Shown piece after piece: positions 1 through 64,000 of a stretch of 64,000 bases of DNA (positions are counted from its first letter, which is position 1; each line of letters starts with the position of its first letter). The notes under the pieces are model-generated. The model was not told where the DNA came from. It made no database searches and saw only the letters and a list, made by a program, of their open reading frames with translations. The translations under genes were made by a program, and so were the position numbers. Location of the stretch: IMG/VR virus record IMGVR_UViG_3300037808_002146; one strand, 5' to 3'. This DNA comes from a virus. Lineage: Duplodnaviria > Caudoviricetes.

Positions 1-13
1 CATGACATATAAG

Positions 14-583
14 TTACCTCCTTGCGACTCTATTAGATTGAGACTTCATGTATCGACTAGCAATCACCACCGCGTAGTCATTTGAGAATCTTTCGATATT
101 ATTCTCGAAGTAATTTGTGGTCATGTATAATACATCACCAGTAGTAGTATTATCGTAGTCCATAAACCGGGTTTCGTTTTCTTCGTCAATGATTGTCGTA
201 CCGTTGTAAGACTTTTCGTATGTATAGGAGTCGCTAGTATACCTCTCAGACGGCTTCATCTTTGGTAGTTTTACATTATAGCGAGTGTTATTGACAGTAG
301 TAACGTCAATATCAAACTTATAGGATACCTTGACAACTCGCTCGTTGTCTCCCCAAAATCCCTTAAGATTTGGGTTCTCTATAATCTCTTGCTCGATAGA
401 GAAACTGGGAATAACCTCAACGATTGCTGACTTATTGATTAACTTATTCTCGATTCGCATAAACTGTGTACCCATTACATTTTCCCCTGTAGTTTCTTCA
501 TTGTCGTCGTAACCGTCGTCTTCTTCATTGTTCCAGCGTCCGTCGCCAGATGGATTTCCTGTTGTTGATGGCCAACCTCCCAT
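14..583 (-). CDS. hypothetical protein
   Basis: 189-aa ORF on the dominant strand, coupled to the upstream ORF; no recognisable motif. Confidence 0.6.
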   Translation of the reverse strand: MGGWPSTTGNPSGDGRWNNEEDDGYDDNEETTGENVMGTQFMRIENKLINKSAIVEVIPSFSIEQEIIENPNLKGFWGDNERVVKVSYKFDIDVTTVNNTRYNVKLPKMKPSERYTSDSYTYEKSYNGTTIIDEENETRFMDYDNTTTGDVLYMTTNYFENNIERFSNDYAVVIASRYMKSQSNRVARR

Positions 584-1092
584 TATACTTCTCCTTGTTC
601 AATTCTGTTTTGCCGAGCTTGCCGAGCGCATAATAGCGAGTAGGCTTCGCGTTTCGTTATTTCATAGTGACTTGACTCAACAGCTTCTTTAGCTGTTGGC
701 ACCCATTGGTATTGTTTGAGTTTAGCGTTGAATATAGGTCGTATCTTACCGTTGTCTAGACACTCCGGAAAAGCTGCATCTTCATTATCGATGCAGAGAA
801 GGCTACCGTTAACAAGAGAGCCAACCTCTGGTGGGGTATCCGCGGGATGGAACTCAGCTTTAAAAGCGTCAGGCATCATTTTCTCATGAGCTTCGTAATC
901 CTTATACTCTTTTGAGTTTACGATATCGACCAATCGTGGGGCAATTCCTCTTCCGTGAATCCGGATTATTCGATCATGATCTAGACCAAGTGCAGACCAA
1001 GTGGCCCCTGCGAGCCTGCAATCTCCATGACTAAACATATCAACGACTTCATTATCACTAGCACCCGCTACCCACTCATTCATCTTGCTCAT
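583..1092 (-). CDS. hypothetical protein
   Basis: 169-aa ORF downstream of the promoter at 1171-1199. Confidence 0.7.
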   Translation of the reverse strand: MSKMNEWVAGASDNEVVDMFSHGDCRLAGATWSALGLDHDRIIRIHGRGIAPRLVDIVNSKEYKDYEAHEKMMPDAFKAEFHPADTPPEVGSLVNGSLLCIDNEDAAFPECLDNGKIRPIFNAKLKQYQWVPTAKEAVESSHYEITKREAYSLLCARQARQNRIEQGEV

Positions 1093-1170
1093 AATATGAG
1101 CCTTTCATATCCCGTTAGGATAATCCGTTCCACAAAAAACAAAGAACCATTCCTTGTTCCTTATGTATCT

Positions 1171-1199
1171 ATTATACCACAGCTAGCAGGCGTTTGCAC
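1171..1199 (-). promoter_or_regulatory. promoter GTGCAA-N17-TATAAT with extended -10 (TG)
   Basis: minus strand reads TCGTGCAAACGCCTGCTAGCTGTGGTATAATAGATACATAAGG; the motif recurs about 10 times. Confidence 0.75.
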
Positions 1200-1211
1200 G
1201 ATTTATGTTAT

Positions 1212-2501
1212 TTATTGTCGGCGTCTAAGACCGAGGAAGGCAAGGAAGAAAACGAAGATTCCAGCTAATGAAGAATTGCTGTTCCGAGAAGAGACGCTGC
1301 AACCAGACTCTGGATATTGAGTAGCCATTCCAGATACGCTAATCCTAACTTCATGTTGTACGCTGGCCATGGCTATAGAGGTGCCATCGGTAAACTCACC
1401 GGTGGCTGAAATGACTAGTAAATATTCTCCTGGTTGGTCTGGAGAGAATGTTGGCATGGTTTCATAAATGTGCTCAAATAAGACAGACTCAGATACGTTA
1501 CCAATTGGACTATTTACTGTAGCTTTCGATCCGTTTGGTCTTTCTCTAATTGACCAAATATACTCAGCCTTGGTATTCTCCCTATTCATAAAGAGCCTGA
1601 GGTTTATAGATTCTCCGGTGTTAGCAGCGATGCTTGGAGAGTAGATACGGTAACCCGCATCCGGATCTAAGCAGTTTTCTTCATCCCCAAATACTACAAA
1701 GCAATAATGATCATCGCAACCCTCGTCGCCGCGACCATCGCGATCTTCATCTGTTTGTTCATGATTAAAAACGCCGCTGCAATTATCGACTTGATTCATT
1801 ATTCCATCGTTATCAAGATCTGGATCACACGCATCACCAGCTCCATCCAAGTCAGCATCGTATTGTTCGGGATTATACACGCCTGGACAGTTATCAGAAC
1901 TAAATCCGTAATCGGCAACTCCGTCACCGTCAACATCTGGAGAGCACCACTCTGCATCTTCAGTTGGATCACCTACATGCATCGGACACGGATCAACTAG
2001 ATTATCTAAACCATCATTATCAATGTCCCTATCACATGCGTTACCTTCGCCATCTTCATCAATGTCTGCTTGGTCTGCATTGTGGGTCCTGAGGCAATTA
2101 TCTACGTGATTCAAGACGGTATCACCGTCCATGTCATCATCACAAAGATCGCCACGGCCGTCGCCTTCTAAGTCCCATTGATTTTGGTTGTGAGTATTAC
2201 GGCAGTTATCGCAAAGGTCTCCCACGCCGTCCCCATCGCCATCAAACTGGTCACGATTCGGTTTTCTAGGGCAATTATCATATGAGTCCTCCACTCCATC
2301 ATCATCGTAATCATCGGCGCTCTGGTATGTATCACCGAGATCAGTATTATTAATAAGTATAGAGCCACCACCGCTAGCATTTCCGCCACCCGACATTTCA
2401 GGCGTTCCACATTCTCCGTAATTGTTGTCACATTCATAAGGCGCTTCCTGACCCATGGCTGTCATGGGAAACATTAGCAAAATTGCAACTAATTTATTCA
2501 T
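1212..2501 (-). CDS. thrombospondin type-3 repeat protein with signal peptide and MYXO-CTERM-like sorting signal
   Basis: repeated DxDGDGVGDxCDNC motifs; PKD-like segment (WSIRERPNGS...FSPDQPGEY); C-terminus GCSVS...hydrophobic helix...RRRQ. Confidence 0.85.
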   Translation of the reverse strand: MNKLVAILLMFPMTAMGQEAPYECDNNYGECGTPEMSGGGNASGGGSILINNTDLGDTYQSADDYDDDGVEDSYDNCPRKPNRDQFDGDGDGVGDLCDNCRNTHNQNQWDLEGDGRGDLCDDDMDGDTVLNHVDNCLRTHNADQADIDEDGEGNACDRDIDNDGLDNLVDPCPMHVGDPTEDAEWCSPDVDGDGVADYGFSSDNCPGVYNPEQYDADLDGAGDACDPDLDNDGIMNQVDNCSGVFNHEQTDEDRDGRGDEGCDDHYCFVVFGDEENCLDPDAGYRIYSPSIAANTGESINLRLFMNRENTKAEYIWSIRERPNGSKATVNSPIGNVSESVLFEHIYETMPTFSPDQPGEYLLVISATGEFTDGTSIAMASVQHEVRISVSGMATQYPESGCSVSSRNSNSSLAGIFVFFLAFLGLRRRQ

Positions 2502-2671
2502 CCTCTACCTGTTCCTCTCACCTGGTCTGGGAGGGTTACGTCGTGAATCCACCCACTAATATTTTCCGCTTTTTCTCTACCGACGAATAGAAGAGAAATC
2601 AAATACAAAACTTCGCTGACTGGATGGCTTATTAGATTATGCACTGTCCAGTTTTTCCACAGCTTATTCAT
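2498..2671 (-). CDS. small hypothetical protein (57 aa, WTVHNLISHP...WIHDVTLP)
   Basis: below the ORF-track cutoff; ATGA/TAATG coupled to both neighbours. Confidence 0.65.
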   Translation of the reverse strand: MNKLWKNWTVHNLISHPVSEVLYLISLLFVGREKAENISGWIHDVTLPDQVRGTGRG

Positions 2672-2766
2672 TACAACCTAAACTCCGTTGCACCCATGCA
2701 CCAGACTATAAAAATAACTGCTGATACTATTGCTAAACCTGCTAAACCGACGACTGTCTTATCCAT
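2671..2766 (-). CDS. small membrane peptide (31 aa)
   Basis: MDKTVVGLAGLAIVSAVIFIVWCMGATEFRL; stop overlaps the next start. Confidence 0.5.
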   Translation of the reverse strand: MDKTVVGLAGLAIVSAVIFIVWCMGATEFRL

Positions 2767-2868
2767 CTTTATCTTCCTTTTTTTTCTTATTCTCTCTAGC
2801 ATCTTTTATAGAAAAAAAGAGCAATATGCCCATACTCAAAGCAAGACATATTGATTCTACCATATTCA

Positions 2869-3546
2869 CTACCAGTTAACTCCGGTTGTAATTGCAGTTG
2901 CCCAATAATCATTAACATCAGGAACAAAGCTGAAGTGGACTGGAACACTGAATACACCTGCGTCCATAGTATAACCAATCGCTGCTGTTAGATGAACGTA
3001 TTTGTCCTCTCCCGCTGGGTCGTGGAATGACAATTGCGGACCAACTGCTAATTGAATTGACTTATCAATCTCAAAACCAACTAGTACCCGAGCAGATGGC
3101 GAAATCACACTTTGGTCTAGTCCAGTGATGCTAACATTTTGAATAAACAAAACATCTAGCCACTTGCCACCAGGCATGCATTGCTGCAATTCGAAGCCCA
3201 TCGTAAACATATGAGGACTATTGAGCTTTGATTCATCGCCATCTGCATCAGGTTTATCAGCTTTGTTGGCGTATACATAGCCAAATCGAAGACCTGATCT
3301 CTTAGTCCACTTACGTTTTCCAGAGACACTAGCAGTTGCAACCTTCTTAGAAATCTTGCTGCGGTCATTTCCGGTAGTGGTCGTCGTACTCGTGACTACC
3401 CTTGTCTTTGTAGTATTTGTTACCGTTGGGGTCGTACCTGTATTATCAACTGAGACTTCTGATGTCGTGTCGGTTGCATTTTCCTGTGCCATTGCTGGCA
3501 CAGTAATCGAAAGCCCTAGGGCACAAATTAAAATATTCTTAAGCAT
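2869..3546 (-). CDS. outer-membrane beta-barrel-like protein
   Basis: signal peptide, Thr-rich linker, alternating beta strands, C-terminal aromatic residue (TGVNW). Confidence 0.6.
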   Translation of the reverse strand: MLKNILICALGLSITVPAMAQENATDTTSEVSVDNTGTTPTVTNTTKTRVVTSTTTTTGNDRSKISKKVATASVSGKRKWTKRSGLRFGYVYANKADKPDADGDESKLNSPHMFTMGFELQQCMPGGKWLDVLFIQNVSITGLDQSVISPSARVLVGFEIDKSIQLAVGPQLSFHDPAGEDKYVHLTAAIGYTMDAGVFSVPVHFSFVPDVNDYWATAITTGVNW

Positions 3547-3815
3547 TACTTTTTCTCCTTTTCTGCTTTTTCAATTTTTTCAAGGATTACCAAAATGGTA
3601 TCCATATCTTTTTCTATGTTTCGAAGTTGTGCGGTAAGCAAAGCAACTTCTTGAATAACTTTAGATTTATTTTTTGATTGAATCTTTGCAATATCAGTTG
3701 TTACTTTGTTAGATTCTGCTGTTTGGTTCATTACCATAAACCCAGCAATCCCCAAACAACCTATTAACAAAATAGTCACTATGGTAAGAATTTTTTCAGC
3801 TTTATCTTTTTTCAT
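3546..3815 (-). CDS. membrane-anchored coiled-coil protein
   Basis: N-terminal TM helix followed by a charged helical region. Confidence 0.6.
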   Translation of the reverse strand: MKKDKAEKILTIVTILLIGCLGIAGFMVMNQTAESNKVTTDIAKIQSKNKSKVIQEVALLTAQLRNIEKDMDTILVILEKIEKAEKEKK

Positions 3816-3831
3816 TTAATGGCTTTAAACT

Positions 3832-4266
3832 TTAATCCTCGATGCTCATAATTTCAACTTCAAAATTCAAAGTTTTGCTAGCTAACGGATGATTAAAATC
3901 AAGCGTAACGGTATCTGCTTGTTCACTCATGATTATAGCGGTAATTTGTCCACCATCTGGATTAACCCCTTGGACTGAAGTTCCTACTCCATAATTAAAA
4001 TCTCCTGGAAATTGAGACTTTGGTACTTCTTGGATTGCTTCTTCGTTTCGTATACCATAAGCCTGCTCTGGGTTAATTGTAATCGATTTAGATTCTCCAA
4101 CTTCCATACCTACAACACCGCGATCAAAACCTGAAATCATTTGGCCGGCTCCAACAGTGAAAGTTAGACTCTCACCGCGGTTGTACGAATTATCAAATTC
4201 TTCTCCAGACGAAAGCGTCCCCTTGTAATGTACGCTTATTTTACTGCCATCCTGAATCTTACTCAT
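3832..4266 (-). CDS. FKBP-type peptidyl-prolyl isomerase (SlyD/FkpB-like)
   Basis: VHYKGTLSSGEEFDNS, GAGQMISGFD, LDFNHPLASKTLNFEVEI. Confidence 0.92.
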   Translation of the reverse strand: MSKIQDGSKISVHYKGTLSSGEEFDNSYNRGESLTFTVGAGQMISGFDRGVVGMEVGESKSITINPEQAYGIRNEEAIQEVPKSQFPGDFNYGVGTSVQGVNPDGGQITAIIMSEQADTVTLDFNHPLASKTLNFEVEIMSIED

Positions 4267-4372
4267 GTTTTCTCCTTTAATAAGTGAGCATTAATTATCA
4301 CTATTTTCTAATATTAAAAATAGATGAGAAGATTTACAGATTTTTTTTAGATATGTTAAATGTTTAGAAGAT

Positions 4373-4993
4373 TTAAACTAGATCAGTCTCGTCGATAAGT
4401 GTATAAGTAAAAGAATTACTATACATCTCGGCTGCGATATCACAAGTTTCCATAAATTCATAAAAGTCGACTGAACTTTGAAAAACTTGACAACCCGCTG
4501 AAACTCCGCCTGTATATTCACGATCGTCTGGGCCCCATTGGCGGTGAATATTTATACCGTATCGGCCTTCGTGTATTTCACCTTCGTAATCGGGAGTTCT
4601 ATCTCTATTATCATCTCTCCAAATTTTAACATCTCCAGAACGTTGGCAAACTGCTTTATATTTTCGCTTGCCACCGTGGATATCAATCTTGTATGTACTA
4701 CGATATTGTCCCGGGACTAAGATAGCTGTACCACCTTTTACTATTGGCCGTTGTAATATTCTTGTACCAGGTTCAGTGGTTGCTGGGTAGCAATCAGCAA
4801 CCCATTCATCATTGATCTTATAGAATATGTTAATATTATCGTCGAATGTGTCTGCGGACGCTGAGTCGTTCCTTAAACCAATAATATTGAGATTGTAATC
4901 TCCTCTTTCGAAAAAAGCGTACCCTTGATTTAAGAGGGCGTTTTTAAATTTTTGAACCATTACTTCGGCGTCGGCGCCTGTTAGTCTTGCCAT
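4373..4993 (-). CDS. L,D-transpeptidase-like (YkuD-fold) peptidoglycan-acting protein
   Basis: His...SAGC motif (INIHRQWG...GVSAGCQVF). Confidence 0.6.
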   Translation of the reverse strand: MARLTGADAEVMVQKFKNALLNQGYAFFERGDYNLNIIGLRNDSASADTFDDNINIFYKINDEWVADCYPATTEPGTRILQRPIVKGGTAILVPGQYRSTYKIDIHGGKRKYKAVCQRSGDVKIWRDDNRDRTPDYEGEIHEGRYGINIHRQWGPDDREYTGGVSAGCQVFQSSVDFYEFMETCDIAAEMYSNSFTYTLIDETDLV

Positions 4994-5020
4994 AATTAAA
5001 CTCCAAGTTTGTAGTTCTAA

Positions 5021-5479
5021 TTATCCTTTGGCAAAATTATTAACACAATCGACAATGATTTGTAAGGTTTTCTTTTTCTTCATCCTATGATCGTCTTCGC
5101 AAGCTATCACTTCTATCCCGGTATTATTTCGAAATAATTCCTGAGTGTCTTCGAAAAGTACAATGTCATCAGTTTCAGAGTGCAATACTGTAGAAGGTTT
5201 TAGGCTGTTGGAAACTTTGTACTTTTTCCAAGCTGGCGCGATCAAAACCAGGTTCGCGCCTTTAGGATCGATTGCCATGGCAACCGCGCCACCCCGGGAA
5301 GACCCCACTATCACATCGGGCTTGTTTACATTGATGACATCTTGCGCTACTTTTACCGCGATGTTGAAAGGCTCATTCGGCAATGCAGGATTTAACACTT
5401 CAAATCCAGCTTTTTTCAAAGCTCGAGCTTTAGAACCATTTGGCTTAGAATTTAATCCGTGTAAAAAAAGTACCTTCAT
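5021..5479 (-). CDS. alpha/beta hydrolase (YqiA-like esterase)
   Basis: FLHGLNS, nucleophile elbow GSSRGG, late Asp and His residues. Confidence 0.85.
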   Translation of the reverse strand: MKVLFLHGLNSKPNGSKARALKKAGFEVLNPALPNEPFNIAVKVAQDVINVNKPDVIVGSSRGGAVAMAIDPKGANLVLIAPAWKKYKVSNSLKPSTVLHSETDDIVLFEDTQELFRNNTGIEVIACEDDHRMKKKKTLQIIVDCVNNFAKG

Positions 5480-5661
5480 TCGTCTCCTATCTCCGGGCTA
5501 ATGTACCATGTATTGTTATTTCCAAGAATACAAATGCAATTCCTCCCTGGGCAATCTAGACTGCAGTGTACTCTAGCATCGCTTGAAGCGTAGTTGTATT
5601 TCAACTGTTGAGTACCGCAGCTAAACGCTGCTAAAGAAAGGAAAGCTAAAATCTTTATCAT
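5476..5661 (-). CDS. small Cys-rich lipoprotein-like protein
   Basis: lipobox-like AFSC, four further Cys. Confidence 0.5.
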   Translation of the reverse strand: MIKILAFLSLAAFSCGTQQLKYNYASSDARVHCSLDCPGRNCICILGNNNTWYISPEIGDE

Positions 5662-5710
5662 GTAATTTTCTCCGCGTCTTTTTTAAAGCACTCACTTATT
5701 TCTCCTGGTT

Positions 5711-5920
5711 TCATTTAATCTTCCTTTTCACAGAGAATGAACTAAGTTTTGTAATTTTCTTATTGTTCGAAACCAATACAGCGTATCGTGGGGCTTTGTC
5801 ATTCCACATGACAATATAATTACGAACTGGAGAACATGGGTGATTCGGATAAAGCATCTCTCTATCTAGAATCAAACCGGTGTGACCCGTATCAGTTTCA
5901 ATCATATCACCAACATTCAT
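5711..5920 (-). CDS. small SH3/KOW-like hypothetical protein
   Basis: MNVGDMI...GLIL...YIVMW pattern. Confidence 0.6.
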   Translation of the reverse strand: MNVGDMIETDTGHTGLILDREMLYPNHPCSPVRNYIVMWNDKAPRYAVLVSNNKKITKLSSFSVKRKIK

Positions 5921-6348
5921 TATATTGCCTCCACGTAATCTCTCGAAACGTAGACCTCTCGGCCAGTCTCAAGATCAAGAATCAAACACTGACCGGGATG
6001 CCGGTGGTAGTTCCAATTGCCGACAGCTCTGGCTCGGAGTACCTGGTAAGCTCGGTCAGGAAAGATTCGAACGATAGTCGAAGTCGGAGGAAGCCGGCTC
6101 TCACCGTCGTCTCGCATCGTGATCGACCAGGTATCTTCTCCGGCAGCTTCGGCTTCGGCAATTTGCTTTTTGATATCAGCGCGGTGAGCTCGAGCATCTG
6201 CTTCTGTAAACTTTGACTTTCCCCAGATTGCCGGAGTCTCGTCGCTGTATCGTACCAGCTGATTCGCCCAAGACTCTCCCATCTCGTTAAGCTTAACCAG
6301 GCCACCCTTACGAATTTTCTTTTCTACAGACATCTTAGCGCCTACCAT
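5920..6348 (-). CDS. hypothetical protein
   Basis: 142-aa ORF coupled to its neighbours. Confidence 0.65.
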   Translation of the reverse strand: MVGAKMSVEKKIRKGGLVKLNEMGESWANQLVRYSDETPAIWGKSKFTEADARAHRADIKKQIAEAEAAGEDTWSITMRDDGESRLPPTSTIVRIFPDRAYQVLRARAVGNWNYHRHPGQCLILDLETGREVYVSRDYVEAI

Positions 6349-6548
6349 CGGTCAATATCCTCATTCACATTCACAACTTCAGCATTGCTGTACATCTCGC
6401 TCTTCCAACCGCATGGACCATATGAGCCTTGAAAGACCACCTTGACCTTAACTCGTGAAAGGGTCGCGGCAAGTACTTCGACTTCCTCGCCAGTCCTGAT
6501 GATTCGGACGATGTCGCCCTTGTAGTATTCTTGAGTTACCAGATTCAT
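6342..6548 (-). CDS. small SH3/KOW-like hypothetical protein
   Basis: YKGDIVRII...VEVL; first gene after the promoter at 6611-6639. Confidence 0.6.
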   Translation of the reverse strand: MNLVTQEYYKGDIVRIIRTGEEVEVLAATLSRVKVKVVFQGSYGPCGWKSEMYSNAEVVNVNEDIDRW

Positions 6549-6610
6549 ATTATCTCTCCTACCTACCGCTTTTTGAAAAGAAGACCTATTCCTTCCTTCC
6601 TTATGTATCT

Positions 6611-6639
6611 ATTATACCATAGTCGGGGAGAGTTTGCAT
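6611..6639 (-). promoter_or_regulatory. promoter ATGCAA-N17-TATAAT
   Basis: same TGGTATAATAGATACATAAGG block as at 1171 and 13468. Confidence 0.75.
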
Positions 6640-6771
6640 GATTTTAGTAATAAATTTTAGGAAGTTTGTCTCTTTTTTTTGCTAACCAGTAGATTTCCTC
6701 TAATAGTTTGTTGACTTGATTGTTTTTTTCTATAATTTTTCTTTGTATTTCTTCCCTAGTCATTTAAGTGC

Positions 6772-7326
6772 CTACAATATTTTCTTAAGTTTACTTAGTT
6801 TTGGATTTTTATCAATAATATATTCTATTTCAATATAAAATCCAAGTTCATCGCCTAATAAGGTTGCTATAATTTCTAGATTTTTAGATTTCCAATACGT
6901 GTTAACAGCATATAATTCCAGTCTAATCGGAGTACACACAGAAAAAGAAATTAGATCATCTATTATTGGATCTTTTACTTCTTTTTGATAAGTGTAGTGA
7001 CCATATTTTTTGTTAAGAACTTTTAATACTTCTCTATACTTCCTTATACAGTTGTAATCATCCATGCCAGATGGGCCGAGGATCAATAGAGATTTAGTAA
7101 CTTTTTTTTTCGAAAAATGTATGTGAAGCTCTGTTTCGAACCCCGCTATATCTTCTTTGCCTAAGTAAATGAGATATCCGTGATCAACATCTCCGTACCA
7201 ATATTTGAAATTTTCAACTTCGGGAGGTATTGTATAAACTTTTTTAGAATCAACACCAACCGGAAAAGCTAACGAAGCATTTGAGAAAACGAAAGAAGCG
7301 AATAGTATTATCAAAAAATTTTTCAT
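6772..7326 (-). CDS. exported hypothetical protein
   Basis: signal peptide (SNASLA), 184 aa. Confidence 0.65.
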   Translation of the reverse strand: MKNFLIILFASFVFSNASLAFPVGVDSKKVYTIPPEVENFKYWYGDVDHGYLIYLGKEDIAGFETELHIHFSKKKVTKSLLILGPSGMDDYNCIRKYREVLKVLNKKYGHYTYQKEVKDPIIDDLISFSVCTPIRLELYAVNTYWKSKNLEIIATLLGDELGFYIEIEYIIDKNPKLSKLKKIL

Positions 7327-7378
7327 CTATATAATAAATATTAGAAAAAAAATAAAGGTTTAGCTAAAACTCTCTCTT

Positions 7379-7666
7379 TTAGTTCGGGATATAAAATCCA
7401 GCGCACCATGGTGATTCACCCAAGCTTGGCCAGTCTAAATCTTCAACATCACCAGATGCCGGCATACTGGCCTCCTTGGCTCTTACCATGCCGTAGGGCA
7501 TACCATCAAAATTCTCTGTTGTTGATGAAGGTAGATAGTATGCAGCAACTAATGCGGTACTTTCTACTATCGATGTGTGCGGATTGCTGTAGTCTTCATA
7601 TTTTACAAACTCTGCATCTACCGAAGGTTTCCAGGGTTTAATCCAAATTTTACCTGTAATAGTCAT
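7379..7666 (-). CDS. hypothetical protein
   Basis: 95-aa ORF directly downstream of the fibre gene. Confidence 0.55.
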   Translation of the reverse strand: MTITGKIWIKPWKPSVDAEFVKYEDYSNPHTSIVESTALVAAYYLPSSTTENFDGMPYGMVRAKEASMPASGDVEDLDWPSLGESPWCAGFYIPN

Positions 7667-7683
7667 AACTGTCTTTCCTTTTT

Positions 7684-8994
7684 TTAAGTGGGCGTCATCT
7701 TAAGTGATATTGTCCAATAATGATCAGAATTAGAGTAAGCAGATGTTGCCTTTATGGTATAGTATAAAGATTCGCCTGCAGCTACTGTGTTACCAGAACT
7801 TACAGTGCCCGATAAATCAAACGGCATATCGTTAGTAGCTGTGAGTTCTATGTCAACAATTTTAGTAACGCCTGGATCTGAATCGCTATGAGTACTCCAA
7901 GCATCACCGTATGAAGCGGCCGACATCTTATAGATTGACATTGTTACAGTGTTGTTTGTGTAAGCTCCGCTACCACCTTTTCTTAAGCCCTTGACTTGAT
8001 AACTGTCTAGCGTACAACTGACAGGTACTTGCCAAACGACATAATCCTTGTGATAGCTGTATAGACCGTACTGAAAAGTTGGGTAACTAGTTACTGAATC
8101 AATTGATGTCCAATCAGCTCCGTTTAGCGCAGTTCTATGATAGATATACGAAGTCGACGGACTAGATGTTTGCTTGCCGCGATCAGTAAGTACGAATGTA
8201 TCAGAACCGCCACCTCCGCCCCCAGAAGTCAAATCCGTCTCTGATACATCATATGATTGCCAATATAGCTTACCATCAGATTTAGTATAGAGCCACCCTT
8301 TGCCATCAGCCGGTGCTGAAGGCGTTGCGACTTCAGATGTTATCGCAATCTTACCAGCAACATCTAATTTAGATATAGGGGAGGAAGTACCAATTCCCAC
8401 CTTGCCCCCATTTGTGATGGAAAAACTTTTACCACCACCGGCTGTCGCAGCTTGAAACGCGTAGAAAGAATCAGAGGAACCATCATTTTCTACAGCAAAA
8501 GTAACATTAGAGAAAGTTTGTCCTGAGTTACCTCCATAGATATGTAAGTCGGCTTCCGGAGAAGCGGTCTTAATGCCAATATCTCCAGTGTTTCGATTTG
8601 CTATCAAAACTTCGTTTCCGGAAACGTTATTTGAGTGTCTTTTGATCTCAAAGTTATTGGAAGTGCCGTTATACCCAACAGAATAACCATAAGCCATATC
8701 ACCATTCGCATCAGCCAACTCAGAAAACTGAATCTTTGGTGAGTGCTCTCCTGAATTTACGCCGTTTCCAAGACGTAAGGTCGCATTAGTACCATGAATG
8801 TGAAACTGTTCCTCAGGGGCGTCTGTTCCAACTCCTACCTGACCCGTTTCATCTATAATCATACGTTGAGAGCCAGCGGTATCGAATCTGATCTTATCTT
8901 CGTCTAAAGATTCTTCAACAGTGACTTTGGTGTCGCTATCTTTATCTTCGAGCGTATCTTCTTTAATCCGGTTAGCTTTAATTACTGTTACCAT
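7684..8994 (-). CDS. tail-fibre/virion fibre-like protein
   Basis: repeated G(Q/K)VG(V/I)GTxxP motifs, Gly linker, beta-rich C-terminal domain. Confidence 0.6.
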   Translation of the reverse strand: MVTVIKANRIKEDTLEDKDSDTKVTVEESLDEDKIRFDTAGSQRMIIDETGQVGVGTDAPEEQFHIHGTNATLRLGNGVNSGEHSPKIQFSELADANGDMAYGYSVGYNGTSNNFEIKRHSNNVSGNEVLIANRNTGDIGIKTASPEADLHIYGGNSGQTFSNVTFAVENDGSSDSFYAFQAATAGGGKSFSITNGGKVGIGTSSPISKLDVAGKIAITSEVATPSAPADGKGWLYTKSDGKLYWQSYDVSETDLTSGGGGGGSDTFVLTDRGKQTSSPSTSYIYHRTALNGADWTSIDSVTSYPTFQYGLYSYHKDYVVWQVPVSCTLDSYQVKGLRKGGSGAYTNNTVTMSIYKMSAASYGDAWSTHSDSDPGVTKIVDIELTATNDMPFDLSGTVSSGNTVAAGESLYYTIKATSAYSNSDHYWTISLKMTPT

Positions 8995-9016
8995 AAAATA
9001 CTCCGTTCTAAAATAG

Positions 9017-9064
9017 TAGCTGAGGAGGGACTCGAACCCTCAATCCTCGCGGCGGCAGATTTTA
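9017..9064 (-). tRNA. 3' half of split tRNA-Leu(UAA), positions 34-73
   Basis: TAA-AA-TCTGC, long variable arm, GAGGG-TTCGAGT-CCCTC, CTCAGCT-A; pairs with the 5' half at 9819-9852. Confidence 0.8.
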
Positions 9065-9118
9065 CTTTGTACAAACTATCCTCATTTGGCTCTATGTGGT
9101 TACCTTTTGTACCTTTAT

Positions 9119-9364
9119 TCATTCTTCGCTCTCCTTCAACTCGCTATACCAACAAGGTTCCATATGCGCATGACCCGGGTCATGCGGGTTGGGTATAAAC
9201 TGCGCATCAAGCGATCCATCGCCATCATAATAACAATAAAAAGAACCGGTGGAAATCATATAATAAATTCCCTCTTCCTTACCTTCGAAAGAGTCTCTAT
9301 CGGAGATCTCACCTCTGTATTCTACATGCTTTCCTTTATAGGTCTTTGGGCGGTTATCGCTCAT
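9119..9364 (-). CDS. hypothetical protein inside the tRNA insert
   Basis: likely start MSDNRPK after the GGAG RBS; ORF track 9119..9430. Confidence 0.6.
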   Translation of the reverse strand: MSDNRPKTYKGKHVEYRGEISDRDSFEGKEEGIYYMISTGSFYCYYDGDGSLDAQFIPNPHDPGHAHMEPCWYSELKESEE

Positions 9365-9365
9365 T

Positions 9366-9587
9366 TCATTCTCCTTTCCCCCAACTTCCAAACTCTTCAA
9401 TATATTCTCTTTGAAGTTCAGAGGGGTCAAAATATGAAAGTTGGTCCTTGAACCACCGATATCGTTTATAAACCTCTTTCATCTTGTCAAAAGCAGGATA
9501 AGCAACATTTTCGTCCAAGCAACCTTCGTTAAAGGCAGCCCGCAACTCTTGTCTAATAGCATCAAATTCTTGTTCAGTGATTTTCAT
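9366..9587 (-). CDS. hypothetical protein inside the tRNA insert
   Basis: likely start MKITEQEF; ORF track 9366..9638. Confidence 0.6.
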   Translation of the reverse strand: MKITEQEFDAIRQELRAAFNEGCLDENVAYPAFDKMKEVYKRYRWFKDQLSYFDPSELQREYIEEFGSWGKGE

Positions 9588-9676
9588 TTTCTTTATCCTT
9601 GGACAAAACTTACCCCCCCTAGCACCAATGGTATACACTTTTTGTTTTGCTATATGTCACAGCGCTCCTTAATACA

Positions 9677-9762
9677 TGGTACGGGTAGCCGGACTCGAAC
9701 CGGCAAGATCAAAGATCGAGGCATTTTAAGTGCCTTGCGTATACCAATTCCGCCATACCCGC
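9677..9762 (-). tRNA. tRNA-Leu(UAA), intact, nested in the insert
   Basis: GCGGGTA / TACCCGT-A-CCA acceptor, AGGCA-CT-TAA-AA-TGCCT, long variable arm, TTCGAGT T-loop. Confidence 0.95.
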
Positions 9763-9818
9763 ATATCTCACTTATATCACACTTCAACGCTAGGCTTTGT
9801 ATAACACTTTATAAATAA

Positions 9819-9852
9819 AGTCTGCTGTGTATACCAATTCCACCACCCAGCC
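9819..9852 (-). tRNA. 5' half of split tRNA-Leu(UAA), positions 1-33
   Basis: GGCTGGG-TG-GTGGAATTGGTATACAC-A-GCAGA-CT, then sequence unrelated to tRNA. Confidence 0.8.
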
Positions 9853-9857
9853 TTAAG

Positions 9858-9941
9858 TTATCTTTTTTGAGTAGGGACAATGATCGAAAATCCAAGCCAC
9901 ATTACAAAACCTACGCACAGTATCGCAAATATTTCTATCAT
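9858..9941 (-). CDS. small membrane peptide (27 aa)
   Basis: MIEIFAILCVGFVMWLGFSIIVPTQKR; ATGA overlap with the HAD gene. Confidence 0.5.
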   Translation of the reverse strand: MIEIFAILCVGFVMWLGFSIIVPTQKR

Positions 9942-10411
9942 TTCTTCATCTTTTTATTCTTTAATCCTTCTAAATAATCAAACTGCATTTTTTGAAGATT
10001 GCATGTAAAAAATGGATCAGCTTTTTCAAAAGCTGATAGATATTTTTCGCTCATAACAGGTTGGAATACTTGAATATCATGATCTTTCAGTAACTTAACA
10101 TAGTACGGATTATCATCAAAAAAGATCTTTATATCATATCTTTTAAGGAGGCTTAACTTGTGGTATGCCATCTTTTCAAAATGCTCTAAGCTCATATCTT
10201 TCTTTTCATACTCAAACCCGCACAAGATATCGTCATAATCGCTGTCTATATAAAGACCTAATTTTTCTAAATCTCTAAGAATCTCTTCTCGCTGTGAAGC
10301 TGGAGTACCTGTAACAATATAAACTCTGCCATGCGACCATCCTTTAATCAAAGCCCTAAAAAAATCGGGAGCATATGATATAGTGTCGTGAAAATCTAAA
10401 CCAATGTTCAA
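9938..10411 (-). CDS. HAD-superfamily phosphatase
   Basis: motif I LDFHDT, motif II IVTG, motif IV FFDDNP; likely TTG start at 10411 because the ORF-track N-terminus is read-through of tRNA-Arg. Confidence 0.75.
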   Translation of the reverse strand: MNIGLDFHDTISYAPDFFRALIKGWSHGRVYIVTGTPASQREEILRDLEKLGLYIDSDYDDILCGFEYEKKDMSLEHFEKMAYHKLSLLKRYDIKIFFDDNPYYVKLLKDHDIQVFQPVMSEKYLSAFEKADPFFTCNLQKMQFDYLEGLKNKKMKK

Positions 10412-10433
10412 TTTAAGTCCTAAAAAAATAAAG

Positions 10434-10507
<74 letters not shown>

Positions 10508-10546
10508 ATGGACCGGTTTTAAAGGGACCGGCAAACCCTATATTCG

Positions 10547-10927
10547 CTATGCTCCGGAATCGCCACCGGCTCCAGCAGCTCCGTCTGTTTCTTCAACAGC
10601 TTCACCACCAGCGCCAGCATCAGCTTCCTCCTCGACAACTTCACCAGCTGTACCGCCAGCAGCTTCTTCGCTACCAGCATCGGAACCGCCGGCTCCACCA
10701 GCTGCTTCGACTTCTTCCTCGACAGCTTCGCCACCAGCACCGCCGGCAGCCTCTCCCGAGTCATTGTCAGCTTCCACGCCTACATCCGCTTCGGCCTCAA
10801 CTTCGCCCCCCGCGTCTGCAGTCATTTCAACAGCATCGTCTGTCACATCATCATCGTCATCACCGCACCCCGCAAAACCAATTGCAACGCCTAGTACTAA
10901 CGTGATTAAAAATAATAGTTCTCTCAT
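10547..10927 (-). CDS. acidic low-complexity lipoprotein
   Basis: lipobox FAGC followed by GDDDDD and Ala/Gly/Glu repeats, in the style of myxobacterial lipoproteins. Confidence 0.7.
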   Translation of the reverse strand: MRELLFLITLVLGVAIGFAGCGDDDDDVTDDAVEMTADAGGEVEAEADVGVEADNDSGEAAGGAGGEAVEEEVEAAGGAGGSDAGSEEAAGGTAGEVVEEEADAGAGGEAVEETDGAAGAGGDSGA

Positions 10928-10996
10928 ATCAATATCCTCCTTTCATAAAGATTTGCCTACCTTGTAGGACTTTGTTAAAAAAATAATCTGCGTTAC

Positions 10997-11086
10997 TTAG
11001 CGATTCTTTCTGTACCAATCAAAAGCAACCGAACCTAAGAATATAGCTACTCCCAAAGTAGCAACATTAACAAGAAATTCAATCAT
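10997..11086 (-). CDS. small membrane peptide (29 aa)
   Basis: MIEFLVNVATLGVAIFLGSVAFDWYRKNR; ATGA-coupled. Confidence 0.5.
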   Translation of the reverse strand: MIEFLVNVATLGVAIFLGSVAFDWYRKNR

Positions 11087-11253
11087 CTAAACGCTCCTAG
11101 AAAAAACGCTGAAACTATCATATGAACGACGACTGCTAGAGATACTGCATAGATCAAATTCCTATTTTGAGTTGCAGCTACTTCATTCAATCTAATTTTT
11201 TCGCCATTTTCGTCTGCTTGATTTTTAACGTCTCTTACTCTTACTTGTCCCAT
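11083..11253 (-). CDS. small membrane protein (56 aa)
   Basis: GGAG RBS; C-terminal hydrophobic helix. Confidence 0.55.
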   Translation of the reverse strand: MGQVRVRDVKNQADENGEKIRLNEVAATQNRNLIYAVSLAVVVHMIVSAFFLGAFR

Positions 11254-11273
11254 TTACTCCTCCTTCATTATAA

Positions 11274-11350
<77 letters not shown>

Positions 11351-11357
11351 AAAATAG

Positions 11358-11430
11358 TGGGCCACCCCGGACTCGAACCGGGAACCAGCGGATTAAAAGT
11401 CCGATGCGCTACCAATTGCGCCAGTAGCCC
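11358..11430 (-). tRNA. tRNA-Lys(UUU)
   Basis: GGGCTAC acceptor, TCGGA-CT-TTT-AA-TCCGC, TTCGAGT. Confidence 0.92.
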
Positions 11431-11542
11431 TCATATTAATCATATTCATTGTATGTATAAACCGCACTTATGAAATCATAAACGAAATGTGCCAAAAGTA
11501 CGGTAAAAAAAGTTTCCCAAAAACCCATTGCAAATCCTAAAA

Positions 11543-11618
11543 TGGAGCTGGTGATAGGACTTGAACCTACAACCTGCTGATTACAAATCAGCTGCTCTAC
11601 CAATTGAGCTACACCAGC
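11543..11618 (-). tRNA. tRNA-Thr(UGU)
   Basis: GCTGGTG acceptor, GCTGA-TT-TGT-AA-TCAGC, CCA encoded. Confidence 0.95.
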
Positions 11619-11625
11619 TTGTCAA

Positions 11626-12762
11626 TTAGATGACGCACTCTCGAAAAAAGCCGCGACAAACAGTTTGAAAGTATGCTGTGCTTCCTTCTAAATCGGAATG
11701 CATAGTATACAAAACTTTGTGGTCGTTTGCTGCCTTAGCAACTTCAGCTTTCTTCCAAACATCATCTACCATATTATATGCAAATTCTCGCAACTCTTCA
11801 GGTAAAGTGTGAAACATTTTTTCCAACCTTTCGTTACGAATACAATTCATAATGTATTTGTAGCTTAGCTTAGACTTAACCATTTGACCAATGTAATCAA
11901 TATACTTAAACTTAATAAGCTGACCACCTAAGTCCATAACCCAACCTTCGTTATTATGGATGGAGCGGTCGTTAATTTCTTCAATCATTTGATCTAGAGT
12001 CATCATTCGCGCATGAGGTAAAGTAAATAACTCAGAGTTATCGCTAACAAGCATCTCAATGTGCCGAAGAGGTAACTTTGTACCATCGCTAGTATAAGCT
12101 GCTAATAGATACAGCGTTTCCTGACCGTCATAATCGACATGGACCTCGGTGTTCGGGGTAACCAATTCAACTACGACTGAAAGTAAGTCACCTCCAATTG
12201 TATTGTTCATGCGGTTGAAGTCATCTACAGTAAACATAGATAGAGCTTCGATTGAACTAGTAGTTCCGAACTTGCCGCGAGTTGTTGCGCAAAGATCTCC
12301 ATTATGAAGAAAATACTCAATCATATGTCCATCGGCTTTTTCGCGAGCAACATATTCGTTTTGTCCACACTTTTCGCGAAGAGCTTCGTAAGTATTCTCT
12401 GGCAACTCATTAGCATTGAAAAACTTTTCAAAACCCCTTGAAACTAAAGTTGGTACTTCGGTCGTGAAGTTATAAATCAAACCTCGCATTTCCCTAAGCG
12501 GTTGCGACCAACCTCCTTCGACATCGTGAAGCTCGTTATGAGCTTGTCCTGTGTAGTTGAGTAAAATTAAGCCGCGCTCTTCATCGATGTCAAAGCCAAG
12601 TAGCGTACCTGGATTTTCAAAGTCGGTGTGATCTAACTCGAGCAAAGTCTTGAGTTCGCTAGCATGCTTCTTTTTGAAGCTAGCCCACTTCTCTTTTTTA
12701 TCTTGTTGAGTACGAATCTCACTAGTGATGAGTTGAACGATACGGGCGATATTCTTATTCAT
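11626..12762 (-). CDS. RNA ligase, T4 Rnl1-like
   Basis: SRGFEKFFN, nucleotidyltransferase motif I KADG, ELVTP, EGWV, KFK. Confidence 0.85.
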   Translation of the reverse strand: MNKNIARIVQLITSEIRTQQDKKEKWASFKKKHASELKTLLELDHTDFENPGTLLGFDIDEERGLILLNYTGQAHNELHDVEGGWSQPLREMRGLIYNFTTEVPTLVSRGFEKFFNANELPENTYEALREKCGQNEYVAREKADGHMIEYFLHNGDLCATTRGKFGTTSSIEALSMFTVDDFNRMNNTIGGDLLSVVVELVTPNTEVHVDYDGQETLYLLAAYTSDGTKLPLRHIEMLVSDNSELFTLPHARMMTLDQMIEEINDRSIHNNEGWVMDLGGQLIKFKYIDYIGQMVKSKLSYKYIMNCIRNERLEKMFHTLPEELREFAYNMVDDVWKKAEVAKAANDHKVLYTMHSDLEGSTAYFQTVCRGFFRECVI

Positions 12763-12794
12763 GGTTTCTCCATGTTGTTGTTGATTATGATATT

Positions 12795-12823
12795 ATTATG
12801 CCATATATGATTTAGTTTTGCAC
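12795..12823 (-). promoter_or_regulatory. promoter GTGCAA-N17-CATAAT
   Basis: same architecture as the other copies; directly upstream of the RNA ligase. Confidence 0.65.
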
Positions 12824-12828
12824 GAATA

Positions 12829-13245
12829 CTATTTGTTTGTTTGCAGAAAATTAATTACAGGCTTGAATCTAGCGGGATACAAAAACCCAATTTCCGCTAA
12901 AGGTACCCATTTCCATTCATCATGTTCCGGCTTGCCTAAATCTGGGTTAATAGGCAAAAACGGTTGCTTATTCGATATCCTTGCTGCTAAGAAGTAAGTT
13001 GCAGTCTTTCTATTTTGACCGGTACCATATACAATCGAAGGCACAGTAGCACCAGTTAAAATATAGTCAACGCCATCTTGAAGGCCTGTTTCTTCTAAAG
13101 TTTCTCGTATTGCAGCTTCGACATTAGACTCTTCTTTATTGAGTTGACCTTTTGGAAAATCCCAATTAGAATAAGCGCGAAGGCAGAGAATAGTCTTCTC
13201 AGGCCCATAATGATCCACAATGAGTATACCAGCAGAATATTTCAT
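12829..13245 (-). CDS. NUDIX hydrolase (Ap4A hydrolase-like)
   Basis: WDFPKG...EAAIRETLEETG Nudix box. Confidence 0.9.
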   Translation of the reverse strand: MKYSAGILIVDHYGPEKTILCLRAYSNWDFPKGQLNKEESNVEAAIRETLEETGLQDGVDYILTGATVPSIVYGTGQNRKTATYFLAARISNKQPFLPINPDLGKPEHDEWKWVPLAEIGFLYPARFKPVINFLQTNK

Positions 13246-13248
13246 ATC

Positions 13249-13443
13249 TTATCCTCTGTGAGGTATCAAGGCTAATCGAGAGTGTGATGACATATTCCCC
13301 CTGCGATCTCCAGGACGTTTCCAGGTAATATGATAGAGATCATTCTTGTGATCAGCGAACTCGATAGTACCAACCATACGATCGCTACCATCTCTCAGTT
13401 TGACCTTTTTTCCACGGCCATAATATCTACCTAAGTTGCTCAT
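13249..13443 (-). CDS. small SH3-like hypothetical protein
   Basis: 64 aa, first gene after the promoter at 13468. Confidence 0.6.
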   Translation of the reverse strand: MSNLGRYYGRGKKVKLRDGSDRMVGTIEFADHKNDLYHITWKRPGDRRGNMSSHSRLALIPHRG

Positions 13444-13467
13444 TAATATTTCCTTCCTTATGTATCT

Positions 13468-13496
13468 ATTATACCATAGTCAGACTGAATTTGCAC
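13468..13496 (-). promoter_or_regulatory. promoter GTGCAA-N17-TATAAT
   Basis: TCGTGCAAA...TGGTATAATAGATACATAAGGAAGG. Confidence 0.75.
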
Positions 13497-13519
13497 GAAT
13501 ATACAATTTTATTTAATTT

Positions 13520-15421
13520 TTATGCATCTTTAAATTCTGTATCGACTACATCATCGGTTTGCTCTTGGCTCTCTTCAGCCGATTCAGCCGCAGGCTGTTG
13601 GGATGTAGCCGCGGCTTCTTGCATAGCTTTTTGGTACATTTTAGCCACAGCTTCTTGGACTGTTTTTTCGAACTCATCCAGCATAGCAGCAATCTCTTCA
13701 TGATTATCGGTACCAACTAAAGATTTTGCATTCGTCATGGTAGATCGAAGTTCTTCTAGATCTCCATGTTCCATCTTATCTTCGTGTTCCGACATAGTCT
13801 TTTCGGTTTGATATACCAAACTTTCAAGTTTATTCATGTTATCGATTTGAGTTCTTCTCTCTTGATCTCTTTCTTTGTTAGCTTGAGCATCATTGACCAT
13901 GCTTTGAATCTCATCGTCGGAGAGAGAGCCACCATTCTCTATTACTACACTTTGTTCCTTACCAGTCATTTTATCTTTAGCAGATACGCTAACGATACCA
14001 TTAGCGTCAATGTCGAATGTTACTTCAACCTGAGGAATTCCTCTTGGCGCTGGTGGAATGTCTCCCAACTTGAAATTGCCCAAAGTCTTATTGTCATTTG
14101 CAAACTCTCGTTCTCCTTGGAGAACATGAATATCGACAGCCGACTGGTTATCAGCTGCTGTACTAAATGTTTCAGACTTTTTGCATGGAATCGTCGTGTT
14201 TCTGTCTATGAGCTTAGTCATAACGCCACCCAAGGTTTCAATCCCAAGCGAGAGAGGCGTAACATCTAGCAATAGAATATCATTAACCTCACCAGAAAAT
14301 ACTCCACCTTGGACTGCTGCACCCAATGCGACAACTTCATCCGGATTAACAGAAGAGTTACACTTCTTCCCAAAAAGATCTTCAACAGCTCTTCTCACTA
14401 CGGGCGTTCTAGTAGATCCTCCAACTAGAATAATTTCATCTATTTCAGAGGTATCTAAGTTTGCGTCTTTGAGCGCAGACTTTACAGGCTCTAAAGATCT
14501 TTGTACTAAACCGTCAATCAACTGTTCAAATTTAGATCTCGTTAACGACATATTTAAATGCTTTGGCCCTGATGCGTCTGCAGTTAAAAATGGTAAATTG
14601 ATATCTGTCGACTGTGTACTAGACAATTCAATCTTTGCTTTCTCTGCAGCTTCTTTTAAGCGTTGCATTACCATCGAATCGTTTGAAACATCGACTCCAG
14701 TAGTTTCCTTAAAGTGAGAGACGATGTGATCAATTAAGATATTGTCAAAATCGTCGCCACCCAAGTGCGTATCTCCATTCGTGCTTAAGACTTCTACAAC
14801 TCCGGAGTCTATTTCTAATATAGAGATATCAAAAGTACCGCCGCCTAAATCATAGACGGCAATCTTTTGCTCTCCATTCTTGTCCATTCCATAAGCCAAT
14901 GCTGCGGCTGTTGGTTCGTTGATGATACGCTTAACATCGAGGCCGGCAATTTTTCCAGCATCTCGAGTCGCTTGCCTTTGAGCATCATTAAAGTAAGCGG
15001 GAACTGTGATTACCGCTTCTGTAACTGTTTCACCAAGATAACGTTCTGCGGCCTCTTTTAACTTAGAGAGTACTTGAGCGCTAATTTCCTGAGGAGAATA
15101 ATCTTTATCAGCAATTTTAATCCTGCAAGATCCGTCCTTGGTATTAGTAACTTCGTATGGAACTCTGTTTATCTCTTCTTTCATGTCATCGGTTTTCATC
15201 CCAATGAAACGCTTAGCTGAGAATATTGTTTTATTCGGGTTAGTTACTGCTTGCCTCCTTGCGGTTTGACCTACAAGCCTATCTCCCGTGTCAGTAAAAG
15301 CAACAACTGAAGGTGTTGTCCTACTCCCTTCTTCGTTGTTGATTACTTGTGGATCTCCACCGGAAATAACAGCAACACAAGAGTTTGTTGTTCCTAAATC
15401 GATACCAATAACTTTTGACAT
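13520..15421 (-). CDS. dnaK: molecular chaperone DnaK (Hsp70)
   Basis: [36 protein letters not shown]; full length. Confidence 0.98.
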
Positions 15422-15432
15422 GAGCTTACTCC

Positions 15433-15852
15433 TTAATTAACTTCAATTTTTTTCGTCTTATTAATATTAACATCCTTAACTGGGATGTTCAAGTTAAGAA
15501 TTCCCGCAATATACTCTGCTTGAATACCTTCAACATTGACATCTTTTGGCAGAGCCCAAGAGCGAGAAAACTTATGATAAGAATATTCTTGTCTTAGGGA
15601 ATTTTCATTTTTTCCACAATCGTTTTCTGTCGATACTGTTAAGTTGTTATCAAAAACCTCTATATTAAAATCCCCTCTAGATAAACCAGGCGCTGCGATT
15701 TCAATTCGATATCCTTTATCGTCCCTAGAGACATTTGCCCCAGGGATAGAACTATTTTCGACTATTGAATATTTCTTATTTGGTTTAGCTAACGCATTGA
15801 ACAAACTATCAAATTCTCCAAAAAAACTATCACGAACTATTGGGTTAAACAT
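15433..15852 (-). CDS. small heat-shock protein Hsp20
   Basis: alpha-crystallin pattern APG...[11 protein letters not shown]...[13 protein letters not shown]. Confidence 0.92.
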
Positions 15853-15991
15853 GCTTTTCTCCTTTTTTTATTAATGTGCACATTCTTGGTTGCTCTCAAG
15901 AGAAACCAGTATTAATACGATAAACACCGTTTTTGAGACGAACACTGCTTGAAGTGATTTTTTTTATAAAAAAATAAAAAGTGTAATGATT

Positions 15992-16480
15992 TTATCTACT
16001 TAGGATTTGATTTTTTTTTGAATCTATCAGCAAATAATTCTTGATTACTTTTCTTGAGTATCTCATGCCGTACTTATTTGGCTTTTTTCCAGAACACCTG
16101 AAGCCTGCATTGTAACCGCATAGTGCTCGAGATAGATCACCTTTATGATAATCTATCCACCAAGATAAAATTTTTGCTCCAGATTTTATGGAGATTTTTG
16201 GATTTTTTAACTGATCACAAGTCAATTTTTTAAAAAGTGGAGGGCCGTGAGTATATTTTGGCATCACCTGAGTTAAACCACAAGCTCCAGCAGAACTCAC
16301 AGCTTTTTTGTGGAACGAACTCTCAACGAATATCAAGCTAATCATAACCTCTGGCTTTATGTTGTGCTTTTGAGAAGCTACGATGATGTCGGGAATATAC
16401 TTACAGGCTTTTTTGTTTCTATAATCCGACATGTCTAAAGGGATTATAGACATACAGAGAGCGAGTATCATTTCATTCAT
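15992..16480 (-). CDS. lytic transglycosylase (SLT domain)
   Basis: VESS catalytic Glu, AVSSAGACGLTQVMP, ALCGYNAG. Confidence 0.9.
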   Translation of the reverse strand: MNEMILALCMSIIPLDMSDYRNKKACKYIPDIIVASQKHNIKPEVMISLIFVESSFHKKAVSSAGACGLTQVMPKYTHGPPLFKKLTCDQLKNPKISIKSGAKILSWWIDYHKGDLSRALCGYNAGFRCSGKKPNKYGMRYSRKVIKNYLLIDSKKNQILSR

Positions 16481-16710
16481 TCAATATCCCAAAATTCTGG
16501 AGGATCTGCTGATATAGTTTTTGATTGTTCTAAACTTTCTCTCTCTCTTCTGGAAGATATCGCTTTCTCTATTATTCTGATTAGATCGCAGTTATCAAAA
16601 GTTTCAATACCAAGATCAGTTCGGACGATTTTCAAGGTCGATAACCTAATGCTATTCAATAGCTGAATAACATGATCTCCTTTAACTACCAGTGGATCGT
16701 AATTGTTCAT
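16477..16710 (-). CDS. hypothetical protein
   Basis: 77 aa, coupled to the SLT gene; TATAAT upstream at 16719-16724. Confidence 0.55.
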   Translation of the reverse strand: MNNYDPLVVKGDHVIQLLNSIRLSTLKIVRTDLGIETFDNCDLIRIIEKAISSRRERESLEQSKTISADPPEFWDIE

Positions 16711-16748
16711 AGCATAATATTATAAGAAACAAACAATAAGTTTATAAC

Positions 16749-17174
16749 TTAGTCAGAATCATCATACAAACTTTGATCGTCCCATGGGTAATCAAAATCG
16801 CTGTTGTCTACGTAGCTATGGCCTATTGGTAAATCTAAAGTAGCAAATGATTTAGATTTTTTAGAAATTACAGGAATTTTTTTCTTGTTTCTTTTATCGT
16901 GCTTTTCAACCAAAGAGATTGGTTGAGTCAAAACGCCAGATGGATCTCCGCCTTGAAAAACTCGGAGCTTAGTGCCGTCATCTAATGTTAATACTGGATC
17001 CATGTATTTTATCTTAGGGTGGTTAATTAGTTCAGCAGCTGTTACCTTTATCAAAGGCTTATAGGAAGAAGAGTTTCTATCATTAGGGATTAGGAATTTA
17101 CCCTCAGAATCTGGAGTCAGTTTCACGCGGTGATTGTTTGCATAAATTGAGATTGATGTAATATTCCGGCTCAT
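16749..17174 (-). CDS. hypothetical protein
   Basis: 141-aa ORF. Confidence 0.6.
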   Translation of the reverse strand: MSRNITSISIYANNHRVKLTPDSEGKFLIPNDRNSSSYKPLIKVTAAELINHPKIKYMDPVLTLDDGTKLRVFQGGDPSGVLTQPISLVEKHDKRNKKKIPVISKKSKSFATLDLPIGHSYVDNSDFDYPWDDQSLYDDSD

Positions 17175-17186
17175 ATGTTTATGTGA

Positions 17187-17387
17187 CTAGTTTTTTTCTT
17201 CAGACTTGTTAGTGTAGCCGTCTTTGTACCAACCGCTACCTTTAAGAGTAAAAGAGCTTCTAGCTAGCATCTTATTAGTTAGGTTAGATTCGCAATTTTC
17301 GCATTCAACTTCACCATCATCCGAGATTTTTCTTATGACTGTAAATTCGTATCCGCAACTATCGCATTTAAACTTGTATATTGGCAT
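17187..17387 (-). CDS. FmdB-family zinc-ribbon protein
   Basis: MPIYKFKCDSCG...CENCES...FTLKGSGWY. Confidence 0.9.
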   Translation of the reverse strand: MPIYKFKCDSCGYEFTVIRKISDDGEVECENCESNLTNKMLARSSFTLKGSGWYKDGYTNKSEEKN

Positions 17388-17398
17388 TTTTTCTCCTG

Positions 17399-17989
17399 CT
17401 AGATTTCTGTATCTAGTAAAATTTTATTCACACGTTCTATTAATTTTGTATGTCTTTTAGTCCACCCAGAAAAATTCGAACCTTCATGATCTGGATCTCC
17501 GTGAACTATGTTTTTTCTCCATATGATGGCATGTATGATTTCATGAATTAAAGCAGAAGACCACAGTTGAGAAGTTCTCACTTCTACCCAGATCAAATCC
17601 TTGTTCATAGCTAGCCCGCTAACAGGAACTTTGCCGACAATTAGCTTCCCGCTAATATCATGAGCGGCACCCACTGTTTTTGGTATTGCGCTAAACTCTA
17701 TCTTTAAATCTCTCAACAAAGACCAAGTTTTAGATTTACTAATTTGGAATTCTTCTGAATATTCGTTTACAAATATGTCTAATGCTTGTTTAACGATATC
17801 GAGTTTAAAGAGATAATCCTGGCAATTTGTAGCAGACATCTTTATATTTGGCGTGCCTGGTATCATTTTAATACTAAAGCTTTTTTTGCAATCGTATAAA
17901 AAGACGCTCGAGCTGCTTTGGCTATGGCAAGCATTGAAACCAGGGAACAATAAGATAGTTAAGACAGTCAAATGCTTTAATAGCTTCAT
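17399..17989 (-). CDS. lipoprotein with HExxH zincin-like motif
   Basis: signal peptide with Cys, LIHEIIH, downstream GDPDHEG. Confidence 0.55.
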   Translation of the reverse strand: MKLLKHLTVLTILLFPGFNACHSQSSSSVFLYDCKKSFSIKMIPGTPNIKMSATNCQDYLFKLDIVKQALDIFVNEYSEEFQISKSKTWSLLRDLKIEFSAIPKTVGAAHDISGKLIVGKVPVSGLAMNKDLIWVEVRTSQLWSSALIHEIIHAIIWRKNIVHGDPDHEGSNFSGWTKRHTKLIERVNKILLDTEI

Positions 17990-18090
17990 ACTTTTAAATA
18001 TAAAAATTAGAAACTCTTATTCTCTTTTAGTGAGAATTTTCTATAAAACAGCCTCAGCGTACTTAGAAACGATAAATTTAAATTTACGAA

Positions 18091-18180
18091 TGGCGGAGAG
18101 GGAGGGATTCGAACCCCCGGTACGTTGCCGCACGCTGGTTTTCAAGACCAGTGCATTAAGCCAGGCTCTGCCACCTCTCC
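18091..18180 (-). tRNA. tRNA-Ser(UGA)
   Basis: GGAGAGG acceptor, CTGGT-CT-TGA-AA-ACCAG, long variable arm, CCA encoded. Confidence 0.95.
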
Positions 18181-18216
18181 ATCTGGTAATAAATTATAAA
18201 TTTCTTTGCTAAGTGT

Positions 18217-18501
18217 TCAGAATATTTTAGTGTTGTTTAACCAAGCATTTTGGCAAACCTCAATGTGCTTTGATCTCATCTTCTCCCTCTCCCTCTTCAA
18301 TTCTTTTTGTTCCGCTGTTAATTTATCGTAGATGCTGTTAGGTAAAACCGCTACCCCATAACACTTTTCCGGTATTTTAAATTCGTATAGAGCAGAGTTT
18401 GTATGATGAAACTTTTTCAAAAACTCAAAAGTACTCCCAACTGGATACTCTTTCCCTCGAGGCGATCGCCATGGCTTTTTTAGAGTAGCGGTATAGATCA
18501 A
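18217..18501 (-). CDS. hypothetical protein
   Basis: 94 aa, ATGA-coupled to iscU. Confidence 0.6.
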   Translation of the reverse strand: MIYTATLKKPWRSPRGKEYPVGSTFEFLKKFHHTNSALYEFKIPEKCYGVAVLPNSIYDKLTAEQKELKREREKMRSKHIEVCQNAWLNNTKIF

Positions 18502-18881
18502 TTTTTTTGTTTGTTTTTATAATCTTCTATAGCTGCTTTGATCGCGTCTTCTGCTAACACTGAGCAGTGAATTTTTACAGGCGGTAGCGAAAGATGCTCT
18601 GCGATTTCTGTATTCTTAATCAGCAGGGCTTCATCTAAAGATCTTCCCTTCACCCACTCTGTTAATAAGCTAGAGCTAGCAATTGCAGAGCCGCATCCGT
18701 AAGTTTTAAATTTTGCATCTTCAATAGTACCATCGCTATTGACTTTGATTTGAAGCCTCATCACATCACCGCAAGCCGGTGCGCCAACAAGGCCAGTCCC
18801 AACACTATCGTCACTTTTATCAAGAGTTCCAACGTTTCTCGGATTTTCATAGTGATCTATTACCTTTTTAGAATACGCCAT
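18498..18881 (-). CDS. iscU: Fe-S cluster scaffold IscU
   Basis: YSKKVIDHYENPRNVG, APACGD, YGCGSAIA, LPPVKIHC. Confidence 0.97.
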   Translation of the reverse strand: MAYSKKVIDHYENPRNVGTLDKSDDSVGTGLVGAPACGDVMRLQIKVNSDGTIEDAKFKTYGCGSAIASSSLLTEWVKGRSLDEALLIKNTEIAEHLSLPPVKIHCSVLAEDAIKAAIEDYKNKQKN

Positions 18882-19156
18882 TAGCTCTCCTTACTTTCAA
18901 CAAAATATAAAGTTTGAGGATTTCCATCGAACCCAGTTATTTCAAACTTATAATCCCAGTTATTTTCGGACCCTAAGCAGTACAACTCCTCTGAAATTCT
19001 GGGCTTGCCAGACATTTTAGTAGAGTGTTCTAAGTGTCTCATTTTTATATCGTGTTCAATTTTTCTATATAAACCGGTATCATCATCTTTCTTGAAAGAT
19101 ACAGAGGTACCACTTGAAACATGAACTCCCCTCCTTCTAGCTGTACATTTTGCCAC
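18881..19156 (-). CDS. hypothetical protein
   Basis: 91 aa, GTG start after AAGGAG. Confidence 0.6.
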   Translation of the reverse strand: MAKCTARRRGVHVSSGTSVSFKKDDDTGLYRKIEHDIKMRHLEHSTKMSGKPRISEELYCLGSENNWDYKFEITGFDGNPQTLYFVESKES

Positions 19157-19257
19157 AATTTCTCCTTAAAGTAAATATTAACTATTATTAAGATACTCTT
19201 TATATGATTTAGAAAAAATGATAAAATATTTCATAATTTAATAAAATTGAAAGATAG

Positions 19258-19330
19258 TGGGCCCGCTCGGATTTGAACCGAGGACCGTCCGGTTATGAGC
19301 CGGGTGCTCTAACCACTGAGCTACAGGCCC
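19258..19330 (-). tRNA. tRNA with CAU anticodon, Ile2 (lysidine) type
   Basis: GGGCCTG acceptor, CCCGG-CT-CAT-AA-CCGGA; lacks the initiator C1:A72 mismatch and GGG/CCC anticodon stem; elongator Met is not excluded. Confidence 0.8.
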
Positions 19331-19353
19331 TTATATAAAATAAGGTTAAAATT

Positions 19354-19430
19354 TGGTCCGCCCCCAGGGAATTGAACCCTGCTTCAAGACGCTTATAAGA
19401 CGCCTCCTAACCACCAGCCAGCCGGGGCGG
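19354..19430 (-). tRNA. tRNA-Ile(UAU), atypical
   Basis: CCGCCCC/GGGGCGG acceptor, GGCGT-CT-TAT-AA-GCGTC, TTCAATT T-loop, A-CCA end; G8-G9 and a G-U-rich D stem. Confidence 0.75.
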
Positions 19431-19437
19431 TTAAGAT

Positions 19438-19704
19438 TCATATATTATTTTTTCTTATTTGGCAATCTGATACGTCAACTCGAGACGGAACTCCATTAGA
19501 GAATAATTCTAAATAAGCAAAAATCTTTTTATTCTTAGAATCCAGTTTCAAACCTTTGACTACAGCTGGATAATTTCGATTTATGCTGACTAACACTGAG
19601 TCTCCTATCATAATATTGTTTTTATTAAACTTATGTCGCACTAGATCTAATGACTCCATACTGGGTTGCGGCAACTTTTCTTTCTTTTTTACTAATGAAG
19701 ACAT
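19438..19704 (-). CDS. small SH3/KOW-like hypothetical protein
   Basis: IGDSVLV...AVVKG; the true start is probably internal (~19614). Confidence 0.5.
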   Translation of the reverse strand: MSSLVKKKEKLPQPSMESLDLVRHKFNKNNIMIGDSVLVSINRNYPAVVKGLKLDSKNKKIFAYLELFSNGVPSRVDVSDCQIRKNNI

Positions 19705-19882
19705 ATTGTTTTTCGTTTAAATCCCTTAAAGCTGTATCAAATATAAAATGGTTTTGATGTTTTTTTATAGAAAAAAGATCATAAACAACATTATTTCTCA
19801 AGTCTTCTATATCTAAAAACTTACCATCAGTAGGCAAATTTTCCATAATCAAAAATTTAACAAATTCCGCTGCTTCATCCAT
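19631..19882 (-). CDS. hypothetical protein
   Basis: 83 aa, coupled to the upstream gene. Confidence 0.55.
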   Translation of the reverse strand: MDEAAEFVKFLIMENLPTDGKFLDIEDLRNNVVYDLFSIKKHQNHFIFDTALRDLNEKQYVFISKKERKVAATQYGVIRSSAT

Positions 19883-20143
19883 TTAGCGCCATAACCCTTC
19901 CCTCCTAAGACGATGTCTTATTTCGTATGACTGATGACAAAGGCTTTTGTCTTTAACACCAAACTTCTTCTTAAGCTTTCGCCATTTTCTTTTCATTTTT
20001 CTGGCCTCTTGTTTTTCCATGCCAGCAAACGGATCTTTGTTTTCGCTGAGTTTTTTAATAAAAATGCTAGTAGGAATTATTCCAGCTTGTAGTTCTGCTA
20101 AAACCGTTTCTAAATCGTTTGGAGAGTGCGCAGTGAATGACAT
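19883..20143 (-). CDS. hypothetical basic protein
   Basis: 86 aa, Lys/Arg-rich C-terminus. Confidence 0.6.
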   Translation of the reverse strand: MSFTAHSPNDLETVLAELQAGIIPTSIFIKKLSENKDPFAGMEKQEARKMKRKWRKLKKKFGVKDKSLCHQSYEIRHRLRREGLWR

Positions 20144-20159
20144 ATGTTTTATCCAAAAA

Positions 20160-20326
20160 ATGGGTGGTTACTTGAGTGCTCCTAGTAAAGCAACTCGTTC
20201 ACCTGTTTTATTTACAGAGAAACTTGAAATACTCCGCATGCTTAAGCATCACAGCTAGGTTCCCTTAATCATATATGTTCTCTTATTGAGAAGCATGCTA
20301 ATACAAGTAGCCTTATCGACTACTCC
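20160..20326 (-). ncRNA. candidate structured non-coding RNA
   Basis: starts just downstream of the promoter at 20330-20358; several nested inverted repeats; no ORF of 60 aa or more on this strand. Confidence 0.35.
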
Positions 20327-20329
20327 TAT

Positions 20330-20358
20330 ATTATACCATGCTATAAAGCAAATTACAC
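20330..20358 (-). promoter_or_regulatory. promoter GTGTAA-N17-TATAAT
   Basis: TCGTGTAA...TGGTATAAT. Confidence 0.7.
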
Positions 20359-20364
20359 GATATG

Positions 20365-20523
20365 CTATTTATTTTTTGATTTTATTTGAGCCTGCATCAC
20401 TATGTGAAACGCTGTTTGGAGGTTATGGATAGACATATATTCTTTGAGAAGCTCTTTAGGGAGGGCGCCGTTCTTGATCCTAGAAACGGCTTCTTCTATT
20501 TGTTCGCTAAAATCTTCTTTCAT
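20365..20523 (-). CDS. small hypothetical protein (52 aa)
   Basis: MKEDFSEQIEEAVSRIKNG...; ATGA overlap with the Dps-like gene. Confidence 0.5.
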   Translation of the reverse strand: MKEDFSEQIEEAVSRIKNGALPKELLKEYMSIHNLQTAFHIVMQAQIKSKNK

Positions 20524-21050
20524 CTTTCTTTAGTCGCTCTCTGGTTTAACAAATAGTAGTAACCTTCGTGCCTATTAGCACTCGAGGAAATCATATCGTC
20601 TAAACCTAGCGTCATATCCTGAGACTCTGTCAGTTTCTTATAAACAACTTCAAGCAATTCCAGATAAGCTTCAACTATGTCCCTGCCAGTTGAGGCTATT
20701 TCACAACCCTCTAGTTTAGATGGAGATGCTAGAGACTTGAGTAAACTTTCCGCGGCGGAAGTTATCATAATTGAGCACCCCATATTTTGGTTATTAGTTA
20801 AACCAATGGTTTTTTCGATAAAGCCGTCTATTTCTTCTTGGATTTCGGTATAGATTTTGTTATATAATTCAAAATGATCTCCAGCAAAAGGCATACCATA
20901 AACTGTGTTGTGAGCAGAGTGGAACCAGAGATGCATTGCCCTGAGCATGCTATTGATATTTGTCATGCAAGTTTCTAAAACTGCATGCTCGATCATAGCT
21001 TCTCCAGGCTGGATTATTATCACTTCATTTTCTTTTAATCTTTTTTTCAT
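20520..21050 (-). CDS. Dps/ferritin-like protein
   Basis: HLWFHSAH...GDHFELYNKIYTEIQEEIDGFIEK ferroxidase-like pattern; start reassigned to MKKRLKE after GGAG. Confidence 0.7.
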   Translation of the reverse strand: MKKRLKENEVIIIQPGEAMIEHAVLETCMTNINSMLRAMHLWFHSAHNTVYGMPFAGDHFELYNKIYTEIQEEIDGFIEKTIGLTNNQNMGCSIMITSAAESLLKSLASPSKLEGCEIASTGRDIVEAYLELLEVVYKKLTESQDMTLGLDDMISSSANRHEGYYYLLNQRATKER

Positions 21051-21084
21051 ATCAGCTCCTGTGGTAAATAAATATATACTAAAA

Positions 21085-21579
21085 CTAACTCGAGTATAAA
21101 TCATGTACAATAGTTGTGATAGAAAACTCCGATATAATGTAGTCGGCAATATCTTTAGACAGTTCTATGTCTTCAAAGTAGAGACTAACTTCTTCGTATG
21201 ATTGTTCTAATCCTTTAGAGCAACTCAAGTGATATCCTAAGCTAGATTCACAAAACTTACGTAAATCTTCCCCGGGTTTCTTCCTAATTATTTCTCCGGT
21301 TTTGAGTTTTAGAAATTTCATTAATATCTTAATGCGAGAATCAACGTCATTTTCTTGATCTTCTATACTACTCATCAGGATAACATCGCTTGTGCTGTCT
21401 TCCCATGCTTTTCTATAGAAGCCACATGCAAATTGATCCCAAGCCGATCGTCCCGGTAAATCTGGGACATATGGATAATGAAGACATTCTGGATCTGCTA
21501 ACCAGCTTTCTTTCTCGATATCAACAGGATATTTTAAAAGAACACCCTCAAAGAAAAAAATTATTAACTTTTTTTTCAT
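21085..21579 (-). CDS. degenerate HAD-like protein (resembles the Swiss-army-knife RNA-repair HAD domain)
   Basis: IIFFFEGVL in place of DxDGTL, WLADPECL...P...AW, VILMS. Confidence 0.35.
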   Translation of the reverse strand: MKKKLIIFFFEGVLLKYPVDIEKESWLADPECLHYPYVPDLPGRSAWDQFACGFYRKAWEDSTSDVILMSSIEDQENDVDSRIKILMKFLKLKTGEIIRKKPGEDLRKFCESSLGYHLSCSKGLEQSYEEVSLYFEDIELSKDIADYIISEFSITTIVHDLYSS

Positions 21580-21779
21580 TAGTCAGCCTTACTTACTTTT
21601 AGCAAGTAACTATGATCAACCCACTCCGTACAAGAGTTCCACAGGATTAACAATTTTTCTTTTCCCAGCTCTAGTACTATGCCAGGAAACGTATTGTAAC
21701 TTTTATAGACTCTGTAGTTGTGGATGGGCACCTTACTCATTTTATGGATGACTAAATCTCCAACTTTAATCGAACTCAT
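21579..21779 (-). CDS. small SH3/KOW-like hypothetical protein
   Basis: IKVGDLV...PGIVL...ILW. Confidence 0.6.
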   Translation of the reverse strand: MSSIKVGDLVIHKMSKVPIHNYRVYKSYNTFPGIVLELGKEKLLILWNSCTEWVDHSYLLKVSKAD

Positions 21780-21859
21780 ATCTAATTAACTCCACAAAAA
21801 ATATGGGACGTTTAGATAACTATAAAATAAAAGGTGGGATTTTATTTAGAAATTCTATA

Positions 21860-22114
21860 TTATTTTTTAACAGTAAAAACCTGGACGGTTTTATCTTCCT
21901 CTGTTTCAAGGCTTATTGTTTTCGCGGTAATCAGCGAGTGGATTTTATTAACCGGGAGGTAAATGACAGGGTTTATGTAGAGTGATTTTTCTACAATAAC
22001 TTTTTCTTCCTGTTCCGGTGGTAAACAGATATCGGTAGGGATAAAGCTTTGGCCAAGCAACATAATAAAAAAATAGTAATTCAACATTAATTGTCTCCAA
22101 TAATTATAATACAA
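21860..22114 (-). CDS. hypothetical protein
   Basis: hydrophobic N-terminus; start uncertain. Confidence 0.45.
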   Translation of the reverse strand: MYYNYWRQLMLNYYFFIMLLGQSFIPTDICLPPEQEEKVIVEKSLYINPVIYLPVNKIHSLITAKTISLETEEDKTVQVFTVKK

Positions 22115-22276
22115 TGGATAAAATAAAAGAAAATGAGTACATTGTAATCAATTTTTCTAAATTAACTGCAAGAGTTATAGAAATATATGTCGCTCCGGAA
22201 GAATTTGACCGACTTTTTTTAATTAAATACCCATCGGGTGATTCAAGCTTAGTGTTTGAATCGCAAGTTACCGCGC

Positions 22277-22576
22277 TTAATCATGCGAGTTGACTTTTTC
22301 AGCTAAGTACCCCTTGAAGGTACCCACTTCCCATCGCTTTGCAGATTTAATCTTAGAGCACTCATACCAATCCATCTCTAATGTTTCACAAACAGCGTTG
22401 AGAATCTCTAATATATCAGCAAACTTGTCATGGCTCTTTAAGGTAACACCTTCAGCGAAGAGTTCTGATATTTCTCTCTTAGCATATAAGATAAATTCAG
22501 CTGTATTAACTTTTTTGACTAAATAGGATTCTCCGGACTCCATTTTGTCTATTTGCTTATTCCTGATCAAGCGCAT
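22277..22576 (-). CDS. MazG-like nucleoside triphosphate pyrophosphohydrolase
   Basis: RLIRNK...REISE...FADILEIL...KSAKRWEVGTF matches the all-alpha NTP-PPase pattern. Confidence 0.65.
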   Translation of the reverse strand: MRLIRNKQIDKMESGESYLVKKVNTAEFILYAKREISELFAEGVTLKSHDKFADILEILNAVCETLEMDWYECSKIKSAKRWEVGTFKGYLAEKVNSHD

Positions 22577-22757
22577 CGAATTTTCTTACTTGAATTGGAA
22601 TCCTTGATTTTTTTGAATCCGACTTAAGAATATTAAGTATCTTGTCTCTAATAGTAATTGTCTCTTCTCGGCGACTATCGCTATCAAGCGTTGCTATCAG
22701 TACCCAGTCTAAGATTTCCGTTATCCTCTTCGCTTCGCGTCTCGTTAGTTCTATCAC
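22557..22757 (-). CDS. hypothetical protein
   Basis: 66 aa, overlaps its neighbours. Confidence 0.45.
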   Translation of the reverse strand: MIELTRREAKRITEILDWVLIATLDSDSRREETITIRDKILNILKSDSKKSRIPIQVRKFDALDQE

Positions 22758-23019
22758 TCTCTATTTCCTCCCTCTGCTCTTGCTTCAACTTCTCTATTTC
22801 TTGCTTACACTCCGGACAAACTAAGTTAGGAAATCCATCGTTAACATAAACTGACCATCCCATTACCATTTCGTTATCTGCTTTGTCAAAAGATTTGCTG
22901 CATGATGTGCAACTATCTCCCAAAGAATTTAGCCGCTTAGTCATGCCTCGAAAAGCTGATTTCATCTTCTTAGTATCGGCTTTTAGCTTTTTTCTCTTAA
23001 TTTTTCTTAGAAAACTCAT
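22684..23019 (-). CDS. zinc-finger hypothetical protein
   Basis: CTSC...CPEC. Confidence 0.6.
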   Translation of the reverse strand: MSFLRKIKRKKLKADTKKMKSAFRGMTKRLNSLGDSCTSCSKSFDKADNEMVMGWSVYVNDGFPNLVCPECKQEIEKLKQEQREEIESDRTNETRSEEDNGNLRLGTDSNA

Positions 23020-23026
23020 TTCTACC

Positions 23027-23434
23027 TCAAGTTTTTGGGGCCACTAGGGCTTTTGGTTTTTCTACCTTATCGGAAAAAAGTGGCGCAGGTTCAACTACCA
23101 TCTTGTTAGTTACTGTATAATACCGTCGCGCAAAAGATTCAGCAGCCAGTGCCGGCTCAACTTTTTTCCTCATTGGTCGCCATGCATTTTCATGTTTGGA
23201 TAAAGCATTAGCAATACCCATCATCGACCAAATATATAATAATTTATCTTCTTTGTTTTTACATGCAGAACTTGCTACGGGAGTACCGAACAGGGAATGA
23301 AGTTCGCATATAAAAGCGGCGACCCACGGATCGGTGTCCCAATCCTTTGGCATTGCGGATCCTTTTAGTATCATGTTAAACTCCGTTAATAAGTTGACTA
23401 AATTTTTCTTTAAGTCCTTCTTCGTCGAGGCCAC
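23027..23434 (-). CDS. hypothetical protein
   Basis: 135-aa ORF. Confidence 0.6.
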   Translation of the reverse strand: MASTKKDLKKNLVNLLTEFNMILKGSAMPKDWDTDPWVAAFICELHSLFGTPVASSACKNKEDKLLYIWSMMGIANALSKHENAWRPMRKKVEPALAAESFARRYYTVTNKMVVEPAPLFSDKVEKPKALVAPKT

Positions 23435-23654
23435 TTGCCTCGTGCAACGACATGTAGGGATCGCCGCTTATCCAGCTAATGTGTATTGTTTTTTCCAAAT
23501 AGAGTTCTAAACATGCCTCGAGCGTTTTAACTTCTGATTGTGATTTATCGGGATTTCTTTTTGCACTTAAGATCACGCTTTTCATTTTGTGCATTGTGTA
23601 ATCCAAAACTTCAGCAACATTAACGTCGGACATCATTTCTCCTTTGGTAGGCAA
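23376..23654 (-). CDS. hypothetical protein
   Basis: 92-aa ORF; likely start MMSDV. Confidence 0.55.
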   Translation of the reverse strand: MPTKGEMMSDVNVAEVLDYTMHKMKSVILSAKRNPDKSQSEVKTLEACLELYLEKTIHISWISGDPYMSLHEASGLDEEGLKEKFSQLINGV

Positions 23655-23926
23655 ACTCGGTCGGGGAAGAGGGTCCAGTTAACCCTGATTATATGATTCG
23701 TACTATCGACTTTGCAAAGCACCAGTATAAATCGCGCATAACCAGCATCTACCCATTTACATTCTATCACAGTACTGGGATACAGTTTACCTTCAAACCC
23801 TCGACAGAGTACACTATCATCTGATTTAAAAGGCAGCTCTTGCAACTTCCAACCTCCTCGTATAAGTATGGTCTCTTTTCGACGATTGAAAGCTGGGTGT
23901 ATTCGTGCGACAGGCGGTATTCTCAC
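23633..23926 (-). CDS. hypothetical protein
   Basis: 97-aa ORF. Confidence 0.55.
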   Translation of the reverse strand: MRIPPVARIHPAFNRRKETILIRGGWKLQELPFKSDDSVLCRGFEGKLYPSTVIECKWVDAGYARFILVLCKVDSTNHIIRVNWTLFPDRVCLPKEK

Positions 23927-23928
23927 TA

Positions 23929-24222
23929 CTATATTTTAGCCGTCCACTTTTTGGGTGGTGACTCTTCGATATTGGCTACCGGCGCTGTTGCGAATCTTTT
24001 TCGCACTTTATCATAAAATGAGAAGCTGGGTTGAATGGAGTCTTTTGGGTGGAATTGTCTGATCGGACCAAAGGCCCATTCGGTTCCGCCGTAAATATCC
24101 ATCCGAACCCAGACTTCCTGTGTGAGTTTGTATCCCTCATATTCGGCCGGCCCAACAATTTCTTTCTTAGTAACAACCCGCTTCTTGTTCCGACCTGGAT
24201 TCCTCTTTTGTCCGCGGGCCAT
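23929..24222 (-). CDS. hypothetical protein (basic N-terminus, SH3-like core)
   Basis: 97-aa ORF. Confidence 0.6.
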   Translation of the reverse strand: MARGQKRNPGRNKKRVVTKKEIVGPAEYEGYKLTQEVWVRMDIYGGTEWAFGPIRQFHPKDSIQPSFSFYDKVRKRFATAPVANIEESPPKKWTAKI

Positions 24223-24225
24223 AGA

Positions 24226-24843
24226 TTAACCCGTTACCGCGACGGGTGTGCCAGTAATGAGGCTACTCAGGCTGTCACGCACGTCTTCGCCTACCGTATT
24301 GGGCGCCTCGTTTCCAATACAGTTCCAGCCGGGACGGTGGCGTCGCGCGAAAATTTCCAGCTTGTTGCGTTCAGGAAACATCAGCTCTAAACTATCTTGC
24401 AAGTCTTCGGGTTTCTGGCTGTGTGGTAGTCCAGGATGCAGGAAAACATTTCGTTGACTTCGGTTGGCTAATTCCTTTGTATACTTTCCCCTAACACCAA
24501 CAAGACAGGGTTCATGACAGTTGCGAGCGAGTCGCCCCATGCCGAAGGCCAGTTTGCTGCGATCGTGCTTGTGAGTCTTGGCCCAAATCCAGAGTTGCTT
24601 ATAGGTAAATCCCCAAGATTCCATAACCTCAATCCCGTTGAGTAGTTGACTGCTAGGCACCCAAAGCGCCAATAGGCTGTTCTCAGCAGCCAGATCGCCA
24701 ACAGGTAAGTCAGCGATTGCTCTCGCATTCAGGGTGGGGTACTTGCCAGCGGCGCCACGTACAACGTTATCCTTTTTGGCGTATGTCAGCTTGTCGTCAA
24801 AGCTCCACGGTGGATCAGCAACAATGATTCCGAATTTCTGCAT
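24226..24843 (-). CDS. MT-A70-family N6-adenine methyltransferase
   Basis: IIVADPPW, LALWV, WGFTYK, HSQKPE, KLEIFAR. Confidence 0.92.
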   Translation of the reverse strand: MQKFGIIVADPPWSFDDKLTYAKKDNVVRGAAGKYPTLNARAIADLPVGDLAAENSLLALWVPSSQLLNGIEVMESWGFTYKQLWIWAKTHKHDRSKLAFGMGRLARNCHEPCLVGVRGKYTKELANRSQRNVFLHPGLPHSQKPEDLQDSLELMFPERNKLEIFARRHRPGWNCIGNEAPNTVGEDVRDSLSSLITGTPVAVTG

Positions 24844-24879
24844 TTTTTCTCCTAGGATGTATTTATCAGCAGTGAGTAT

Positions 24880-24908
24880 ATTATATCCGGTGAAACCGGG
24901 TTTTTCAC
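24880..24908 (-). promoter_or_regulatory. promoter GTGAAA-N17-TATAAT with a palindromic spacer (CCGGTTTCACCGG)
   Basis: exact 17-nt spacing, upstream of the methyltransferase. Confidence 0.6.
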
Positions 24909-25123
24909 TTTTTGCTTTGGGTTTTATACATGAATCGGTAGACCATATCGATGGGAATATTCATGATTCCGTGGTGGCCGAAGTGAAAGGTGACAAACTG
25001 TTTTTGTGATCCGTCGTAACCTTCACGGATACCTAGAACAATTCCAGGCCCGTAGATGCGGTCGCACTCGCTGCTATCGGGGTGCCAAGCCCATACATCT
25101 CCCGGGTTGGGTTTTTTACGCAT
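24905..25123 (-). CDS. small SH3/KOW-like hypothetical protein
   Basis: PNPGDVW...PGIVLG. Confidence 0.6.
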   Translation of the reverse strand: MRKKPNPGDVWAWHPDSSECDRIYGPGIVLGIREGYDGSQKQFVTFHFGHHGIMNIPIDMVYRFMYKTQSKK

Positions 25124-25162
25124 TTTCGTAATTACGCGGTTTGGGATTATTTTTATCTCGAG

Positions 25163-25249
25163 TTACATTCCAACCATTTTTAATAAGACCCAAACCAGCA
25201 CTGTTCCCAAAACTGCTATGGGAATTATTTCTTGCCAAACCAAACTCAT
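25163..25249 (-). CDS. small membrane peptide (28 aa)
   Basis: MSLVWQEIIPIAVLGTVLVWVLLKMVGM after the GGGAG RBS; GTGCAT-N17-CATACT upstream at 25282-25310. Confidence 0.5.
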   Translation of the reverse strand: MSLVWQEIIPIAVLGTVLVWVLLKMVGM

Positions 25250-25347
25250 ACTCCCTGCTTTTAACGTGTGGTACACTATTAAGTATGGAGGTATGGGTAA
25301 ACGTATGCACAATGAGGACGGGTTCGAGAGAGACACCCAAGGGTGTT

Positions 25348-25545
25348 CTATTGAGAAACGACCGCATTGATATTAAGGAGGTTTTCTATCTTTGTCCACA
25401 ATGCATTGTCGTCATTTGGCCATAAGACGTAAGCACCTGGAACTGGACCGCGGGATTGTATCTCTATTACTAGTCCAACTTTCTCTGAATCTATACGCAA
25501 AGGGTGAGCTTTTGTACTGAAAATTACTAAGTCACCTTCTTTCAT
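25348..25545 (-). CDS. small SH3/KOW-like hypothetical protein
   Basis: MKEGDLV...VGLVI...YVLW. Confidence 0.6.
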   Translation of the reverse strand: MKEGDLVIFSTKAHPLRIDSEKVGLVIEIQSRGPVPGAYVLWPNDDNALWTKIENLLNINAVVSQ

Positions 25546-25960
25546 TTTTCTCTCTTTGACTTTTTTGTTTTAGTAAAAACTCATCCTTTAAAGTAGAGTA
25601 CGACTTGTGATCTTTTATTTCTTGATACTCTTTTCCAAAATGAAGCTTACACTTTTCGTCTATAGCATTTTTTTCCGATCCTGCTTTTAAAAATTTTTTC
25701 GCTAAATCCGCGCCAACGAAGTCTTCTTCTTTTAAATAAAGAAAAAACATATCCTTGATTTTTGACGCGCTGAGTTTAGCTGATTTAGGATTTGAAAATT
25801 TCCAAACTTTTAAAAATTTAGTTTTATAGGGTTCGCATGTATACATCCCGCCAAAACATTCGGTCACTTCGTACAACAAAGGTTTGACTTTATAATTAAT
25901 ATCATGTTTCCATTTATTAGCATTTTCTACGATACTCATAACTTCTTTAATTTTAATCAA
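25532..25960 (-). CDS. DUF4385-like protein
   Basis: EPYKT...W.F..P..A..S...I..MF..YL...DFVGADLAKKFL pattern (recalled family pattern). Confidence 0.65.
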   Translation of the reverse strand: MIKIKEVMSIVENANKWKHDINYKVKPLLYEVTECFGGMYTCEPYKTKFLKVWKFSNPKSAKLSASKIKDMFFLYLKEEDFVGADLAKKFLKAGSEKNAIDEKCKLHFGKEYQEIKDHKSYSTLKDEFLLKQKSQREKNERR

Positions 25961-25977
25961 AATTTTCCTTTCGTATT

Positions 25978-26307
25978 ATGAAAATATTACCCGGAGAATT
26001 AGTTAAGCTAGATGTTAATAAAGACGTTAGCCCGGAGAATCTGAAACTTATGGCTGTTGATTTTGGACAACCTAGGTTATATGCGGAAATAAGAATTGAA
26101 TCTTTCCCCGGATGGGACGACTTTAAAGGGTATAGTAAACTATTCAATGATGAAGTGCTCCTCGTTATATCAAGAAAAGGCCGGCCTTATAGTTTTAGCG
26201 AAAAAGAAAATTGGAGTATTTACGATATTTACGTCGTGATGTACTCTAATAAAACATACGAATGTTTTTCTTATTGCATGAAAAAAATTAGCGACGAACA
26301 ACCTTAA
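25978..26307 (+). CDS. hypothetical protein on the counter strand
   Basis: 109 aa, PGELVKL SH3-like start; fills a gap between minus-strand genes. Confidence 0.6.
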   Translation: MKILPGELVKLDVNKDVSPENLKLMAVDFGQPRLYAEIRIESFPGWDDFKGYSKLFNDEVLLVISRKGRPYSFSEKENWSIYDIYVVMYSNKTYECFSYCMKKISDEQP

Positions 26308-26452
26308 AAAGGTTGCGAGTTAGTATGTTCGCTGTTTTTCCTTGTAACAATACTAAACATCGGCTTTCTAGAGTTTTCTTTTCTTCTATCAATAAAACGA
26401 TGCCAACTCTTCCGTCTCTATTTTTGACAATATCTCCTGGTTTTAGTTCCAT
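26288..26452 (-). CDS. small SH3/KOW-like protein (54 aa)
   Basis: MELKPGDIVKNRDGRVGIVLLI...; below the ORF-track cutoff. Confidence 0.55.
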   Translation of the reverse strand: MELKPGDIVKNRDGRVGIVLLIEEKKTLESRCLVLLQGKTANILTRNLFKVVRR

Positions 26453-26475
26453 TTAAAATTTACCAATTCCCGTTT

Positions 26476-27924
26476 TTATATACATAAGTTTGATAAAACT
26501 TTTCTCATATCTTCAAACAGTTTGCCACAAGTTTTTTCATAATCTTTAATACTAGACCATCCTAGTTCTGGTTTGATCAAAGTTAGATCGATCGTTATAA
26601 TTTTTGGAACATTTAGACCCGTATACTCATGTTCGAAAGTTTCTATCTTTTCTAAAGAGCCATCATATATCATTTCTAAAATATCCCTAGTATCCTGCAA
26701 TGGTATTCTCTCTCCAGATCCATATGGCCCATTAATCCAGCCCGTATTTAGCATCCAGCAGTTTATGTTTGAATTCTCTAGATTATTTCTTAGCATATCC
26801 GCATACTCTGTGGGTTTCCTTGTCATAAAAGGCAGTCCAAAACACGGAGAGAAAGTTGCGACAGGTTCAGTTATACCTTTCTCGGTTCCCGCTATCTTCG
26901 AAGTATAACCAATAACGAAAAATTTCCAAGCTTCTTCTGGGGTTAAACGAGCGATTGCCGGCAAAACTCCAAAAGCGTCACATGTTAGCAAAACTACATT
27001 TTTAGGCTGTAGCTTTGTCATCCTATCCTGAACTGAGTTTGGAATATATGATAGGGGATAAGAAGCCCTAGCGTTTTCTGTCTTTGAGCTATCGAAAAAA
27101 TCGGCCTGGCCTTCGGCATCTAAGATAACATTCTCTAAAATAGAAAATTCTCCTTGAGCCGCACTCCATATTTCTGGTTCTTTCTCTTCACTTAAGTTAA
27201 TAACTTTAGCATAACACCCATTTTCAAAATTAAAAATACCTTGAGGAGACCAGCCATGCTCGTCGTCTCCTATCAGCATTCTTTTGGAATCGGCAGATAG
27301 TGTTGTTTTCCCCGTTCCGGAAAGACCGAAAAATATAGTAGGGTTTTCTAGATTGGGATCCAAGTTTACGGAGCAATGCATTGGGAAAGTATTTTTCTCT
27401 GGTAAGATATGATTCAATATAGTAAACACGCTTTTTTTCATTTCGCCGGCGTACTTAGTTCCAGATATTATTATGATTCCATCTTCGAAAGATATCAAAA
27501 CAAATGGCTCTGATGTGAATGACGGAGTAAAGTAGAGGTGAAAATCGTAAGAGTCTCTCTCCCCTACTTCTTGGAACATATTCATAGAAGCAATCGAGTG
27601 CCAAGCATATTCGCAACTAACTTTTACGTTGATTCCAGAAAAATCTTTATGGCCTGCGTAAACAGAAGTCTCATATAAATCTGTATTATATATCTTACTT
27701 GCGTAAAAATCTCCTTTTATTTGATGATAAACCTTCGGATCCATGCCTTGGACATAAGCCCAATCGATATCTTTTTTCGTGCTCTGTTCTTTAACTATGA
27801 ATTTGGCCCCAGGCGATCTACCTTTGTGTTCGCCAGTTTCTACGACTAATGGTCCATTTTTAATTTTTATAGAGTTTTCTTCTCTTAGAGAAATTTCTCT
27901 TAATTCAATTCTAGACTTCTTCAC
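26476..27924 (-). CDS. pckA: phosphoenolpyruvate carboxykinase (ATP)
   Basis: YAGEMKKS, MHCS, GLSGTGKTTLSAD, GDDEHGW, ENGCYAK, NTGW. Confidence 0.96.
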   Translation of the reverse strand: MKKSRIELREISLREENSIKIKNGPLVVETGEHKGRSPGAKFIVKEQSTKKDIDWAYVQGMDPKVYHQIKGDFYASKIYNTDLYETSVYAGHKDFSGINVKVSCEYAWHSIASMNMFQEVGERDSYDFHLYFTPSFTSEPFVLISFEDGIIIISGTKYAGEMKKSVFTILNHILPEKNTFPMHCSVNLDPNLENPTIFFGLSGTGKTTLSADSKRMLIGDDEHGWSPQGIFNFENGCYAKVINLSEEKEPEIWSAAQGEFSILENVILDAEGQADFFDSSKTENARASYPLSYIPNSVQDRMTKLQPKNVVLLTCDAFGVLPAIARLTPEEAWKFFVIGYTSKIAGTEKGITEPVATFSPCFGLPFMTRKPTEYADMLRNNLENSNINCWMLNTGWINGPYGSGERIPLQDTRDILEMIYDGSLEKIETFEHEYTGLNVPKIITIDLTLIKPELGWSSIKDYEKTCGKLFEDMRKVLSNLCI

Positions 27925-27986
27925 TAAAACCTCCCGGATGATATAAAGATTTTATTTCTAGAATTATAGATTTACAAAATTAGTAG

Positions 27987-28436
27987 TTAAGTAGAAACAG
28001 TGAAAACTTCTACATCGCATGCAGAGCTAGTAGCTGTTCCCTTTATTTCAGTAATATCCTCCAAAGATACAGCGGCACCGCCTGTTGTAATATCTCCTGA
28101 TTTGCTGGTTAGAATATGAGAAGTTTTTGGACTTAGAACAACTTCATAAGTATCAGCTGCAGTTGTGAGCTGAATTGTTAACCTAACGTTATTAGAATCG
28201 TCTAAGTTTGTAACCCTCAAATATTTAAACCTATTTTTATCAATACGGCCGGCCGCATCAGATGCACCCAACGTCATGATACTCGAAGTCCCTGTAGCTA
28301 CTGACATAATTCGGTGGCTATAATCCGTAACTTCTGGAATAGAAAGAGATGTATATACTTCTCGCTTTTGACTATTTATAGTAATCGATTCAACAATTTT
28401 ACTAGTAAAAGTTGTTTTCGTAACTGTCGTTGCCAT
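27987..28436 (-). CDS. hypothetical protein, possibly virion structural
   Basis: Thr/Ser-rich, beta-rich 149 aa with a GGAGG RBS. Confidence 0.6.
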   Translation of the reverse strand: MATTVTKTTFTSKIVESITINSQKREVYTSLSIPEVTDYSHRIMSVATGTSSIMTLGASDAAGRIDKNRFKYLRVTNLDDSNNVRLTIQLTTAADTYEVVLSPKTSHILTSKSGDITTGGAAVSLEDITEIKGTATSSACDVEVFTVST

Positions 28437-28489
28437 GTAAAAATCCTCCTGTGCAGTTATAATTATAACTATTATATAAGGAGAGCAAG

Positions 28490-28813
28490 ATGATTAAGTT
28501 AACTAAAAACGCTGGAGACAAAGTCAGACAAATAATTGAAAGCAAAGAGAAAAAACCAATAGGTTTGCAAGCTGGAGTAAAAGGCGGTGGATGTTCGGGT
28601 TTTACTTATTATCTAGATTTTATCTACGAAAAAGACGTAAAAGACAGAGAGCTAGAAAGCGAAGGCGTAAAAATCTACATTGACTCTAAAAGCTATCTTT
28701 ACTTAATAGGTACTGAAATTGATTACTTAGATGGATTGTCTGGTAAGGGTTTTAAATTTGTGAACCCAAACGCAAAAAGAACATGCGGGTGTGGAGAGAG
28801 TTTTAGCGTTTAG
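28490..28813 (+). CDS. iscA: Fe-S cluster assembly A-type carrier (IscA/HesB)
   Basis: GVKGGGCSG, NPNAKRTCGCGESF. Confidence 0.95.
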   Translation: MIKLTKNAGDKVRQIIESKEKKPIGLQAGVKGGGCSGFTYYLDFIYEKDVKDRELESEGVKIYIDSKSYLYLIGTEIDYLDGLSGKGFKFVNPNAKRTCGCGESFSV

Positions 28814-29034
28814 AAAGAGTAGCCTTTCTCACAAACAATCATTGCTCCAACATTATGAGCACTTTCAAGGTGGAAATCGTATTCATACTCTTTAACGACA
28901 AAAGAAACTATACCTCTCATTTGACTAGATTTGCCTGTAACTATTCTAGCTGGCAAGTCTACAAAATTTAAAAACTCCCTGACTTTATCGCCGGCTTGGG
29001 AGTGACGAATCATATGTAAATCTAGAGTCTTCAT
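28810..29034 (-). CDS. minimal Smr-domain-like protein
   Basis: LDLH...VREFL...IVTGKS pattern. Confidence 0.5.
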   Translation of the reverse strand: MKTLDLHMIRHSQAGDKVREFLNFVDLPARIVTGKSSQMRGIVSFVVKEYEYDFHLESAHNVGAMIVCEKGYSF

Positions 29035-31304
29035 TCACAAATTTTTCTTTTGTAATCGTAATGATATTTTTTAATGTCATATTCGTATATGCTAACAAAC
29101 GTATAGCGTTCTTCTTTAAGGTTTAAGACCCCCATTTCCTCTCTTGGAAGGCACGCTTCATCAATAATCGACATTAAATCATTATACATACTAACAGCAT
29201 TTGAAGTTAAGTCGAATAAATGGCCGCGGCCTGCGAGAGTAATATCTTCCCAATTGTTCGGAACGTTACCAAAGCCACCACCCGATGCGAATGCATATAC
29301 TTTTAAATTAATTCCAGCCCTAACAGCGTCTTCTACGATACCTTCGGTTATAGGTCTTCGCGGACCTTCAGGGTTGTTAATATCCCTTAAGTATGATTGT
29401 TCTTCTTCGTCACTGAATATTATTACTATTCTATCGGATGTTGGCCTCCAGCTAATGTTGAAGTTTTCTTTTACGGGTATTGAGCCAGTATTTCTCCACC
29501 AGTCCGTGCTAGCTATATCTACATTAGCAGCACCAGATATATTCCTTACAGCTAGATAAACAGCATCTAAGAGCATTTCGCTGCCTGTGTCCATGCCTTC
29601 ATTGCCTAGAGCTGCAAATGCTGCTAAGAATTGATCAAACGGAGCAATGTCAGATACTAATACTAATATTTCGTCACGACTTCCTGGAAACTGCTTTGGC
29701 CCTATCACTAGACCCCACTGGAGTGGTTCTTCAGCAGCAAAGTGCGTCGCGAATCTGTTGAGTGCAATTCGTACAGCTTCAATTTCTTGATCCATTGAAC
29801 CAGACCAATCGATAATAAAGAGAATATCTGTCTCCCTTATCTCTTCACCATAGTCTACAATTCCATCGCAGTCATTGTCAGCGCCGTCACATATCTCTTC
29901 TTGCGGAGTTATTTCTCCTAAGCAGAAACCCGGTTCGAAGATATTATTTCTATCATTGCCCCAAGCTCCGCGAAGGCAATATGCTTCTCCCGGCATACAA
30001 ACGCCCACTAGCAAAGTTTCCGGATCTCCTGTGTAGCATGCTTGTCTTAAGTTTTCATCTATAGCTTGATCACAGTCTTCATCAAAGTTGTTACACTCTT
30101 CTTGTTCTAACGCAATGCCCCGGATTGGATCACAAATTGGAGGTTCTGGTAAAGGAACATATGTACACAGCGCGGCACAATCAGTCAACCTCATTTCCTG
30201 GCATGCTGGATCTACGCACTCGCAAGTCTTAAACCCTTGGCCGCACAGCAGCGGTGGTTCGGTACATGGCATCAAATTGCCTACATCATTAATCGTACAA
30301 AGACAGTCTAGTTGTTCATCAACCTGACCATCACAATCGTTATCTACACCGTCACACTCTTCGTCAGATGGTTGCGTAGCTGTGCATGATATCCAGTTAC
30401 CATTATCGCAAGTCTCTAATCCACGCTCGCATGCTGTTTCACATTCACGAACTAAGTCTTCATCTACAACTTCGTCACAATCATTGTCTTCACCATCGCA
30501 TGTATCTGCAGGAACTGGACCGCATGTATCACATACGTTTCTTTGACCCTCGTCTACTTGACCATCGCAGTCATCGTCTTCGAAATTGCAGCGCTCTTCC
30601 CCAGGCTGGGCTGCGTTACATTCTACCACTTCGCCCTCAACGCAAAGCCCTACGCCCGGGCCGCATGCTGTTTGACAATCAAAAAATCCTTCATCTATGA
30701 GGTTGTCACAATCATTATCTTCTGTGTCACAAACTTCCTGATCACACGGACGGCAGGGCAGGTGTCTTAAACTTCCTTTGTCACAGATAATTTGCTGTTG
30801 GCCTAGCGAACCATCTCCTAGCTGGCATTCAAACCACCTAATAAACTCTCCACTTGTCCCTGGAGGACACTCCCATTGAGTTACACATTCACTCTGCGAT
30901 ATAACTTCCGGTGGCGGGCAGTCGGGATCAGTCCCAAATTCACATGGAACTTTATTTTCATCACAAACTTCTAGAATAACTTGCATTACATCAATTGTTT
31001 GTTGGGGATTTGGAGGACAGTACCAACGTTGACGACTACAACAATCTGGATAACATGAACAGTATGCTTGAGTTTCTCTTATAGAAGTTTGAGCGCACCT
31101 TTCCTCCCTAGTTAAATCAGGCTCCGGCGGTGTGGGAGGTGGATCAGGGTTTAATAGATATACATCACTTAGCGAACGCGAAGCGTCTTGCGAATTAGTT
31201 GCTAGCCTGGGTTGAGAATCTTCAGATCCTATTTTAGAATTTTTATAACCTTCGTCTTCACAAGCGAACAAGAAAGCTAAAAATAAGAATGCAATATATT
31301 TCAT
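29031..31304 (-). CDS. lipoprotein with Cys-rich CDGxDNDCDG repeats and a C-terminal von Willebrand A domain
   Basis: lipobox LFAC; repeated E.CD..DNDCDG.VDE; MIDAS DWSGS. Confidence 0.85.
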   Translation of the reverse strand: MKYIAFLFLAFLFACEDEGYKNSKIGSEDSQPRLATNSQDASRSLSDVYLLNPDPPPTPPEPDLTREERCAQTSIRETQAYCSCYPDCCSRQRWYCPPNPQQTIDVMQVILEVCDENKVPCEFGTDPDCPPPEVISQSECVTQWECPPGTSGEFIRWFECQLGDGSLGQQQIICDKGSLRHLPCRPCDQEVCDTEDNDCDNLIDEGFFDCQTACGPGVGLCVEGEVVECNAAQPGEERCNFEDDDCDGQVDEGQRNVCDTCGPVPADTCDGEDNDCDEVVDEDLVRECETACERGLETCDNGNWISCTATQPSDEECDGVDNDCDGQVDEQLDCLCTINDVGNLMPCTEPPLLCGQGFKTCECVDPACQEMRLTDCAALCTYVPLPEPPICDPIRGIALEQEECNNFDEDCDQAIDENLRQACYTGDPETLLVGVCMPGEAYCLRGAWGNDRNNIFEPGFCLGEITPQEEICDGADNDCDGIVDYGEEIRETDILFIIDWSGSMDQEIEAVRIALNRFATHFAAEEPLQWGLVIGPKQFPGSRDEILVLVSDIAPFDQFLAAFAALGNEGMDTGSEMLLDAVYLAVRNISGAANVDIASTDWWRNTGSIPVKENFNISWRPTSDRIVIIFSDEEEQSYLRDINNPEGPRRPITEGIVEDAVRAGINLKVYAFASGGGFGNVPNNWEDITLAGRGHLFDLTSNAVSMYNDLMSIIDEACLPREEMGVLNLKEERYTFVSIYEYDIKKYHYDYKRKICE

Positions 31305-32011
31305 AAATTTCCCTTATGAATCCTATAAGCGTTTACAGATTCAGGAAAAAAAGTTTCAGCAACTTCTAAGCACGCTTGAGCTACCTTCTGTATTTCCCAC
31401 TGAGCTCCTTCATGTAACCGGAGAGAAACAAATTTAAGTAAGTTGTGTAAGTTAACAGTCCCGTAATACTCAGTATATAGATTTTGAGGCAATACACCTC
31501 GAGCTTGCTCTCTACATACCCCTTTTTCTACTAGCCGGTTGTATAGTTGCAGGCTTGTTCTGTTATGGTCAGATACAGCTATCGAGGCTAAGTAAGGAGA
31601 AGTAGGCACCAAGCCAGAATTGGGTGGCTTAATATTTGGGTTTACTAATTCTTCATTGCTAGCTTGTCTGTTCGACTTATGCTGAGTTCTAAAAGACGAG
31701 GGTTCGTAAAACTTCATATCAACAGAAGTATACCTTCTACTGATTTCGTTATAAGACCAAGTCCTGTGCCGATGGTGCTGGCTTCTAATAAAAAGAGGCA
31801 CTGTAAATTTTAAAGTTAGCGCGCAATGTTCGAAAGGCGAAGTGTGATTATGCTTAATAAGATAATTTATTAGTTTGACGTCTTTTTCGTCGACGTCTTT
31901 TTTTTCGGTGCCAAAGGAAACTCTTGCAGCATTAACTACAGAAAGATCTGTTCCCATGTGAGAAATGTATTCTACGCAACCAACTTCATCATCAAAAGTA
32001 AAAATTTTCAT
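31301..32011 (-). CDS. thyX: FAD-dependent thymidylate synthase
   Basis: HTSPFEH, RSQHHRHRTWSYNEISRRY, REQARGVLP. Confidence 0.96.
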   Translation of the reverse strand: MKIFTFDDEVGCVEYISHMGTDLSVVNAARVSFGTEKKDVDEKDVKLINYLIKHNHTSPFEHCALTLKFTVPLFIRSQHHRHRTWSYNEISRRYTSVDMKFYEPSSFRTQHKSNRQASNEELVNPNIKPPNSGLVPTSPYLASIAVSDHNRTSLQLYNRLVEKGVCREQARGVLPQNLYTEYYGTVNLHNLLKFVSLRLHEGAQWEIQKVAQACLEVAETFFPESVNAYRIHKGNL

Positions 32012-32066
32012 TATAAGACTCCGATACTATAATAATAGAATAGATCTTATATGATAATTTGTTTTT

Positions 32067-32255
32067 TTACAGTTGATTAATTAATTTGGCCAAAGAAGAT
32101 ATAGCACCAAACATAGCATTAAAAGCTACTGTTGCGTATATAATTTCAAAAAGACCCGAGACAAAAAAGGCAGCAAAGCTAGCCCATAAAGCCCACCAAA
32201 AATCTTTTTCAAAAATACCATAAATAAAAACTAAAACAGCTACACAAACGGCCAT
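32067..32255 (-). CDS. small membrane protein
   Basis: two hydrophobic segments; promoter upstream. Confidence 0.55.
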   Translation of the reverse strand: MAVCVAVLVFIYGIFEKDFWWALWASFAAFFVSGLFEIIYATVAFNAMFGAISSLAKLINQL

Positions 32256-32276
32256 ACCAGACCTCCTTACATTACT

Positions 32277-32305
32277 ATTATATCAAATGTAGGGAATTAT
32301 TGCAC
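32277..32305 (-). promoter_or_regulatory. promoter GTGCAA-N17-TATAAT
   Basis: TCGTGCAATAATTCCCTACATTTGATATAAT. Confidence 0.7.
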
Positions 32306-32309
32306 GAGT

Positions 32310-32534
32310 TTAGTCTTCTATTCTTAAGTCAGAGGTAAAAAAGTTAGATAAAGTATCGTCATCGTGCTTGACTGTTGCGACTAACTTTTCTTGGCTAGTT
32401 CCACCGATCATCCACTGCTTATGCTTCGAGCTAGAGATTTCTAAAATTATACCTGGTCGGTGCATTTGGCGAAAGTGATAAACTCTCATCCCGGGTTTAA
32501 AATTCATTCTTTTTCCTTTATATATTTTACCCAA
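32310..32534 (-). CDS. small SH3/KOW-like hypothetical protein
   Basis: FKPGMRVYH...PGIILE. Confidence 0.6.
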   Translation of the reverse strand: MGKIYKGKRMNFKPGMRVYHFRQMHRPGIILEISSSKHKQWMIGGTSQEKLVATVKHDDDTLSNFFTSDLRIED

Positions 32535-32872
32535 TTAAACCTGGGTCTGTTTTTTAAATAATCAATGTCTAGTTCATTCAAGTGTGCTTCTTTCTCGAAA
32601 GGACTTTCTTTATAAGCTTTTGCTCCATCACGGTGTCTTACCAATCCGATAAGCCAAAATATCCCGTACAAAGCCCACTGGCCAAGAAAGAGTAGTTCGA
32701 GCTGTTGCTGAAAATGAATTGTTTCGTGACGGCGGGTCGATTCCGAGAGTGACCCTCGACACCAAACCCAAAATCCGAAACTGATTGCCCATATATTAAT
32801 AGGAGCAATGTATGATAACAAAACTGGTATTTTAGAATTTTCTATAAACTTTGGTTTTAAACTTTTGAGCAC
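32504..32872 (-). CDS. HExxH-motif hypothetical protein
   Basis: RHETIHFQQQLE...YKESPFEKEA. Confidence 0.6.
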   Translation of the reverse strand: MLKSLKPKFIENSKIPVLLSYIAPINIWAISFGFWVWCRGSLSESTRRHETIHFQQQLELLFLGQWALYGIFWLIGLVRHRDGAKAYKESPFEKEAHLNELDIDYLKNRPRFNWVKYIKEKE

Positions 32873-33198
32873 TATTCTGTCTTCTTTACTTTTAGTGTCG
32901 CTTGAACAAGAGCTGATTTTCCGTGATGAGTCATTGTCAAATCTCCAGAAATCTTTTTAGGAATTTTATAAATAACCTCTCTCACAGTATTCGATTTAGC
33001 TCTTTGTTTAAGCGAAGAATTTTGATTTTCTCTTTTCCTAACCTTCATCTCGGATTCAAGTTCCATAGACTTTACATGAACGTTAGCTAACGCCCTATGT
33101 ATCTCAGATATCTTCCTATTATAAGTACTGATGGTTAAAAAAAGCATGCATGTACAACCGATAGCCAGCAATCCAAAAACTATTATTGCATATTCCAT
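32872..33198 (-). CDS. membrane-anchored coiled-coil protein
   Basis: N-terminal TM helix. Confidence 0.55.
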   Translation of the reverse strand: MEYAIIVFGLLAIGCTCMLFLTISTYNRKISEIHRALANVHVKSMELESEMKVRKRENQNSSLKQRAKSNTVREVIYKIPKKISGDLTMTHHGKSALVQATLKVKKTE

Positions 33199-33229
33199 TA
33201 TAAAAATATAATTTGTTATTTACAAACGT

Positions 33230-34074
33230 TTAAGCATTGTTAGACATGTACCTCTCTCCGCGATCGCAAAGTATTGTAACAGTCTTCTCGTAAGCCAAAT
33301 GATTTCTCTCGTACCATTCAGCTGCTAAAACGTTCGCGGCACCCGATATTCCCACAGGAATTCCTAGCTCTTTAGATAATGTTTTTGATTTTTTTATAGC
33401 GTCTACTGTTTTTATTTCAGCGATGTGAGTCGCTAAATCTTTATCGAATAAGTAGTCAGCGCCATCACCTACACCTTGAATTCCATGTTCTTTTTCGAGT
33501 GGTTTCATAAATACCAGTTGCGTAGCTAGATTTTTTTCATTAATGTATTTTTGTATCCCCATTATTGTACCACCGGTTCCAGCCCCAGATACGAATGCGC
33601 CCCAAGAAAGATTTTTTTTAGACAGCTGTTTGTGAATTTCCGTTGCAGTTGTCTCGTAGTGACACTCAATATTTAATGGATTCTCGAATTGATTAGGAGA
33701 CCAGCAGCCTTTAGCGACCATTTGATTCCTTAACTCTATCGCACCTTTAAAGTCGTGTGGAGCTACTTCTATTATTTCCGCTCCGAATAGCTTCATCATT
33801 TGTTTTCGTTCTTCCGACATATTAGAAGGCATAATGATCTTAACACGATGGCCTAAGTGAGATCCTATAGCTGATAAGCTATCCCAGTGTTACCAGAAGT
33901 CGCTTCAACCATAACCATACTAGGCCTGAGATCATCTAGTTCTAGCGCTTTCCTTACAATATAAGAAACAACCCTATCTTTAATCGATCCAGTCGGGTTG
34001 TAAGTCTCAAGTTTTGCAAGGATTCCGGAAGATAGTTCTATAAGCGGTGTATTACCAATTAAGTCTTTTAGCAT
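33230..34074 (-). pseudogene. cysK: cysteine synthase (CysK-like) with a single-base frameshift
   Basis: N-part IGNTPL, KLETYNPTGSIKDR, EATSGNTG; C-part MPSNMS, GAGTGGT, HGIQGVG; one extra T at ~33878 (GCTTA to GCTTTA) restores GIALSAIGSHLGHRVKIIMP. Confidence 0.85.
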
Positions 34075-34077
34075 ACT

Positions 34078-36270
34078 CTAGAGTTTGATTCTATCAACAA
34101 TATGAGCTGAAGAGTAGCTTAGCTCTCTATAAAGTTTCTTGATAACAGCTTTTGTTATCTCTCCAATCTCGTTTTGAGTCGCTTTATCTTTAAACATCTT
34201 CTCTACTTCTTTCTGGATAGTGGTGCTGACGAATTTGTTGATCTTACCAGGTTCTCCAATAAATGAGACTCCAAGAGCTTTTTTTAATTCTTTATTGAAT
34301 TCTGCTTGAAAAACTTTTTGGGTTGCTTTTTTATTCGATGTACCCTCAATCTCTTTTGCAATCATACGCTTGATCTCAGATTTATCTGCGCCTGTAAGTT
34401 CTTCAATGATTAGGCGCGCCTTCGCTTCTGAAACCTGATTTTCTAATATTTCACTTATAATACTCTTGACATGTCTTTGGATTCCAGCAGCAAGCCGCTT
34501 TAGTTCTTCTGGCGTAGCTTTTCTGTCTATTCCAGATTCAGGAATAGAGAAGCGTTTCCGAACCGAAGGCTGAAGCTTCACAGAGGCTGACTTTTCAACA
34601 GACTTATCCTGATCTCCTGGAGTCTCTACTTGAACTGAGGCAGAAAAGACTTCTTCTTTGTACTTAAAAAATTTATCTGCCTTAGCTGTTGGGTGAATCT
34701 TTAACTGAGGTGGATGCCCTTGTTTGCTCGTTCTTGTTTCAATCTGAAACGCGACTTGGCCCTGATACAAAATGTCAAAAGTATATGTGGTATCATCATC
34801 ATATCTAGGCTCTATCGTAAACTCGCTAGGCTTCCCAATCATTCTTGTGACGGTGAGGCTGACGTTATATGTCGGTACGGTTGTAGAGATCTTGTCAGGA
34901 CTACTGCTGTAATTAAAGAAATAGACAGGGGTGCCTTCTTCTTTAAAGAACCTTCTCACTAAATCCAGGAAGCCTTTGTCAATCTTATTCTTCACTAAGA
35001 AGTCTATGAATTTCTTCCTGTTATTTTGTTCGCCATAGGTCGTAAACATCCTAAGCTCTACACTTTTAGTTTTAAACTCTCCTTCTCTAGAACCAGACTT
35101 AACTTTCTTCTGTATTTTCTTGCCTTGGGCGTCGATTTTTACATTACCGGTATCATCCAATTCGTAATCAGGTTCAAGGTAATCAGCCAGGTGTTTGATC
35201 TTAGGGACTCCCTCAGGGGCAGGTCCGATTTCAGGTCCGCCGGCGACTTTGACTGCGCTTTTTATCTGTTCCATGACTTCCGGATGGGCCCTTAAGAACG
35301 CATTTCTCGCTATTTTGAATTGATTAGCAACTGGCATCGCCATTCGCTCAGCTTCCGGGATGTCACTCATTAGGTCGTTACCGGTCAGTTTATCTTTTTT
35401 GTCTTGTGTTTGCTGAAAACCTATCAGTCTGTCGTCATCGTTAAACTTTACGTGAACGTCTGCGGTAATACCTTCGGCACCTCCATCAGAAGACAAATAT
35501 ACATCGACAGGAGCCTGTTTACTAACCACATTGCCCGCGATTCCCGTCCCTGCTTCAGGCATACCGCCACGGGCCCGCCTTGTGAGATCAGCCATGACTT
35601 CGTACATGGCATCTACAAGACCTTTCTGCCTAGAGTCATAACTAGCGTACTTCGTTTTGGCGGCGGAAGCTGTATCGTTTCTAGCCGTTTCTATCGTAGA
35701 AGAACCACCTAAACCCTGGATGCATGCATGCTCTGCAAAGATGCCGATAGCGTCGTTATTTAATACATCATCTTCTGGGGTTTTACCCTTGTTTCTTCCT
35801 TGAATTAATTCAAAATCCTGGCCATTAACTCTTATCTTTTTAAAGGGCTTGGTTGGATCAGGGTGCCCAACGTCGAAACCTTTATCTTTTAGAATGTCAA
35901 ATATATTATTTCTTAGACCGCGTGAACCTAAATTAGTAATCCTTGCTATACTTGCTTTGTCTGGATCTTTGATAGGTTGAAGAGCTGCGTCTTGGTAAGT
36001 AGAATTCTGAACGAGCGCAGTTAGTACCTTGTTCACAACACTCATATCCACTTTTTCAGATAAAAAGTCCTTAACCAAGACCCGCATAATGTCTTCATTG
36101 ATCTCTTCGCCGTAATCTTCGTCAGACTCATGAGCCCAAGCCATGGCCGCGTCGTACTGTTTTTTAGATTTGTAACAGCGTTTGGTACCATTTTTCTTAA
36201 TAGTCTGGTATTTGCCTTTTGAGCCGTCTGATTGGGTGCAATCTTTCTTACCTTTAGATTTATATGGCAT
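34078..36270 (-). CDS. large multi-domain protein, probable virion-associated
   Basis: 730 aa; basic Cys-containing N-domain; several (L/I)-x-E motifs (DFLSE, EILE, LIIEE). Confidence 0.6.
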   Translation of the reverse strand: MPYKSKGKKDCTQSDGSKGKYQTIKKNGTKRCYKSKKQYDAAMAWAHESDEDYGEEINEDIMRVLVKDFLSEKVDMSVVNKVLTALVQNSTYQDAALQPIKDPDKASIARITNLGSRGLRNNIFDILKDKGFDVGHPDPTKPFKKIRVNGQDFELIQGRNKGKTPEDDVLNNDAIGIFAEHACIQGLGGSSTIETARNDTASAAKTKYASYDSRQKGLVDAMYEVMADLTRRARGGMPEAGTGIAGNVVSKQAPVDVYLSSDGGAEGITADVHVKFNDDDRLIGFQQTQDKKDKLTGNDLMSDIPEAERMAMPVANQFKIARNAFLRAHPEVMEQIKSAVKVAGGPEIGPAPEGVPKIKHLADYLEPDYELDDTGNVKIDAQGKKIQKKVKSGSREGEFKTKSVELRMFTTYGEQNNRKKFIDFLVKNKIDKGFLDLVRRFFKEEGTPVYFFNYSSSPDKISTTVPTYNVSLTVTRMIGKPSEFTIEPRYDDDTTYTFDILYQGQVAFQIETRTSKQGHPPQLKIHPTAKADKFFKYKEEVFSASVQVETPGDQDKSVEKSASVKLQPSVRKRFSIPESGIDRKATPEELKRLAAGIQRHVKSIISEILENQVSEAKARLIIEELTGADKSEIKRMIAKEIEGTSNKKATQKVFQAEFNKELKKALGVSFIGEPGKINKFVSTTIQKEVEKMFKDKATQNEIGEITKAVIKKLYRELSYSSAHIVDRIKL

Positions 36271-36338
36271 CTAATATCTCCAATGTTGATCTATTTTAAT
36301 CTAATTATTTAATAAATTAATCGATATCAAGTGTTTTT

Positions 36339-36659
36339 TCAATTTTCTTCGTGATGACAGCAATCATGTTCTAGTTTCTTGTCACTCTTTTTTATCTTTA
36401 TCCACCAAGACCAAAGAAGCGGGACCATAAGCCAGTGGAGACAGATAATCCAAGCTACAGGAATCCCTGTAAAGAATATGGGGTGAACATAGTTTCCAAG
36501 CAGCGCAAATATTGCTGGAAATATTACATCTTCTATTATTTCCCACCCAACAATAATCACAACTAACACTAAGCCATGCTCTCTAAATGTTTCTTTAATG
36601 CTAGACCAGCTAAAGTGACCCCATTTATGCTTCAGTCTTTCTTTAGCCCATTTGATCAT
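36339..36659 (-). CDS. membrane protein
   Basis: hydrophobic helices, C-terminal HDCCHH. Confidence 0.6.
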   Translation of the reverse strand: MIKWAKERLKHKWGHFSWSSIKETFREHGLVLVVIIVGWEIIEDVIFPAIFALLGNYVHPIFFTGIPVAWIICLHWLMVPLLWSWWIKIKKSDKKLEHDCCHHEEN

Positions 36660-38202
36660 ATACTAATTTATCTTGTGGCGTGTCACCGCCCAAGCCTTCC
36701 TTTATTTGCGAATATAGGGATTCAGCAACTTCTCTGCCGTACTCTATATCAGTGGGAAAATGAACTCCCCTGTCTACCCTAGATTGGGAAATCACTTCTG
36801 CTATTTTGACTAGATTTTCTTCGTGCTCTGGAAACTGGCTACTTAACATCTTTGCCACTACGTAGGCCTGAATCGTATGGCCGCTTGGGTATGATGGCGA
36901 TTGAGCTGACTCAAGTTTATCGCCAGAAAAATCTACGCCCATACTTGATGCTAACGCTACAGGCCGGGGTCTATCGTAGTAATCTTTCAGTTTTATAATA
37001 AAAGGTTTTAAACTGCCAATCAGCATATCGTAGTAGTCTACGTTATATGTTTTGCCTTTGGATTCTAAGAATATTTGAAATAGTTTATCGAAGCTTTCAT
37101 CGCACATTTTTTGTAGTTTGTTCGAAACTTTTCTTTTTTGATATTGCGCCACAACAGTTGCTAGATCTTTTGCTTGCTCTTCGACAGACAACGGGTAACT
37201 CTTATGCTCGAAATAGTATTTCCCAGATGGAATAACTGAGATGGATTCTCCTATCAATCTATCTAAAGACTCTTTAACAGTTGGATCGTTTTTCCCAGTG
37301 TCTGCTTCTTCCTTTTCCTCTTCTGGGTTTTCTATCTTTTTTACAAATGCTTTTATTGGATTTGCAACAACTGCCCACACCACTTTAATTCCGCCAAATA
37401 TTTTCCCTAAAAACTTGAAGAGAGTTACTATTCCACCAGAGACTGCCCCCGCTATCGCATCAACGGCTAACCCTTTTATAAAATCAGCGCCTATACTCTT
37501 TGCAGCAAGTTTAACTTTCTCTATCATCTTTTTTAATTCAGACGAATTTTCGCTCGACATGCCGGGAACACTTTCTGATTCCTCTTTTAGTAAAGAGCTG
37601 TCATATAGAGATGAAACTAAACTCAATTTAGCAACATAAGACTCGCTTAATCCAGACTTTATTTTTTCAACAAGGTCAAAATCTAAAAGCTCTGCGTCTT
37701 CGAGTTTGTCCCATACAAATTTAACTCCAACGGAGGCTGCTATTGCGAATAGAACTTTTTTCCACCCATCGATACTTTTGACTTTCTCATAAGCAGCCAC
37801 TACAGCACTTTTTATTTTTTCGATAAAGGTGACCAACACTTCAGCAGGTTTAAACTTACTTAAGAGATTTTTTCCAATATCGAGAATATTCTTCATCCAC
37901 TCTATTAGCTTGTCGTATTTTTTGTCAACTATTTTCATTACTTCGCTAACAAAAATTTTAATCCTAGAAGCATCTTCCATTACATACCGCATAGCTAAAC
38001 CCGCGGTTTTCATATCGCCTGCTAGCTCTTTAAAGCTGTCGAAAAAACCTTCGAGTAAAAGTTGCTCCTCTATTATTCTTTGCCTTAACCCTGAGGAATA
38101 TGGCGTAGATTCATTGAGGGGAATCTTAATCCCTAATACGCCTGTAACATAGCTGTGTTCGAATATTTTTGGAGAAAACTTATTGATAATTAAAGAACTC
38201 AT
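36643..38202 (-). CDS. protein with a C-terminal PAP2 (acid phosphatase/haloperoxidase-fold) domain
   Basis: KDYYDRPRP, PSYPSGH, SRVDRGVHFPTD; helical N-terminal half with LLE/LSE/LKE motifs. Confidence 0.85.
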   Translation of the reverse strand: MSSLIINKFSPKIFEHSYVTGVLGIKIPLNESTPYSSGLRQRIIEEQLLLEGFFDSFKELAGDMKTAGLAMRYVMEDASRIKIFVSEVMKIVDKKYDKLIEWMKNILDIGKNLLSKFKPAEVLVTFIEKIKSAVVAAYEKVKSIDGWKKVLFAIAASVGVKFVWDKLEDAELLDFDLVEKIKSGLSESYVAKLSLVSSLYDSSLLKEESESVPGMSSENSSELKKMIEKVKLAAKSIGADFIKGLAVDAIAGAVSGGIVTLFKFLGKIFGGIKVVWAVVANPIKAFVKKIENPEEEKEEADTGKNDPTVKESLDRLIGESISVIPSGKYYFEHKSYPLSVEEQAKDLATVVAQYQKRKVSNKLQKMCDESFDKLFQIFLESKGKTYNVDYYDMLIGSLKPFIIKLKDYYDRPRPVALASSMGVDFSGDKLESAQSPSYPSGHTIQAYVVAKMLSSQFPEHEENLVKIAEVISQSRVDRGVHFPTDIEYGREVAESLYSQIKEGLGGDTPQDKLVYDQMG

Positions 38203-38208
38203 GCTATA

Positions 38209-39018
38209 CTAACCCGCTTCCTTGATACTAAGTATTCTGACTGGAGTCGCAATATACTCATTCCACAGAGAAGTTCGAACTTCACTGTCACATGAATCCA
38301 GTTCTCTGCAAATATTATCTTGATCTCGACCCGGATACTCTAACCGATGCATGTTACAAGCTCGTCTGCCAGTGTCAACTGCTACTGACTTAATGTCACT
38401 TCTAAAGCCTCCACGGACGTTACCTACTAGTTCTATCACCAAGTTAGACTCTGGGCGGAAGAAGGGACGTTCTGCAACCGTGAAGCATGATATATCGAAA
38501 GGGTGGCCTGAATCAATGGCTGCCTGGATTCTTTCTACTCCCGTCTGAGTTGTATAGTGACTCAAGCGCTTTTGGTTATTTAGACCACCATAAATCTGAG
38601 TGGTAAACTCTTCATCCATTAGCGCATAAGGCTCAAGATCGCCACGAGAATAAAAATAAGCAAACTTCAATTTACTTATATCGGGAAAGTAACTACCAAA
38701 CTCTCGATCTAATCCCCAAAATCGGTGGTTGGCAAAGTCCTCGATGAAGTCTAGAATGTTCTTCTGAGTTAGGAGATCATATCTCTCTACCTCTGTATTA
38801 TATTGAAAACCAAAATATTCATCGATTATCTGAAGTAGTCTCTGATTTAAACTCTGGCCTCCGCGAGTATCGACACCTTGCTTTTGAAGTTCTAGTAATT
38901 CTTCTACCACGAGCTCCCATTGCAAAAGTGTATGAAAAGAGGAAGACGGTTTAATGTATCCAAGCACTCTCGTCTTCTCATTCAGTAACCCTCTTATGTA
39001 TTCACGGAGTAGATTCAT
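38209..39018 (-). CDS. hypothetical protein with MNLLREYIR leader
   Basis: begins MNLLREYIRGLLNE. Confidence 0.7.
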   Translation of the reverse strand: MNLLREYIRGLLNEKTRVLGYIKPSSSFHTLLQWELVVEELLELQKQGVDTRGGQSLNQRLLQIIDEYFGFQYNTEVERYDLLTQKNILDFIEDFANHRFWGLDREFGSYFPDISKLKFAYFYSRGDLEPYALMDEEFTTQIYGGLNNQKRLSHYTTQTGVERIQAAIDSGHPFDISCFTVAERPFFRPESNLVIELVGNVRGGFRSDIKSVAVDTGRRACNMHRLEYPGRDQDNICRELDSCDSEVRTSLWNEYIATPVRILSIKEAG

Positions 39019-39632
39019 TTTTCTATTAGCCTTCCTGCTGCGCGCAGCTTATTTAAAGTTGTTGGCGGCTTAGTATATCGTTTACTGAGAGGTGATTGAT
39101 CCCACTTATCTCCGTATGTGTTGATTGTTTTTGACTGCAAGCAATCGTCTTCTTCGATGTCTGGCGTGAGCTTCTGGACATTTAGGTCAGTATAATAAGC
39201 AGCTTCTATGTCAGTTAAGTCCAGCTGGTATGATTGAACATCTCCTCTGTCATTGAAGTAATAGCTCCAAACATTTTGAGCTGCATTTGAAACTGATCTT
39301 CTGTCGGGTGTTAGACCGCCGCCGTCTTGCGTAGCAACTTCCATTGCAACATCATAAAGCATAGGACCCCAACCCTTTGTCGCCATGGTAGACACTACAA
39401 TGAATGCGCCGTCGCATGGGCCGGTTCCTTTGGAAGCGCGGTCAATGGTGACCTCGCCGTAGACGCCTCTGTACCCGTCTTTTGGTTCGCCATTTTTGTC
39501 TGAATAATATATAGTGTAGTCAGTAAGTTCGTCTTTGGAAACAGTGACGTATATGTCTTTTTCGACTAGCGCATCTACGCCTAAGGCGGCTTCCTTCAGT
39601 AACTCACTTATGTACTCGCGGAGTAGACTCAT
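39015..39632 (-). CDS. GNAT-fold-like protein with MSLLREYI leader
   Basis: KGWGPMLYD..LTPDR.SVS..A..VW; paralogue of 42086..42664. Confidence 0.55.
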   Translation of the reverse strand: MSLLREYISELLKEAALGVDALVEKDIYVTVSKDELTDYTIYYSDKNGEPKDGYRGVYGEVTIDRASKGTGPCDGAFIVVSTMATKGWGPMLYDVAMEVATQDGGGLTPDRRSVSNAAQNVWSYYFNDRGDVQSYQLDLTDIEAAYYTDLNVQKLTPDIEEDDCLQSKTINTYGDKWDQSPLSKRYTKPPTTLNKLRAAGRLIEK

Positions 39633-39633
39633 T

Positions 39634-39936
39634 TTAGTAACCGGCTTTTCCTCTAACGCCTACGTCCATGTCGCCGTAAGTGGTCTGTAGCTGCTCGCGA
39701 GATCTTACACGTCGGTCAGGAATCTCCTCCATTCCTGAGCCATCTTCGTAGCCTCGATCATAAGAAGCCATTAATTCCTCATCGCCATCGATCCAGTCAT
39801 GATAACTACCGGCGTCATACCCTTCCTCTGCATCTGTAGCACCAGAATCATATGCACTCACAATTTGATCCTCACGATCACGATTGCGGATCGATTCTCG
39901 AATAACTCTTCTTAGCTGGCGTTTGGTGATTCTCAT
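39634..39936 (-). CDS. acidic protein with MRITKRQLRR leader
   Basis: shared leader. Confidence 0.7.
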   Translation of the reverse strand: MRITKRQLRRVIRESIRNRDREDQIVSAYDSGATDAEEGYDAGSYHDWIDGDEELMASYDRGYEDGSGMEEIPDRRVRSREQLQTTYGDMDVGVRGKAGY

Positions 39937-40265
39937 TAGAGTACTCCTTTTAAAATCTGTTTCCAGGAAGCAGGCATATTGTCTGGCGATGTGCCTTCGT
40001 ATACCTCTTCGCGTTCGATGAAACTGTGATCTGCATGCGGATCATTCATACTATCTCTTTCTCCAGCTTTTTTTCCCGCCATATAATCTGGATCTTCTAA
40101 GCTACTCATAGATACGGGCATTTTCCCTTCTAGTCCATCAGTATAGCCCATGGAATTCATACGGTCTTTCCAGCTCTGACGTTTTGTAACGTCTGGAATC
40201 TCATTGCCCGCCTTGTCAATAGCTTCGCGAATAATTCTTTGAAGTTGTCTCTTTGTTATTTTCAT
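39936..40265 (-). CDS. protein with MKITKRQLQR leader
   Basis: shared leader; TAATG coupling. Confidence 0.7.
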   Translation of the reverse strand: MKITKRQLQRIIREAIDKAGNEIPDVTKRQSWKDRMNSMGYTDGLEGKMPVSMSSLEDPDYMAGKKAGERDSMNDPHADHSFIEREEVYEGTSPDNMPASWKQILKGVL

Positions 40266-40882
40266 TATGCTCCACCCATCCTAGTCACTGCGGCAACAAT
40301 ATCTTCGTAAGTAAATTCGCCTGGATAACTTGCTAACGCATCATCGATAGCTTGCTGATTTCCATCTTGCATCATAGGCGCATCTAAACTGTATCCCATT
40401 TCACGTGCGGCTGCTAACGCACCTTTTGGATCTGGATTTGATGGGGGTTTTCCATAACTACCACCCAAGGCAATTGCATGCTTGCCAGAGATAGGTGGGC
40501 CAGCAGTCTGGCTTTCATTAATGGTTTGTCGAATGATTCTTCTTAATCGTCTCTTTGTGATTCTCATTTTAGATTCCCCTAGTTCGCTTGGTACTTTATT
40601 TAATGTGCCAGGTGCCCAATGCTGGCGTACTGATTCTAGATCAGCTGGGTCTGCATCACTTCCATTGTATGCGTACGGATCGGGTGCTAGCAGTATTTCT
40701 ACAGGGACGGCACCTTCTCCACCATAACCGCTGTCATAAGCTTGCTGCGCGCCGGCTTCATTACTCCACCAAATTGGAGTCCGTGTTTTCTGAGATTTTG
40801 CAAGTGTACCATCGAGGCCGAGTAGAAACCAGCCTTTAGATTCTTTAATGATTCTTCTTAGCTGTCGTTTTGTGATTTTCAT
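40265..40882 (-). CDS. two-module protein, each module with a MKITKRQLRR-type leader
   Basis: second in-frame leader at 40567 preceded by the RBS-like GGGGAA. Confidence 0.7.
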   Translation of the reverse strand: MKITKRQLRRIIKESKGWFLLGLDGTLAKSQKTRTPIWWSNEAGAQQAYDSGYGGEGAVPVEILLAPDPYAYNGSDADPADLESVRQHWAPGTLNKVPSELGESKMRITKRRLRRIIRQTINESQTAGPPISGKHAIALGGSYGKPPSNPDPKGALAAAREMGYSLDAPMMQDGNQQAIDDALASYPGEFTYEDIVAAVTRMGGA

Positions 40883-41172
40883 AAAGTTTGTCCCGCGTTT
40901 TTTGCCTTTGCCTTTAGGGCTGAAAGAAAATGTCGAATTAATTCTAGCTGTCGAGCCGTCACCGTTTCATCCGCAGTATAATCATCTACGTCAGCTACAA
41001 AATTTTGAATCTCATACCACAAGTCTTTTGGAATTGATATAGAATCTCCTGTCGAACTTGGATCGGGGCCACCGACAGATGCGTACGGATCGTCGGGAGG
41101 GATTTGCTCATTGAGCAGTCTCTGCTTCTCTTCTCGAATGATTCTTCTTAGTTGCCTCTTTGTGATTTTCAT
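40879..41172 (-). CDS. protein with MKITKRQLRR leader
   Basis: shared leader. Confidence 0.7.
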   Translation of the reverse strand: MKITKRQLRRIIREEKQRLLNEQIPPDDPYASVGGPDPSSTGDSISIPKDLWYEIQNFVADVDDYTADETVTARQLELIRHFLSALKAKAKNAGQTL

Positions 41173-41184
41173 ACTATCCTTTTT

Positions 41185-42054
41185 TCAGTCGTACATTGGT
41201 GGTACGTGTTTAATTGGTGGACGCTTCTTTCTCAATTTAGCTCCGCCTTTATTCAAAACATCCATCACGGCTTGAAGCGTTGTGCTAAAATGTTTCATGT
41301 CGCTAGCTCTCAGGGTGACGCTCATATTACCCAAACGATCGCTAATGTCCTCTAGCGATATGGCCGTGACCTGTCCGCCTTTTTTTCGCGGTTGGTACAC
41401 AATATACTTCACATCAGCGTCACCCACCGCGGCTTGGAACGCGTCGCCTAGCGCGGCCAACTCATTTTTATTTGGGGATGAAACAATAGCGGTATTCAGT
41501 CGGTTGTCCTGTTCGTCGTATACTGCATCTTCTATTTCGGGATCACGCAATAAGTCTCTAACATCTTCAAAATCCGGGTCATCAAACTTCATGTCTTCCA
41601 ATTGGAGGTAAGCATCCTGTCCATACTCATCCACCATCAACCGGGCAAACTCATCGAGATCATCGGCCTGGAGCGCTGCTTTAGTTGCTGCAACGAAGTT
41701 ATAAGGCTGCGTACTCTCCCTAACGATTCTGATTAGTTGTCGCTTTGAGATCTTTATTTTACCCTCCTCCATAAGGTGGGCCAAGTCTACGTAGTTACCT
41801 TCCTTATCAAAACGGTAAGGCAACCCCTCCTCGTCCCATTCTACATCGTCATATTGATCTAGTGCAGAAGGGCGATCAGGGTGATCCGTAGGTGGACTCG
41901 AGGCCGGATGTCGGTCCTTTCTAGCGTCACGCTCGTTATCTGCGCGAACATTCATCTCATCATAATCGGCCTTCGATGGGATATAGATATCCCTTGGGGA
42001 TAGCATTTGGGCCTCTCTGATCATTCTTCTTAGTTGTCGTTTTGTGATTCTCAT
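41185..42054 (-). CDS. two-module protein with MRITKRQLRR leader
   Basis: internal IKISKRQLIRIVRES at 41757, preceded by GGAGG. Confidence 0.7.
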   Translation of the reverse strand: MRITKRQLRRMIREAQMLSPRDIYIPSKADYDEMNVRADNERDARKDRHPASSPPTDHPDRPSALDQYDDVEWDEEGLPYRFDKEGNYVDLAHLMEEGKIKISKRQLIRIVRESTQPYNFVAATKAALQADDLDEFARLMVDEYGQDAYLQLEDMKFDDPDFEDVRDLLRDPEIEDAVYDEQDNRLNTAIVSSPNKNELAALGDAFQAAVGDADVKYIVYQPRKKGGQVTAISLEDISDRLGNMSVTLRASDMKHFSTTLQAVMDVLNKGGAKLRKKRPPIKHVPPMYD

Positions 42055-42085
42055 TTTGTTACCTTTACGTATTCACACTGTAGTT

Positions 42086-42664
42086 TCATTCTTTTATCAT
42101 CCCACGCTTTCGTAGCTCATCCATCACGGGTGTACCCACTTTGCTTATCTTCTTTGATAAACCAGATTCATTCCAAGAAGGGCCGTACTTGTCGTACGCC
42201 GGTACTTGATCACAATCATCAGACTTGTCACCGGGCGTAAGCTGGTCTTCTCCGTAAGAATTCATGTAATCGATATCTAATTGGTCTACTTGGACGTCCT
42301 TACGATAGTTTGTGTAGTAATCCCAAACTGCTTCAGCTTCGTCGGAAACCTGGGTTCTGTCGGCAGCTAGACCACCTGTAGCTTCAATCGCAATGTCGTA
42401 GGCCAGCGGACCATATCCACCTTCCGCCTCAGCAATGCTTACGATGCTTGCTCCGGAGCACTTACCATGCATACCGTCGGTCGGATCGAAACTAACTTGA
42501 GCTAATGTTTTATTTTGCCGGTCTTTTACTAGTACTTGATATCTATTGATTTTGACTTTGCCGCCTTCTTCATCTTCTAGTCTATCGATCATTTTCATGA
42601 TTTTAGGGTGGATAGTAGTAGATTCAGTTAGCAGCTCTCTTATGTATTCGCGCAGTAGATTCAT
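42086..42664 (-). CDS. GNAT-fold-like protein with MNLLREYIR leader
   Basis: GGYGPLAYD..LAADR..VS..A..VW; paralogue of 39015..39632. Confidence 0.55.
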   Translation of the reverse strand: MNLLREYIRELLTESTTIHPKIMKMIDRLEDEEGGKVKINRYQVLVKDRQNKTLAQVSFDPTDGMHGKCSGASIVSIAEAEGGYGPLAYDIAIEATGGLAADRTQVSDEAEAVWDYYTNYRKDVQVDQLDIDYMNSYGEDQLTPGDKSDDCDQVPAYDKYGPSWNESGLSKKISKVGTPVMDELRKRGMIKE

Positions 42665-42930
42665 TTTTTAGACTTGTCTTTTTTATCGATGATGGCTTTT
42701 TGCAAGCCGTCTGGTAACGTAGTTTGATCACCGACAAGAGCTGGATTCGCGTTGTATTTGATTGTTGACTCTTGCTCAGCCTCATCAATATCTAGAGTCT
42801 TTGGATACCCTTTTTCCCCAGGCTTAGCTGGCCTTTCACCACGCTTACGCTTAGCATGAATATTTGCCCATAAGCCTTTACCTTTTTTTTCTATCAATAA
42901 CTCTCTTATATATTTTCGCAATAAATTCAT
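42661..42930 (-). CDS. basic protein with MNLLRKYIR leader
   Basis: GLWANIHAKRKRG segment after LLIE. Confidence 0.65.
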   Translation of the reverse strand: MNLLRKYIRELLIEKKGKGLWANIHAKRKRGERPAKPGEKGYPKTLDIDEAEQESTIKYNANPALVGDQTTLPDGLQKAIIDKKDKSKK

Positions 42931-42959
42931 TTTTTGTCTATTTTCCTATTATTAGATTG

Positions 42960-43373
42960 TTAACCTAAGTGATCATCCCATACTTCGTCAGCTGGATCTG
43001 GAAAGAAAGCCGGAAACCAACGAGAAGCTTTCATGCCTAGAATAGTTTTTTCCCACGGCGGTTCTTTATTTGGGTTTTGATTTTTCCACTCTTCTCTGGC
43101 TTCCTCTGCGCGGAGTGTTACGTTTGCAATTTTTTCTTTTAAATCTTTAACATATTTTTCGTCGCCATACCCAGGGATAGACTCTGCATTAGACTCCATC
43201 CATTTATGTAACTTCTCAAAGTAGGGTGCAATCATTCTCTCTGTGCCGTTATGGATTGCATCGTCTATTTTTTTGACAAAACCCATAGCAGTTTTAATAA
43301 TATTTTCTTCTAAAACTTTTTGCTGGTGTTCTTCTTCTAGCAATTCTCTTATGTATTCGCGGAGAAGATTCAT
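42960..43373 (-). CDS. protein with MNLLREYIR leader
   Basis: start reassigned to MNLL. Confidence 0.65.
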   Translation of the reverse strand: MNLLREYIRELLEEEHQQKVLEENIIKTAMGFVKKIDDAIHNGTERMIAPYFEKLHKWMESNAESIPGYGDEKYVKDLKEKIANVTLRAEEAREEWKNQNPNKEPPWEKTILGMKASRWFPAFFPDPADEVWDDHLG

Positions 43374-43582
43374 ACCTTGCACCCCTTGGGGAGTTGAGAT
43401 ACTAAGCTTTTTTTATAAACTTCAATGTTGGGTTGTGACCACTTAATTTGAGGGCAGTATATCCTATACTCTTCTTGATCTTTGAGAAACAGCTCGAGCG
43501 CGGTGACGTCGCGTTTCATATTATTTGTATCTTGGACAGAAGCAACGCTAAATACCGCTGCAAATAATATTTCAGCAATCAT
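43370..43582 (-). CDS. small exported protein
   Basis: hydrophobic N-terminus, two Cys. Confidence 0.55.
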   Translation of the reverse strand: MIAEILFAAVFSVASVQDTNNMKRDVTALELFLKDQEEYRIYCPQIKWSQPNIEVYKKSLVSQLPKGCKV

Positions 43583-43854
43583 CTCGCTTTCCTCGTAATC
43601 ATAATTTCTATTCGGCCCAGCGATCCTTTCATATATTCGATATCTTTTTCGATACCAATTATCTGCTTCGCATTAGTGTCAGATCCCTCTATTTTTTTCG
43701 ATAGTACGCTAATAACTGCCTCTGCATCTCCCAAGTCGTTCTTGAGTTCAGCAACTTTTACGTTTGTGCTCCAGACCCAACCGGCGAGTGGAAGGACTAA
43801 AACTGACATTATTAGTGAAAACACTTTCCACAAATCATCTTTTGAAACGGCCAT
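43579..43854 (-). CDS. membrane-anchored coiled-coil protein
   Basis: TM helix followed by heptads. Confidence 0.6.
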   Translation of the reverse strand: MAVSKDDLWKVFSLIMSVLVLPLAGWVWSTNVKVAELKNDLGDAEAVISVLSKKIEGSDTNAKQIIGIEKDIEYMKGSLGRIEIMITRKAR

Positions 43855-43877
43855 TGTAACTTACCTCTCTTTCTTTT

Positions 43878-44522
43878 CTACGAAGGATTTCCTAGGATTA
43901 TTTTAGTAGAGCTATGACTACCAAAAGACTTCGTATACCACCCATTTACTGATTTAAATAATGCGGGAGCGTTAGAGTCGGGATGAGCGCCATGAAAAAT
44001 ATAATCATCGCCAGACAATAGTTTAGCGACTTTGTTCTCATCTTCAACGGCAATAGCCCCTCTTTTGAGCATAGCATATGCAGGTTTACCACTCACTTCT
44101 CCCCACCAGTTACCTATACCTGCGATAGCACCCCCCGCTCTTAAATCAGCTGACTTGCTTTTATATTCTGCAGCTGCAAGGCCAGAGCCGTCATTTGCTG
44201 CGGCTCCCATTTTTACGCCAGCTATATCGGGCTTTCCCATTATAGCAACGTCTATGTCTGGATCATCATCGATATCTTTCACAACCCAATATGTGTACCT
44301 GTCTAAGCTGCTTGGGCTTGAAATTTTAAAATGGCCGCCAATAGGCTCATACGTTTGTTGAACTAAATCAAACAAATTTTGCTTGACTAACTCTCTTCTA
44401 GGATCTCCCGAAGCTAGCAAAGTCCATTCATTTTCAGGTATCACCCCGCCAGTTTCAAGAAACAACCCTCTAGAAATTGACTCTCTAATAATTTTTCTTA
44501 ACTGTCTTTTTTTGATTTTCAT
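43878..44522 (-). CDS. protein with MKIKKRQLRK leader
   Basis: start reassigned to the leader Met; DIDDDPDID segment. Confidence 0.7.
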   Translation of the reverse strand: MKIKKRQLRKIIRESISRGLFLETGGVIPENEWTLLASGDPRRELVKQNLFDLVQQTYEPIGGHFKISSPSSLDRYTYWVVKDIDDDPDIDVAIMGKPDIAGVKMGAAANDGSGLAAAEYKSKSADLRAGGAIAGIGNWWGEVSGKPAYAMLKRGAIAVEDENKVAKLLSGDDYIFHGAHPDSNAPALFKSVNGWYTKSFGSHSSTKIILGNPS

Positions 44523-44797
44523 ATGTAGATTCCCGTGTGGATTATCCCATTGCCCTCTATAGAGCCATCGGGCCAAACCTTAACCCAGTATTGATGCATA
44601 TCCTCAGCGTGCTCAATATGACCGGTGTCGATAATAACTTCGCCGTCTCCCTCTACCGTGACGGGAGTGCGATCGCCAAATATATCCTCAGCAAATTTAG
44701 TCTCTCTTGCCAGTTTTGCTTCCCTACCATGAATCGGTCCATACGTACTAACAGCTTCTTTGATAATTTTCCTAAGTTGTTGTTTGGTCATTTTCAT
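44519..44797 (-). CDS. protein with MKMTKQQLRK leader
   Basis: shared leader. Confidence 0.65.
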   Translation of the reverse strand: MKMTKQQLRKIIKEAVSTYGPIHGREAKLARETKFAEDIFGDRTPVTVEGDGEVIIDTGHIEHAEDMHQYWVKVWPDGSIEGNGIIHTGIYI

Positions 44798-44815
44798 TTT
44801 TTCTTTTTTCTACTT

Positions 44816-45061
44816 TCATCTCAAGGAGGGATCTTTTTTTGTAGATTTTAGCTTTGGAAGGAAATCCTTTTTAAGCTTCAACAATCCTTCAAAGTTAACT
44901 TTTTGTCGAGCGTCAGTATACAGAACTTGCGGTTTTTTATACTCTCCGTTTATCAACAAATCATCAAAATTATAAAACTTTGTCTTCAGAGGTTTAGGAT
45001 TTGATCCCATCAAAAAAAATGTAAGGAGTAATAAGAGAAATATATTTTTACGCAATGTCAA
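44816..45061 (-). CDS. probable homologue of gliding-motility protein CglF/GltF
   Basis: signal peptide plus NFDD..I.G...KP...Y..AR.KV.F..L.....DF pattern, recalled from myxobacterial CglF. Confidence 0.6.
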   Translation of the reverse strand: MTLRKNIFLLLLLTFFLMGSNPKPLKTKFYNFDDLLINGEYKKPQVLYTDARQKVNFEGLLKLKKDFLPKLKSTKKDPSLR

Positions 45062-45067
45062 CCTACC

Positions 45068-45406
45068 CTACATAAACACTTGAATAAGTATTATGCAGAG
45101 TGACAAAAATATACACAGAATGGTCTTTATGGTAAACATAGATTCCCCAAGCAAAAACCAAGTCATTACAGGGAAAGCTAAATAGGATATACCATAGCCA
45201 ACTAGTCTAACGGACCACGCTGATGCAAAGTGAGCATAGAGGAATTTTGCTCCAAAATATCCTAAAATCGATATCGGTATCCCGAGCGTGACACAAATAG
45301 CAAACGTATTGTAGTTTTTAAAATAATCAGAAAACTGGCCATTCGCACTAACCCACGCAAGTATTTGCAAAAGTAATATTAACAAAGTTCCATACAGCAA
45401 ATTCAT
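45068..45406 (-). CDS. four-TM membrane protein (SMR/DMT-like)
   Basis: 112 aa, four hydrophobic helices, LLGE motif. Confidence 0.55.
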   Translation of the reverse strand: MNLLYGTLLILLLQILAWVSANGQFSDYFKNYNTFAICVTLGIPISILGYFGAKFLYAHFASAWSVRLVGYGISYLAFPVMTWFLLGESMFTIKTILCIFLSLCIILIQVFM

Positions 45407-45561
45407 TATTTTTTCTCAAAAAGTTCTTCCTCTGATAGAGATTCTAAAACTCCGTCTATCAGGACGTTATAAAAAATACCAACAAAAGTTTTTAAATGAG
45501 AAACTACTATCCCAATTCGGCCTTGCGTATCAATAACAAGATCACCTTTGTTAAACTTCAT
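45406..45561 (-). CDS. small SH3/KOW-like protein (51 aa)
   Basis: [20 protein letters not shown]; coupled at both ends. Confidence 0.55.
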   Translation of the reverse strand: MKFNKGDLVIDTQGRIGIVVSHLKTFVGIFYNVLIDGVLESLSEEELFEKK

Positions 45562-46574
45562 CTTAGTATGTGCGTAGAACTTTCAATTTGAGAAGAGTTA
45601 GATTGAATTATGAATTCCTTCTTAGACATAAACTCTTTTAAATTACGAGCTCCTGAATACGAACAAGCACTAGAAAGTTGTTTTTTCATAAGTTCTATAA
45701 TGTCAAGTACCGAACCTTTAAAAGGGATAGTTGTAGATATCCCTTCGACTGAATTGTGAGTACCCTTCCAATCCCTTTGCGCTTCAACAGAGGCCATCCC
45801 TCTATAAACTTTATATTTCTTACCGTCTTGTGTTGAGAATACTTCACCCGGGGATTCCTCGGTGCCAGCAAACATAGAACCGCACATAACTAAGTCGGCG
45901 CCTGCTGCCAACGCTTTTGCAATATCTCCCGTACTCTTCATGCCACCATCAGCGATTATCAAAGAGTCTCGATCAGTAGCAGCACAATCGAGAACACTTT
46001 GGAGCGTGGGAACGCCATGACCTGTTTGGATTCGTGTTGAACAAATAGAACCACCGCCAATTCCGACACGTATGCTATCGGCTCCCCAGTCAGCTAAATC
46101 GTTAAAGCCTTCGAGCGTTGCAACATTACCGGCCATGATGTGAATATTATCATCGAAAAAATCACGTAAAGATTTCAAGGTAGTTTTCATTAAGGAATGA
46201 TGTCCATGGGCAACATCAACACAAATAACCCGCGCGCCAGCTTCATAGACGCTCGAAGCCCTTTCCTTAAAATCGCCTGATATACCTATTGCTGCGCCTA
46301 CTTGTTTTCTTTCCCCAACGAGAGCTCTACTAACTAGCCTAGATTGTTCTTCTATTGTATTATAACGATGGATTATCCCTAACCCGCCAGAATTAGACAT
46401 CGAAAGAGCCATTAAATCTTCAGTCACAGTATCCATTGGGCTAGATATAAAGGGACATAGTAGATCTAGAAAATCTTCATTCGTATTGACAGAAAGATCT
46501 ATTTCTTTTCGAGAAAGTATTTCTGAATACTTTGGAACTAGTAAAACATCATCAAAAGTAATTGTTTCTCTCAA
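45558..46574 (-). CDS. guaB: IMP dehydrogenase / GMP reductase family, CBS-less
   Basis: [52 protein letters not shown]; IMPDH versus GMPR not resolved. Confidence 0.85.
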
Positions 46575-46831
46575 TTTTTAACCCTTTCGTACTCATCAGT
46601 TGCGCAAAACTTATAAGTTTTTTGATCGCACAAAATATCGATGACCATTTTTATTTCGGCATATTTTATTTTTTCTATTAGCCATGGTTGTAAGCTATAT
46701 ATAATATCCGATATGTTCTTTTCGTATGGGCCTTTAGTGACTAAACCAATTGACCCTACTTCCATTTCATTATAAAAAGAATTCGGGTTTTTTCTAACTC
46801 TTTTTACTAGATTGTTTTTTTTTATTGACAT
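46571..46831 (-). CDS. hypothetical protein
   Basis: 86 aa, coupled. Confidence 0.55.
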   Translation of the reverse strand: MSIKKNNLVKRVRKNPNSFYNEMEVGSIGLVTKGPYEKNISDIIYSLQPWLIEKIKYAEIKMVIDILCDQKTYKFCATDEYERVKN

Positions 46832-47100
46832 GATTCTTTCATTAGGGAGTATAACGTTTCTCTCGAACCTGTCGCGATAGAAATATTTTCTAAAGCAATT
46901 TCTAATAATTCTGGTTGACCTAAGAAAACCTTACGAACCCAATAGCGATAAACTGACGCTTCGTATATTTCATCCGGCTTTTTAAACTTATCGACTTCTT
47001 CTATCCAGTTAGTTATATCTTCTAGAGATTCGCTAGTTAGATTTGCTGGACACTTTCCGGCTGGTATTAAAACTCTAGCTTTTATGAAATCAAAACTCAT
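46822..47100 (-). CDS. hypothetical protein
   Basis: 92 aa, coupled to def. Confidence 0.55.
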   Translation of the reverse strand: MSFDFIKARVLIPAGKCPANLTSESLEDITNWIEEVDKFKKPDEIYEASVYRYWVRKVFLGQPELLEIALENISIATGSRETLYSLMKESCQ

Positions 47101-47711
47101 TTCTTTTTCGCTTTCCTTATAGATCTTTTCTTTTTCCTGGTTTTTAGTGATTTTGCCTTAGACTTTTCTTCTTTCGTCTGGGCATCACTCGCATTACTCA
47201 AAGTTTTTTCAATCTTATATTTTTTAATCTTCTTGATCAGTCTAGACTTTCTTAGTTGGGATATTTTATCTACAGTCAATATCCCGTCTAGGTGATCAAT
47301 CTCATGCTGGACACAAGCTGAGCTATAGTCTTTAAACCACTTTCTATTTTTGGTACCATCGCTGTTTAACCACTCTACCTCTACTTCCTTAAACCTCGAT
47401 ACTTCTAAAGATATATTCGGTAAAGAAAAGCATGCTTCTTCGAATTTTTTGTTATCTTTAAAATTTAGAATCTTAGGATTGATCATCAGCAAAAGTTCTA
47501 GGCCTGAATTATCTTTGTTTAAAAGTTTTTCGTTAACAGCAATCGCTCTTACATTTAACCCAATTTGTGGAGCAGAGAGTCCGTAGCCTCCTGATACTTT
47601 GAAGGTATCTATTAGATCTCTAATAACTTGAGAATCTTTTTGCAAGTCTAAATCTCTAGACGGAAAATTCAAGGATTTTTCTGGCCATTCTAAAATTCTT
47701 CTATAAACCAT
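47097..47711 (-). CDS. def: peptide deformylase
   Basis: GYGLSAPQIG, EACFS, QHEIDHLDG; Lys-rich tail; start reassigned to MVYRRIL. Confidence 0.93.
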   Translation of the reverse strand: MVYRRILEWPEKSLNFPSRDLDLQKDSQVIRDLIDTFKVSGGYGLSAPQIGLNVRAIAVNEKLLNKDNSGLELLLMINPKILNFKDNKKFEEACFSLPNISLEVSRFKEVEVEWLNSDGTKNRKWFKDYSSACVQHEIDHLDGILTVDKISQLRKSRLIKKIKKYKIEKTLSNASDAQTKEEKSKAKSLKTRKKKRSIRKAKKK

Positions 47712-47861
47712 TTTGTACCTTTGATATCTTCCATGAAACGTAGCAAGTACACGCAATTAAAAAATTAAAAAAAGCTAAATCTTTACTAACCCAATGATAG
47801 TTGATAACGCTCATTACAATGTTTAAGATAGAACAAGGGAGCATCACTTTTTTTATGAAGG

Positions 47862-48173
47862 TCATTGAGCTTCTGTTTTTTTCCTCGACCTACGCCGTGT
47901 AGGTTTAGCTTTCTTTTCGTCTAGAGGCAGCGGATTTTTTGCCTTTACTTTAGGTTGCTGCGCCCTCTTGGGTCTGGGTTTTTCTACCTTAACCTTAGTT
48001 TCGTTAGCAACATTTTCTTCTTTTTCTTTAGAAAAGTATTTTTGCAGCGGAGTAGACATATTCTTCTCAACGCAATAATTTGCTAATTCTTCATCGCTCT
48101 TAATCCCAACTTCTTCGAGAAACTTTGATACTTCAATATTCCCCCTCGCTATAAATCTTTCGAATAAAATCAA
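47862..48173 (-). CDS. basic hypothetical protein
   Basis: Lys/Arg-rich C-terminus. Confidence 0.6.
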   Translation of the reverse strand: MILFERFIARGNIEVSKFLEEVGIKSDEELANYCVEKNMSTPLQKYFSKEKEENVANETKVKVEKPRPKRAQQPKVKAKNPLPLDEKKAKPTRRRSRKKTEAQ

Positions 48174-48189
48174 ACTATATCTCCTTTAT

Positions 48190-48468
48190 CTAGATCATAG
48201 ATTCTTCTTCTAAATACGAGGCAACGCACTCTTGAAATCTAGGATCTCTCGCTACTTTCATAATATCGGTATCGTCCATATCGTATAGTTCGCAAACACC
48301 TACTGCTAATTTCTTCATAGCTTCTAATAGAATGTTTCTAGCTGCTGAATGTCTCATCTTAAACCCACGCTTAGTCATCTCTTCAGCGATGTCTTTATAA
48401 GACATACCTCCGGTTTTTATTACTGTCGCGTATCCATGCTCTGATTTAAACCCTCTTGGCATACTCAT
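48190..48468 (-). CDS. sigma70 region-4.2-like helix-turn-helix protein
   Basis: GMSYKDIAEEM...HSAARNILLEAMKKL resembles the GxSYxEIA...AxxKL HTH; ATGA overlap with the sigma gene. Confidence 0.6.
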   Translation of the reverse strand: MSMPRGFKSEHGYATVIKTGGMSYKDIAEEMTKRGFKMRHSAARNILLEAMKKLAVGVCELYDMDDTDIMKVARDPRFQECVASYLEEESMI

Positions 48469-49232
48469 TTAGCTACTCTCCTAATCTCTCTCATTTGTTC
48501 TTTGGACAAGAAAAAATCCTGTTTATCACTATCGTTAGACTCCCCAATACCGAATCTCAGTCTAATGATATTCTCTTCCCTGCTTGTAAGAGTTTTTAAC
48601 GCAGTTCTCATAACAGCTTTTATCTTAACAGAGTCAAGAATATCCTCTACTGAAGATCCTCTTTCATCAGGTATGATTTCGGCTATCTTTCTACCAGAAC
48701 CGCCTGATCTATCTCTTACATTCGCATCGAGAGAAGTTTGAGAAGAGCATTTTATCATAGACATAAGGGTACTTGTTGGAATGCCGAGTGCTTCAGAAAC
48801 TTCTTCGTAGGAAGGTTTTTGTCCAAACTCTTCGTCAAACTCCTTGATCATTTCATTCATCTTCCAGAGAAGATTCCTCGTATGAGCCGGAAGTTTAATG
48901 TCACTAGCATGACTAGCAACGTGAGTTCTAACGGATTGTTTAATCCACCAGTAAGCATAAGTAGAAAACTTAAATCCTTTCCTCCAATCAAAACGATCAA
49001 CAGCTTTGATTAAGCCCATATTAGATTCCTGGATTAGATCTTCTAAAGAGCAACCTTTACTTTGATATTTCTTTGCGATTGAAATCGCTAATCGTAAATT
49101 AGATTGAATCATTTCATTCTTAGCTCGGCGGTCTCCTGCCTCGATTCTTTTAGCTAAGGTAATCTCTTGTTCACGCGTTAGAAGCGGGTATTTACCAACT
49201 TTCGTAAAGTATGTTTGTAATGCTTCTGACAT
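48465..49232 (-). CDS. sigma70-family RNA polymerase sigma factor lacking region 4.2
   Basis: regions 1.2 (YPLLTREQE), 2 (NLRLAISIAKKY, DLIQESNMGLIKAVDRFD, FSTYAYWWIKQ), 3 and 4.1 (LTSREENIIRLRFGI), then stop. Confidence 0.92.
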   Translation of the reverse strand: MSEALQTYFTKVGKYPLLTREQEITLAKRIEAGDRRAKNEMIQSNLRLAISIAKKYQSKGCSLEDLIQESNMGLIKAVDRFDWRKGFKFSTYAYWWIKQSVRTHVASHASDIKLPAHTRNLLWKMNEMIKEFDEEFGQKPSYEEVSEALGIPTSTLMSMIKCSSQTSLDANVRDRSGGSGRKIAEIIPDERGSSVEDILDSVKIKAVMRTALKTLTSREENIIRLRFGIGESNDSDKQDFFLSKEQMREIRRVAK

Positions 49233-49296
49233 TATTTTAACCTTCCACTAGTTATTAACGAAGAACAAGGACTCATTCCTTGCTCCTTATGTTCTT

Positions 49297-49325
49297 ATTA
49301 TACCACACCCTCAGTTTATTTGCAC
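49297..49325 (-). promoter_or_regulatory. promoter GTGCAA-N17-TATAAT upstream of the sigma gene
   Basis: TCGTGCAAATAAACTGAGGGTGTGGTATAAT. Confidence 0.75.
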
Positions 49326-49337
49326 GATTTTGTTTTT

Positions 49338-49631
49338 TTATTTTCTCACAATTCTGTCGTGAGTCCTTTTTCTCTTAACTCTCTGATCAAACTCTCTTTG
49401 GATATAGCAGATTTCGCATTCTATAGTCTTAGAGGAATTTTCGTCTCTCTTCGATCTAGCTAGCCTAAGATTTTTGTTAAGACGATCGCTAAGAGATCTC
49501 ATCTCATCGTCACTCTTATGTGCTAAGTCTTCCCAATTTACGTTGATAATAATAATAGGATCATTCTTCCTATCTGTTTTCTTACCTTTACTTTTCACTA
49601 TTATTCTCCGAATTTTCAATAACTGCAGCAC
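49338..49631 (-). CDS. hypothetical basic protein
   Basis: likely GTG start near 49598. Confidence 0.5.
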   Translation of the reverse strand: MLQLLKIRRIIVKSKGKKTDRKNDPIIIINVNWEDLAHKSDDEMRSLSDRLNKNLRLARSKRDENSSKTIECEICYIQREFDQRVKRKRTHDRIVRK

Positions 49632-51171
49632 ACCCTACTGAAAGTAGGTTGAGTGCTGCGCTGGTTGCATTTTCTAATGCGCAAATTGCGACTTTAACAG
49701 GATCAATTATCCCATCTTTCATTATATTAGAAATTTTTCCTGTACTAGCATCGTAGCCAGTATTTCCCTTTGTTGACTTAAGTTTTTCCAATATCACTTC
49801 TGGAACATCTCCAGCGTTTTTAGATATTTGATAAAGTGGCATCTTCAAAGAATAAGACAAGATTTGATAACCTATATCTTTGTTTTCAGACAACTTTTCT
49901 GAAATTCTAAAAAACGCTGTGCCGCCGCCAGGAATGATGCCATCTTCTAATGCTACCCTAGTGGCGTTAACAGCATCATCTACCCTATCTCTTCTCTCAT
50001 TTACTTCGCTCTCTGTAGAACCTCCAACATAAATAACCGCTACCCCACTGGTCATTCTCTTTCTACGACGATCTAAAACGTTTCTTTCGTCTAAGGAAAC
50101 ATTTGGCTCTTCGCACCTTAAGGTTATAGAAGCTATCCTTTGATTGACTATCTCTTCATTAGAATTACAGTCGACGAAAACGCTTTTTTCTTTATAAGCT
50201 TTGAAATTTTTGCAACTTCCGAGCATAGAGAAGACCGGCATATTAGGCCAACTATCCGGACTGTCATGAATAAGTTCTGCGCCTAATACTGCTGCTAAGT
50301 CTTCGAGGGATTGCTCTCTAGCTACTCCAAACTCTGGGGCTCTTAAAACACAACACTTGAGGTTTCCTTTAGACTTGTTTAAAATCAACCCTTGCAGTGC
50401 TTCTCCGGTGACATCGTTAGCTATAATCACCAAAGGTCGGTTTTCTTTAACTGACTCTTCCAAGATGGAAATAATGCCCTTCATATGCGTAATATTTTGA
50501 TTCGTTAGCATAATAAGCGGATTCTTAAATTCCACAGTTTGCTTAGATTGGTTAGTTACAAAATATGGAGAAATATAACCTCTATCAATCTGGTAACCAT
50601 CAACTAAAATTAGCTCTGTATTATATCCTTTTGAGTTTTCAACAGAAACGTAACCATGAGATCCTACTTGATTTACAGCTTCGGAGATTATCTCTCCTAA
50701 GTCTTCTTCTCCATTCGCAGAAATAGTAGCTACATTTTTTAAATCTTTTTCATTCCTAATATCGATAGACATATCTTTTAAGTGTTCTACTGATGCTGTC
50801 TTAGCTTCTAGTAAAGACTCTCTCAAATCTCTAATGTTACCACCAGTTCCCAGATACTTTGTCCCTTGCTCAAAAATAGCTTGGGCCAATACCGTAGAAG
50901 TTGTTGTACCATCTCCGGCTACTTCGGCTGTTTGACGAGCAGCTTCTTTGACTACTTGAGCGCCTAGATTCTCAAACCTATCGATTAGATTAATGGCTTC
51001 AGCGACTGTAACTCCATCTTTAGTTAAAATTGGTGGAGCATTTTCGAGTTCTATTAAAACGTTTTGACCTCGAGGGCCCATAGTAATCTTTACAGCACCA
51101 GACAATTTTGAAACACCTGAAAGCAGAGAGTTTCTTAATTCATCTGAATATCTCAATATTCTCTTTTGCAT
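49588..51171 (-). CDS. groEL: chaperonin GroEL-like, divergent
   Basis: TMGPRG, TKDGVTVA, GDGTTT, GIIPGGG, IIDPVKV; no GGM tail. Confidence 0.93.
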   Translation of the reverse strand: MQKRILRYSDELRNSLLSGVSKLSGAVKITMGPRGQNVLIELENAPPILTKDGVTVAEAINLIDRFENLGAQVVKEAARQTAEVAGDGTTTSTVLAQAIFEQGTKYLGTGGNIRDLRESLLEAKTASVEHLKDMSIDIRNEKDLKNVATISANGEEDLGEIISEAVNQVGSHGYVSVENSKGYNTELILVDGYQIDRGYISPYFVTNQSKQTVEFKNPLIMLTNQNITHMKGIISILEESVKENRPLVIIANDVTGEALQGLILNKSKGNLKCCVLRAPEFGVAREQSLEDLAAVLGAELIHDSPDSWPNMPVFSMLGSCKNFKAYKEKSVFVDCNSNEEIVNQRIASITLRCEEPNVSLDERNVLDRRRKRMTSGVAVIYVGGSTESEVNERRDRVDDAVNATRVALEDGIIPGGGTAFFRISEKLSENKDIGYQILSYSLKMPLYQISKNAGDVPEVILEKLKSTKGNTGYDASTGKISNIMKDGIIDPVKVAICALENATSAALNLLSVGCAAVIENSENNSEK

Positions 51172-51173
51172 AT

Positions 51174-51368
51174 TTAACCTTTCAACAAACCTGGTTTTAA
51201 AGAATTTTCTACTACAAAATCAGGTACACTCTGGAGTTGCCTTCTTACCCCAGAGATAGAATTTTCTGCTATGAACAAATCGCCAAACTTGTAAGCTACT
51301 TCTTGTTCGTTTATCATATTAATTTTTCTCAAAAAAGCTTGAGATTCGCTACTTAGTACAACTTTCAT
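51174..51368 (-). CDS. hypothetical protein
   Basis: 64 aa directly upstream of groEL; not GroES-like. Confidence 0.55.
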   Translation of the reverse strand: MKVVLSSESQAFLRKINMINEQEVAYKFGDLFIAENSISGVRRQLQSVPDFVVENSLKPGLLKG

Positions 51369-52176
51369 TTAAAATCCTCTCAAAAGTTTTCCTATATTTT
51401 TGCCATGCTTTTTCTTTAGTCATACTATGAAAATTTAGCTCTATGAACTTTTCTTTTACTTTCTCAAAATCGGAATCTATGCCTCCCATAAATACTTCAG
51501 AAATATTTTTAGGACGACGAAACTTTATTAGAGATCTATTTCTTTCATAGATTTCCCTATTAGATTTTTCTCGATCTAGAAATCCAGATAATTCATTTAA
51601 GTCTCTTGCTAACTTTTCCGCAGTTTTGTCTCCAACGCGAGGGATGCCAGATATATTATCAGAACCGTCGCCCCTAAGAGACTTCCAAGTTAGATAATCA
51701 TAATCTGGAGCTTCTCTCATTTTCTTAGTAATAGGATTATAAAGTTCGCAATTAGGATGTTCTTGAAGTAGCTGAATAAAATCAGTATCTGATGAAACTA
51801 TAACACACTCGTCTTCTTTGTGAGTTTCTAAAACTAGATAAGCAATCAAGTCGTCTGCTTCTAGATTTAAATCTCTACATACCATAATAGGGAAAAAGCT
51901 ATTGACTAAATTCTCTATCTCCCTCTTTTGCGAGAAAAAGTTTTCATCATGCTCCCTAATTCTATTCCCCTTGTATTCCGGAAGTATATCTAGCCTATCA
52001 ACAGGGGCGCCGTCTCTGACAAAATAGCAGGTATCCGGATCGAATTTTTCGATTAGTGGTCTTAAACTTCTAAAGAAAGAGTATATAATTGCAGCGTCGC
52101 CTTCACGAGCGTATTTTGCTGAGTATCTTGCCCTATAGATTAGATTGTTAGCGTCTAAAAGAAGTACTTTTTTCAA
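51349..52176 (-). CDS. 5'-3' exonuclease / flap endonuclease (T4 RNase H / PolI N-domain-like)
   Basis: LLDANN, DG...YKGNR, EADD, SSDTDFIQL, GDGSDNISGIPRVGDKTA. Confidence 0.93.
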   Translation of the reverse strand: MKKVLLLDANNLIYRARYSAKYAREGDAAIIYSFFRSLRPLIEKFDPDTCYFVRDGAPVDRLDILPEYKGNRIREHDENFFSQKREIENLVNSFFPIMVCRDLNLEADDLIAYLVLETHKEDECVIVSSDTDFIQLLQEHPNCELYNPITKKMREAPDYDYLTWKSLRGDGSDNISGIPRVGDKTAEKLARDLNELSGFLDREKSNREIYERNRSLIKFRRPKNISEVFMGGIDSDFEKVKEKFIELNFHSMTKEKAWQKYRKTFERILNESCTK

Positions 52177-52514
52177 ATCTTACTCTCTTCCGGTTTTCTT
52201 TTTGCTGTCTCAAAAGTTTCCTTACATTCAAGCAGCATAGCGTTAACTGCTTGAGTGACGTGTTCATGCAGCTCTTTTTCTAAGTCTTCTAAATCGGAAA
52301 ACATTCTGCAATTATCTTCGTTATACTTAATTCTTTGAGATGATAAATGGTTTGCTTCTCGGTTATATGCTTCTAAAACATACTCCGTTTTTAAACCAGC
52401 TGATATAGTCTCTTTAACTGTTTTTTCTAAAATCCTAGCGGAAAAAATACTTCCAGATTTTTCAAAAAACAAAAATATATAATCTCCAACCTTGTTTACT
52501 TTATTAGTTTTCAA
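52173..52514 (-). CDS. hypothetical protein
   Basis: 113 aa, KVGDYIF start. Confidence 0.55.
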   Translation of the reverse strand: MKTNKVNKVGDYIFLFFEKSGSIFSARILEKTVKETISAGLKTEYVLEAYNREANHLSSQRIKYNEDNCRMFSDLEDLEKELHEHVTQAVNAMLLECKETFETAKRKPEESKI

Positions 52515-53190
52515 CTATTTTCTCCAACTTAAAGGAATATTGCTTTTCTTTTCTATTCCAATTAACAATTCTTTCTAAAGCTTTTTTCTTTTGATACGGT
52601 GGCTTTTTTTCATCTTCAACAACTAGCTTAGCTCTATCGATAATTTCTTGATTTTTATCAACGAAATCCCCAAAGAGCGGGGTACATTTCAACATTGCGT
52701 TAGATTTCTTCATTCTTGATTTCCCACGAGAACCAGACGCGGGTGGGTGAAAATCATCTATGGAGAGTTCTTTAAAATATAATACAGCTGCTTTTTCAAA
52801 ATCTCTATCTACTAGCATGTACAGAAAATCTAAAGTGCCCTTCTTTCTAAGGGTTGCGTAATCGCATTGGAGGGCCCATGTTTTATTGATATGCGGAGAG
52901 GTTATTTTGCATTCGAGTTCTGTGTTAATTTCCCCAATAACAATATCGGGTTGGCCAGATCTTCCGTCGTTGATGACCCCAGAATAGACTTTTGAAAGTT
53001 CTTTAGAAAACTCTTTCTCTTGGATGGAAGACATTAAGATGTTTCTTCTACCGATGTCTGCTTTTATATTCAACCCTTCGGATTCGTAGAGGCTGGAAAG
53101 TTTTTGATTGAAGTCGTACATCCTGCTAAGAGCACGACTGGCCATTTGTTCTGTTAGGTATGTTTCATTCATGTATAAATTATACAACAA
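52504..53190 (-). CDS. PD-(D/E)xK nuclease-like protein
   Basis: GQPDIVI...ELECK; likely start MNETY. Confidence 0.55.
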   Translation of the reverse strand: MLYNLYMNETYLTEQMASRALSRMYDFNQKLSSLYESEGLNIKADIGRRNILMSSIQEKEFSKELSKVYSGVINDGRSGQPDIVIGEINTELECKITSPHINKTWALQCDYATLRKKGTLDFLYMLVDRDFEKAAVLYFKELSIDDFHPPASGSRGKSRMKKSNAMLKCTPLFGDFVDKNQEIIDRAKLVVEDEKKPPYQKKKALERIVNWNRKEKQYSFKLEKIVEN

Positions 53191-53207
53191 AGAGGGATGA
53201 ATTACAC
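53179..53207 (-). promoter_or_regulatory. promoter GTGTAA-N17-TATAAT
   Basis: TCGTGTAATTCATCCCTCTTTGTTGTATAAT. Confidence 0.65.
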
Positions 53208-53210
53208 GAT

Positions 53211-53549
53211 TTAGTTTAGATTTTCTCTTACTTTATTAGATACCTCTCGGCCTTTATCAGCAGCCACGCTTAAAGGTTCAAGGCCGAGCGCTAATCTAAC
53301 TTTATCAAAAGTTTTTGGATCTAAATTATTTTTTAAAGTAGACATATCTGCGTATTGATGTAAATCCATGTCGAAGATAGGTAGCGGGTTTCCATCTTCG
53401 CCGGGTTCAAACTCTCCCGTTTCACGAGACTCAAAAATAAATAAAAAACCAGGCATTTCTTTTCCGACTGGTATTTGTATGAATGGGATGTGAGAGCTTA
53501 GGCCTTCAGAATCTTCTTCGTAGCATATTTCAGGTATCCAATTTTGCAT
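53211..53549 (-). CDS. hypothetical acidic protein
   Basis: 112 aa. Confidence 0.65.
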   Translation of the reverse strand: MQNWIPEICYEEDSEGLSSHIPFIQIPVGKEMPGFLFIFESRETGEFEPGEDGNPLPIFDMDLHQYADMSTLKNNLDPKTFDKVRLALGLEPLSVAADKGREVSNKVRENLN

Positions 53550-53616
53550 AATATTCCTCTACTTTTGTTTTTATTATACACAATAATACAAGCCTGTAAT
53601 TTAATATCACATAAAT

Positions 53617-54849
53617 TTATCTGAATTGAATCACTTTTATTATATCTGAAATTTTCGAAACTATTCTTTCTGCTTCTGAACTTGAATCGCTAAGCTCTTT
53701 TGTCATTTCTTCTATGCTTTCGTATGGAGCTAAGAGAATGCTAGATACTTCTGCCATATCTTTTTGAGTTTCTCTAAAAATCTTGCCGCCATCTTCTTGA
53801 AGATTTGATTTCAACGTATTAAATAGGTAGTCTTCCATCTCCCTTTCGTAATCTTTAGCTGTAACTTTCTCGCCAAGCTTTTTAATTCCTGGAAGTTTTT
53901 TCATTTGCTGCATCAACTTGGACTCTTTAGCTGCTTCTCCCGAATCTTCATCAGCAAATTTTTCTTTTATTTCTTCGTTGCCCCTAGACATTTCCGATTT
54001 GAAGTCTGCTAAGTAGTTACCTAAATCAACTCCGGCAGATTTAGCAGAAGCTACCGCAGCTTCGAGTTGATTATACTCTTTTGCAGACATCAAATCGGAT
54101 AAAGCTTTCATTCTTTCAGGAATTCCCTCATCAACAATTTCTTTTATTGCGTTTTCTTTGATGCTTACAAATTCTTGAAACCCTTTTTCAATTTTGCTTA
54201 AATCAAAATCTAAACCTTGCCTTTTTATTTCAGACTCAATTTCTTTCCCAATATCGATACTCTCTCCACCAACCTCAAGGAGGACATCTAAATGGTCTCT
54301 GCCTAAGGATTCGCCGAAAAATAGATTCTTTAAATCAGCTAGAGCTCCCCTAATGGGTCCACGAGCATCGCCGGTTACTTTTCCGCCCGGGCCGATGCCG
54401 CCTTCTTCTTGGTCTTTCACAGCTAGCCTTTGTTCCTTAAAAACATCGTTTACGAACTTGGCAGCACCAACGCCTTTTTTCAGAGCCTGAACTCCTAGAT
54501 ACGCGGTCGGGTTAGCCATGAAAGCAACTATCTTAGCGTCCGTTCCCATACCATCGGAAACTTTTTTTACAAAATCGGAATGTTCTTTTGCAAACTGTTC
54601 TTGTTTTTGTTGGTATGCATTCAATAGTCTCTGCTTCTTAGTAGTGCTAAAGGTAAACAAAATCCTCATGTTATATAAAACGCCTGTTCCAACGTCTTTG
54701 AGCGTAAGCTTAGCGGCCTTTAGGACATCCGTAAAAGGAGATACAAAGTACTCCATGAATTCGTCATTAGACAAATAGATGCCATATTGAGAACTTTCTT
54801 TTATAATTGACTCTCGAATAAATATTTTAGTAAATTTTTCTTTAATCAT
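53617..54849 (-). CDS. helical protein, possibly head-internal
   Basis: IFIRESIIKE leader and LFFGE/VLLE motifs. Confidence 0.6.
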   Translation of the reverse strand: MIKEKFTKIFIRESIIKESSQYGIYLSNDEFMEYFVSPFTDVLKAAKLTLKDVGTGVLYNMRILFTFSTTKKQRLLNAYQQKQEQFAKEHSDFVKKVSDGMGTDAKIVAFMANPTAYLGVQALKKGVGAAKFVNDVFKEQRLAVKDQEEGGIGPGGKVTGDARGPIRGALADLKNLFFGESLGRDHLDVLLEVGGESIDIGKEIESEIKRQGLDFDLSKIEKGFQEFVSIKENAIKEIVDEGIPERMKALSDLMSAKEYNQLEAAVASAKSAGVDLGNYLADFKSEMSRGNEEIKEKFADEDSGEAAKESKLMQQMKKLPGIKKLGEKVTAKDYEREMEDYLFNTLKSNLQEDGGKIFRETQKDMAEVSSILLAPYESIEEMTKELSDSSSEAERIVSKISDIIKVIQFR

Positions 54850-55078
54850 GATTACTCTCTAACTTCAATTTTATGCCTGTTTCTCCGTAATAAATATCAA
54901 TCATTTTTCTTTCGAAACTATTTAGACTTTGTTTTTTAGTTTTAGGATCCCTAGTGCTAAAGCTTCTCCTCATCCGAGGGGGAATAGACTTTAACATAAC
55001 TTTCTTAAAATCCATCCAATTTTTATTATCTTCAAGAACTAAAAAAGCAAATTTTATATACTCTCTGTATTCTTCCAC
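54842..55078 (-). CDS. hypothetical protein
   Basis: 78 aa, coupled. Confidence 0.6.
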   Translation of the reverse strand: MEEYREYIKFAFLVLEDNKNWMDFKKVMLKSIPPRMRRSFSTRDPKTKKQSLNSFERKMIDIYYGETGIKLKLESNHD

Positions 55079-55082
55079 TTTA

Positions 55083-55706
55083 TTACCTAAATAACCTTAA
55101 TTTTTCAATATGACTTTTTATTAAAAAAGATCTGCAATCTAATACATTAAAGCCATCAAGTTTAGTCTTTCCATTTAATACTAACGATTTTTCTAAGAAT
55201 TGAAAAAATTTTTTCTTATCAGACTTAGAAAGTAACGAGATATTTTTATCTAAAGACTCAAAATTTTCCAACAAAAATGACATATCCGTAGCATACGATT
55301 CCCACTTAAGGGTTATTGGATTTTTCAGGATAGAAAAAAAGCCGTAATCAAAGTTTGCTAAATTTTCTAAAAATATAGAACACAATTTTCTAGTTGAGCG
55401 TGAACCCTTTGAGTCAATTTCTATAATTTGAATTAATTTCTTATCCTTGTTTATTCTGCACTTAGCCCAAATAGAGCCCGGGTTAATTGTTTTAATATCG
55501 AAAAAAAGAAATATAGCCCTAACTACTTTTAAAAAATCTATCCTAGGGTTGTCTAAACGCTTCTGAAGCTCCTTGTCAAAGAAAAATGATGAACCTATTG
55601 AATCATAACCAAAATAGACGGTATCGCCCTTTATCTCGTACAGAACTTGGTTAGCTTGCATTGATTCTAGGACATTACTAATAGTAAGATTACTTTTTTG
55701 AGCCAT
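55083..55706 (-). CDS. hypothetical protein
   Basis: 207 aa. Confidence 0.55.
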   Translation of the reverse strand: MAQKSNLTISNVLESMQANQVLYEIKGDTVYFGYDSIGSSFFFDKELQKRLDNPRIDFLKVVRAIFLFFDIKTINPGSIWAKCRINKDKKLIQIIEIDSKGSRSTRKLCSIFLENLANFDYGFFSILKNPITLKWESYATDMSFLLENFESLDKNISLLSKSDKKKFFQFLEKSLVLNGKTKLDGFNVLDCRSFLIKSHIEKLRLFR

Positions 55707-56502
55707 TTACTTTTTGAGCAGATCTTAATTGCATCCTTAAGTGCTTGAGTAAGCCATTGTAACTAGATCGAGATTCAGTACCTCTAAAACAAGAGTCTCT
55801 TGAAGATTGTGCATCGATTATCCTAGCTTCTAAATCATTCACTGAAACTTGAGATCCGAAAGAAACTACTTTTCCATTAGCACACTTGTGATTGCTTTTC
55901 GTATTTTCTAAAACTATCATAGCTTCTCTTAACTTCTCTGAAACCTCACCTACGACTATTGGGGAATTACTTAAAGTTTTTGTTGGTTGAGTTTTTAAAT
56001 CACTTTTGCTATTTGGTTTTTCAAAATCATCTGGCATAGGAGCATCTTCAACTCCACCAGCTTTATTCATAATAGTAGCAAACCCGGACATCATAGAGAA
56101 GAGTTCTTGCTTTTCATCTGATTTTAAGTTGTCGAAATATTTTAGTAAGCCAGTTTTCACTTTATCGTCTTTTAAGCTAGCACCAGATCTCAACGCATTC
56201 AACTGAGTTACAATATCTTTGAATTGAACATTTTTTGGCATTTTTTCTGGAATTTCGTAAGAAAACTTTTTGTCGCCTTTTTCTTTTTTGTCGACTAAAT
56301 CTAAATTATCGTTTTTTTCCTCAGAAGACTCTTCTTCGTCTACTTCGGACTTAGACGAAGATTTTTTCCTTATCCCTTCGTCATCAATATCATTTGATAT
56401 AGCTTCTTGTTTTTCTTTTTCCTCTTGCGAAGGATCGATTTGATCAGCAATAGAAGCATAAGACTCTAAGACAGCTTTTTTCAAAAGGTCGTCATCAATC
56501 AT
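55690..56502 (-). CDS. charged protein, possibly head-internal
   Basis: LLKKAVLE leader, acidic linker. Confidence 0.6.
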   Translation of the reverse strand: MIDDDLLKKAVLESYASIADQIDPSQEEKEKQEAISNDIDDEGIRKKSSSKSEVDEEESSEEKNDNLDLVDKKEKGDKKFSYEIPEKMPKNVQFKDIVTQLNALRSGASLKDDKVKTGLLKYFDNLKSDEKQELFSMMSGFATIMNKAGGVEDAPMPDDFEKPNSKSDLKTQPTKTLSNSPIVVGEVSEKLREAMIVLENTKSNHKCANGKVVSFGSQVSVNDLEARIIDAQSSRDSCFRGTESRSSYNGLLKHLRMQLRSAQKVNGSKK

Positions 56503-56902
56503 TTAATATCTCCTTGTCTACTAAAGACAGTTCTAAAGAGTAAGTATCTTGATTATATTTAAAACAGTCTATATTTTCTATATTGCTAGAATCTATAGCG
56601 ATGCCTAAACTATCACATGTGATAACAAAAGTATCTAAAGATAAAATAAAGCTAACAATATCTGCGTTTATCAATAAAGAGACTCTAGATAGTTTGTTGT
56701 CCTTAGACGATATAGAAAAAGAGTCTAGCTTACATTCGAAATTATTGCTGCCGAAAGATATCGAAAAATCTATAGATTTGTCTGTATAACTTAGCCTATC
56801 TTTAAGAGATTCAGATACTATTTCATTACCAGGGTTACCCAATATTCTTCTGAATTCATCATTCACGTAATCACCCACCGTTAAAACTCGCAGAGACATC
56901 AT
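56495..56902 (-). CDS. hypothetical protein
   Basis: 135 aa. Confidence 0.5.
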   Translation of the reverse strand: MMSLRVLTVGDYVNDEFRRILGNPGNEIVSESLKDRLSYTDKSIDFSISFGSNNFECKLDSFSISSKDNKLSRVSLLINADIVSFILSLDTFVITCDSLGIAIDSSNIENIDCFKYNQDTYSLELSLVDKEILND

Positions 56903-57251
56903 AATAGATATTGTCTACTTCCGAGAGGAAAGCTTTAAAATGATTACTAGCCATCATGTGGCGGGGTACCGTTATCTCTACTTCGTCTTTGTTGTAAACA
57001 TAATTTAAAGAAACCCTGATTCCATGTTGCTGTTCTAGATCGAAAATATATTCACAAAAAGAATGCTGCGAAATTCTTGACGAAAAAGAGAAAACTTTAG
57101 CAAAAAATTCCGAGCTCTCCTCCCAGCCAGTACTACTCTCAACTGAACATGGCGTTACGCTTTTGGAAATTGATAACTCGTTAGGCAAAAAAGAAGGGCT
57201 ATTGAATTCTCTCAGAAAACCTTCTCTCATGACGTTTTTAAGTTTCATCAT
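56871..57251 (-). CDS. degenerate pterin-4a-carbinolamine dehydratase-like protein with leader
   Basis: W...F.KVFSF....FC.....EQQH...Y..VEI pattern after GFLRE. Confidence 0.4.
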   Translation of the reverse strand: MMKLKNVMREGFLREFNSPSFLPNELSISKSVTPCSVESSTGWEESSEFFAKVFSFSSRISQHSFCEYIFDLEQQHGIRVSLNYVYNKDEVEITVPRHMMASNHFKAFLSEVDNIYYDVSASFNGG

Positions 57252-58426
57252 AATCCCAAGCTTGAAGTCTTGTTTTCGAAATCGTCAGTATCATCGATAG
57301 CAGAATATGTTATATCCATCTTCTCTTTTGCAGACTTCTTATCCCAAGCGTCTTTTACAGCTTTCACAAAATCAGCATTTGAAAGAAAATCTTTTTGGTA
57401 TTTGTCTGTATTAGATTTGATGAAGTTCGATGCTGCAGAAACGAGATTATCCATATCTTCAAGGTTTGTATCAGGGAAAGCTTTGTTTAGCTTCATTCTA
57501 ATTTTTTTACTATTGATAGGCGAAAGGCCCACAGTTTGGCTAAAAACCATATTTCCTATTTGAGATGGTATATTGGCAGAAGAAATCTCTCTTTTTAATT
57601 CTCTATCTCTTGCATTTCTAATTGGCTTCAAAGCTGGCTCTAAAAAGCCTAGATTGAAAAAGCTTAAAAAAGCAGGATTGGTTAGAGTGTAATCAGACTT
57701 TTTCAAAGCTGCAGCTTCTTCGGGGCTTAACGATTCTGAGTCTTCTAAAGTTTTAACCCAAATATCTCTTGCATAATTTTTTGCTTTTTGAATTTGGTCA
57801 TCACCAATCAAATATATAGCAGCCATTTTGCTCTTTTTTCGTCCGATCCACTGTTTTGCTCCAGATTCTCCAGATACTCCTGGCATCAAACCGGTTTTCA
57901 CTAAATCCGAAAGCGAAGCGTCACCTGATGATTTTGATGCTTTGAATTTTTTTGATTCGCCTGATTCTTCTTCTGATTCTTCTTCTACAGAATATCCAGA
58001 TCTAAATTCTTCTGGCATATCGCTGTCATCAGGAAGTTCAAACTCATCATAGTCTCCGTAACCTTCATTTACATTCTCGTCTTCTCCGCCTCTTTTTAAA
58101 ATATCTTTAATTTGTGAATATACTAAGGCTACTTCTTCGTTACTCATTAATTCGGATAGCGCTTTAATAGAAGCAGCTAAATCAGAAGGAGTTTTTGGAA
58201 CGTAGTTGTCATCTTCAACAGGAGGTCGAGACATAATAGAATTTATCCCCATGTTATCGCTTGGTTGTAGTGGCAACTCCTTAGGAAGTTCTGGCTTTGG
58301 ATCAGTTTCTTTTTTAGTTTGGTGAGCGGCAAATTGTCCAGCTCTGTGATCTTCGGTAGATCTTAGATTGTAAGAAGTTTCAAAAAGAATTTTATTAATG
58401 ATTTCTTTGACATTTTTATATTTCAT
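57248..58426 (-). CDS. hypothetical protein, possibly head-internal
   Basis: IINKILFE leader, acidic linker. Confidence 0.6.
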   Translation of the reverse strand: MKYKNVKEIINKILFETSYNLRSTEDHRAGQFAAHQTKKETDPKPELPKELPLQPSDNMGINSIMSRPPVEDDNYVPKTPSDLAASIKALSELMSNEEVALVYSQIKDILKRGGEDENVNEGYGDYDEFELPDDSDMPEEFRSGYSVEEESEEESGESKKFKASKSSGDASLSDLVKTGLMPGVSGESGAKQWIGRKKSKMAAIYLIGDDQIQKAKNYARDIWVKTLEDSESLSPEEAAALKKSDYTLTNPAFLSFFNLGFLEPALKPIRNARDRELKREISSANIPSQIGNMVFSQTVGLSPINSKKIRMKLNKAFPDTNLEDMDNLVSAASNFIKSNTDKYQKDFLSNADFVKAVKDAWDKKSAKEKMDITYSAIDDTDDFENKTSSLGL

Positions 58427-58474
58427 GTTATACCACCTCGAAGTTAATTATCGGTTAAAATTAAGACTATGCCA

Positions 58475-58912
58475 TCAATCGGCTATTTTATTAGCAACGT
58501 ACCCAGAACCAAGAGCAACTAAAGCCCCAAATACAAAACCACCGACGAACCACCATTCTGATGATACATCCTTTTTTTCAAGCTGCTTTACCGATAAGTT
58601 TATTTGTTTTCTTAAAAAATCGTTTTGTGATTTATAAACAGATATTTCAAACTCATTAGCTATTTTTAACTTTTCAACTGCAAAATTACAGTTTGATTTT
58701 TGGATTGCTATTTCTTCTTTTAGCTTTAACTGGCATATCTCTTGAGAGCTATTGAGTTTCACTAACATCTCGGCTACTGCTTCTTGGTTTAAAAGAGTAC
58801 CGGTGAACGGAACTATTTCTCCCTCGTTCACCGTTTTCACTGCGGCTTCTTGTGCGAACGCCGGAGTAAACAGCAACATGAATGAAAGTAAGATGCATAA
58901 AGTTTTTTTCAT
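58475..58912 (-). CDS. exported coiled-coil protein with C-terminal TM helix
   Basis: signal peptide, VPFTGTLL, coiled coil, C-terminal TM. Confidence 0.6.
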   Translation of the reverse strand: MKKTLCILLSFMLLFTPAFAQEAAVKTVNEGEIVPFTGTLLNQEAVAEMLVKLNSSQEICQLKLKEEIAIQKSNCNFAVEKLKIANEFEISVYKSQNDFLRKQINLSVKQLEKKDVSSEWWFVGGFVFGALVALGSGYVANKIAD

Positions 58913-58948
58913 GAAACAATAATATCTCGTGCTTAGATAAAGTTTAAG

Positions 58949-59359
58949 TTAGTTATCAATCTTGTCTAAGTTCTTTACGTTGAGGGATTTAGCGAGATAG
59001 TTAGTAGCTTTTCCAGCGCTTCCATTCTCTAGAGATAACTCTATTTTCTCTCGAAATGCTACCTTAATTAAATCCTTTTTTTTCTCGTAAATTTTTCTTA
59101 ACTTCGCGATTTCAACTTCGTGGTTTGATTGAGCTTTTTCTATTTTTTCTTCTCTTATTTCGTTAGCAATAATTACTTCATCTAAAGCAGCGACTCCAGC
59201 TTTTGTTGATTCTTTTATTACTTCGCTCGTTTTGTTTTTCTTAGTAAACAATATACTTCCAAAAATAGTTACAACTACCCCTAAGAAGAATTGCCAGTAT
59301 TTTTTAATAAATTCGTATGATTTTGAAAAAAACGATTTAACCGCTAGCCATTGGATCAT
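58949..59359 (-). CDS. membrane-anchored coiled-coil protein
   Basis: TM helix then charged heptads; spanin-like topology. Confidence 0.55.
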   Translation of the reverse strand: MIQWLAVKSFFSKSYEFIKKYWQFFLGVVVTIFGSILFTKKNKTSEVIKESTKAGVAALDEVIIANEIREEKIEKAQSNHEVEIAKLRKIYEKKKDLIKVAFREKIELSLENGSAGKATNYLAKSLNVKNLDKIDN

Positions 59360-59559
59360 GAGTTTTTACCGTGCTTCCACTGAACTGCTAAGTCTACGAG
59401 AGCCTGAGAACCAATATAAGCTAACGTTACTGCAACCCAATCTCCGCTGGTTAATGTACCACCAAAACATAGCCCGGTCGCGGTAATCCACGCTAAAAAT
59501 TTTCTTGATATAAATCTCTCTAAATGTTTATCAGCGAATGCTTTTACTGCCTGAGTCAT
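59356..59559 (-). CDS. holin-like small membrane protein
   Basis: SRKFLAW followed by two TM helices. Confidence 0.45.
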   Translation of the reverse strand: MTQAVKAFADKHLERFISRKFLAWITATGLCFGGTLTSGDWVAVTLAYIGSQALVDLAVQWKHGKNS

Positions 59560-59604
59560 ATTGCACCTCCATGTTAGTATTAACTATCACGTTAAAGCAA
59601 AATA

Positions 59605-59871
59605 TTACTCTTCAGGATTCCAAGGAGATCCGGAAACTATTTCATCAAAAATATCGATAGACTCGACATTCGTAATTTTTTTTAAATCTTTATTCTTTTT
59701 GTTACTTTTTAGTTTTTGCACTAAACTTTCTAGGTAGGGATCTTTATCAACTAAGCATGTTACTAAACCTGAAATTATCTCTTGCATAGATAGTTTGTTT
59801 TTAAAAGCAAGTATTCTAAATTCAGAGTGTACTGTTTCGTTGAGATTGATATGGACGGATTTTCTATTCAA
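59605..59871 (-). CDS. ribbon-helix-helix-like DNA-binding protein
   Basis: KSVHINL...FRILA...SMQEII. Confidence 0.5.
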   Translation of the reverse strand: MNRKSVHINLNETVHSEFRILAFKNKLSMQEIISGLVTCLVDKDPYLESLVQKLKSNKKNKDLKKITNVESIDIFDEIVSGSPWNPEE

Positions 59872-60473
59872 GCCGCTCCTTCGCCTCCGCCGGCACCAAC
59901 AGCAATAGGGGTTGGTAACTCTCTCTGAGATTGATCTTTTTCATAGTCAGAGCGGTAATCGATGCTAAATCTTTTTTGCATTATGTCTAAGAAACTTTCC
60001 TCAGTATCTTCGCTATATTTAGAAATTAGATAATCCCTAGCTTTCGACATAATAATTTCTTCGATATCTAGTAGAACATCTGCATTTTTAATAATCCTAG
60101 CAGTTTCAGCAGCAAACCGCTCTATGTCTAGGTCCGGACCATCCTCTGATTCTGAGAGAAGAGCTGCCTTTAGGGAATACGACTCTTCTTGCTTTTGTAC
60201 TGCAGCACTTTTTAGTGCGTCTGTTTCAATATCAACAAATAAAGCGTTTAAAGAATCGTCTAGGCTTTTGTTAAGCTCAACTTTATCGTCTTTAGATACT
60301 TCTACTTCTTCTTCGTCACTAGACTCTTCGGAGTCTTCGGTAGTTTCTTCCTCGGTATCTTCTTCAGTGTCTTCTTCAGTGTCTTCGTCTTCTGGAGCTT
60401 CAGCTAGCATTCGGCTAGATCTCCTAAGACCTGATGCTAACTCTAGGAATTCTTTAATGTCGTCTCTTTTCAT
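59868..60473 (-). CDS. acidic protein, possibly prohead core/scaffold
   Basis: RMLAE followed by EEDT repeats; ALLSE motif. Confidence 0.55.
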   Translation of the reverse strand: MKRDDIKEFLELASGLRRSSRMLAEAPEDEDTEEDTEEDTEEETTEDSEESSDEEEVEVSKDDKVELNKSLDDSLNALFVDIETDALKSAAVQKQEESYSLKAALLSESEDGPDLDIERFAAETARIIKNADVLLDIEEIIMSKARDYLISKYSEDTEESFLDIMQKRFSIDYRSDYEKDQSQRELPTPIAVGAGGGEGAA

Positions 60474-60475
60474 TA

Positions 60476-61162
60476 CTATTTTCCTTGCTTTGCTTTAGAC
60501 ATAGCTTCGACTTTTGCAATTCTTTCTTCTATCCTAGACCACCTAAGTTCTTTCATCATTGCGAAAGTATAAGATCTTTTATCGCCTAGGTAATCTCGGT
60601 AATATGCGTGCTCCCAGCAATCCAAAACCACAACCGGATAGCTAGCAAAAGGAACATGCTTACTGTTTAAGTCGATTATAACATTCATATACCGATTTAA
60701 GAAAAAGTTATATACAGTCACGGCCCAACCATTACGAGAACTAAGAGCGCACGCAATAAAATCCTTTTGCCACGCATCAAACGATCCAAAATCTCTCTCC
60801 AGTCTCATGAAAGCTATTGAGTCCATGTTGATAACTGAATTTTGGTCTCCTATATTTTCGAAATAATAAGCATGCAAAAAAGAAGCGTTTAAGTTATAAA
60901 CTTCGTCTTCCTTGAGGGATCGAAGCTTAGAGTTGTTAATGTCCGCTAATTCTCTCTCGGCGGTATCTAAAAAAGCTGATACTTCATTCAATTTCTTGAC
61001 ATGATCTTCCAGGATTTGCTGGTGGCTTTTCTTAGTTTTTTCGCTTAGAAGTTCGGTAGAGATTTCATACTTCTTAGACTGCGTAACGTACGCTTCATTT
61101 AATTCGTTTTTAAGAGAATTGTTTATCTCTTTTAAAACTCGCTTTTTCATATCTTTCATCAA
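60476..61162 (-). CDS. Fe/Mn superoxide dismutase with N-terminal extension
   Basis: HQQILEDH, LHAYYF, FGSFDAW, GWAV, DCWEHAYYRDY. Confidence 0.9.
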   Translation of the reverse strand: MMKDMKKRVLKEINNSLKNELNEAYVTQSKKYEISTELLSEKTKKSHQQILEDHVKKLNEVSAFLDTAERELADINNSKLRSLKEDEVYNLNASFLHAYYFENIGDQNSVINMDSIAFMRLERDFGSFDAWQKDFIACALSSRNGWAVTVYNFFLNRYMNVIIDLNSKHVPFASYPVVVLDCWEHAYYRDYLGDKRSYTFAMMKELRWSRIEERIAKVEAMSKAKQGK

Positions 61163-61536
61163 TCAACCTCGTAGTTCTTTTCAAAATCGTCTTCATCAAT
61201 AGAAAATTCAGAGTCGTTCGCGTCTGGCATTTTAACTAACTCTTCTTCTTGGCCAGCTATTACATGAGATGTAGAAACTGGGGCTTGAATCCTTGGAGAT
61301 TCTGGAGTTCGAAGGGTAATTTTAATTACCCCGTCTTTGTCTTTTATCTTTTTTATCGTATATTCAAAACCAGATTTCTTATGCCTAACTTTCAAATCAG
61401 GCTCTAAGACTATTCTGCCTTTTTTATCGCTAACGGAAGTCTCTTTTAGAAGAGAGACTATTTTTAATCTATCTTCGTATTCTTTTAGTAGAAGAGCTTT
61501 TAAAAAAGTTTCTGGTCTGTTCATCTTAAACCTCAT
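61159..61536 (-). CDS. hypothetical protein
   Basis: LKALLLKE and SLLKE motifs; acidic tail. Confidence 0.6.
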   Translation of the reverse strand: MRFKMNRPETFLKALLLKEYEDRLKIVSLLKETSVSDKKGRIVLEPDLKVRHKKSGFEYTIKKIKDKDGVIKITLRTPESPRIQAPVSTSHVIAGQEEELVKMPDANDSEFSIDEDDFEKNYEVD

Positions 61537-61957
61537 TATTAACTAAGTATTTTCTACAAATTATTCCAGACTTATCTAGAATACCTAAACCATCGCTATC
61601 ACGATAATCTTCGGTATACACTATTTCGGAAATGCCGGCATTCACTATTGCTTTAGCGCACATTTTGCAAGGGCTTAAAGTCAAATACATGACTTTCCGC
61701 TTAGGATTATTATAGTCCATTTTTAGCAAACAGTTTATTTCTGCATGAATAAAACCAGAATGTCCGGGTACTTCAGATTCAACTTTGTTTGGACCGCCGG
61801 CATGGTTCCCGTTGTACCCAACTGATAAAACTTGTGTATTGTCAGAAGTTACTACTATAGCACCTACTTTATATCTAGGATCATACGATCTTTCGGAAAT
61901 TGAGTTTGCTACATTTGCCCAAACTTTATCCCAAGATGGCCTTGATTCATTTATCAT
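61526..61957 (-). CDS. dCMP deaminase
   Basis: VGAIV, GYNG, HAEIN, PCKMC. Confidence 0.92.
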   Translation of the reverse strand: MINESRPSWDKVWANVANSISERSYDPRYKVGAIVVTSDNTQVLSVGYNGNHAGGPNKVESEVPGHSGFIHAEINCLLKMDYNNPKRKVMYLTLSPCKMCAKAIVNAGISEIVYTEDYRDSDGLGILDKSGIICRKYLVNNEV

Positions 61958-61958
61958 A

Positions 61959-63380
61959 TTAGCCTTTTAGTAAACCAGCATTCTTTTGCCAAGTTTCAAA
62001 TAGTTTATTAGGAGTTGCGAATTTTTCGTTTAACTTCTTATGTACAAATCTAGTTATCTCGGATTTTGAAATACTCTTTTGACGAGATTCCTGAGTTTGT
62101 GCCAAAACCTGCGCGGCTAAAGCGGGGATCATTTTTTCTAAAGAGTCAAAATTCTTTTTAGCAAACCTCTTAGACTTAATCAAAACTTCTTCATGAGATG
62201 CACGCCAAGTTTTCACAGCTTTAGCGACCGCTCTCTGGACTGCAACTTTGCCTTTATCTATACCGGTAAAAATACCATCTTTCAATTCTTGACTTCTATT
62301 TTTTCTACGAAGAGTATCTTGACTTGACTTAGAAAGAGAAGACTCCCAATCTGAAAGTGCTTTGCTTACAGCATCCTTTGGTGACATTGGCTTAGACTTG
62401 ACAGCCACAGCCGCAGCTTTAATCTCTGCAGCTGGATCAGACTCTGCTTCAGGGTTTTCCGGAATGTCTTCAGGTTTCTCTTCAGATTTCTCTTCAGATT
62501 TCTCTTCAGATTTCTCTTCGCTTTTTTCGTCGGTTTCATCTCCTGATTTTTCCTCAGGAGCCTCTTTGCCTGGAGGCGGAGCTTCCTCAGCGGAGGTTTG
62601 AATTGATTTTATAGCGTCTGTTGGAACTGCAGCTTTTTCAGCTGCTTGAGAAGACTTTTGAACATCTACATCTAGACTTTTTAACTGGCCGTAAGTTAGA
62701 TTCAAGAAGTCATCTGCTAATTTTTCAACTGGCAACTCGCCAACTTTTTCAGTCCCAGGTATATCAGCTACAAATTTGGATTTGCCAAGAAGCGAACCAA
62801 GCTTTGCCATGAAACCTTTTGGCTTTGAGCCTTTAAAAGCTTTAGATATTCCAGATTTTAAATCGTCGCTACTTAATCCATGCTTTTCTAAATCTAACTG
62901 GCCTAAAACCACGTCGTCATCGATATCTTTACCACCTAGGTTTTTAGAAATTAATTTTACTGCATTAGCGAGAGTAGTGCCAGCTGTGTTTGACTTATTT
63001 TGTAAATCGATTACAGCCTGAAGTGCTCTCGCAACATCCATTTTTTTCCCAAAGAAACCTTTGATTTGAGCTGCCATGCTATCTGGATCTGCTAGGTCTA
63101 GTTTACTAGCTAAGGTATCTGCTTTCTTCAAAGAATTTTTCAAGGTATTAAAATAATCTACTAAAGAAGTTAGTTTAAGTTCTTGTGAAGCTTTCAGGTT
63201 TTGATTTACAGCAGACAGTGTTGTTTTTACTGCAACTCTTAATTTTTCTATATCTGAATCTTCAATGTCTTCCATAAGCATACCGTAAACAGAACGATTG
63301 GAAAATGAGTGTTCAAGTAACACTGAGTCGTTTACTAGCTTTAGCGCTATTTCGTATAATATTTCGGAATTTTTTTTCAT
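61959..63380 (-). CDS. large helical protein, possibly head-internal
   Basis: VLLE and MLME motifs near the N-terminus; EEKS repeat linker. Confidence 0.6.
   Translation of the reverse strand: MKKNSEILYEIALKLVNDSVLLEHSFSNRSVYGMLMEDIEDSDIEKLRVAVKTTLSAVNQNLKASQELKLTSLVDYFNTLKNSLKKADTLASKLDLADPDSMAAQIKGFFGKKMDVARALQAVIDLQNKSNTAGTTLANAVKLISKNLGGKDIDDDVVLGQLDLEKHGLSSDDLKSGISKAFKGSKPKGFMAKLGSLLGKSKFVADIPGTEKVGELPVEKLADDFLNLTYGQLKSLDVDVQKSSQAAEKAAVPTDAIKSIQTSAEEAPPPGKEAPEEKSGDETDEKSEEKSEEKSEEKSEEKPEDIPENPEAESDPAAEIKAAAVAVKSKPMSPKDAVSKALSDWESSLSKSSQDTLRRKNRSQELKDGIFTGIDKGKVAVQRAVAKAVKTWRASHEEVLIKSKRFAKKNFDSLEKMIPALAAQVLAQTQESRQKSISKSEITRFVHKKLNEKFATPNKLFETWQKNAGLLKG
62475..62519 (+). repeat. 12-bp tandem repeat (TTTCTCTTCAGA x3.75) encoding SEEK
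   Basis: read directly from the sequence. Confidence 0.85.
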
Positions 63381-63401
63381 GCTATCCTCCGCATTAGTTA
63401 A

Positions 63402-64000
63402 TTATGAAGATTCTTCTTCTTTTTCTGGTTCAAGGGTAAATAAGTCGTCAATATGTTGATCTTTGGGGAGAATAAAGCCTGCAGCTTTTTTATGGCCACC
63501 GCCATTGAATTTTTTAGCAAATTCGCTAACGTCTACGTTTTCGTGAAAAGATCTCAAACTTACTTTTGTCACTCCGGTGTCATGATCGAAATACCAAATA
63601 ACTGCAAAGTCGCAGCCAGGAGACAACCTAGCTCCAATTTCAGACATCCAGTGTGAAGCGTTTACTATCATAACCTTTTTATTCTCGAAGTAACGGATAA
63701 CTGCTTTTTCACAAACTTTTTTAACCACAGTTTTACTATAAGCTAAAATATAAGATCCCCTTTTGACAGAATCGTCAAAGACAGAGTCGTCTTCGAATTT
63801 TTCAAATTCTTCAAACTCAAACGGAACCATATCAAAAGCAGCACTAAACTCTCTAGAATATTCAAGTTCCCACGTCCACAAATCTCTATCTTGTATATAT
63901 CTTATAAATTTGGGTGGCTCTTTACCTGGATGGAAAAAATCCCATGAAAGTATAGCACCCGACTTAGTCATATCGAAGTGAGTATTGGATATATCGTGTA
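63402..64000 (-). CDS. DHH/DHHA1-family phosphoesterase, 5' end outside the window
   Basis: FDMTKSGA, YIQDRDLW, VSLRS, GGGHKKAAGF. Confidence 0.85.
   Translation of the reverse strand, partial: HDISNTHFDMTKSGAILSWDFFHPGKEPPKFIRYIQDRDLWTWELEYSREFSAAFDMVPFEFEEFEKFEDDSVFDDSVKRGSYILAYSKTVVKKVCEKAVIRYFENKKVMIVNASHWMSEIGARLSPGCDFAVIWYFDHDTGVTKVSLRSFHENVDVSEFAKKFNGGGHKKAAGFILPKDQHIDDLFTLEPEKEEESS

What the first reader, a model, noticed from the sequence alone, without database searches (positions are those of the whole stretch)
9017..9852. tRNA-Leu(UAA) split at U33/U34 by a 754-bp cassette that contains a second, intact tRNA-Leu(UAA)
Seen in the sequence: 9852-9819 is a tRNA 5' half ending GCAGA-CT, and 9064-9017 is a 3' half starting TAA-AA-TCTGC. 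The halves reconstitute a full Leu cloverleaf (acceptor GGCTGGG/CTCAGCT, perfect anticodon stem, loop CT-TAA-AA). Between them lie a TG-extended -10-like sequence (TGATATAAG), a different intact tRNA-Leu(UAA) (9677-9762), two coupled ORFs, and the start of a third ATGA-coupled frame (MNKGTKGNHIEPNEDSLYKV) that runs straight into the 3' half. The insert follows a U and ends in G, as group I introns do, but only about 55 nt of non-coding sequence remains at each end and I found no P7/catalytic core. The 5' junction is a perfect hairpin, ACTTTAT-TT-ATAAAGT, and the 3' junction contains the palindrome TTTGTACAAA. Inference, option (a): this is a protein-dependent spliced or trans-assembled tRNA whose halves are sealed by the neighbouring Rnl1-like ligase. 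Option (b): it is a DNA cassette that targets the anticodon loop and carries a replacement tRNA so that insertion is neutral. I know of neither arrangement in phages.
Basis: partly seen in the sequence, partly recalled or inferred. Interest (0 to 1): 0.9.

Follow-up and report, generated by a model that had tools for sequence, protein, structure and literature searches.

The report
Phage tRNA-Leu gene split by cassette
A marine phage's own leucine tRNA gene is cut exactly in its anticodon loop by a 754-base piece of foreign phage DNA that brings a second, working leucine tRNA. The same cut point recurs in at least eight versions of this tRNA in other marine phages, so this is a recurrent, probably mobile, DNA insertion and not a self-splicing intron.

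Summary
Minus-strand 9852-9819 and 9064-9017 join into an 82-nt tRNA-Leu(UAA) (ARAGORN). They flank 754 bp containing an intact tRNA-Leu(UAA), two small ORFs and the start of a third. Independent assemblies reproduce the arrangement, so it is not a misassembly.

Three syntenic relatives (L190-L192) carry the same tRNA uninterrupted at the same locus. The closest matches the joined halves at 81 of 82 bases, so the window shows an insertion into a resident gene.

The same 3' junction occurs on eight different tRNA-Leu 3' halves, and the same 5' junction on three 5' halves. The insert content varies, and in six of the eight alleles no 5' half has been found: none lies in the 2.6-56 kb of upstream sequence available for five, and the sixth is known only from short contigs.

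There is no group I or II signal, and the insert RNA is not unusually structured. Its left end looks like the promoter of the cargo tRNA. Its right end is the 5' leader of a gene family, fused in frame to the tRNA half.

Best reading (0.6): DNA-level in-place replacement of a tRNA gene, spread by an unidentified homing or recombination process. This scan has reported similar ribozyme-less tRNA inserts on other DNA.

The parts
9819..9852 (-). 5' half of the resident tRNA-Leu(UAA): positions 1-33, comprising the acceptor 5' strand, the D arm, the anticodon-stem 5' strand and C32 U33.
   Evidence: Read. It joins with 9064-9017 into a tRNA-Leu by ARAGORN. It is identical over 34/34 bases to the 5' part of the uninterrupted tRNA in L190 and L192.
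9763..9818 (-). Left end of the insert ('SegA', 56 nt). It is an AT-rich stretch followed by TTATAC-N17-TGTGAT and TGATATAAG. It most likely serves as the promoter and short leader of the cargo tRNA.
   Evidence: Alignment of window, L129 and L163. The first 23 nt are invariant. L163 has a perfect TATAAT 17 nt after TTATAC. In IMG/VR this sequence occurs only joined to a 5' half. The promoter role is an inference.
9677..9762 (-). Cargo tRNA-Leu(UAA) ('tRNA-B'), intact, with an encoded CCA end.
   Evidence: ARAGORN and Rfam tRNA at 56.6 bits. The L163 homologue has a compensatory anticodon stem (AGGGG/CCCCT), so the gene appears to be under tRNA constraint.
9588..9676 (-). Spacer ('SegB') between the cargo tRNA and ORF1. 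Its 3' part (9647-9583) is an intergenic repeat found at other places in related contigs.
   Evidence: BLAST of the window region against related loci: copies in L128 (two), L131 and L134.
9366..9587 (-). ORF1, 73 aa, function unknown. It behaves as a gene cassette.
   Evidence: No significant Pfam or PHROG hit. Homologues lie in other contexts near tRNA clusters without any split tRNA.
9119..9364 (-). ORF2, 81 aa, function unknown. It behaves as a gene cassette.
   Evidence: It has 33 related loci. In most of them the DNA homology is limited to this gene alone and there are no tRNA halves.
9065..9122 (-). Right end of the insert ('SegC'). It holds the start codon and 19 codons of a leader module (MNKGTKGNHIEPNEDSL..) that different genes share at the DNA level, followed by TACAAAG.
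   Evidence: The same leader heads a 100-aa gene in L130 and a small ORF in L193. L156 and L193 are identical up to GATAGTTTG and then diverge. The last ~27 nt are invariant in eight alleles.
9017..9064 (-). 3' half of the resident tRNA-Leu(UAA): U34 to the discriminator base.
   Evidence: It differs from the 3' part of the uninterrupted tRNA of L192 by one base (T for C, which turns G6-C67 into G6-U67).
8988..9122 (-). 44-codon fusion frame (leader plus read-through of the 3' half). It is probably a by-product of the joint.
   Evidence: Database homologues are only other leader/3'-half fusions (P0001, P0002). The L129 version stops after 27 codons.
7684..8994 (-). Downstream flank: a tail-fibre-like gene that marks the syntenic locus.
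   Evidence: PHROG tail-fibre families. It is 65-67% identical to the genes that follow the uninterrupted tRNA in L190-L192.
9938..10465 (-). Upstream flank: a possible HAD-type phosphatase gene. It is absent from the syntenic relatives.
   Evidence: Only weak PHROG hits. The nearest Atlas clusters are viral HAD phosphatases, score 0.90, a lead only. The AF2 model is unusable. There is no tblastn match in L190-L192.
11626..12762 (-). Rnl1-family RNA ligase in the tRNA cluster. It is context only and is not shown to act on the halves.
   Evidence: Pfam RNA_lig_T4_1 at E 8e-16. An 88.6% identical copy sits in L190, whose tRNA-Leu is uninterrupted.

Best explanation
A stretch of DNA from another marine phage was inserted between U33 and U34 of this phage's resident tRNA-Leu(UAA) gene. 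The inserted DNA is a promoter-plus-tRNA-Leu(UAA) unit, two small gene cassettes and the first 19 codons of a leader-bearing gene.

The resident gene is thereby broken into two pieces. The cargo tRNA, which has the same anticodon but different stems, takes over decoding. This amounts to an in-place replacement of a tRNA gene.

The two junctions are not private to this genome. They recur at the same nucleotide in many different tRNA-Leu(UAA) alleles and genome backbones. The element (or its junctions) therefore spreads between co-infecting phages, either by a homing-type double-strand-break repair or by recombination anchored in the conserved tRNA core and in shared cassette linkers.

Shown: the insertion, the empty site, recurrence at one site, the variable cargo, and the absence of a ribozyme.

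Inferred: that the halves are not rejoined as RNA, that SegA is the cargo tRNA's promoter, and the way the element spreads.
For: (1) Empty site. L190, L191 and L192 share NUDIX, Rnl1 (88.6% aa), the tRNA cluster and the tail-fibre-like gene (65-67% aa) with the window. They carry an uninterrupted tRNA-Leu(UAA) directly upstream of that gene. L192 equals the joined halves at 81/82 and L190 at 79/82. ORF1, ORF2 and the HAD-like gene are absent from them.

(2) Recurrence. The 3' junction ..GAGGATAGTTTGT(T)ACAAAG|TAAAATCT.. sits on eight distinct 3' halves: window/L128, L121-122, L129, L130/L160, L159, L161, L177 and L156-158. Each has a different acceptor strand and different downstream DNA. The 5' junction AGACT|TTATTTATAAAGTG sits on three 5' halves (window, L129, L163/164), and each is followed by SegA and the cargo tRNA.

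(3) Discordant histories. Between window and L129, SegA plus the cargo tRNA are about 98% identical, but the halves are only about 75% identical. A Logan variant has the same 5' half but a SegA only 87% identical.

(4) Variable cargo. The insert is 754 bp in the window and about 1425 bp in L129, which has an extra 180-aa ORF. ORF1 and ORF2 occur elsewhere as free cassettes.

(5) Orphan 3' halves. No 5' half lies in 2.6 kb (L128), 6 kb (L161, whose only 5'-half-like sequence is a non-matching remnant downstream), 15 kb (G003), 16 kb (L156/L193) or 56 kb (G001) of upstream sequence. L193 has the same leader with another gene body in place of the 3' half.

(6) The right end is the coding leader of a gene family fused in frame to the tRNA half. 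This is what a DNA joint looks like.

(7) No group I/II or other Rfam hit at E<=10 in the window, L129 or L163. The 836-nt transcript folds no better than shuffles (z -1.1).

(8) Published precedents exist for the parts of the idea. Integration can break a tRNA gene while the element supplies a replacement tRNA (PMC10865867). A homing endonuclease drives inheritance of the T4 tRNA region (PMC2330249).
Against: No endonuclease, integrase or transposase was found in or next to the insert in the window, L129 or L163. The spreading mechanism is therefore unknown.

Allele-specific bases lie only 8-10 nt from the junction on both sides: G27-C43 in the window versus A27-T43 in L129. Ordinary homologous recombination or homing with long co-conversion tracts does not easily leave that pattern.

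If the halves are dead, their integrity is surprising:
- all three 5' halves keep the D stem (GTG/CAC or GCG/CGC);
- seven of eight 3' halves keep a perfect T stem, including a double change GAGGG/CCCTC to GCGGG/CCCGC;
- in both loci where both halves are known, all 12 acceptor and anticodon-stem pairs hold;
- the window's halves differ from the intact L192 gene by a single structure-preserving change, while the adjacent spacer differs at 5 of 37 positions.
Confidence: 0.6

Rival explanations
1. A ribozyme-free, protein-dependent intron or split tRNA. The two halves are transcribed and pair through the acceptor and anticodon stems. They are trimmed at U33/U34 by host or phage nucleases and sealed by the phage Rnl1-type ligase (with the HAD-type phosphatase if the ends need healing). 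The resident tRNA-Leu would then remain functional.
For: Both halves keep every tRNA pairing. Across alleles the changes are compensatory: acceptor GGCTGGG/CTCAGCT versus GCCACCA/TGGTGGT, 27-43 G-C versus A-T, and changes in the D stem and T stem.

The junction-proximal bases are invariant. They can extend the anticodon stem by 7 bp (U33-A37 through U+6-A-3), which puts the two junctions 3 bp apart on opposite strands; the helix evaluates at -10.5 kcal/mol.

The break lies in the anticodon loop, where PrrC cuts tRNA-Lys before T4 Pnkp and Rnl1 repair it (PMC3400036); from my own knowledge that cut falls 5' of the wobble base, the same 33/34 position. An Rnl1 gene and a possible HAD phosphatase lie within 2 kb.

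Lak phages have unexplained tRNA inserts, one of which may encode a tRNA (PMC6784885).
Against: No RNA evidence exists. Metatranscriptome contigs cover only ORF1/ORF2 and SegB/cargo tRNA, with no joint.

Rnl1 is equally present in L190, where the tRNA is intact, and was not found in five other records that carry junctions or cassettes, although those are fragments.

A cargo tRNA with the same anticodon makes the resident tRNA dispensable.

Most 3' halves have no 5' partner within up to 56 kb.

The 3' 'splice site' is inside a protein-coding leader shared with ordinary genes. The conserved left end is explained more simply as a promoter.

No endonuclease that would cut at both junctions is known in bacteria or phages. 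The extension helix is AU-rich, invariant (so no covariation test is possible) and was found post hoc.
Confidence: 0.17
2. A one-off illegitimate recombination scar. Its junctions were later carried into other genomes only by general homologous recombination. There would be no dedicated targeting or drive, and the halves would be decaying pseudogene pieces.
For: The right end is a truncated gene start and the left end a promoter; both are ordinary genomic DNA. These phages shuffle small cassettes through conserved linkers, as T4-type phages do with PeSL elements (PMC2839356). A decayed 5'-half-like remnant exists in L161, and L177 has an A-C mismatch in its T stem.
Against: Eight 3'-half alleles and three 5'-half alleles share exactly the same junction nucleotide. 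Allele differences start 8-10 nt from the junction, which leaves too little homology for ordinary crossovers between the junction and the first difference. Apart from the single L177 mismatch, none of the 3' halves has lost its tRNA-like pairing.
Confidence: 0.15
3. A group I (or group II) self-splicing intron whose core is hidden among the ORFs and the inner tRNA.
For: The insert follows a U and ends in G. About 200 nt of non-coding sequence remain in three blocks. tRNA-Leu(UAA) is the classic host of a bacterial group I intron (own knowledge).
Against: There is no Intron_gpI or group II hit at E<=10 in three loci. The candidate P1 pairs the splice-site U with A, not G. Only the first 23 and last ~27 nt are conserved between alleles, and the middle is replaced wholesale. 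The fold z-score is -1.1. In cyanobacteria the intron sits at 34/35, not 33/34 (own knowledge).
Confidence: 0.02

Closest known systems
'Enigmatic' introns in tRNA genes of Lak megaphages, including a tRNA-Thr insert that may itself encode a tRNA (Devoto et al. 2019, PMC6784885; read)
   Same: A phage tRNA gene is interrupted by a non-ribozyme insert. The insert can contain a tRNA-like gene. There is presence/absence polymorphism between related phages. The insert sequence is highly conserved where present.
   Different: The Lak inserts are short and carry no ORFs. They occur in gut megaphages. Their position was set by tRNAscan eukaryotic settings, and no mechanism is known. Here the insert is 0.75-1.4 kb or more, with a promoter, a same-anticodon tRNA and protein cassettes, and many relatives keep only the 3' half.
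tRNA-dependent lysogeny of actinobacteriophages (Guerrero-Bustamante and Hatfull 2024, PMC10865867)
   Same: [quoted passage not shown]
   Different: In that system a tyrosine integrase acts on a ~10-bp attP/attB core in a bacterial chromosome, and the element is a whole prophage. Here the target is a phage's own tRNA gene, no integrase was found, no repeat longer than 1 nt flanks the insert, and the element is under 1.5 kb.
Free-standing homing endonuclease SegB in the T4 tRNA gene cluster (Brok-Volchanskaya et al. 2008, PMC2330249)
   Same: Selfish spread of a tRNA-region segment between co-infecting related phages. Conserved tRNA gene sequence serves as the target, and the recipient's markers are lost.
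   Different: SegB is a GIY-YIG enzyme encoded in the transferred segment, and it recognises the T-stem-loop DNA. Here no endonuclease gene is recognisable and the break is in the anticodon loop.
Group I intron of cyanobacterial and plastid tRNA-Leu(UAA), and the tRNA-fMet intron encoding I-Ssp6803I (own knowledge)
   Same: The same tRNA species and the same loop are interrupted. The insert begins after U and ends in G. It is mobile between alleles.
   Different: Those are ribozymes of about 250-650 nt with a conserved core, located at 34/35. No core is present here.
Split tRNA genes of Nanoarchaeum equitans, and T4 Pnkp/Rnl1 repair of PrrC-cut tRNA-Lys (reviewed in PMC3400036)
   Same: Separate 5' and 3' half genes whose stems match. 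A ligase family is known to seal anticodon-loop breaks, and a member is encoded nearby.
   Different: The archaeal halves are joined by a BHB-specific splicing endonuclease plus RtcB, neither of which is known in phages. T4 repair acts on a cleaved mature tRNA, not on gene pieces. No joined RNA has been seen here.
PeSL-mediated modular shuffling in T4-type phages (Arbiol et al. 2010, PMC2839356; listed, not read further)
   Same: Small ORF cassettes are gained, lost and replaced through short conserved regulatory or linker sequences in hyperplastic regions.
   Different: The linkers here are RBS-plus-N-terminal leader modules and an intergenic repeat, not promoter-stem-loops. PeSL shuffling has not been reported to split a tRNA gene.

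Membership tests
Group I intron | Conserved catalytic core (P3-P9, with P4-P6 and the P7 G-binding site) detectable by a covariance model. | tested here: not met
   Rfam 15 cmscan with permissive filters at E<=10 gave no Intron_gpI hit in window 8000-13000, L129 or L163. The fold of the 836-nt transcript has z -1.1.
Group I intron | A U-G wobble at the 5' splice site in P1, and a terminal G. | tested here: not met
   The terminal G is present. In the only hairpin that includes the 5' junction, the splice-site U pairs with A (ACTTTAT/ATAAAGT).
Group II intron | Six-domain RNA with domain V, usually with a reverse-transcriptase ORF. | tested here: not met
   No group II Rfam hit. ORF1 and ORF2 have no RT domain.
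Archaeal/eukaryal-type tRNA intron (BHB substrate) | A bulge-helix-bulge motif: two 3-nt bulges that carry the cut sites, separated by a 4-bp helix. | tested here: not met
   Hand pairing and evaluation give a continuous 7-bp extension of the anticodon stem. The two junctions are 3 bp apart and there are no bulges.
Archaeal/eukaryal-type tRNA intron (BHB substrate) | A splicing endonuclease (EndA/Sen family) is available. | not tested
   No whole genome is held for the window or the host. None is known in bacteria or phages (own knowledge).
Homing-endonuclease-driven mobile insert | Presence/absence polymorphism at one precise site in otherwise homologous genes. | tested here: met
   The tRNA is uninterrupted in L190-L192 and interrupted in the window, L195 and L128. 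The same site is used in 8 (3') and 3 (5') alleles.
Homing-endonuclease-driven mobile insert | An endonuclease gene (LAGLIDADG, GIY-YIG, HNH, PD-(D/E)XK ...) in or beside the insert. | tested here: not met
   Pfam, PHROGs and NCBIfam give no nuclease domain for ORF1, ORF2, the L129 extra ORF or the neighbouring ORFs in the window, L129 and L163. An HNH gene next to tRNA-Ile in L183/L184 is not linked to a split tRNA.
Integrase-mediated insertion into a tRNA gene (including tRNA-dependent lysogeny) | A tyrosine or serine recombinase, and a common core repeated at both ends. | tested here: not met
   No integrase domain was found. Only a single T could be duplicated at the ends.
Integrase-mediated insertion into a tRNA gene (including tRNA-dependent lysogeny) | [quoted passage not shown] | tested here: met
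   The cargo tRNA-Leu(UAA) follows the 5' junction in all three alleles. Whether it actually compensates was not tested.
Split tRNA (trans-assembled halves) | The halves are complementary in the acceptor and anticodon stems. | tested here: met
   Window 7+5 pairs and L129 7+5 pairs, with different sequences.
Split tRNA (trans-assembled halves) | A mature joined tRNA exists. | tested here: inconclusive
   RNA-run contigs show no joint, but they are Logan contigs of metatranscriptomes that hardly sample tRNAs. The joined form seen in DNA runs has only 30 matching letters on one side, and the shared tRNA core is common in viral contigs, so it most likely comes from other phages' intact genes.
T4-type tRNA repair module (Pnkp + Rnl1) | An Rnl1-family ligase. 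| tested here: met
   Pfam RNA_lig_T4_1 at E 8e-16 and PHROG 562 at E 7e-26. The score is below the NCBIfam equivalog cut-off (28 versus 242 bits).
T4-type tRNA repair module (Pnkp + Rnl1) | A kinase plus DxDxT phosphatase (Pnkp). | tested here: inconclusive
   The gene at 9938-10465 has a DFHDT motif. Its hits are only weak: PHROG 415 at E 0.005, and Atlas neighbours that are viral HAD phosphatases at 0.90. There is no kinase domain, and the AF2 model has pLDDT 48.

The most novel reading that the evidence does not exclude
The interrupted gene is still a working tRNA gene. The phage makes tRNA-Leu(UAA) from two RNA pieces, cut at U33/U34 from a ribozyme-free precursor or from separate transcripts. 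The pieces are held together by the acceptor and extended anticodon helices and sealed by its Rnl1-type ligase. That would be a protein-only tRNA splicing or assembly pathway in a bacterial virus.
Probability: 0.15. Interest if true: 0.9.

Novelty: new variant of a known kind. Interest (0 to 1): 0.55.

Why it matters
tRNA genes are the most conserved DNA shared by otherwise unrelated phages. This case shows that conserved core being used again and again, at a single nucleotide, as the landing site for foreign DNA that brings its own substitute tRNA.

If the spread is driven, it defines a small selfish element that needs neither an intron ribozyme nor a recognisable nuclease, and it points to an unknown enzyme that recognises the anticodon-loop DNA of tRNA-Leu(UAA).

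If the halves are instead rejoined as RNA, it would be the first protein-only tRNA splicing or assembly in the bacterial world, and it would give phage Rnl1 ligases a second job.

In either case, annotation pipelines will miss the broken gene and the orphan halves. Counts of phage tRNAs and arguments about codon usage or anti-defence roles should allow for replaced and dead tRNA genes.

Tried and rejected
- Misassembly: rejected.
- Group I/II intron: rejected.
- Empty site or other copies by exact junction strings specific to the window allele in IMG/VR: nothing found. Looser junction patterns then found L159-L161 and L163/L164.
- SegA without a 5' half: only chance matches in AT-rich giant-virus contigs.
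- 5' halves for the orphan 3' halves: none found in L128, L130, L160/G001, L159/G003, L161/G002 or L156/L193. The searches used the D-arm motif and allele-specific acceptor/anticodon-stem patterns.
- 3' half for L163/L164: both contigs end just after the cargo tRNA.
- Conserved structure in SegC plus the 3' half: RNAalifold gave only the T stem with covariation. The other proposed pairs are invariant or broken in some alleles.
- Motif GTTDTACAAAG as a general cassette-boundary site: not enriched in the window. The leader occurs only once in the window.
- Link between Rnl1 and split tRNAs: no Rnl1 in five related records, but four of the five are fragments.
- RNA evidence: two metatranscriptomes and two other runs gave no junction or spliced contig.
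- Nuclease or recombinase in or near the insert: none found.
- HAD-like protein fold: the single-sequence AF2 model was too poor to search. No PDB sequence match.
- Exact look-up of the HAD-like protein, to find population variants: not on record.
- tmRNA-like or other RNA role for the halves: no Rfam support.
Full report
**1. What is in the window**

On the minus strand, 9852-9819 reads GGCTGGGTGGTGGAATTGGTATACACAGCAGACT and 9064-9017 reads TAAAATCTGC...CTCAGCTA. ARAGORN does not call either piece on its own. It calls their in-silico junction a tRNA-Leu(taa) of 82 nt, with a 7-bp acceptor stem (two G-U pairs), a D arm, a perfect 5-bp anticodon stem, loop CTTAAAA, a short variable arm and a T arm.

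The 754 bp between the pieces contain, in order:
- a 56-nt AT-rich stretch (SegA, 9818-9763);
- an intact tRNA-Leu(UAA) with encoded CCA (9762-9677);
- an 89-nt spacer;
- ORF1 (9587-9366, 73 aa);
- ORF2 (9364-9119, 81 aa);
- an ATGA-coupled third frame (from 9122) that runs through the junction into the 3' half.

The arrangement is not an assembly artefact. A 40-kb ENA contig from another sample (L195) matches 8990-9880 at 890 of 891 bases. L196 crosses the 5' junction, and a JGI contig has the same gene order. Logan contigs from four studies cover both junctions. About 17 marine DNA runs from some 14 studies hold the stretch.

**2. It is not a ribozyme intron**

Rfam searches with permissive filters and E up to 10 found only the ordinary tRNAs in window 8000-13000, L129 and L163. 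There was no group I or group II hit. The whole 836-nt transcript folds no better than shuffled sequence (z -1.1). The only hairpin that includes the 5' junction pairs the splice-site U with A and is worth -2.7 kcal/mol. The interior is replaced wholesale between relatives (section 4), which a catalytic core would not tolerate.

**3. The empty site**

Homologues of the downstream tail-fibre-like protein led to three contigs (L190, L191, L192) that are syntenic with the window:
- NUDIX, 54% aa identity;
- Rnl1, 88.6%;
- a tRNA cluster;
- tRNA-Arg(tct);
- the tail-fibre-like gene, 65-67%;
- the next conserved ORF, 83%.

In all three, an uninterrupted tRNA-Leu(UAA) sits directly upstream of the tail-fibre-like gene. 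The L192 gene equals the window's joined halves at 81 of 82 positions; the one difference turns G6-C67 into G6-U67. The L190 gene matches at 79 of 82, with two further differences in the variable loop. ORF1, ORF2 and the HAD-like gene 9938-10465 have no counterpart in these contigs. The window therefore shows an insertion into a resident tRNA gene. Its lineage has also gained the HAD-like gene between tRNA-Arg and tRNA-Leu, which abut in L190.

**4. The same junctions occur elsewhere**

Searching with ORF2, with junction patterns and with the fusion peptide gave the following.

*3' junction.* The sequence ..CCAARTGAGGATAGTTTGT(T)ACAAAG|TAAAATCT.. is found on eight different 3' halves:

| Allele (loci) | Distinguishing sequence |
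|---|---|
| window / L128 / L195 | ..TCTGC..CTCAGCT |
| L121 / L122 | ..CCTAGCT, with quite different DNA downstream |
| L129 | TCTGT..TGGTGGTACCA |
| L130 / L160 | ..TCCGAGTACCA, then tRNA-Ile |
| L159 | TCTCT..TCTCGGT, then tRNA-Ile |
| L161 | T stem GCGGG/CCCGC, CTTCGGTACCA |
| L177 | CGGGTCCACCA, between two terminators |
| L156-158 | TCTCT..CTCTGGTACCA |

Homology between these loci ends at the 3' end of the tRNA. Each one therefore looks like the remaining part of that genome's own tRNA-Leu gene.

*5' junction.* The sequence AGACT|TTATTTATAAAGTG is found on three 5' halves: window GGCTGGG.., L129 GCCACCA.. and L163/L164 GCCGGGT... Each is followed by SegA and a homologue of the cargo tRNA. 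In IMG/VR the start of SegA occurs only in this joined form.

*L129.* This locus carries both halves 1425 bp apart, with an extra 180-aa ORF in the insert. Its halves are complementary to each other (acceptor GCCACCA/TGGTGGT, anticodon stem ACAGA/TCTGT) but only about 75% identical to the window's halves. Its SegA and cargo tRNA are about 98% identical to the window's.

*Other variants.* A Logan variant shows the opposite pattern: the same 5' half, but a SegA only 87% identical. In L163 the first 23 nt of SegA are identical, while the rest of SegA and the cargo tRNA have diverged. That cargo tRNA has a compensatory anticodon stem.

Insert and tRNA allele thus have separate histories, as expected for something that moves or recombines at the junctions.

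**5. What the ends of the insert are**

*Right end.* SegC is the ribosome-binding site, start codon and first 19 codons of a leader module (MNKDTKGNHxEPxEDSL) that unrelated genes share at the DNA level. It heads a 100-aa gene in L130 and a small ORF in L193. L156 and L193 are identical up to GATAGTTTG; L156 then continues with TACAAAG plus the 3' half, while L193 continues with another gene body. ORF2 is a free cassette: in most of its 33 related loci only the gene itself is homologous, and there are no tRNA halves.

*Left end.* The left end reads as a promoter for the cargo tRNA: AT-rich DNA, then TTATAC, 17 nt, and TGTGAT in the window and L129 or a perfect TATAAT in L163. This role is my inference. 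The simple sigma-70 scan did not list it.

The insert therefore looks like an ordinary piece of another phage's tRNA and cassette region, from the upstream edge of a tRNA promoter to codon 19 of a downstream gene.

**6. Orphan halves**

| Allele (loci) | Upstream sequence searched |
|---|---|
| L128 | 2.6 kb |
| L161 | 6 kb |
| L159 (G003) | 15 kb |
| L156 / L193 | 16 kb |
| L160 (G001) | 56 kb |

In five of the eight 3'-half alleles, no 5' half is present in the upstream sequence available. A sixth allele (L121/L122) is known only from contigs of about 0.6 kb, which cannot show it either way. L161 carries a decayed 5'-half-like remnant, GCCGCCCAGTGGAATTGGTATACTGCGTGGACTT, that does not match its 3' half. 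These genomes are fragments, so a partner elsewhere is not excluded. The simplest reading is that the 3' halves are leftovers.

**7. Arguments for and against rejoining at the RNA level**

*For.*
- Every half keeps its internal pairings: D stem GTG/CAC or GCG/CGC, and T stem perfect in seven of eight alleles, including the double change GAGGG/CCCTC to GCGGG/CCCGC.
- In both loci where both halves are known, all 12 inter-half pairs hold.
- The window's halves differ from the intact L192 gene by one conservative change, while the 37-nt spacer after the gene differs at five positions.
- The invariant bases next to the junctions can extend the anticodon stem by seven pairs, which places the two junctions 3 bp apart on opposite strands.
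- The break lies in the anticodon loop, where PrrC cuts tRNA-Lys before T4 Pnkp and Rnl1 repair it (PMC3400036); from my own knowledge that cut falls 5' of the wobble base, the same 33/34 position. An Rnl1 gene lies 1.8 kb away.

*Against.*
- The Rnl1 gene is equally present next to the uninterrupted tRNA in L190.
- The HAD-like protein could not be confirmed beyond weak leads.
- The cargo tRNA makes the resident one dispensable.
- Orphan halves are common.
- The '3' splice site' is part of a coding leader.
- The helix is AU-rich and invariant, so it cannot be tested by covariation.
- The available metatranscriptome contigs show only ORF1/ORF2 and SegB/cargo-tRNA pieces, with no joint.
- The joined form seen in DNA runs has only 30 matching letters on one side. 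It most likely comes from other phages' intact genes, which are common: at least 120 IMG/VR contigs carry the same anticodon arm.

**8. How the element spreads**

No endonuclease, integrase or transposase domain was found in or beside the insert in the window, L129 or L163. No repeat longer than one T flanks the insert. Allele-specific bases begin 8-10 nt from the junction on both sides. This argues against ordinary crossovers. It favours either a site-specific process with very short conversion tracts, or long persistence of a split gene under selection. I cannot decide between these with the data at hand.

**9. Comparison with what is known**

The closest published cases are:
- the unexplained tRNA 'introns' of Lak megaphages, one of which may encode a tRNA (PMC6784885);
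- tRNA-dependent lysogeny, where an integrating phage breaks a host tRNA gene and supplies its own copy (PMC10865867);
- SegB-driven inheritance of the T4 tRNA region (PMC2330249);
- cassette shuffling through conserved linkers in T4-type phages (PMC2839356).

Earlier notes of this scan describe similar ribozyme-less inserts and nested tRNA genes on other DNA. They gave me these literature leads but are not evidence.

The present case differs in four ways. It is a same-anticodon tRNA plus protein cassettes inside a phage's own tRNA gene. It has an exact empty-site control. It recurs on eight alleles. No mobility gene is recognisable.

**10. Verdict**

| Reading | Probability |
|---|---|
| Protein-mediated rejoining of the halves | about 0.17 |
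| Passive recombination scar | about 0.15 |
| Ribozyme intron | about 0.02 |

The observation itself is confirmed. Novelty: a new variant of a known kind. Interest: 0.55.

Noticed in passing
window 9938-10465 (-), compared with L190 3503-3664: A 159-175-aa gene with an N-terminal DFHDT motif lies between tRNA-Arg(tct) and the split tRNA-Leu. It may be a viral HAD-type phosphatase. In the syntenic relative L190 the two tRNAs are 2 nt apart, so this gene is a second lineage-specific insertion right beside the first.
   Followed up: partly
L130 5691-5990; L193 about 15836-15910; L156 6001-6060; window 9065-9122: The leader module ATGAATAAAGATACAAAAGGTAACCAC..GAGGATAGTTTG (MNKDTKGNHxEPxEDSL) is conserved at the nucleotide level in front of unrelated gene bodies in several marine phage contigs. 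It probably acts as a recombination linker.
   Followed up: partly
L130 about 6760-6840 and the same place in L160: Just after a TATAAT-like box there is an orphan T-arm-like element, ..GGCGCGGGTTCAAATCCTGTCACGACCA. ARAGORN does not call it as a tRNA. It could be a tRNA-like or tmRNA-like RNA.
   Followed up: no
L161, about 2.5 kb downstream of its 3' half (record G002 around 17728): A decayed 5'-half-like sequence, GCCGCCCAGTGGAATTGGTATACTGCGTGGACTT. Its stems do not match the nearby 3' half. It is evidence that broken tRNA-Leu pieces persist and decay in these phages.
   Followed up: partly
L191 56-138, compared with L121/L122 3' halves: The intact tRNA-Leu of L191 has A5 opposite C68, a mismatch. 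The split allele in L121/L122 has T68, which would pair with A5. This could be a compensatory change caught half-way, or a recombinant.
   Followed up: no
L183 725-1204 and L184 599-1078: An HNH endonuclease gene (weak Pfam HNH / HNH_3) lies directly upstream of a tRNA-Ile(tat) and an ORF1 homologue. It is a candidate free-standing homing endonuclease in the tRNA region of a related phage.
   Followed up: no
window 13520-15421 (-) and the neighbouring ORFs (L195 1911-4243): The phage encodes a full-length DnaK/Hsp70 homologue, about 56-59% identical to the DnaK/Hsp70 sequences it matched in the phage collection. The corresponding ORF in contig L195 is annotated with Pfam HSP70. It lies next to an Hsp20 gene and upstream of the NUDIX and Rnl1 genes.
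   Followed up: partly
L156 1859-3237, which equals L193 11691-13069: A MunI-like restriction endonuclease and a D12-class adenine methyltransferase sit as a pair inside the long array of small ORF cassettes upstream of an orphan 3' half.
   Followed up: no
L177 (contig CAYSED010000179.1, binned as a Hyphomonadaceae MAG): A 2.75-kb contig with the phage leader and 3'-half junction is included in a bacterial MAG. This is probably a binning artefact, though it could be a host hint.
   Followed up: no
G005 and G006 (the IMG/VR records that hold L163 and L164): Two long viral contigs (89 and 115 kb) both end within 150 bp after the 5' junction and cargo tRNA. This suggests that assemblers break here because of repeats or population heterogeneity.
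   Followed up: partly

Follow-up and report, generated by a model that had tools for sequence, protein, structure and literature searches.

The internal proteins (IPs) of phage T4 are basic, DNA-binding proteins, and T4 gp67 and gp68 are transient components of the prohead core that are cleaved and expelled. Across the T-even phages, IPs have only a capsid targeting sequence (CTS) in common; they are polymorphic, are injected and block type IV restriction enzymes (PMC3012670, PMC9026906, PMC12373910). The T-even repertoire of IPI, IPII, IPIII and at least ten more Ips, together with their CTS, is covered by Repoila et al. (1994; via PMC12373910), Mullaney and Black (1996; via PMC9026906) and PMC3012670. 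T4 Alt is a head-packaged ADP-ribosyltransferase; gp21 trims both of its ends, and it is injected together with the phage DNA (PMC9026906). In the giant phages phiKZ and SPN3US, gp21-like proteases process ejection and inner-body proteins behind a short motif with Glu as its last residue (PMC5694885, PMC7411985), and in T4-type genomes mobile promoter-stem-loop repeats mediate modular shuffling (PMC2839356).

The window analysed here, a 64-kb stretch of viral DNA, contains a tandem gene array (Table 1) that is most likely a strongly expanded form of the internal-protein system of T-even phages, carried by a marine jumbo phage that is uncultured and has a T4-type head. Twelve genes within 6.6 kb have 14-residue N-termini in common, and this cannot be chance. 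Seven begin with a type-1 leader, M(K/R)(I/M)(T/K)K(R/Q)QL(R/Q)(R/K)(I/V/M)I(R/K)E, e.g. MKITKRQLRRIIRE (start codons at 44797, 44522, 42054, 41172, 40882, 40265 and 39936), and five with a type-2 leader, M(N/S)LLR(E/K)YI..LL.E, of the MNLLREYIRELLxE type (43373, 42930, 42664, 39632 and 39018); these positions bear out the counts of the first-pass annotation. TTG 44576 and GTG 43382 were rejected as starts of the second type-1 and first type-2 genes, which truly begin at ATG 44522 and ATG 43373. A six-frame scan found no further leader motifs in the window outside the array. The genes are chained, as had been described, by six ATGA and two TAATG overlaps, the remaining junctions being gaps of 1–31 nt. 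An all-against-all BLASTP of the cargo parts likewise upholds the statement that they are unrelated save for one paralogous pair, the 192-aa and 205-aa GNAT-fold-like proteins (38% identity, E 8e-28). In the complete relative G003, a candidate late-promoter motif precedes the portal, scaffold and sheath genes but does not occur in the arrays, and generic promoter and terminator scans gave results at chance level; both results count against an internal-protein system.

Table 1. Genes of the leader array and the adjoining gene; every array gene lies on the minus strand.
Coordinates	Strand	Composition	Length	Pfam
44519..44797	-	gene 1: type-1 leader MKMTKQQLRKIIKE + 78-aa cargo	92 aa	
43878..44522	-	gene 2: type-1 leader MKIKKRQLRKIIRE + 200-aa cargo	214 aa from ATG 44522	
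43579..43854	-	no leader, within array; N-terminal segment hydrophobic	91 aa	
43370..43582	-	no leader, within array	70 aa	
42960..43373	-	type-2 leader MNLLREYIRELLEE + 123-aa cargo	137 aa	
42661..42930	-	type-2 leader MNLLRKYIRELLIE + 75-aa cargo with GLWANIHAKRKRG module	89 aa	
42086..42664	-	type-2 leader + GNAT-fold-like cargo; paralogue of 39015–39632	192 aa	
41185..42054	-	type-1 leader, 85-aa module A, internal type-1 leader, 176-aa module B	289 aa	
40879..41172	-	type-1 leader MKITKRQLRRIIRE + acidic 83-aa cargo	97 aa	
40265..40882	-	type-1 leader, module A, internal type-1 leader, module B	205 aa	
39936..40265	-	type-1 leader + 95-aa cargo	109 aa	
39634..39936	-	type-1 leader + very acidic 86-aa cargo	100 aa	
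39015..39632	-	type-2 leader MSLLREYISELLKE + GNAT-fold-like cargo	205 aa	
38209..39018	-	type-2 leader MNLLREYIRGLLNE + 255-aa cargo	269 aa	
36643..38202	-	adjoining PAP2-domain protein, no leader in window	519 aa	PF01569

Among 403 type-1 leaders, E14 is present in 402, I12 in 397 and I11 in 390, and type-2-like leaders, which have diverged strongly in sequence, retain the hydrophobic-x-E end. In two AlphaFold2 models of cargo proteins the leader forms a helix of low confidence that is not part of the confidently modelled cargo fold: in the 205-aa GNAT-like protein (pLDDT 92) leader residues 1–10 fall below 50, while in the 269-aa protein (pLDDT 89) the leader helix spans residues 2–11 and residues 12–18 fall below 50. 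The same cargo can be found with either leader, without a leader, or in a polyprotein behind an internal leader. The G003 orthologue of gene 2, 52% identical over its full length, has MQLVRKYVRALLIE as its leader, type-2-like and in register with that of gene 2, and the 75-aa cargo of 42661..42930 has 43 relatives in IMG/VR loci with type-1 leaders, its GLWANIHAKRKRG module being leaderless in a homologue from cyanophage S-ShM2. One cargo has a homologue in which the leader is lost and homology begins precisely at residue 14. For one cargo with 120 homologues, leader variants are present in about 70% and no leader in 34 (~28%), so that tagging is optional; with a quarter or more of its orthologues leaderless, this cargo works untagged, which counts against an internal-protein system.

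Leaders also occur inside open reading frames. The type-1 copy at 40526–40567, MRITKRRLRRIIRQ, is in frame and keeps its ATG, with ggggaatctaaa upstream of 40567; that at 41716–41757, KIKISKRQLIRIVRE, is also in frame, has ATG changed to ATA and follows ggaggagggtaaa, which lies upstream of 41757. Both had been noted before and are confirmed, and the reading of the double-leader ORFs as module fusions is strengthened by modules that stand alone in other phages: module B of the 41185..42054 gene lies by itself behind an N-terminal leader in contigs L054 and L019, and L019 encodes module B of the 40265..40882 gene separately, as a 102-aa leader gene. Domain junctions are marked by internal leaders in G003 ORFs of 923 and 849 aa, in a 407-aa ORF of L133 and in roughly a dozen relatives of the GNAT-like cargo that have several domains; the gene 2 cargo in L133 is fused behind an HD domain with EFRKHVKKILKE at the internal junction. 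Internal leaders without a start codon still keep the peptide. The proposal of an N-terminal tag holds in that the leader starts twelve genes, but since it also stands between polyprotein domains an N-terminal position is not required, and the leader looks like a cleavage or linker site as much as an address.

A connection with a T4-type head is seen in the relatives. The prohead protease, whose location the first-pass annotation had called for, is a T4 gp21-type enzyme (Peptidase_S77) found in 9/9 large related contigs, linking it to the window through relatives only. The capsid protein of the relatives is gp23-like (~31% identical to that of T4 over the conserved part), and in four relatives it contains Q(V/L)LRE with A or Q as the next residue; the LRE site of G003 aligns with FLTE/AEIGG of T4 gp23 and LLRE/S of gp24 (the slash marking the cut, a predicted one in the relatives), and the scaffold N-terminus, MSKNLYNEAIAE/A, resembles MLKEQLIAE/A of T4 gp22. 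When a type-1 position matrix was used to rank the N-termini of 388 plus-strand ORFs of G003, the top non-array match was a 143-aa gene, MAKISKSMLKGIVKE, with 17.5 bits, the next non-array match scoring 2.6. This gene belongs to the same head-gene cluster as the protease gene, beginning a few hundred bases further downstream, and is present in 4/4 relatives examined. A search with a strict leader HMM missed the head-module proteins, and the suggested head-module link rests on the position matrix and the ranking. A type-2 matrix, for which only residues 1–10 of marine type-2 leaders were used, was scored on 211 ORFs of T4 (83 kb) and placed the CTS-like ORF 61.1 (MKTFKEFIKE) first and ipII and ipIII, whose N-terminus is MKTYQEFIAE/A, second and third, with gp67 6th, gp24 9th and ipI 12th. 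Residues 4 and 7 of IPIII act in targeting and residues 8 and 10 in processing (PMC9026906); the type-2 leader (MNLLREYIRE...), having L4, Y7, I8 and E10, matches MKTYQEFIAE at these four mapped functional positions. The registers of type 1 and the T4 CTS differ, which counts against the internal-protein interpretation, and likeness over 10–14 residues cannot prove homology.

On balance, the tags are probably labels for head loading, the proteins then being cleaved and injected as in an enlarged counterpart of the T-even internal proteins; targeting, cleavage, retention in the virion, injection and the functions of the cargos are what we infer. Each cassette would be one gene, a 14-residue leader plus cargo. 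The leader, as a short amphipathic helix separate from the folded cargo, would bring the protein into the prohead core during assembly, and the gp21-type protease would remove it after the terminal hydrophobic-x-Glu (proposed cut motifs: I-(K/R)-E in type 1, I-R-E and/or L-x-E in type 2). The released cargo would remain in the head and pass into the host with the DNA, and a leader between fused domains would let the protease split the polyprotein into modules. All computationally testable predictions agreed with expectation, the interpretation as a whole being graded as partly supported. Alternatively, the leader could be an oligomerisation helix or a docking helix for a partner other than the prohead, such as the phage's own Hsp70/DnaK-type chaperone or a common host target, with the tagged proteins unpackaged and active inside the infected cell. 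DnaK prefers peptides with a hydrophobic core and basic flanks, and the type-1 leader, with its hydrophobic core between basic residues, resembles such peptides; furthermore, the leader helix is basic and amphipathic and lies apart from the cargo fold, many orthologues function leaderless, and in G003, L133, L135 and L136 the phage Hsp70 gene precedes the type-2 array, either immediately or with no more than two small genes between them. The Hsp70 gene of the window (13520–15421), however, is 23 kb away from the array, and docking would leave unexplained the invariant Glu after I/L as well as the likeness to T4 capsid-targeting sequences, to the protease-adjacent head-module protein and to the predicted capsid cleavage site, making it unlikely.

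The 383 unique leader proteins fall into 213 cargo clusters, and the cargos are mostly acidic (D+E 12–26%). Pfam searches of 86 leader-gene representatives found no domains, bar one weak EF-hand match (E 3.6e-4). The gene 1 cargo belongs to a cluster of 10 leader proteins in IMG/VR loci, and the 42661..42930 product matches phrog_11180 and others. Two of the larger cargos have models that resemble enzymes of the GNAT fold and the ADP-ribosyltransferase fold. The best 50 structural matches of the 205-aa protein are almost all GNAT-superfamily acyltransferases (Z 5.0–6.7), and its cargo family (1651 representative clusters) has C73, Y93, D94, E98 and R111 invariant. The cargo of the 269-aa protein is highly conserved (623 homologues, mean column identity 63%) and comprises a helical domain followed by an ADP-ribosyltransferase-like C-terminal half, for which Foldseek returned PARP catalytic fragments (best E 1.1e-3) and VIA-align CteC, DarT, Scabin and others (Z up to 5.7). 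A role of the cargos in taking over the host or in counter-defence is likely. In relatives, a PAP2 domain is fused behind leader-tagged cargo, e.g. in the 923-aa polyprotein of G003, and 445-aa homologues also contain PAP2; whether the PAP2 protein of 36643..38202 is a member of the tagged system is uncertain. These cargos bear on a further explanation, in which the leader is a processing or propeptide signal for the prohead protease and the proteins are expelled core parts, or enzymes inactive until cut, that are not delivered. The cleavage-type motif with internal copies at domain junctions and the likeness to core-like head-module proteins would suit it, as would the small acidic cargos, which are nearer the acidic T4 gp67 and gp68 than the basic IPs. 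More than 200 unrelated cargo clusters, fast turnover and enzyme-like folds would be unexpected of structural filler, and in T4 the same tag logic ends in injection (PMC9026906), so this explanation too appears improbable.

The type-1 pattern was found on 107 IMG/VR stretches, with up to 11 copies per stretch and on contigs up to 293 kb, and the type-2 pattern on 27 contigs, with both patterns together on 14 of these; a complete 293-kb relative has about 45 tags. A cultured relative of the phage lineage was looked for and none was found. Contigs L135 and L136 have an identical 270-aa protein in common and 90–97% nucleotide identity, and differ by the insertion, deletion and transposition of whole genes, in blocks that start 0–1 nt from leader starts and end 32–40 nt inside the next leader; such boundaries are partly expected by construction, because a similar leader opens every gene. 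Related phages thus gain, lose and move tagged genes as whole cassettes, and the predicted variation of array content was met with in leader-bounded gains and losses, including one transposition between these two very close contigs. Since cassettes abut and their first ~42 nt are nearly identical, leader–leader recombination is possible, and cassette turnover is proposed to result from it: homologous recombination between leaders would swap, delete, insert and fuse cassettes. That the leaders are also DNA repeats was correctly noted, one family having 9 copies of ~45 nt (69–84% identical to the reference copy) and a second 5 true copies (76–84%). Exact runs common to leaders are short (median 11 nt, maximum 24 nt, in one relative), and synonymous sites vary where residues are fixed, L8 being encoded by six codons and I11 and I12 by three each; at some leader positions fewer codons are used than in the background, with a leaning to A-rich ones (ACA, AGA, GAA). 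The earlier notion of a recombination handle keeps the breakpoints at leaders in its favour, but the conservation of leader DNA is mostly accounted for by peptide selection plus A-rich codon preference. That the conserved element acts as nucleic acid, as a recombination site or an unstructured A-rich translation start with the peptide as passenger, is very unlikely: it would fit the DNA repeats, the narrow A-rich codon choice and the cassette boundaries at leaders, but not the wide synonymous variation around fixed residues, the hydrophobic-x-E end retained in divergent type-2-like leaders or the peptide kept in internal copies without a start codon, and leader DNA as a recombination substrate fits head loading rather than being an alternative to it.

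Compared with described systems, the array is closest to the T-even IPs, which are also small unrelated proteins with only a short N-terminal (L/I)-x-E leader in common, encoded by a phage with a gp21-family prohead protease (here seen in relatives) at loci polymorphic among relatives. The array leader has 14 residues and two classes interchangeable on the same cargo, whereas the T4 CTS has 10. Tagged genes number 12 here and three in T4, and the roughly 45 tagged modules of one relative are far more than T4's handful, which counts against the internal-protein interpretation, as do the mostly acidic cargos against the basic T4 IPs. Unlike T-even IPs, the array lineage has leaders inside polyproteins and tight tandem arrays with overlapping stop and start codons; its phages are uncultured marine jumbo phages distant from T4, and packaging of its tagged proteins is predicted. 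phiKZ and SPN3US likewise load many head proteins trimmed at x-x-E, also within long precursors, but these form paralogous families with neither a single common N-terminal tag nor leader-bounded cassettes, and the array lineage is T4-like, not phiKZ-like. Like the leaders, promoter-stem-loop cassettes have short boundary repeats that coincide with insertions, deletions and replacements in close relatives, although those repeats are intergenic and the leader repeat is coding (the first 42 nt of the gene). In bacterial polymorphic toxin and effector systems the N-terminal part, which serves trafficking, is conserved and the C-terminal cargo varies; by analogy only, they resemble the array in placing one delivery module on many unrelated cargos with tandem spare cassettes, and differ in organism, delivery route and tag length, and no immunity genes were seen with the array. 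Finally, the 269-aa protein would resemble T4 Alt in its ADP-ribosyltransferase-like half and its short N-terminal peptide, the removal of which is predicted here; no sequence similarity between its cargo and Alt was found and the fold is matched only weakly (Z reaching 5.7; Foldseek E 1e-3), yet an ADP-ribosyltransferase-fold cargo, if delivered from the head, would parallel Alt.

The array in the window (38209–44797) consists of 14 closely packed genes, all on the minus strand, most of which start with one of two 14-residue N-terminal leaders placed ahead of a cargo. Type 1, with the consensus MKITKRQLRRII(K/R)E across relatives, opens seven of these genes and type 2, MNLLREYIRELLxE, opens five, as the first-pass annotation had read them; a six-frame scan detected no leader motif elsewhere in the 64-kb window. 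The two in-frame second leaders that it reported within long ORFs are both present, and the leaders also form DNA repeats of approximately 45 nt (nine copies at 69–84% identity and five at 76–84%). Neighbouring genes are chained by ATGA (six) and TAATG (two) overlaps, and the cargos are unrelated with the exception of one pair, the 192-aa and 205-aa proteins. The description was right on all points checked, apart from two start codons, which are ATG 44522 and ATG 43373 instead of an upstream TTG and GTG. Upstream of the array lies a gene for an 81-aa protein with a signal-peptide-like N-terminus; in three relatives (L133, L135 and L136) it is found on the downstream side of the array, flanked by the 270-aa and PAP2 genes, so the array has moved relative to it. 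A further minus-strand region of the window holds more short N-termini ending in hydrophobic-x-E, with the look of degenerate leaders.

Coordinates of the features discussed (arrows mark cut sites, presumptive within leaders)
Feature	Sequence	Position	Description
Hsp70	window	13520–15421	
269-aa protein	window	38209–39018	type 2; ADP-ribosyltransferase-like C-terminal half
205-aa protein	window	39015–39632	GNAT-like
Second type-1 leader	window	40567	ATG kept, after a purine-rich stretch
Second type-1 leader	window	41757	ATA replaces ATG
Protein of a family also in L019, L022, L045, L054, L088	window	41185–42054	conserved basic stretch, then PPMYD or YYD at the C-terminus
192-aa protein	window	42086–42664	GNAT-like
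89-aa protein	window	42661–42930	small basic module GLWANIHAKRKRGE.PAK.G.K.YP
214-aa protein	window	43878–44522	type 1
81-aa protein	window	44816–45061	signal-peptide-like N-terminus
Degenerate-looking leaders	window	53617–63380, minus	MIKEKFTKIFIRES, MIDDDLLKKAVLES, MKRDDIKEFLE, MKDMKKRVLKE
Motif (A)TGAATATTTA	G003 (L120, L121)	168601, 172054, 174505, 183836; also 117063	candidate late promoter
Hsp70	G003	281033–282952	
923-aa ORF	G003	286576–289347 (L126:6576–9347)	DUF192 - SILRKSIRLLLRES - poly(A)-polymerase/CCA-like - VIVRLLTE↓AAKG - GNAT-like cargo - FVKEILKE↓E - PAP2
Small basic module	cyanophage S-ShM2, GU071096	154386–155231	
Gene 61.1	T4, NC_000866 (L166)	18966–19130	54 aa, hypothetical, CTS-like start MKTFKEFIKE

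All the window's large ORFs are on the same strand, and its gene content includes Hsp70 (23 kb from the array), a GroEL-like chaperonin, PEP carboxykinase, a T4-type RNA ligase and tail-fibre-like proteins. The complete relative G003 (IMGVR_UViG_3300007513_000001; 293,409 bp with terminal repeats) shares long synteny with the window at 40–79% protein identity. DNA and protein searches of cultured phages found no close relative: there was a single 95-nt match, to cyanophages and caused by the GLWANIHAKRKRG module, and neither the GNAT-like cargo nor 21-residue leader queries gave any. No paper was found in the literature with the leader strings, Pfam and PHROGs matched none of the window array proteins except the 89-aa protein, and protein atlas look-ups returned unnamed viral clusters or no match. 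The head genes of the window's phage lie outside the window, and the prohead protease gene, which the first-pass annotation had proposed to locate, was found in the contigs of relatives. Peptidase_S77, the T4 gp21 family, is present in all nine large leader-bearing contigs tested, above the Pfam cut-off with E values of 1e-24 to 1e-27, and also matches phrog_207 (E 1e-48). The capsid protein of these relatives is gp23-like; this combination in leader-bearing contigs assigns the array to uncultured marine jumbo phages with a T4-type head.

Both leaders are spread across this lineage. A degenerate DNA pattern for type 1 recovered 107 IMG/VR contig stretches, with up to 11 copies per stretch and contigs of up to 293 kb, and a type-2 pattern recovered 27 contigs, 14 of which have type 1 too. 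Within the fetched loci the type-1 leader starts 403 ORFs, with a median length of 105 aa. Once duplicates were removed, 383 leader proteins remained, which form 213 cargo clusters, including 158 singletons; that the tagged proteins form one paralogous family is ruled out, as the cargo folds differ. G003 harbors 32 type-1 and about 14 type-2 leader modules spread over three regions. Pfam found no domain in 86 leader-gene representatives except for one weak EF-hand match (E 3.6e-4), not traced to its sequence.

Comparison of the leaders with the head proteins of the lineage suggests that they probably act in head loading and cleavage. Type 1 is almost invariant at E14, I12 and I11 (402, 397 and 390 of 403 copies, respectively), and the residues following E14 are variable. 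In sequence, the (L/I)-x-E ending typical of gp21 sites is present as I-(K/R)-E in type 1, and in type 2 as I-R-E at positions 8–10 together with L-x-E at 12–14. In four relatives the capsid protein, a likely substrate of the protease, carries Q(V/L)LRE with A or Q as the next residue; in G003 this LRE site aligns with the T4 cut sites of gp23 (FLTE↓AEIGG) and gp24 (LLRE↓S), and the scaffold N-terminus, MSKNLYNEAIAE↓A, resembles that of T4 gp22 (MLKEQLIAE↓A). When the N-termini of 388 plus-strand ORFs of G003 were ranked with a type-1 position matrix, the top 23 were array genes and the 24th, at 17.5 bits, was a 143-aa gene (MAKISKSMLKGIVKE) located in the same head-gene cluster as the protease gene and a few hundred bases downstream of it, the next non-array match reaching 2.6 bits. 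This gene and its N-terminus are kept in all four relatives examined. Strict leader HMMs run against all G003 reading frames recovered the arrays and not the head-module proteins, one of which was recovered by the looser matrix ranking. A complex prediction for the G003 protease with a G003 leader protein scored 0.02 in a run without controls and weighs neither way on binding. A secretion signal was also considered and is ruled out, the leader being without a hydrophobic core.

Caution with regards to head loading arises from four features: small type-1 cargos are acidic, some orthologues are leaderless, the number of tags per genome is high, and the arrays are without the candidate late-promoter motif of the lineage. 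This motif, (A)TGAATATTTA, sits 35–50 nt upstream of the portal, head-module, scaffold and sheath genes and one further gene in G003, and is absent from the leader arrays and from the upstream regions of the window. Scans for sigma-70 promoters and terminators over the array remained at chance level, and the T4 late-promoter consensus TATAAATA showed no association with it. Two cargos were modelled with confidence by AlphaFold2 (pLDDT 92 and 89), and the leader forms a low-confidence helix apart from the domain, in line with a separable tag. Such a helix might dock onto another partner, for example a phage Hsp70, which in four relatives (G003, L133, L135 and L136) is encoded immediately upstream of the type-2 array or separated from it by no more than two small genes; this explanation is considered unlikely. 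It is likewise improbable that the leader is a processing signal on transient core components that are never delivered to the host.

The probable head-loading and cleavage tag is also portable. The 214-aa cargo is preceded by type 1 in the window and by a type-2-like leader of equal length in G003, where the orthologue is 52% identical, and the GLWANIHAKRKRG cargo, preceded by type 2 in the window, follows type 1 in 43 other cases. For the 269-aa cargo, the orthologue in G003 is without a leader, homology beginning at residue 14; among 120 homologues of this cargo, all at least 62% identical, approximately 70% have type-2-like variants and 34 have no leader, with some carrying an extra module or an upstream domain in front. 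The small basic module of the 89-aa protein, common to T4-like cyanophages such as S-ShM2 (phrog_11180 and others), moves between leader-bearing and leaderless proteins.

Within long proteins, leaders mark the precise borders between domains. In the 923-aa ORF of G003 leader-like linkers lie at three such borders (see table), one of them joining the GNAT-like cargo to PAP2, which are encoded by two genes in the window, and an 849-aa ORF of the same genome contains three leaders. In L133 an HD domain is followed by a EFRKHVKKILKE junction and then by the 214-aa cargo of the window. Approximately a dozen unrelated multi-domain relatives of the GNAT-like cargo keep an internal ...REYIRELLTE↓AAKG, a count made partly by eye from the output in which a regular expression flagged only 2 of 32, because of register shifts. 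The module fusion proposed for the double-leader ORFs of the window is borne out, both being fusions of modules that stand separately, each with its own leader, in other contigs. From its sequence placement, an element kept at N-termini as well as between domains would fit a protease site better than an obligately terminal signal.

The synonymous sites of the leader codons vary widely, which indicates that selection is mainly on the peptide, with an additional bias to A-rich codons; that the leader matters chiefly as nucleic acid is therefore very unlikely. Exact DNA runs common to leaders in L135 have a median of 11 nt and a maximum of 24 nt. L135 and its relative L136 encode an identical 270-aa protein and are 90–97% identical in shared DNA, yet two array genes are specific to L135, three are specific to L136, and one pair is transposed. 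All in-array blocks start no more than 1 nt from a leader start, and the following ends lie 32–40 nt into the next leader, with one further end lying 12–34 nt upstream of where the following leader starts. Since each gene opens with a leader, boundaries at these positions are in part to be expected. L133 holds a 269-aa cargo 87% identical to that of the window, yet its cassette set and order differ. Array content is thus not fixed among relatives, the comparison that the first-pass annotation had called for, and in L135 and L136 gains and losses are leader-bounded. Recombination within leaders is the simplest explanation for the scar-free swapping of entire genes whose stop and start codons overlap.

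Among the cargos, the family of the 205-aa and 192-aa proteins spans 1651 representative clusters with invariant residues C73, Y93, D94, E98 and R111. Pfam gave no match to it, and the best Foldseek match has an E value of 0.037; GNAT-superfamily acyltransferases make up nearly all of the top 50 VIA-align matches, with Z scores of only 5.0–6.7. The 269-aa cargo is strongly conserved, with a mean column identity of 63%. Its top Foldseek matches are PARP catalytic fragments (best E 1.1e-3, low TM), and residues of about 135–269 match CteC, DarT, Scabin, Tne2 and others by VIA-align (Z 4.2–5.7), so that the modelled C-terminal half resembles an ADP-ribosyltransferase. The family of 41185–42054 is distinguished by its conserved C-terminal features (see table).

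Injected proteins are the first phage products met by host defences. Taken together, it is possible, and put forward tentatively, that the two leaders form a lineage-wide, dual-purpose module. The peptide would be a head-loading and protease-cleavage tag, used N-terminally and between polyprotein domains, and its DNA would offer homology for cassette exchange without a dedicated recombinase. Each genome would then have an open-ended, integron-like arsenal with about 45 injected effectors that come from a pool of more than 200 cargo families, GNAT-like and ADP-ribosyltransferase-like enzymes among them. Its probable targets would be host defences such as enzymes attacking the phage's modified DNA. 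If the tag is a head-loading signal, the 14-residue motif becomes a search key for hundreds of candidate injected proteins, now unannotated, in marine viral sequences. The capsid-targeting principle of T-even coliphages would then be old, widespread in the T4 superfamily and scalable to dozens of cargos. The array is also a case from nature in which a coding repeat drives the evolution of cassettes, and the leader is a candidate packaging tag for use in the engineering of large marine phage capsids.

Among known systems, the nearest is that of the T-even internal proteins (IPs), with their capsid targeting sequence (CTS) and polymorphic ip loci, where a short N-terminal peptide is likewise common to otherwise unrelated proteins. 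When a matrix derived solely from residues 1–10 of the marine type-2 leaders was applied to 211 ORFs in 83 kb of T4, gene 61.1 ranked first, followed by ipII and ipIII (both MKTYQEFIAE↓A) at ranks 2 and 3; gp67 ranked sixth, gp24 ninth and ipI twelfth. Gene 61.1 is itself hypothetical (see table). Mutagenesis of IPIII assigned targeting to residues 4 and 7 (hydrophobic or aromatic) and processing to I8 and E10 (PMC9026906). L4, Y7 and I8 are present in every one of the five type-2 copies in the window, and E10 in three. At the sequence level type 2 thus fits the T-even CTS family, in a likeness that extends over 10–14 residues. Type 1 is out of the IPIII register, with threonine and glutamine at positions 4 and 7, but matches the head-module protein of its own lineage. 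The ADP-ribosyltransferase-like 269-aa cargo behind a leader, with a weak fold match, would parallel T4 Alt, a packaged and injected protein that gp21 trims (PMC9026906). T4 Ip1–3 each inhibit a distinct GmrSD type IV restriction enzyme attacking glucosyl-hydroxymethylcytosine DNA (PMC12373910). Unlike the T-even IPs, the marine system is of larger scale and has two interchangeable leader classes, internal use of the leader in polyproteins and a tandem cassette layout with leader-bounded turnover.
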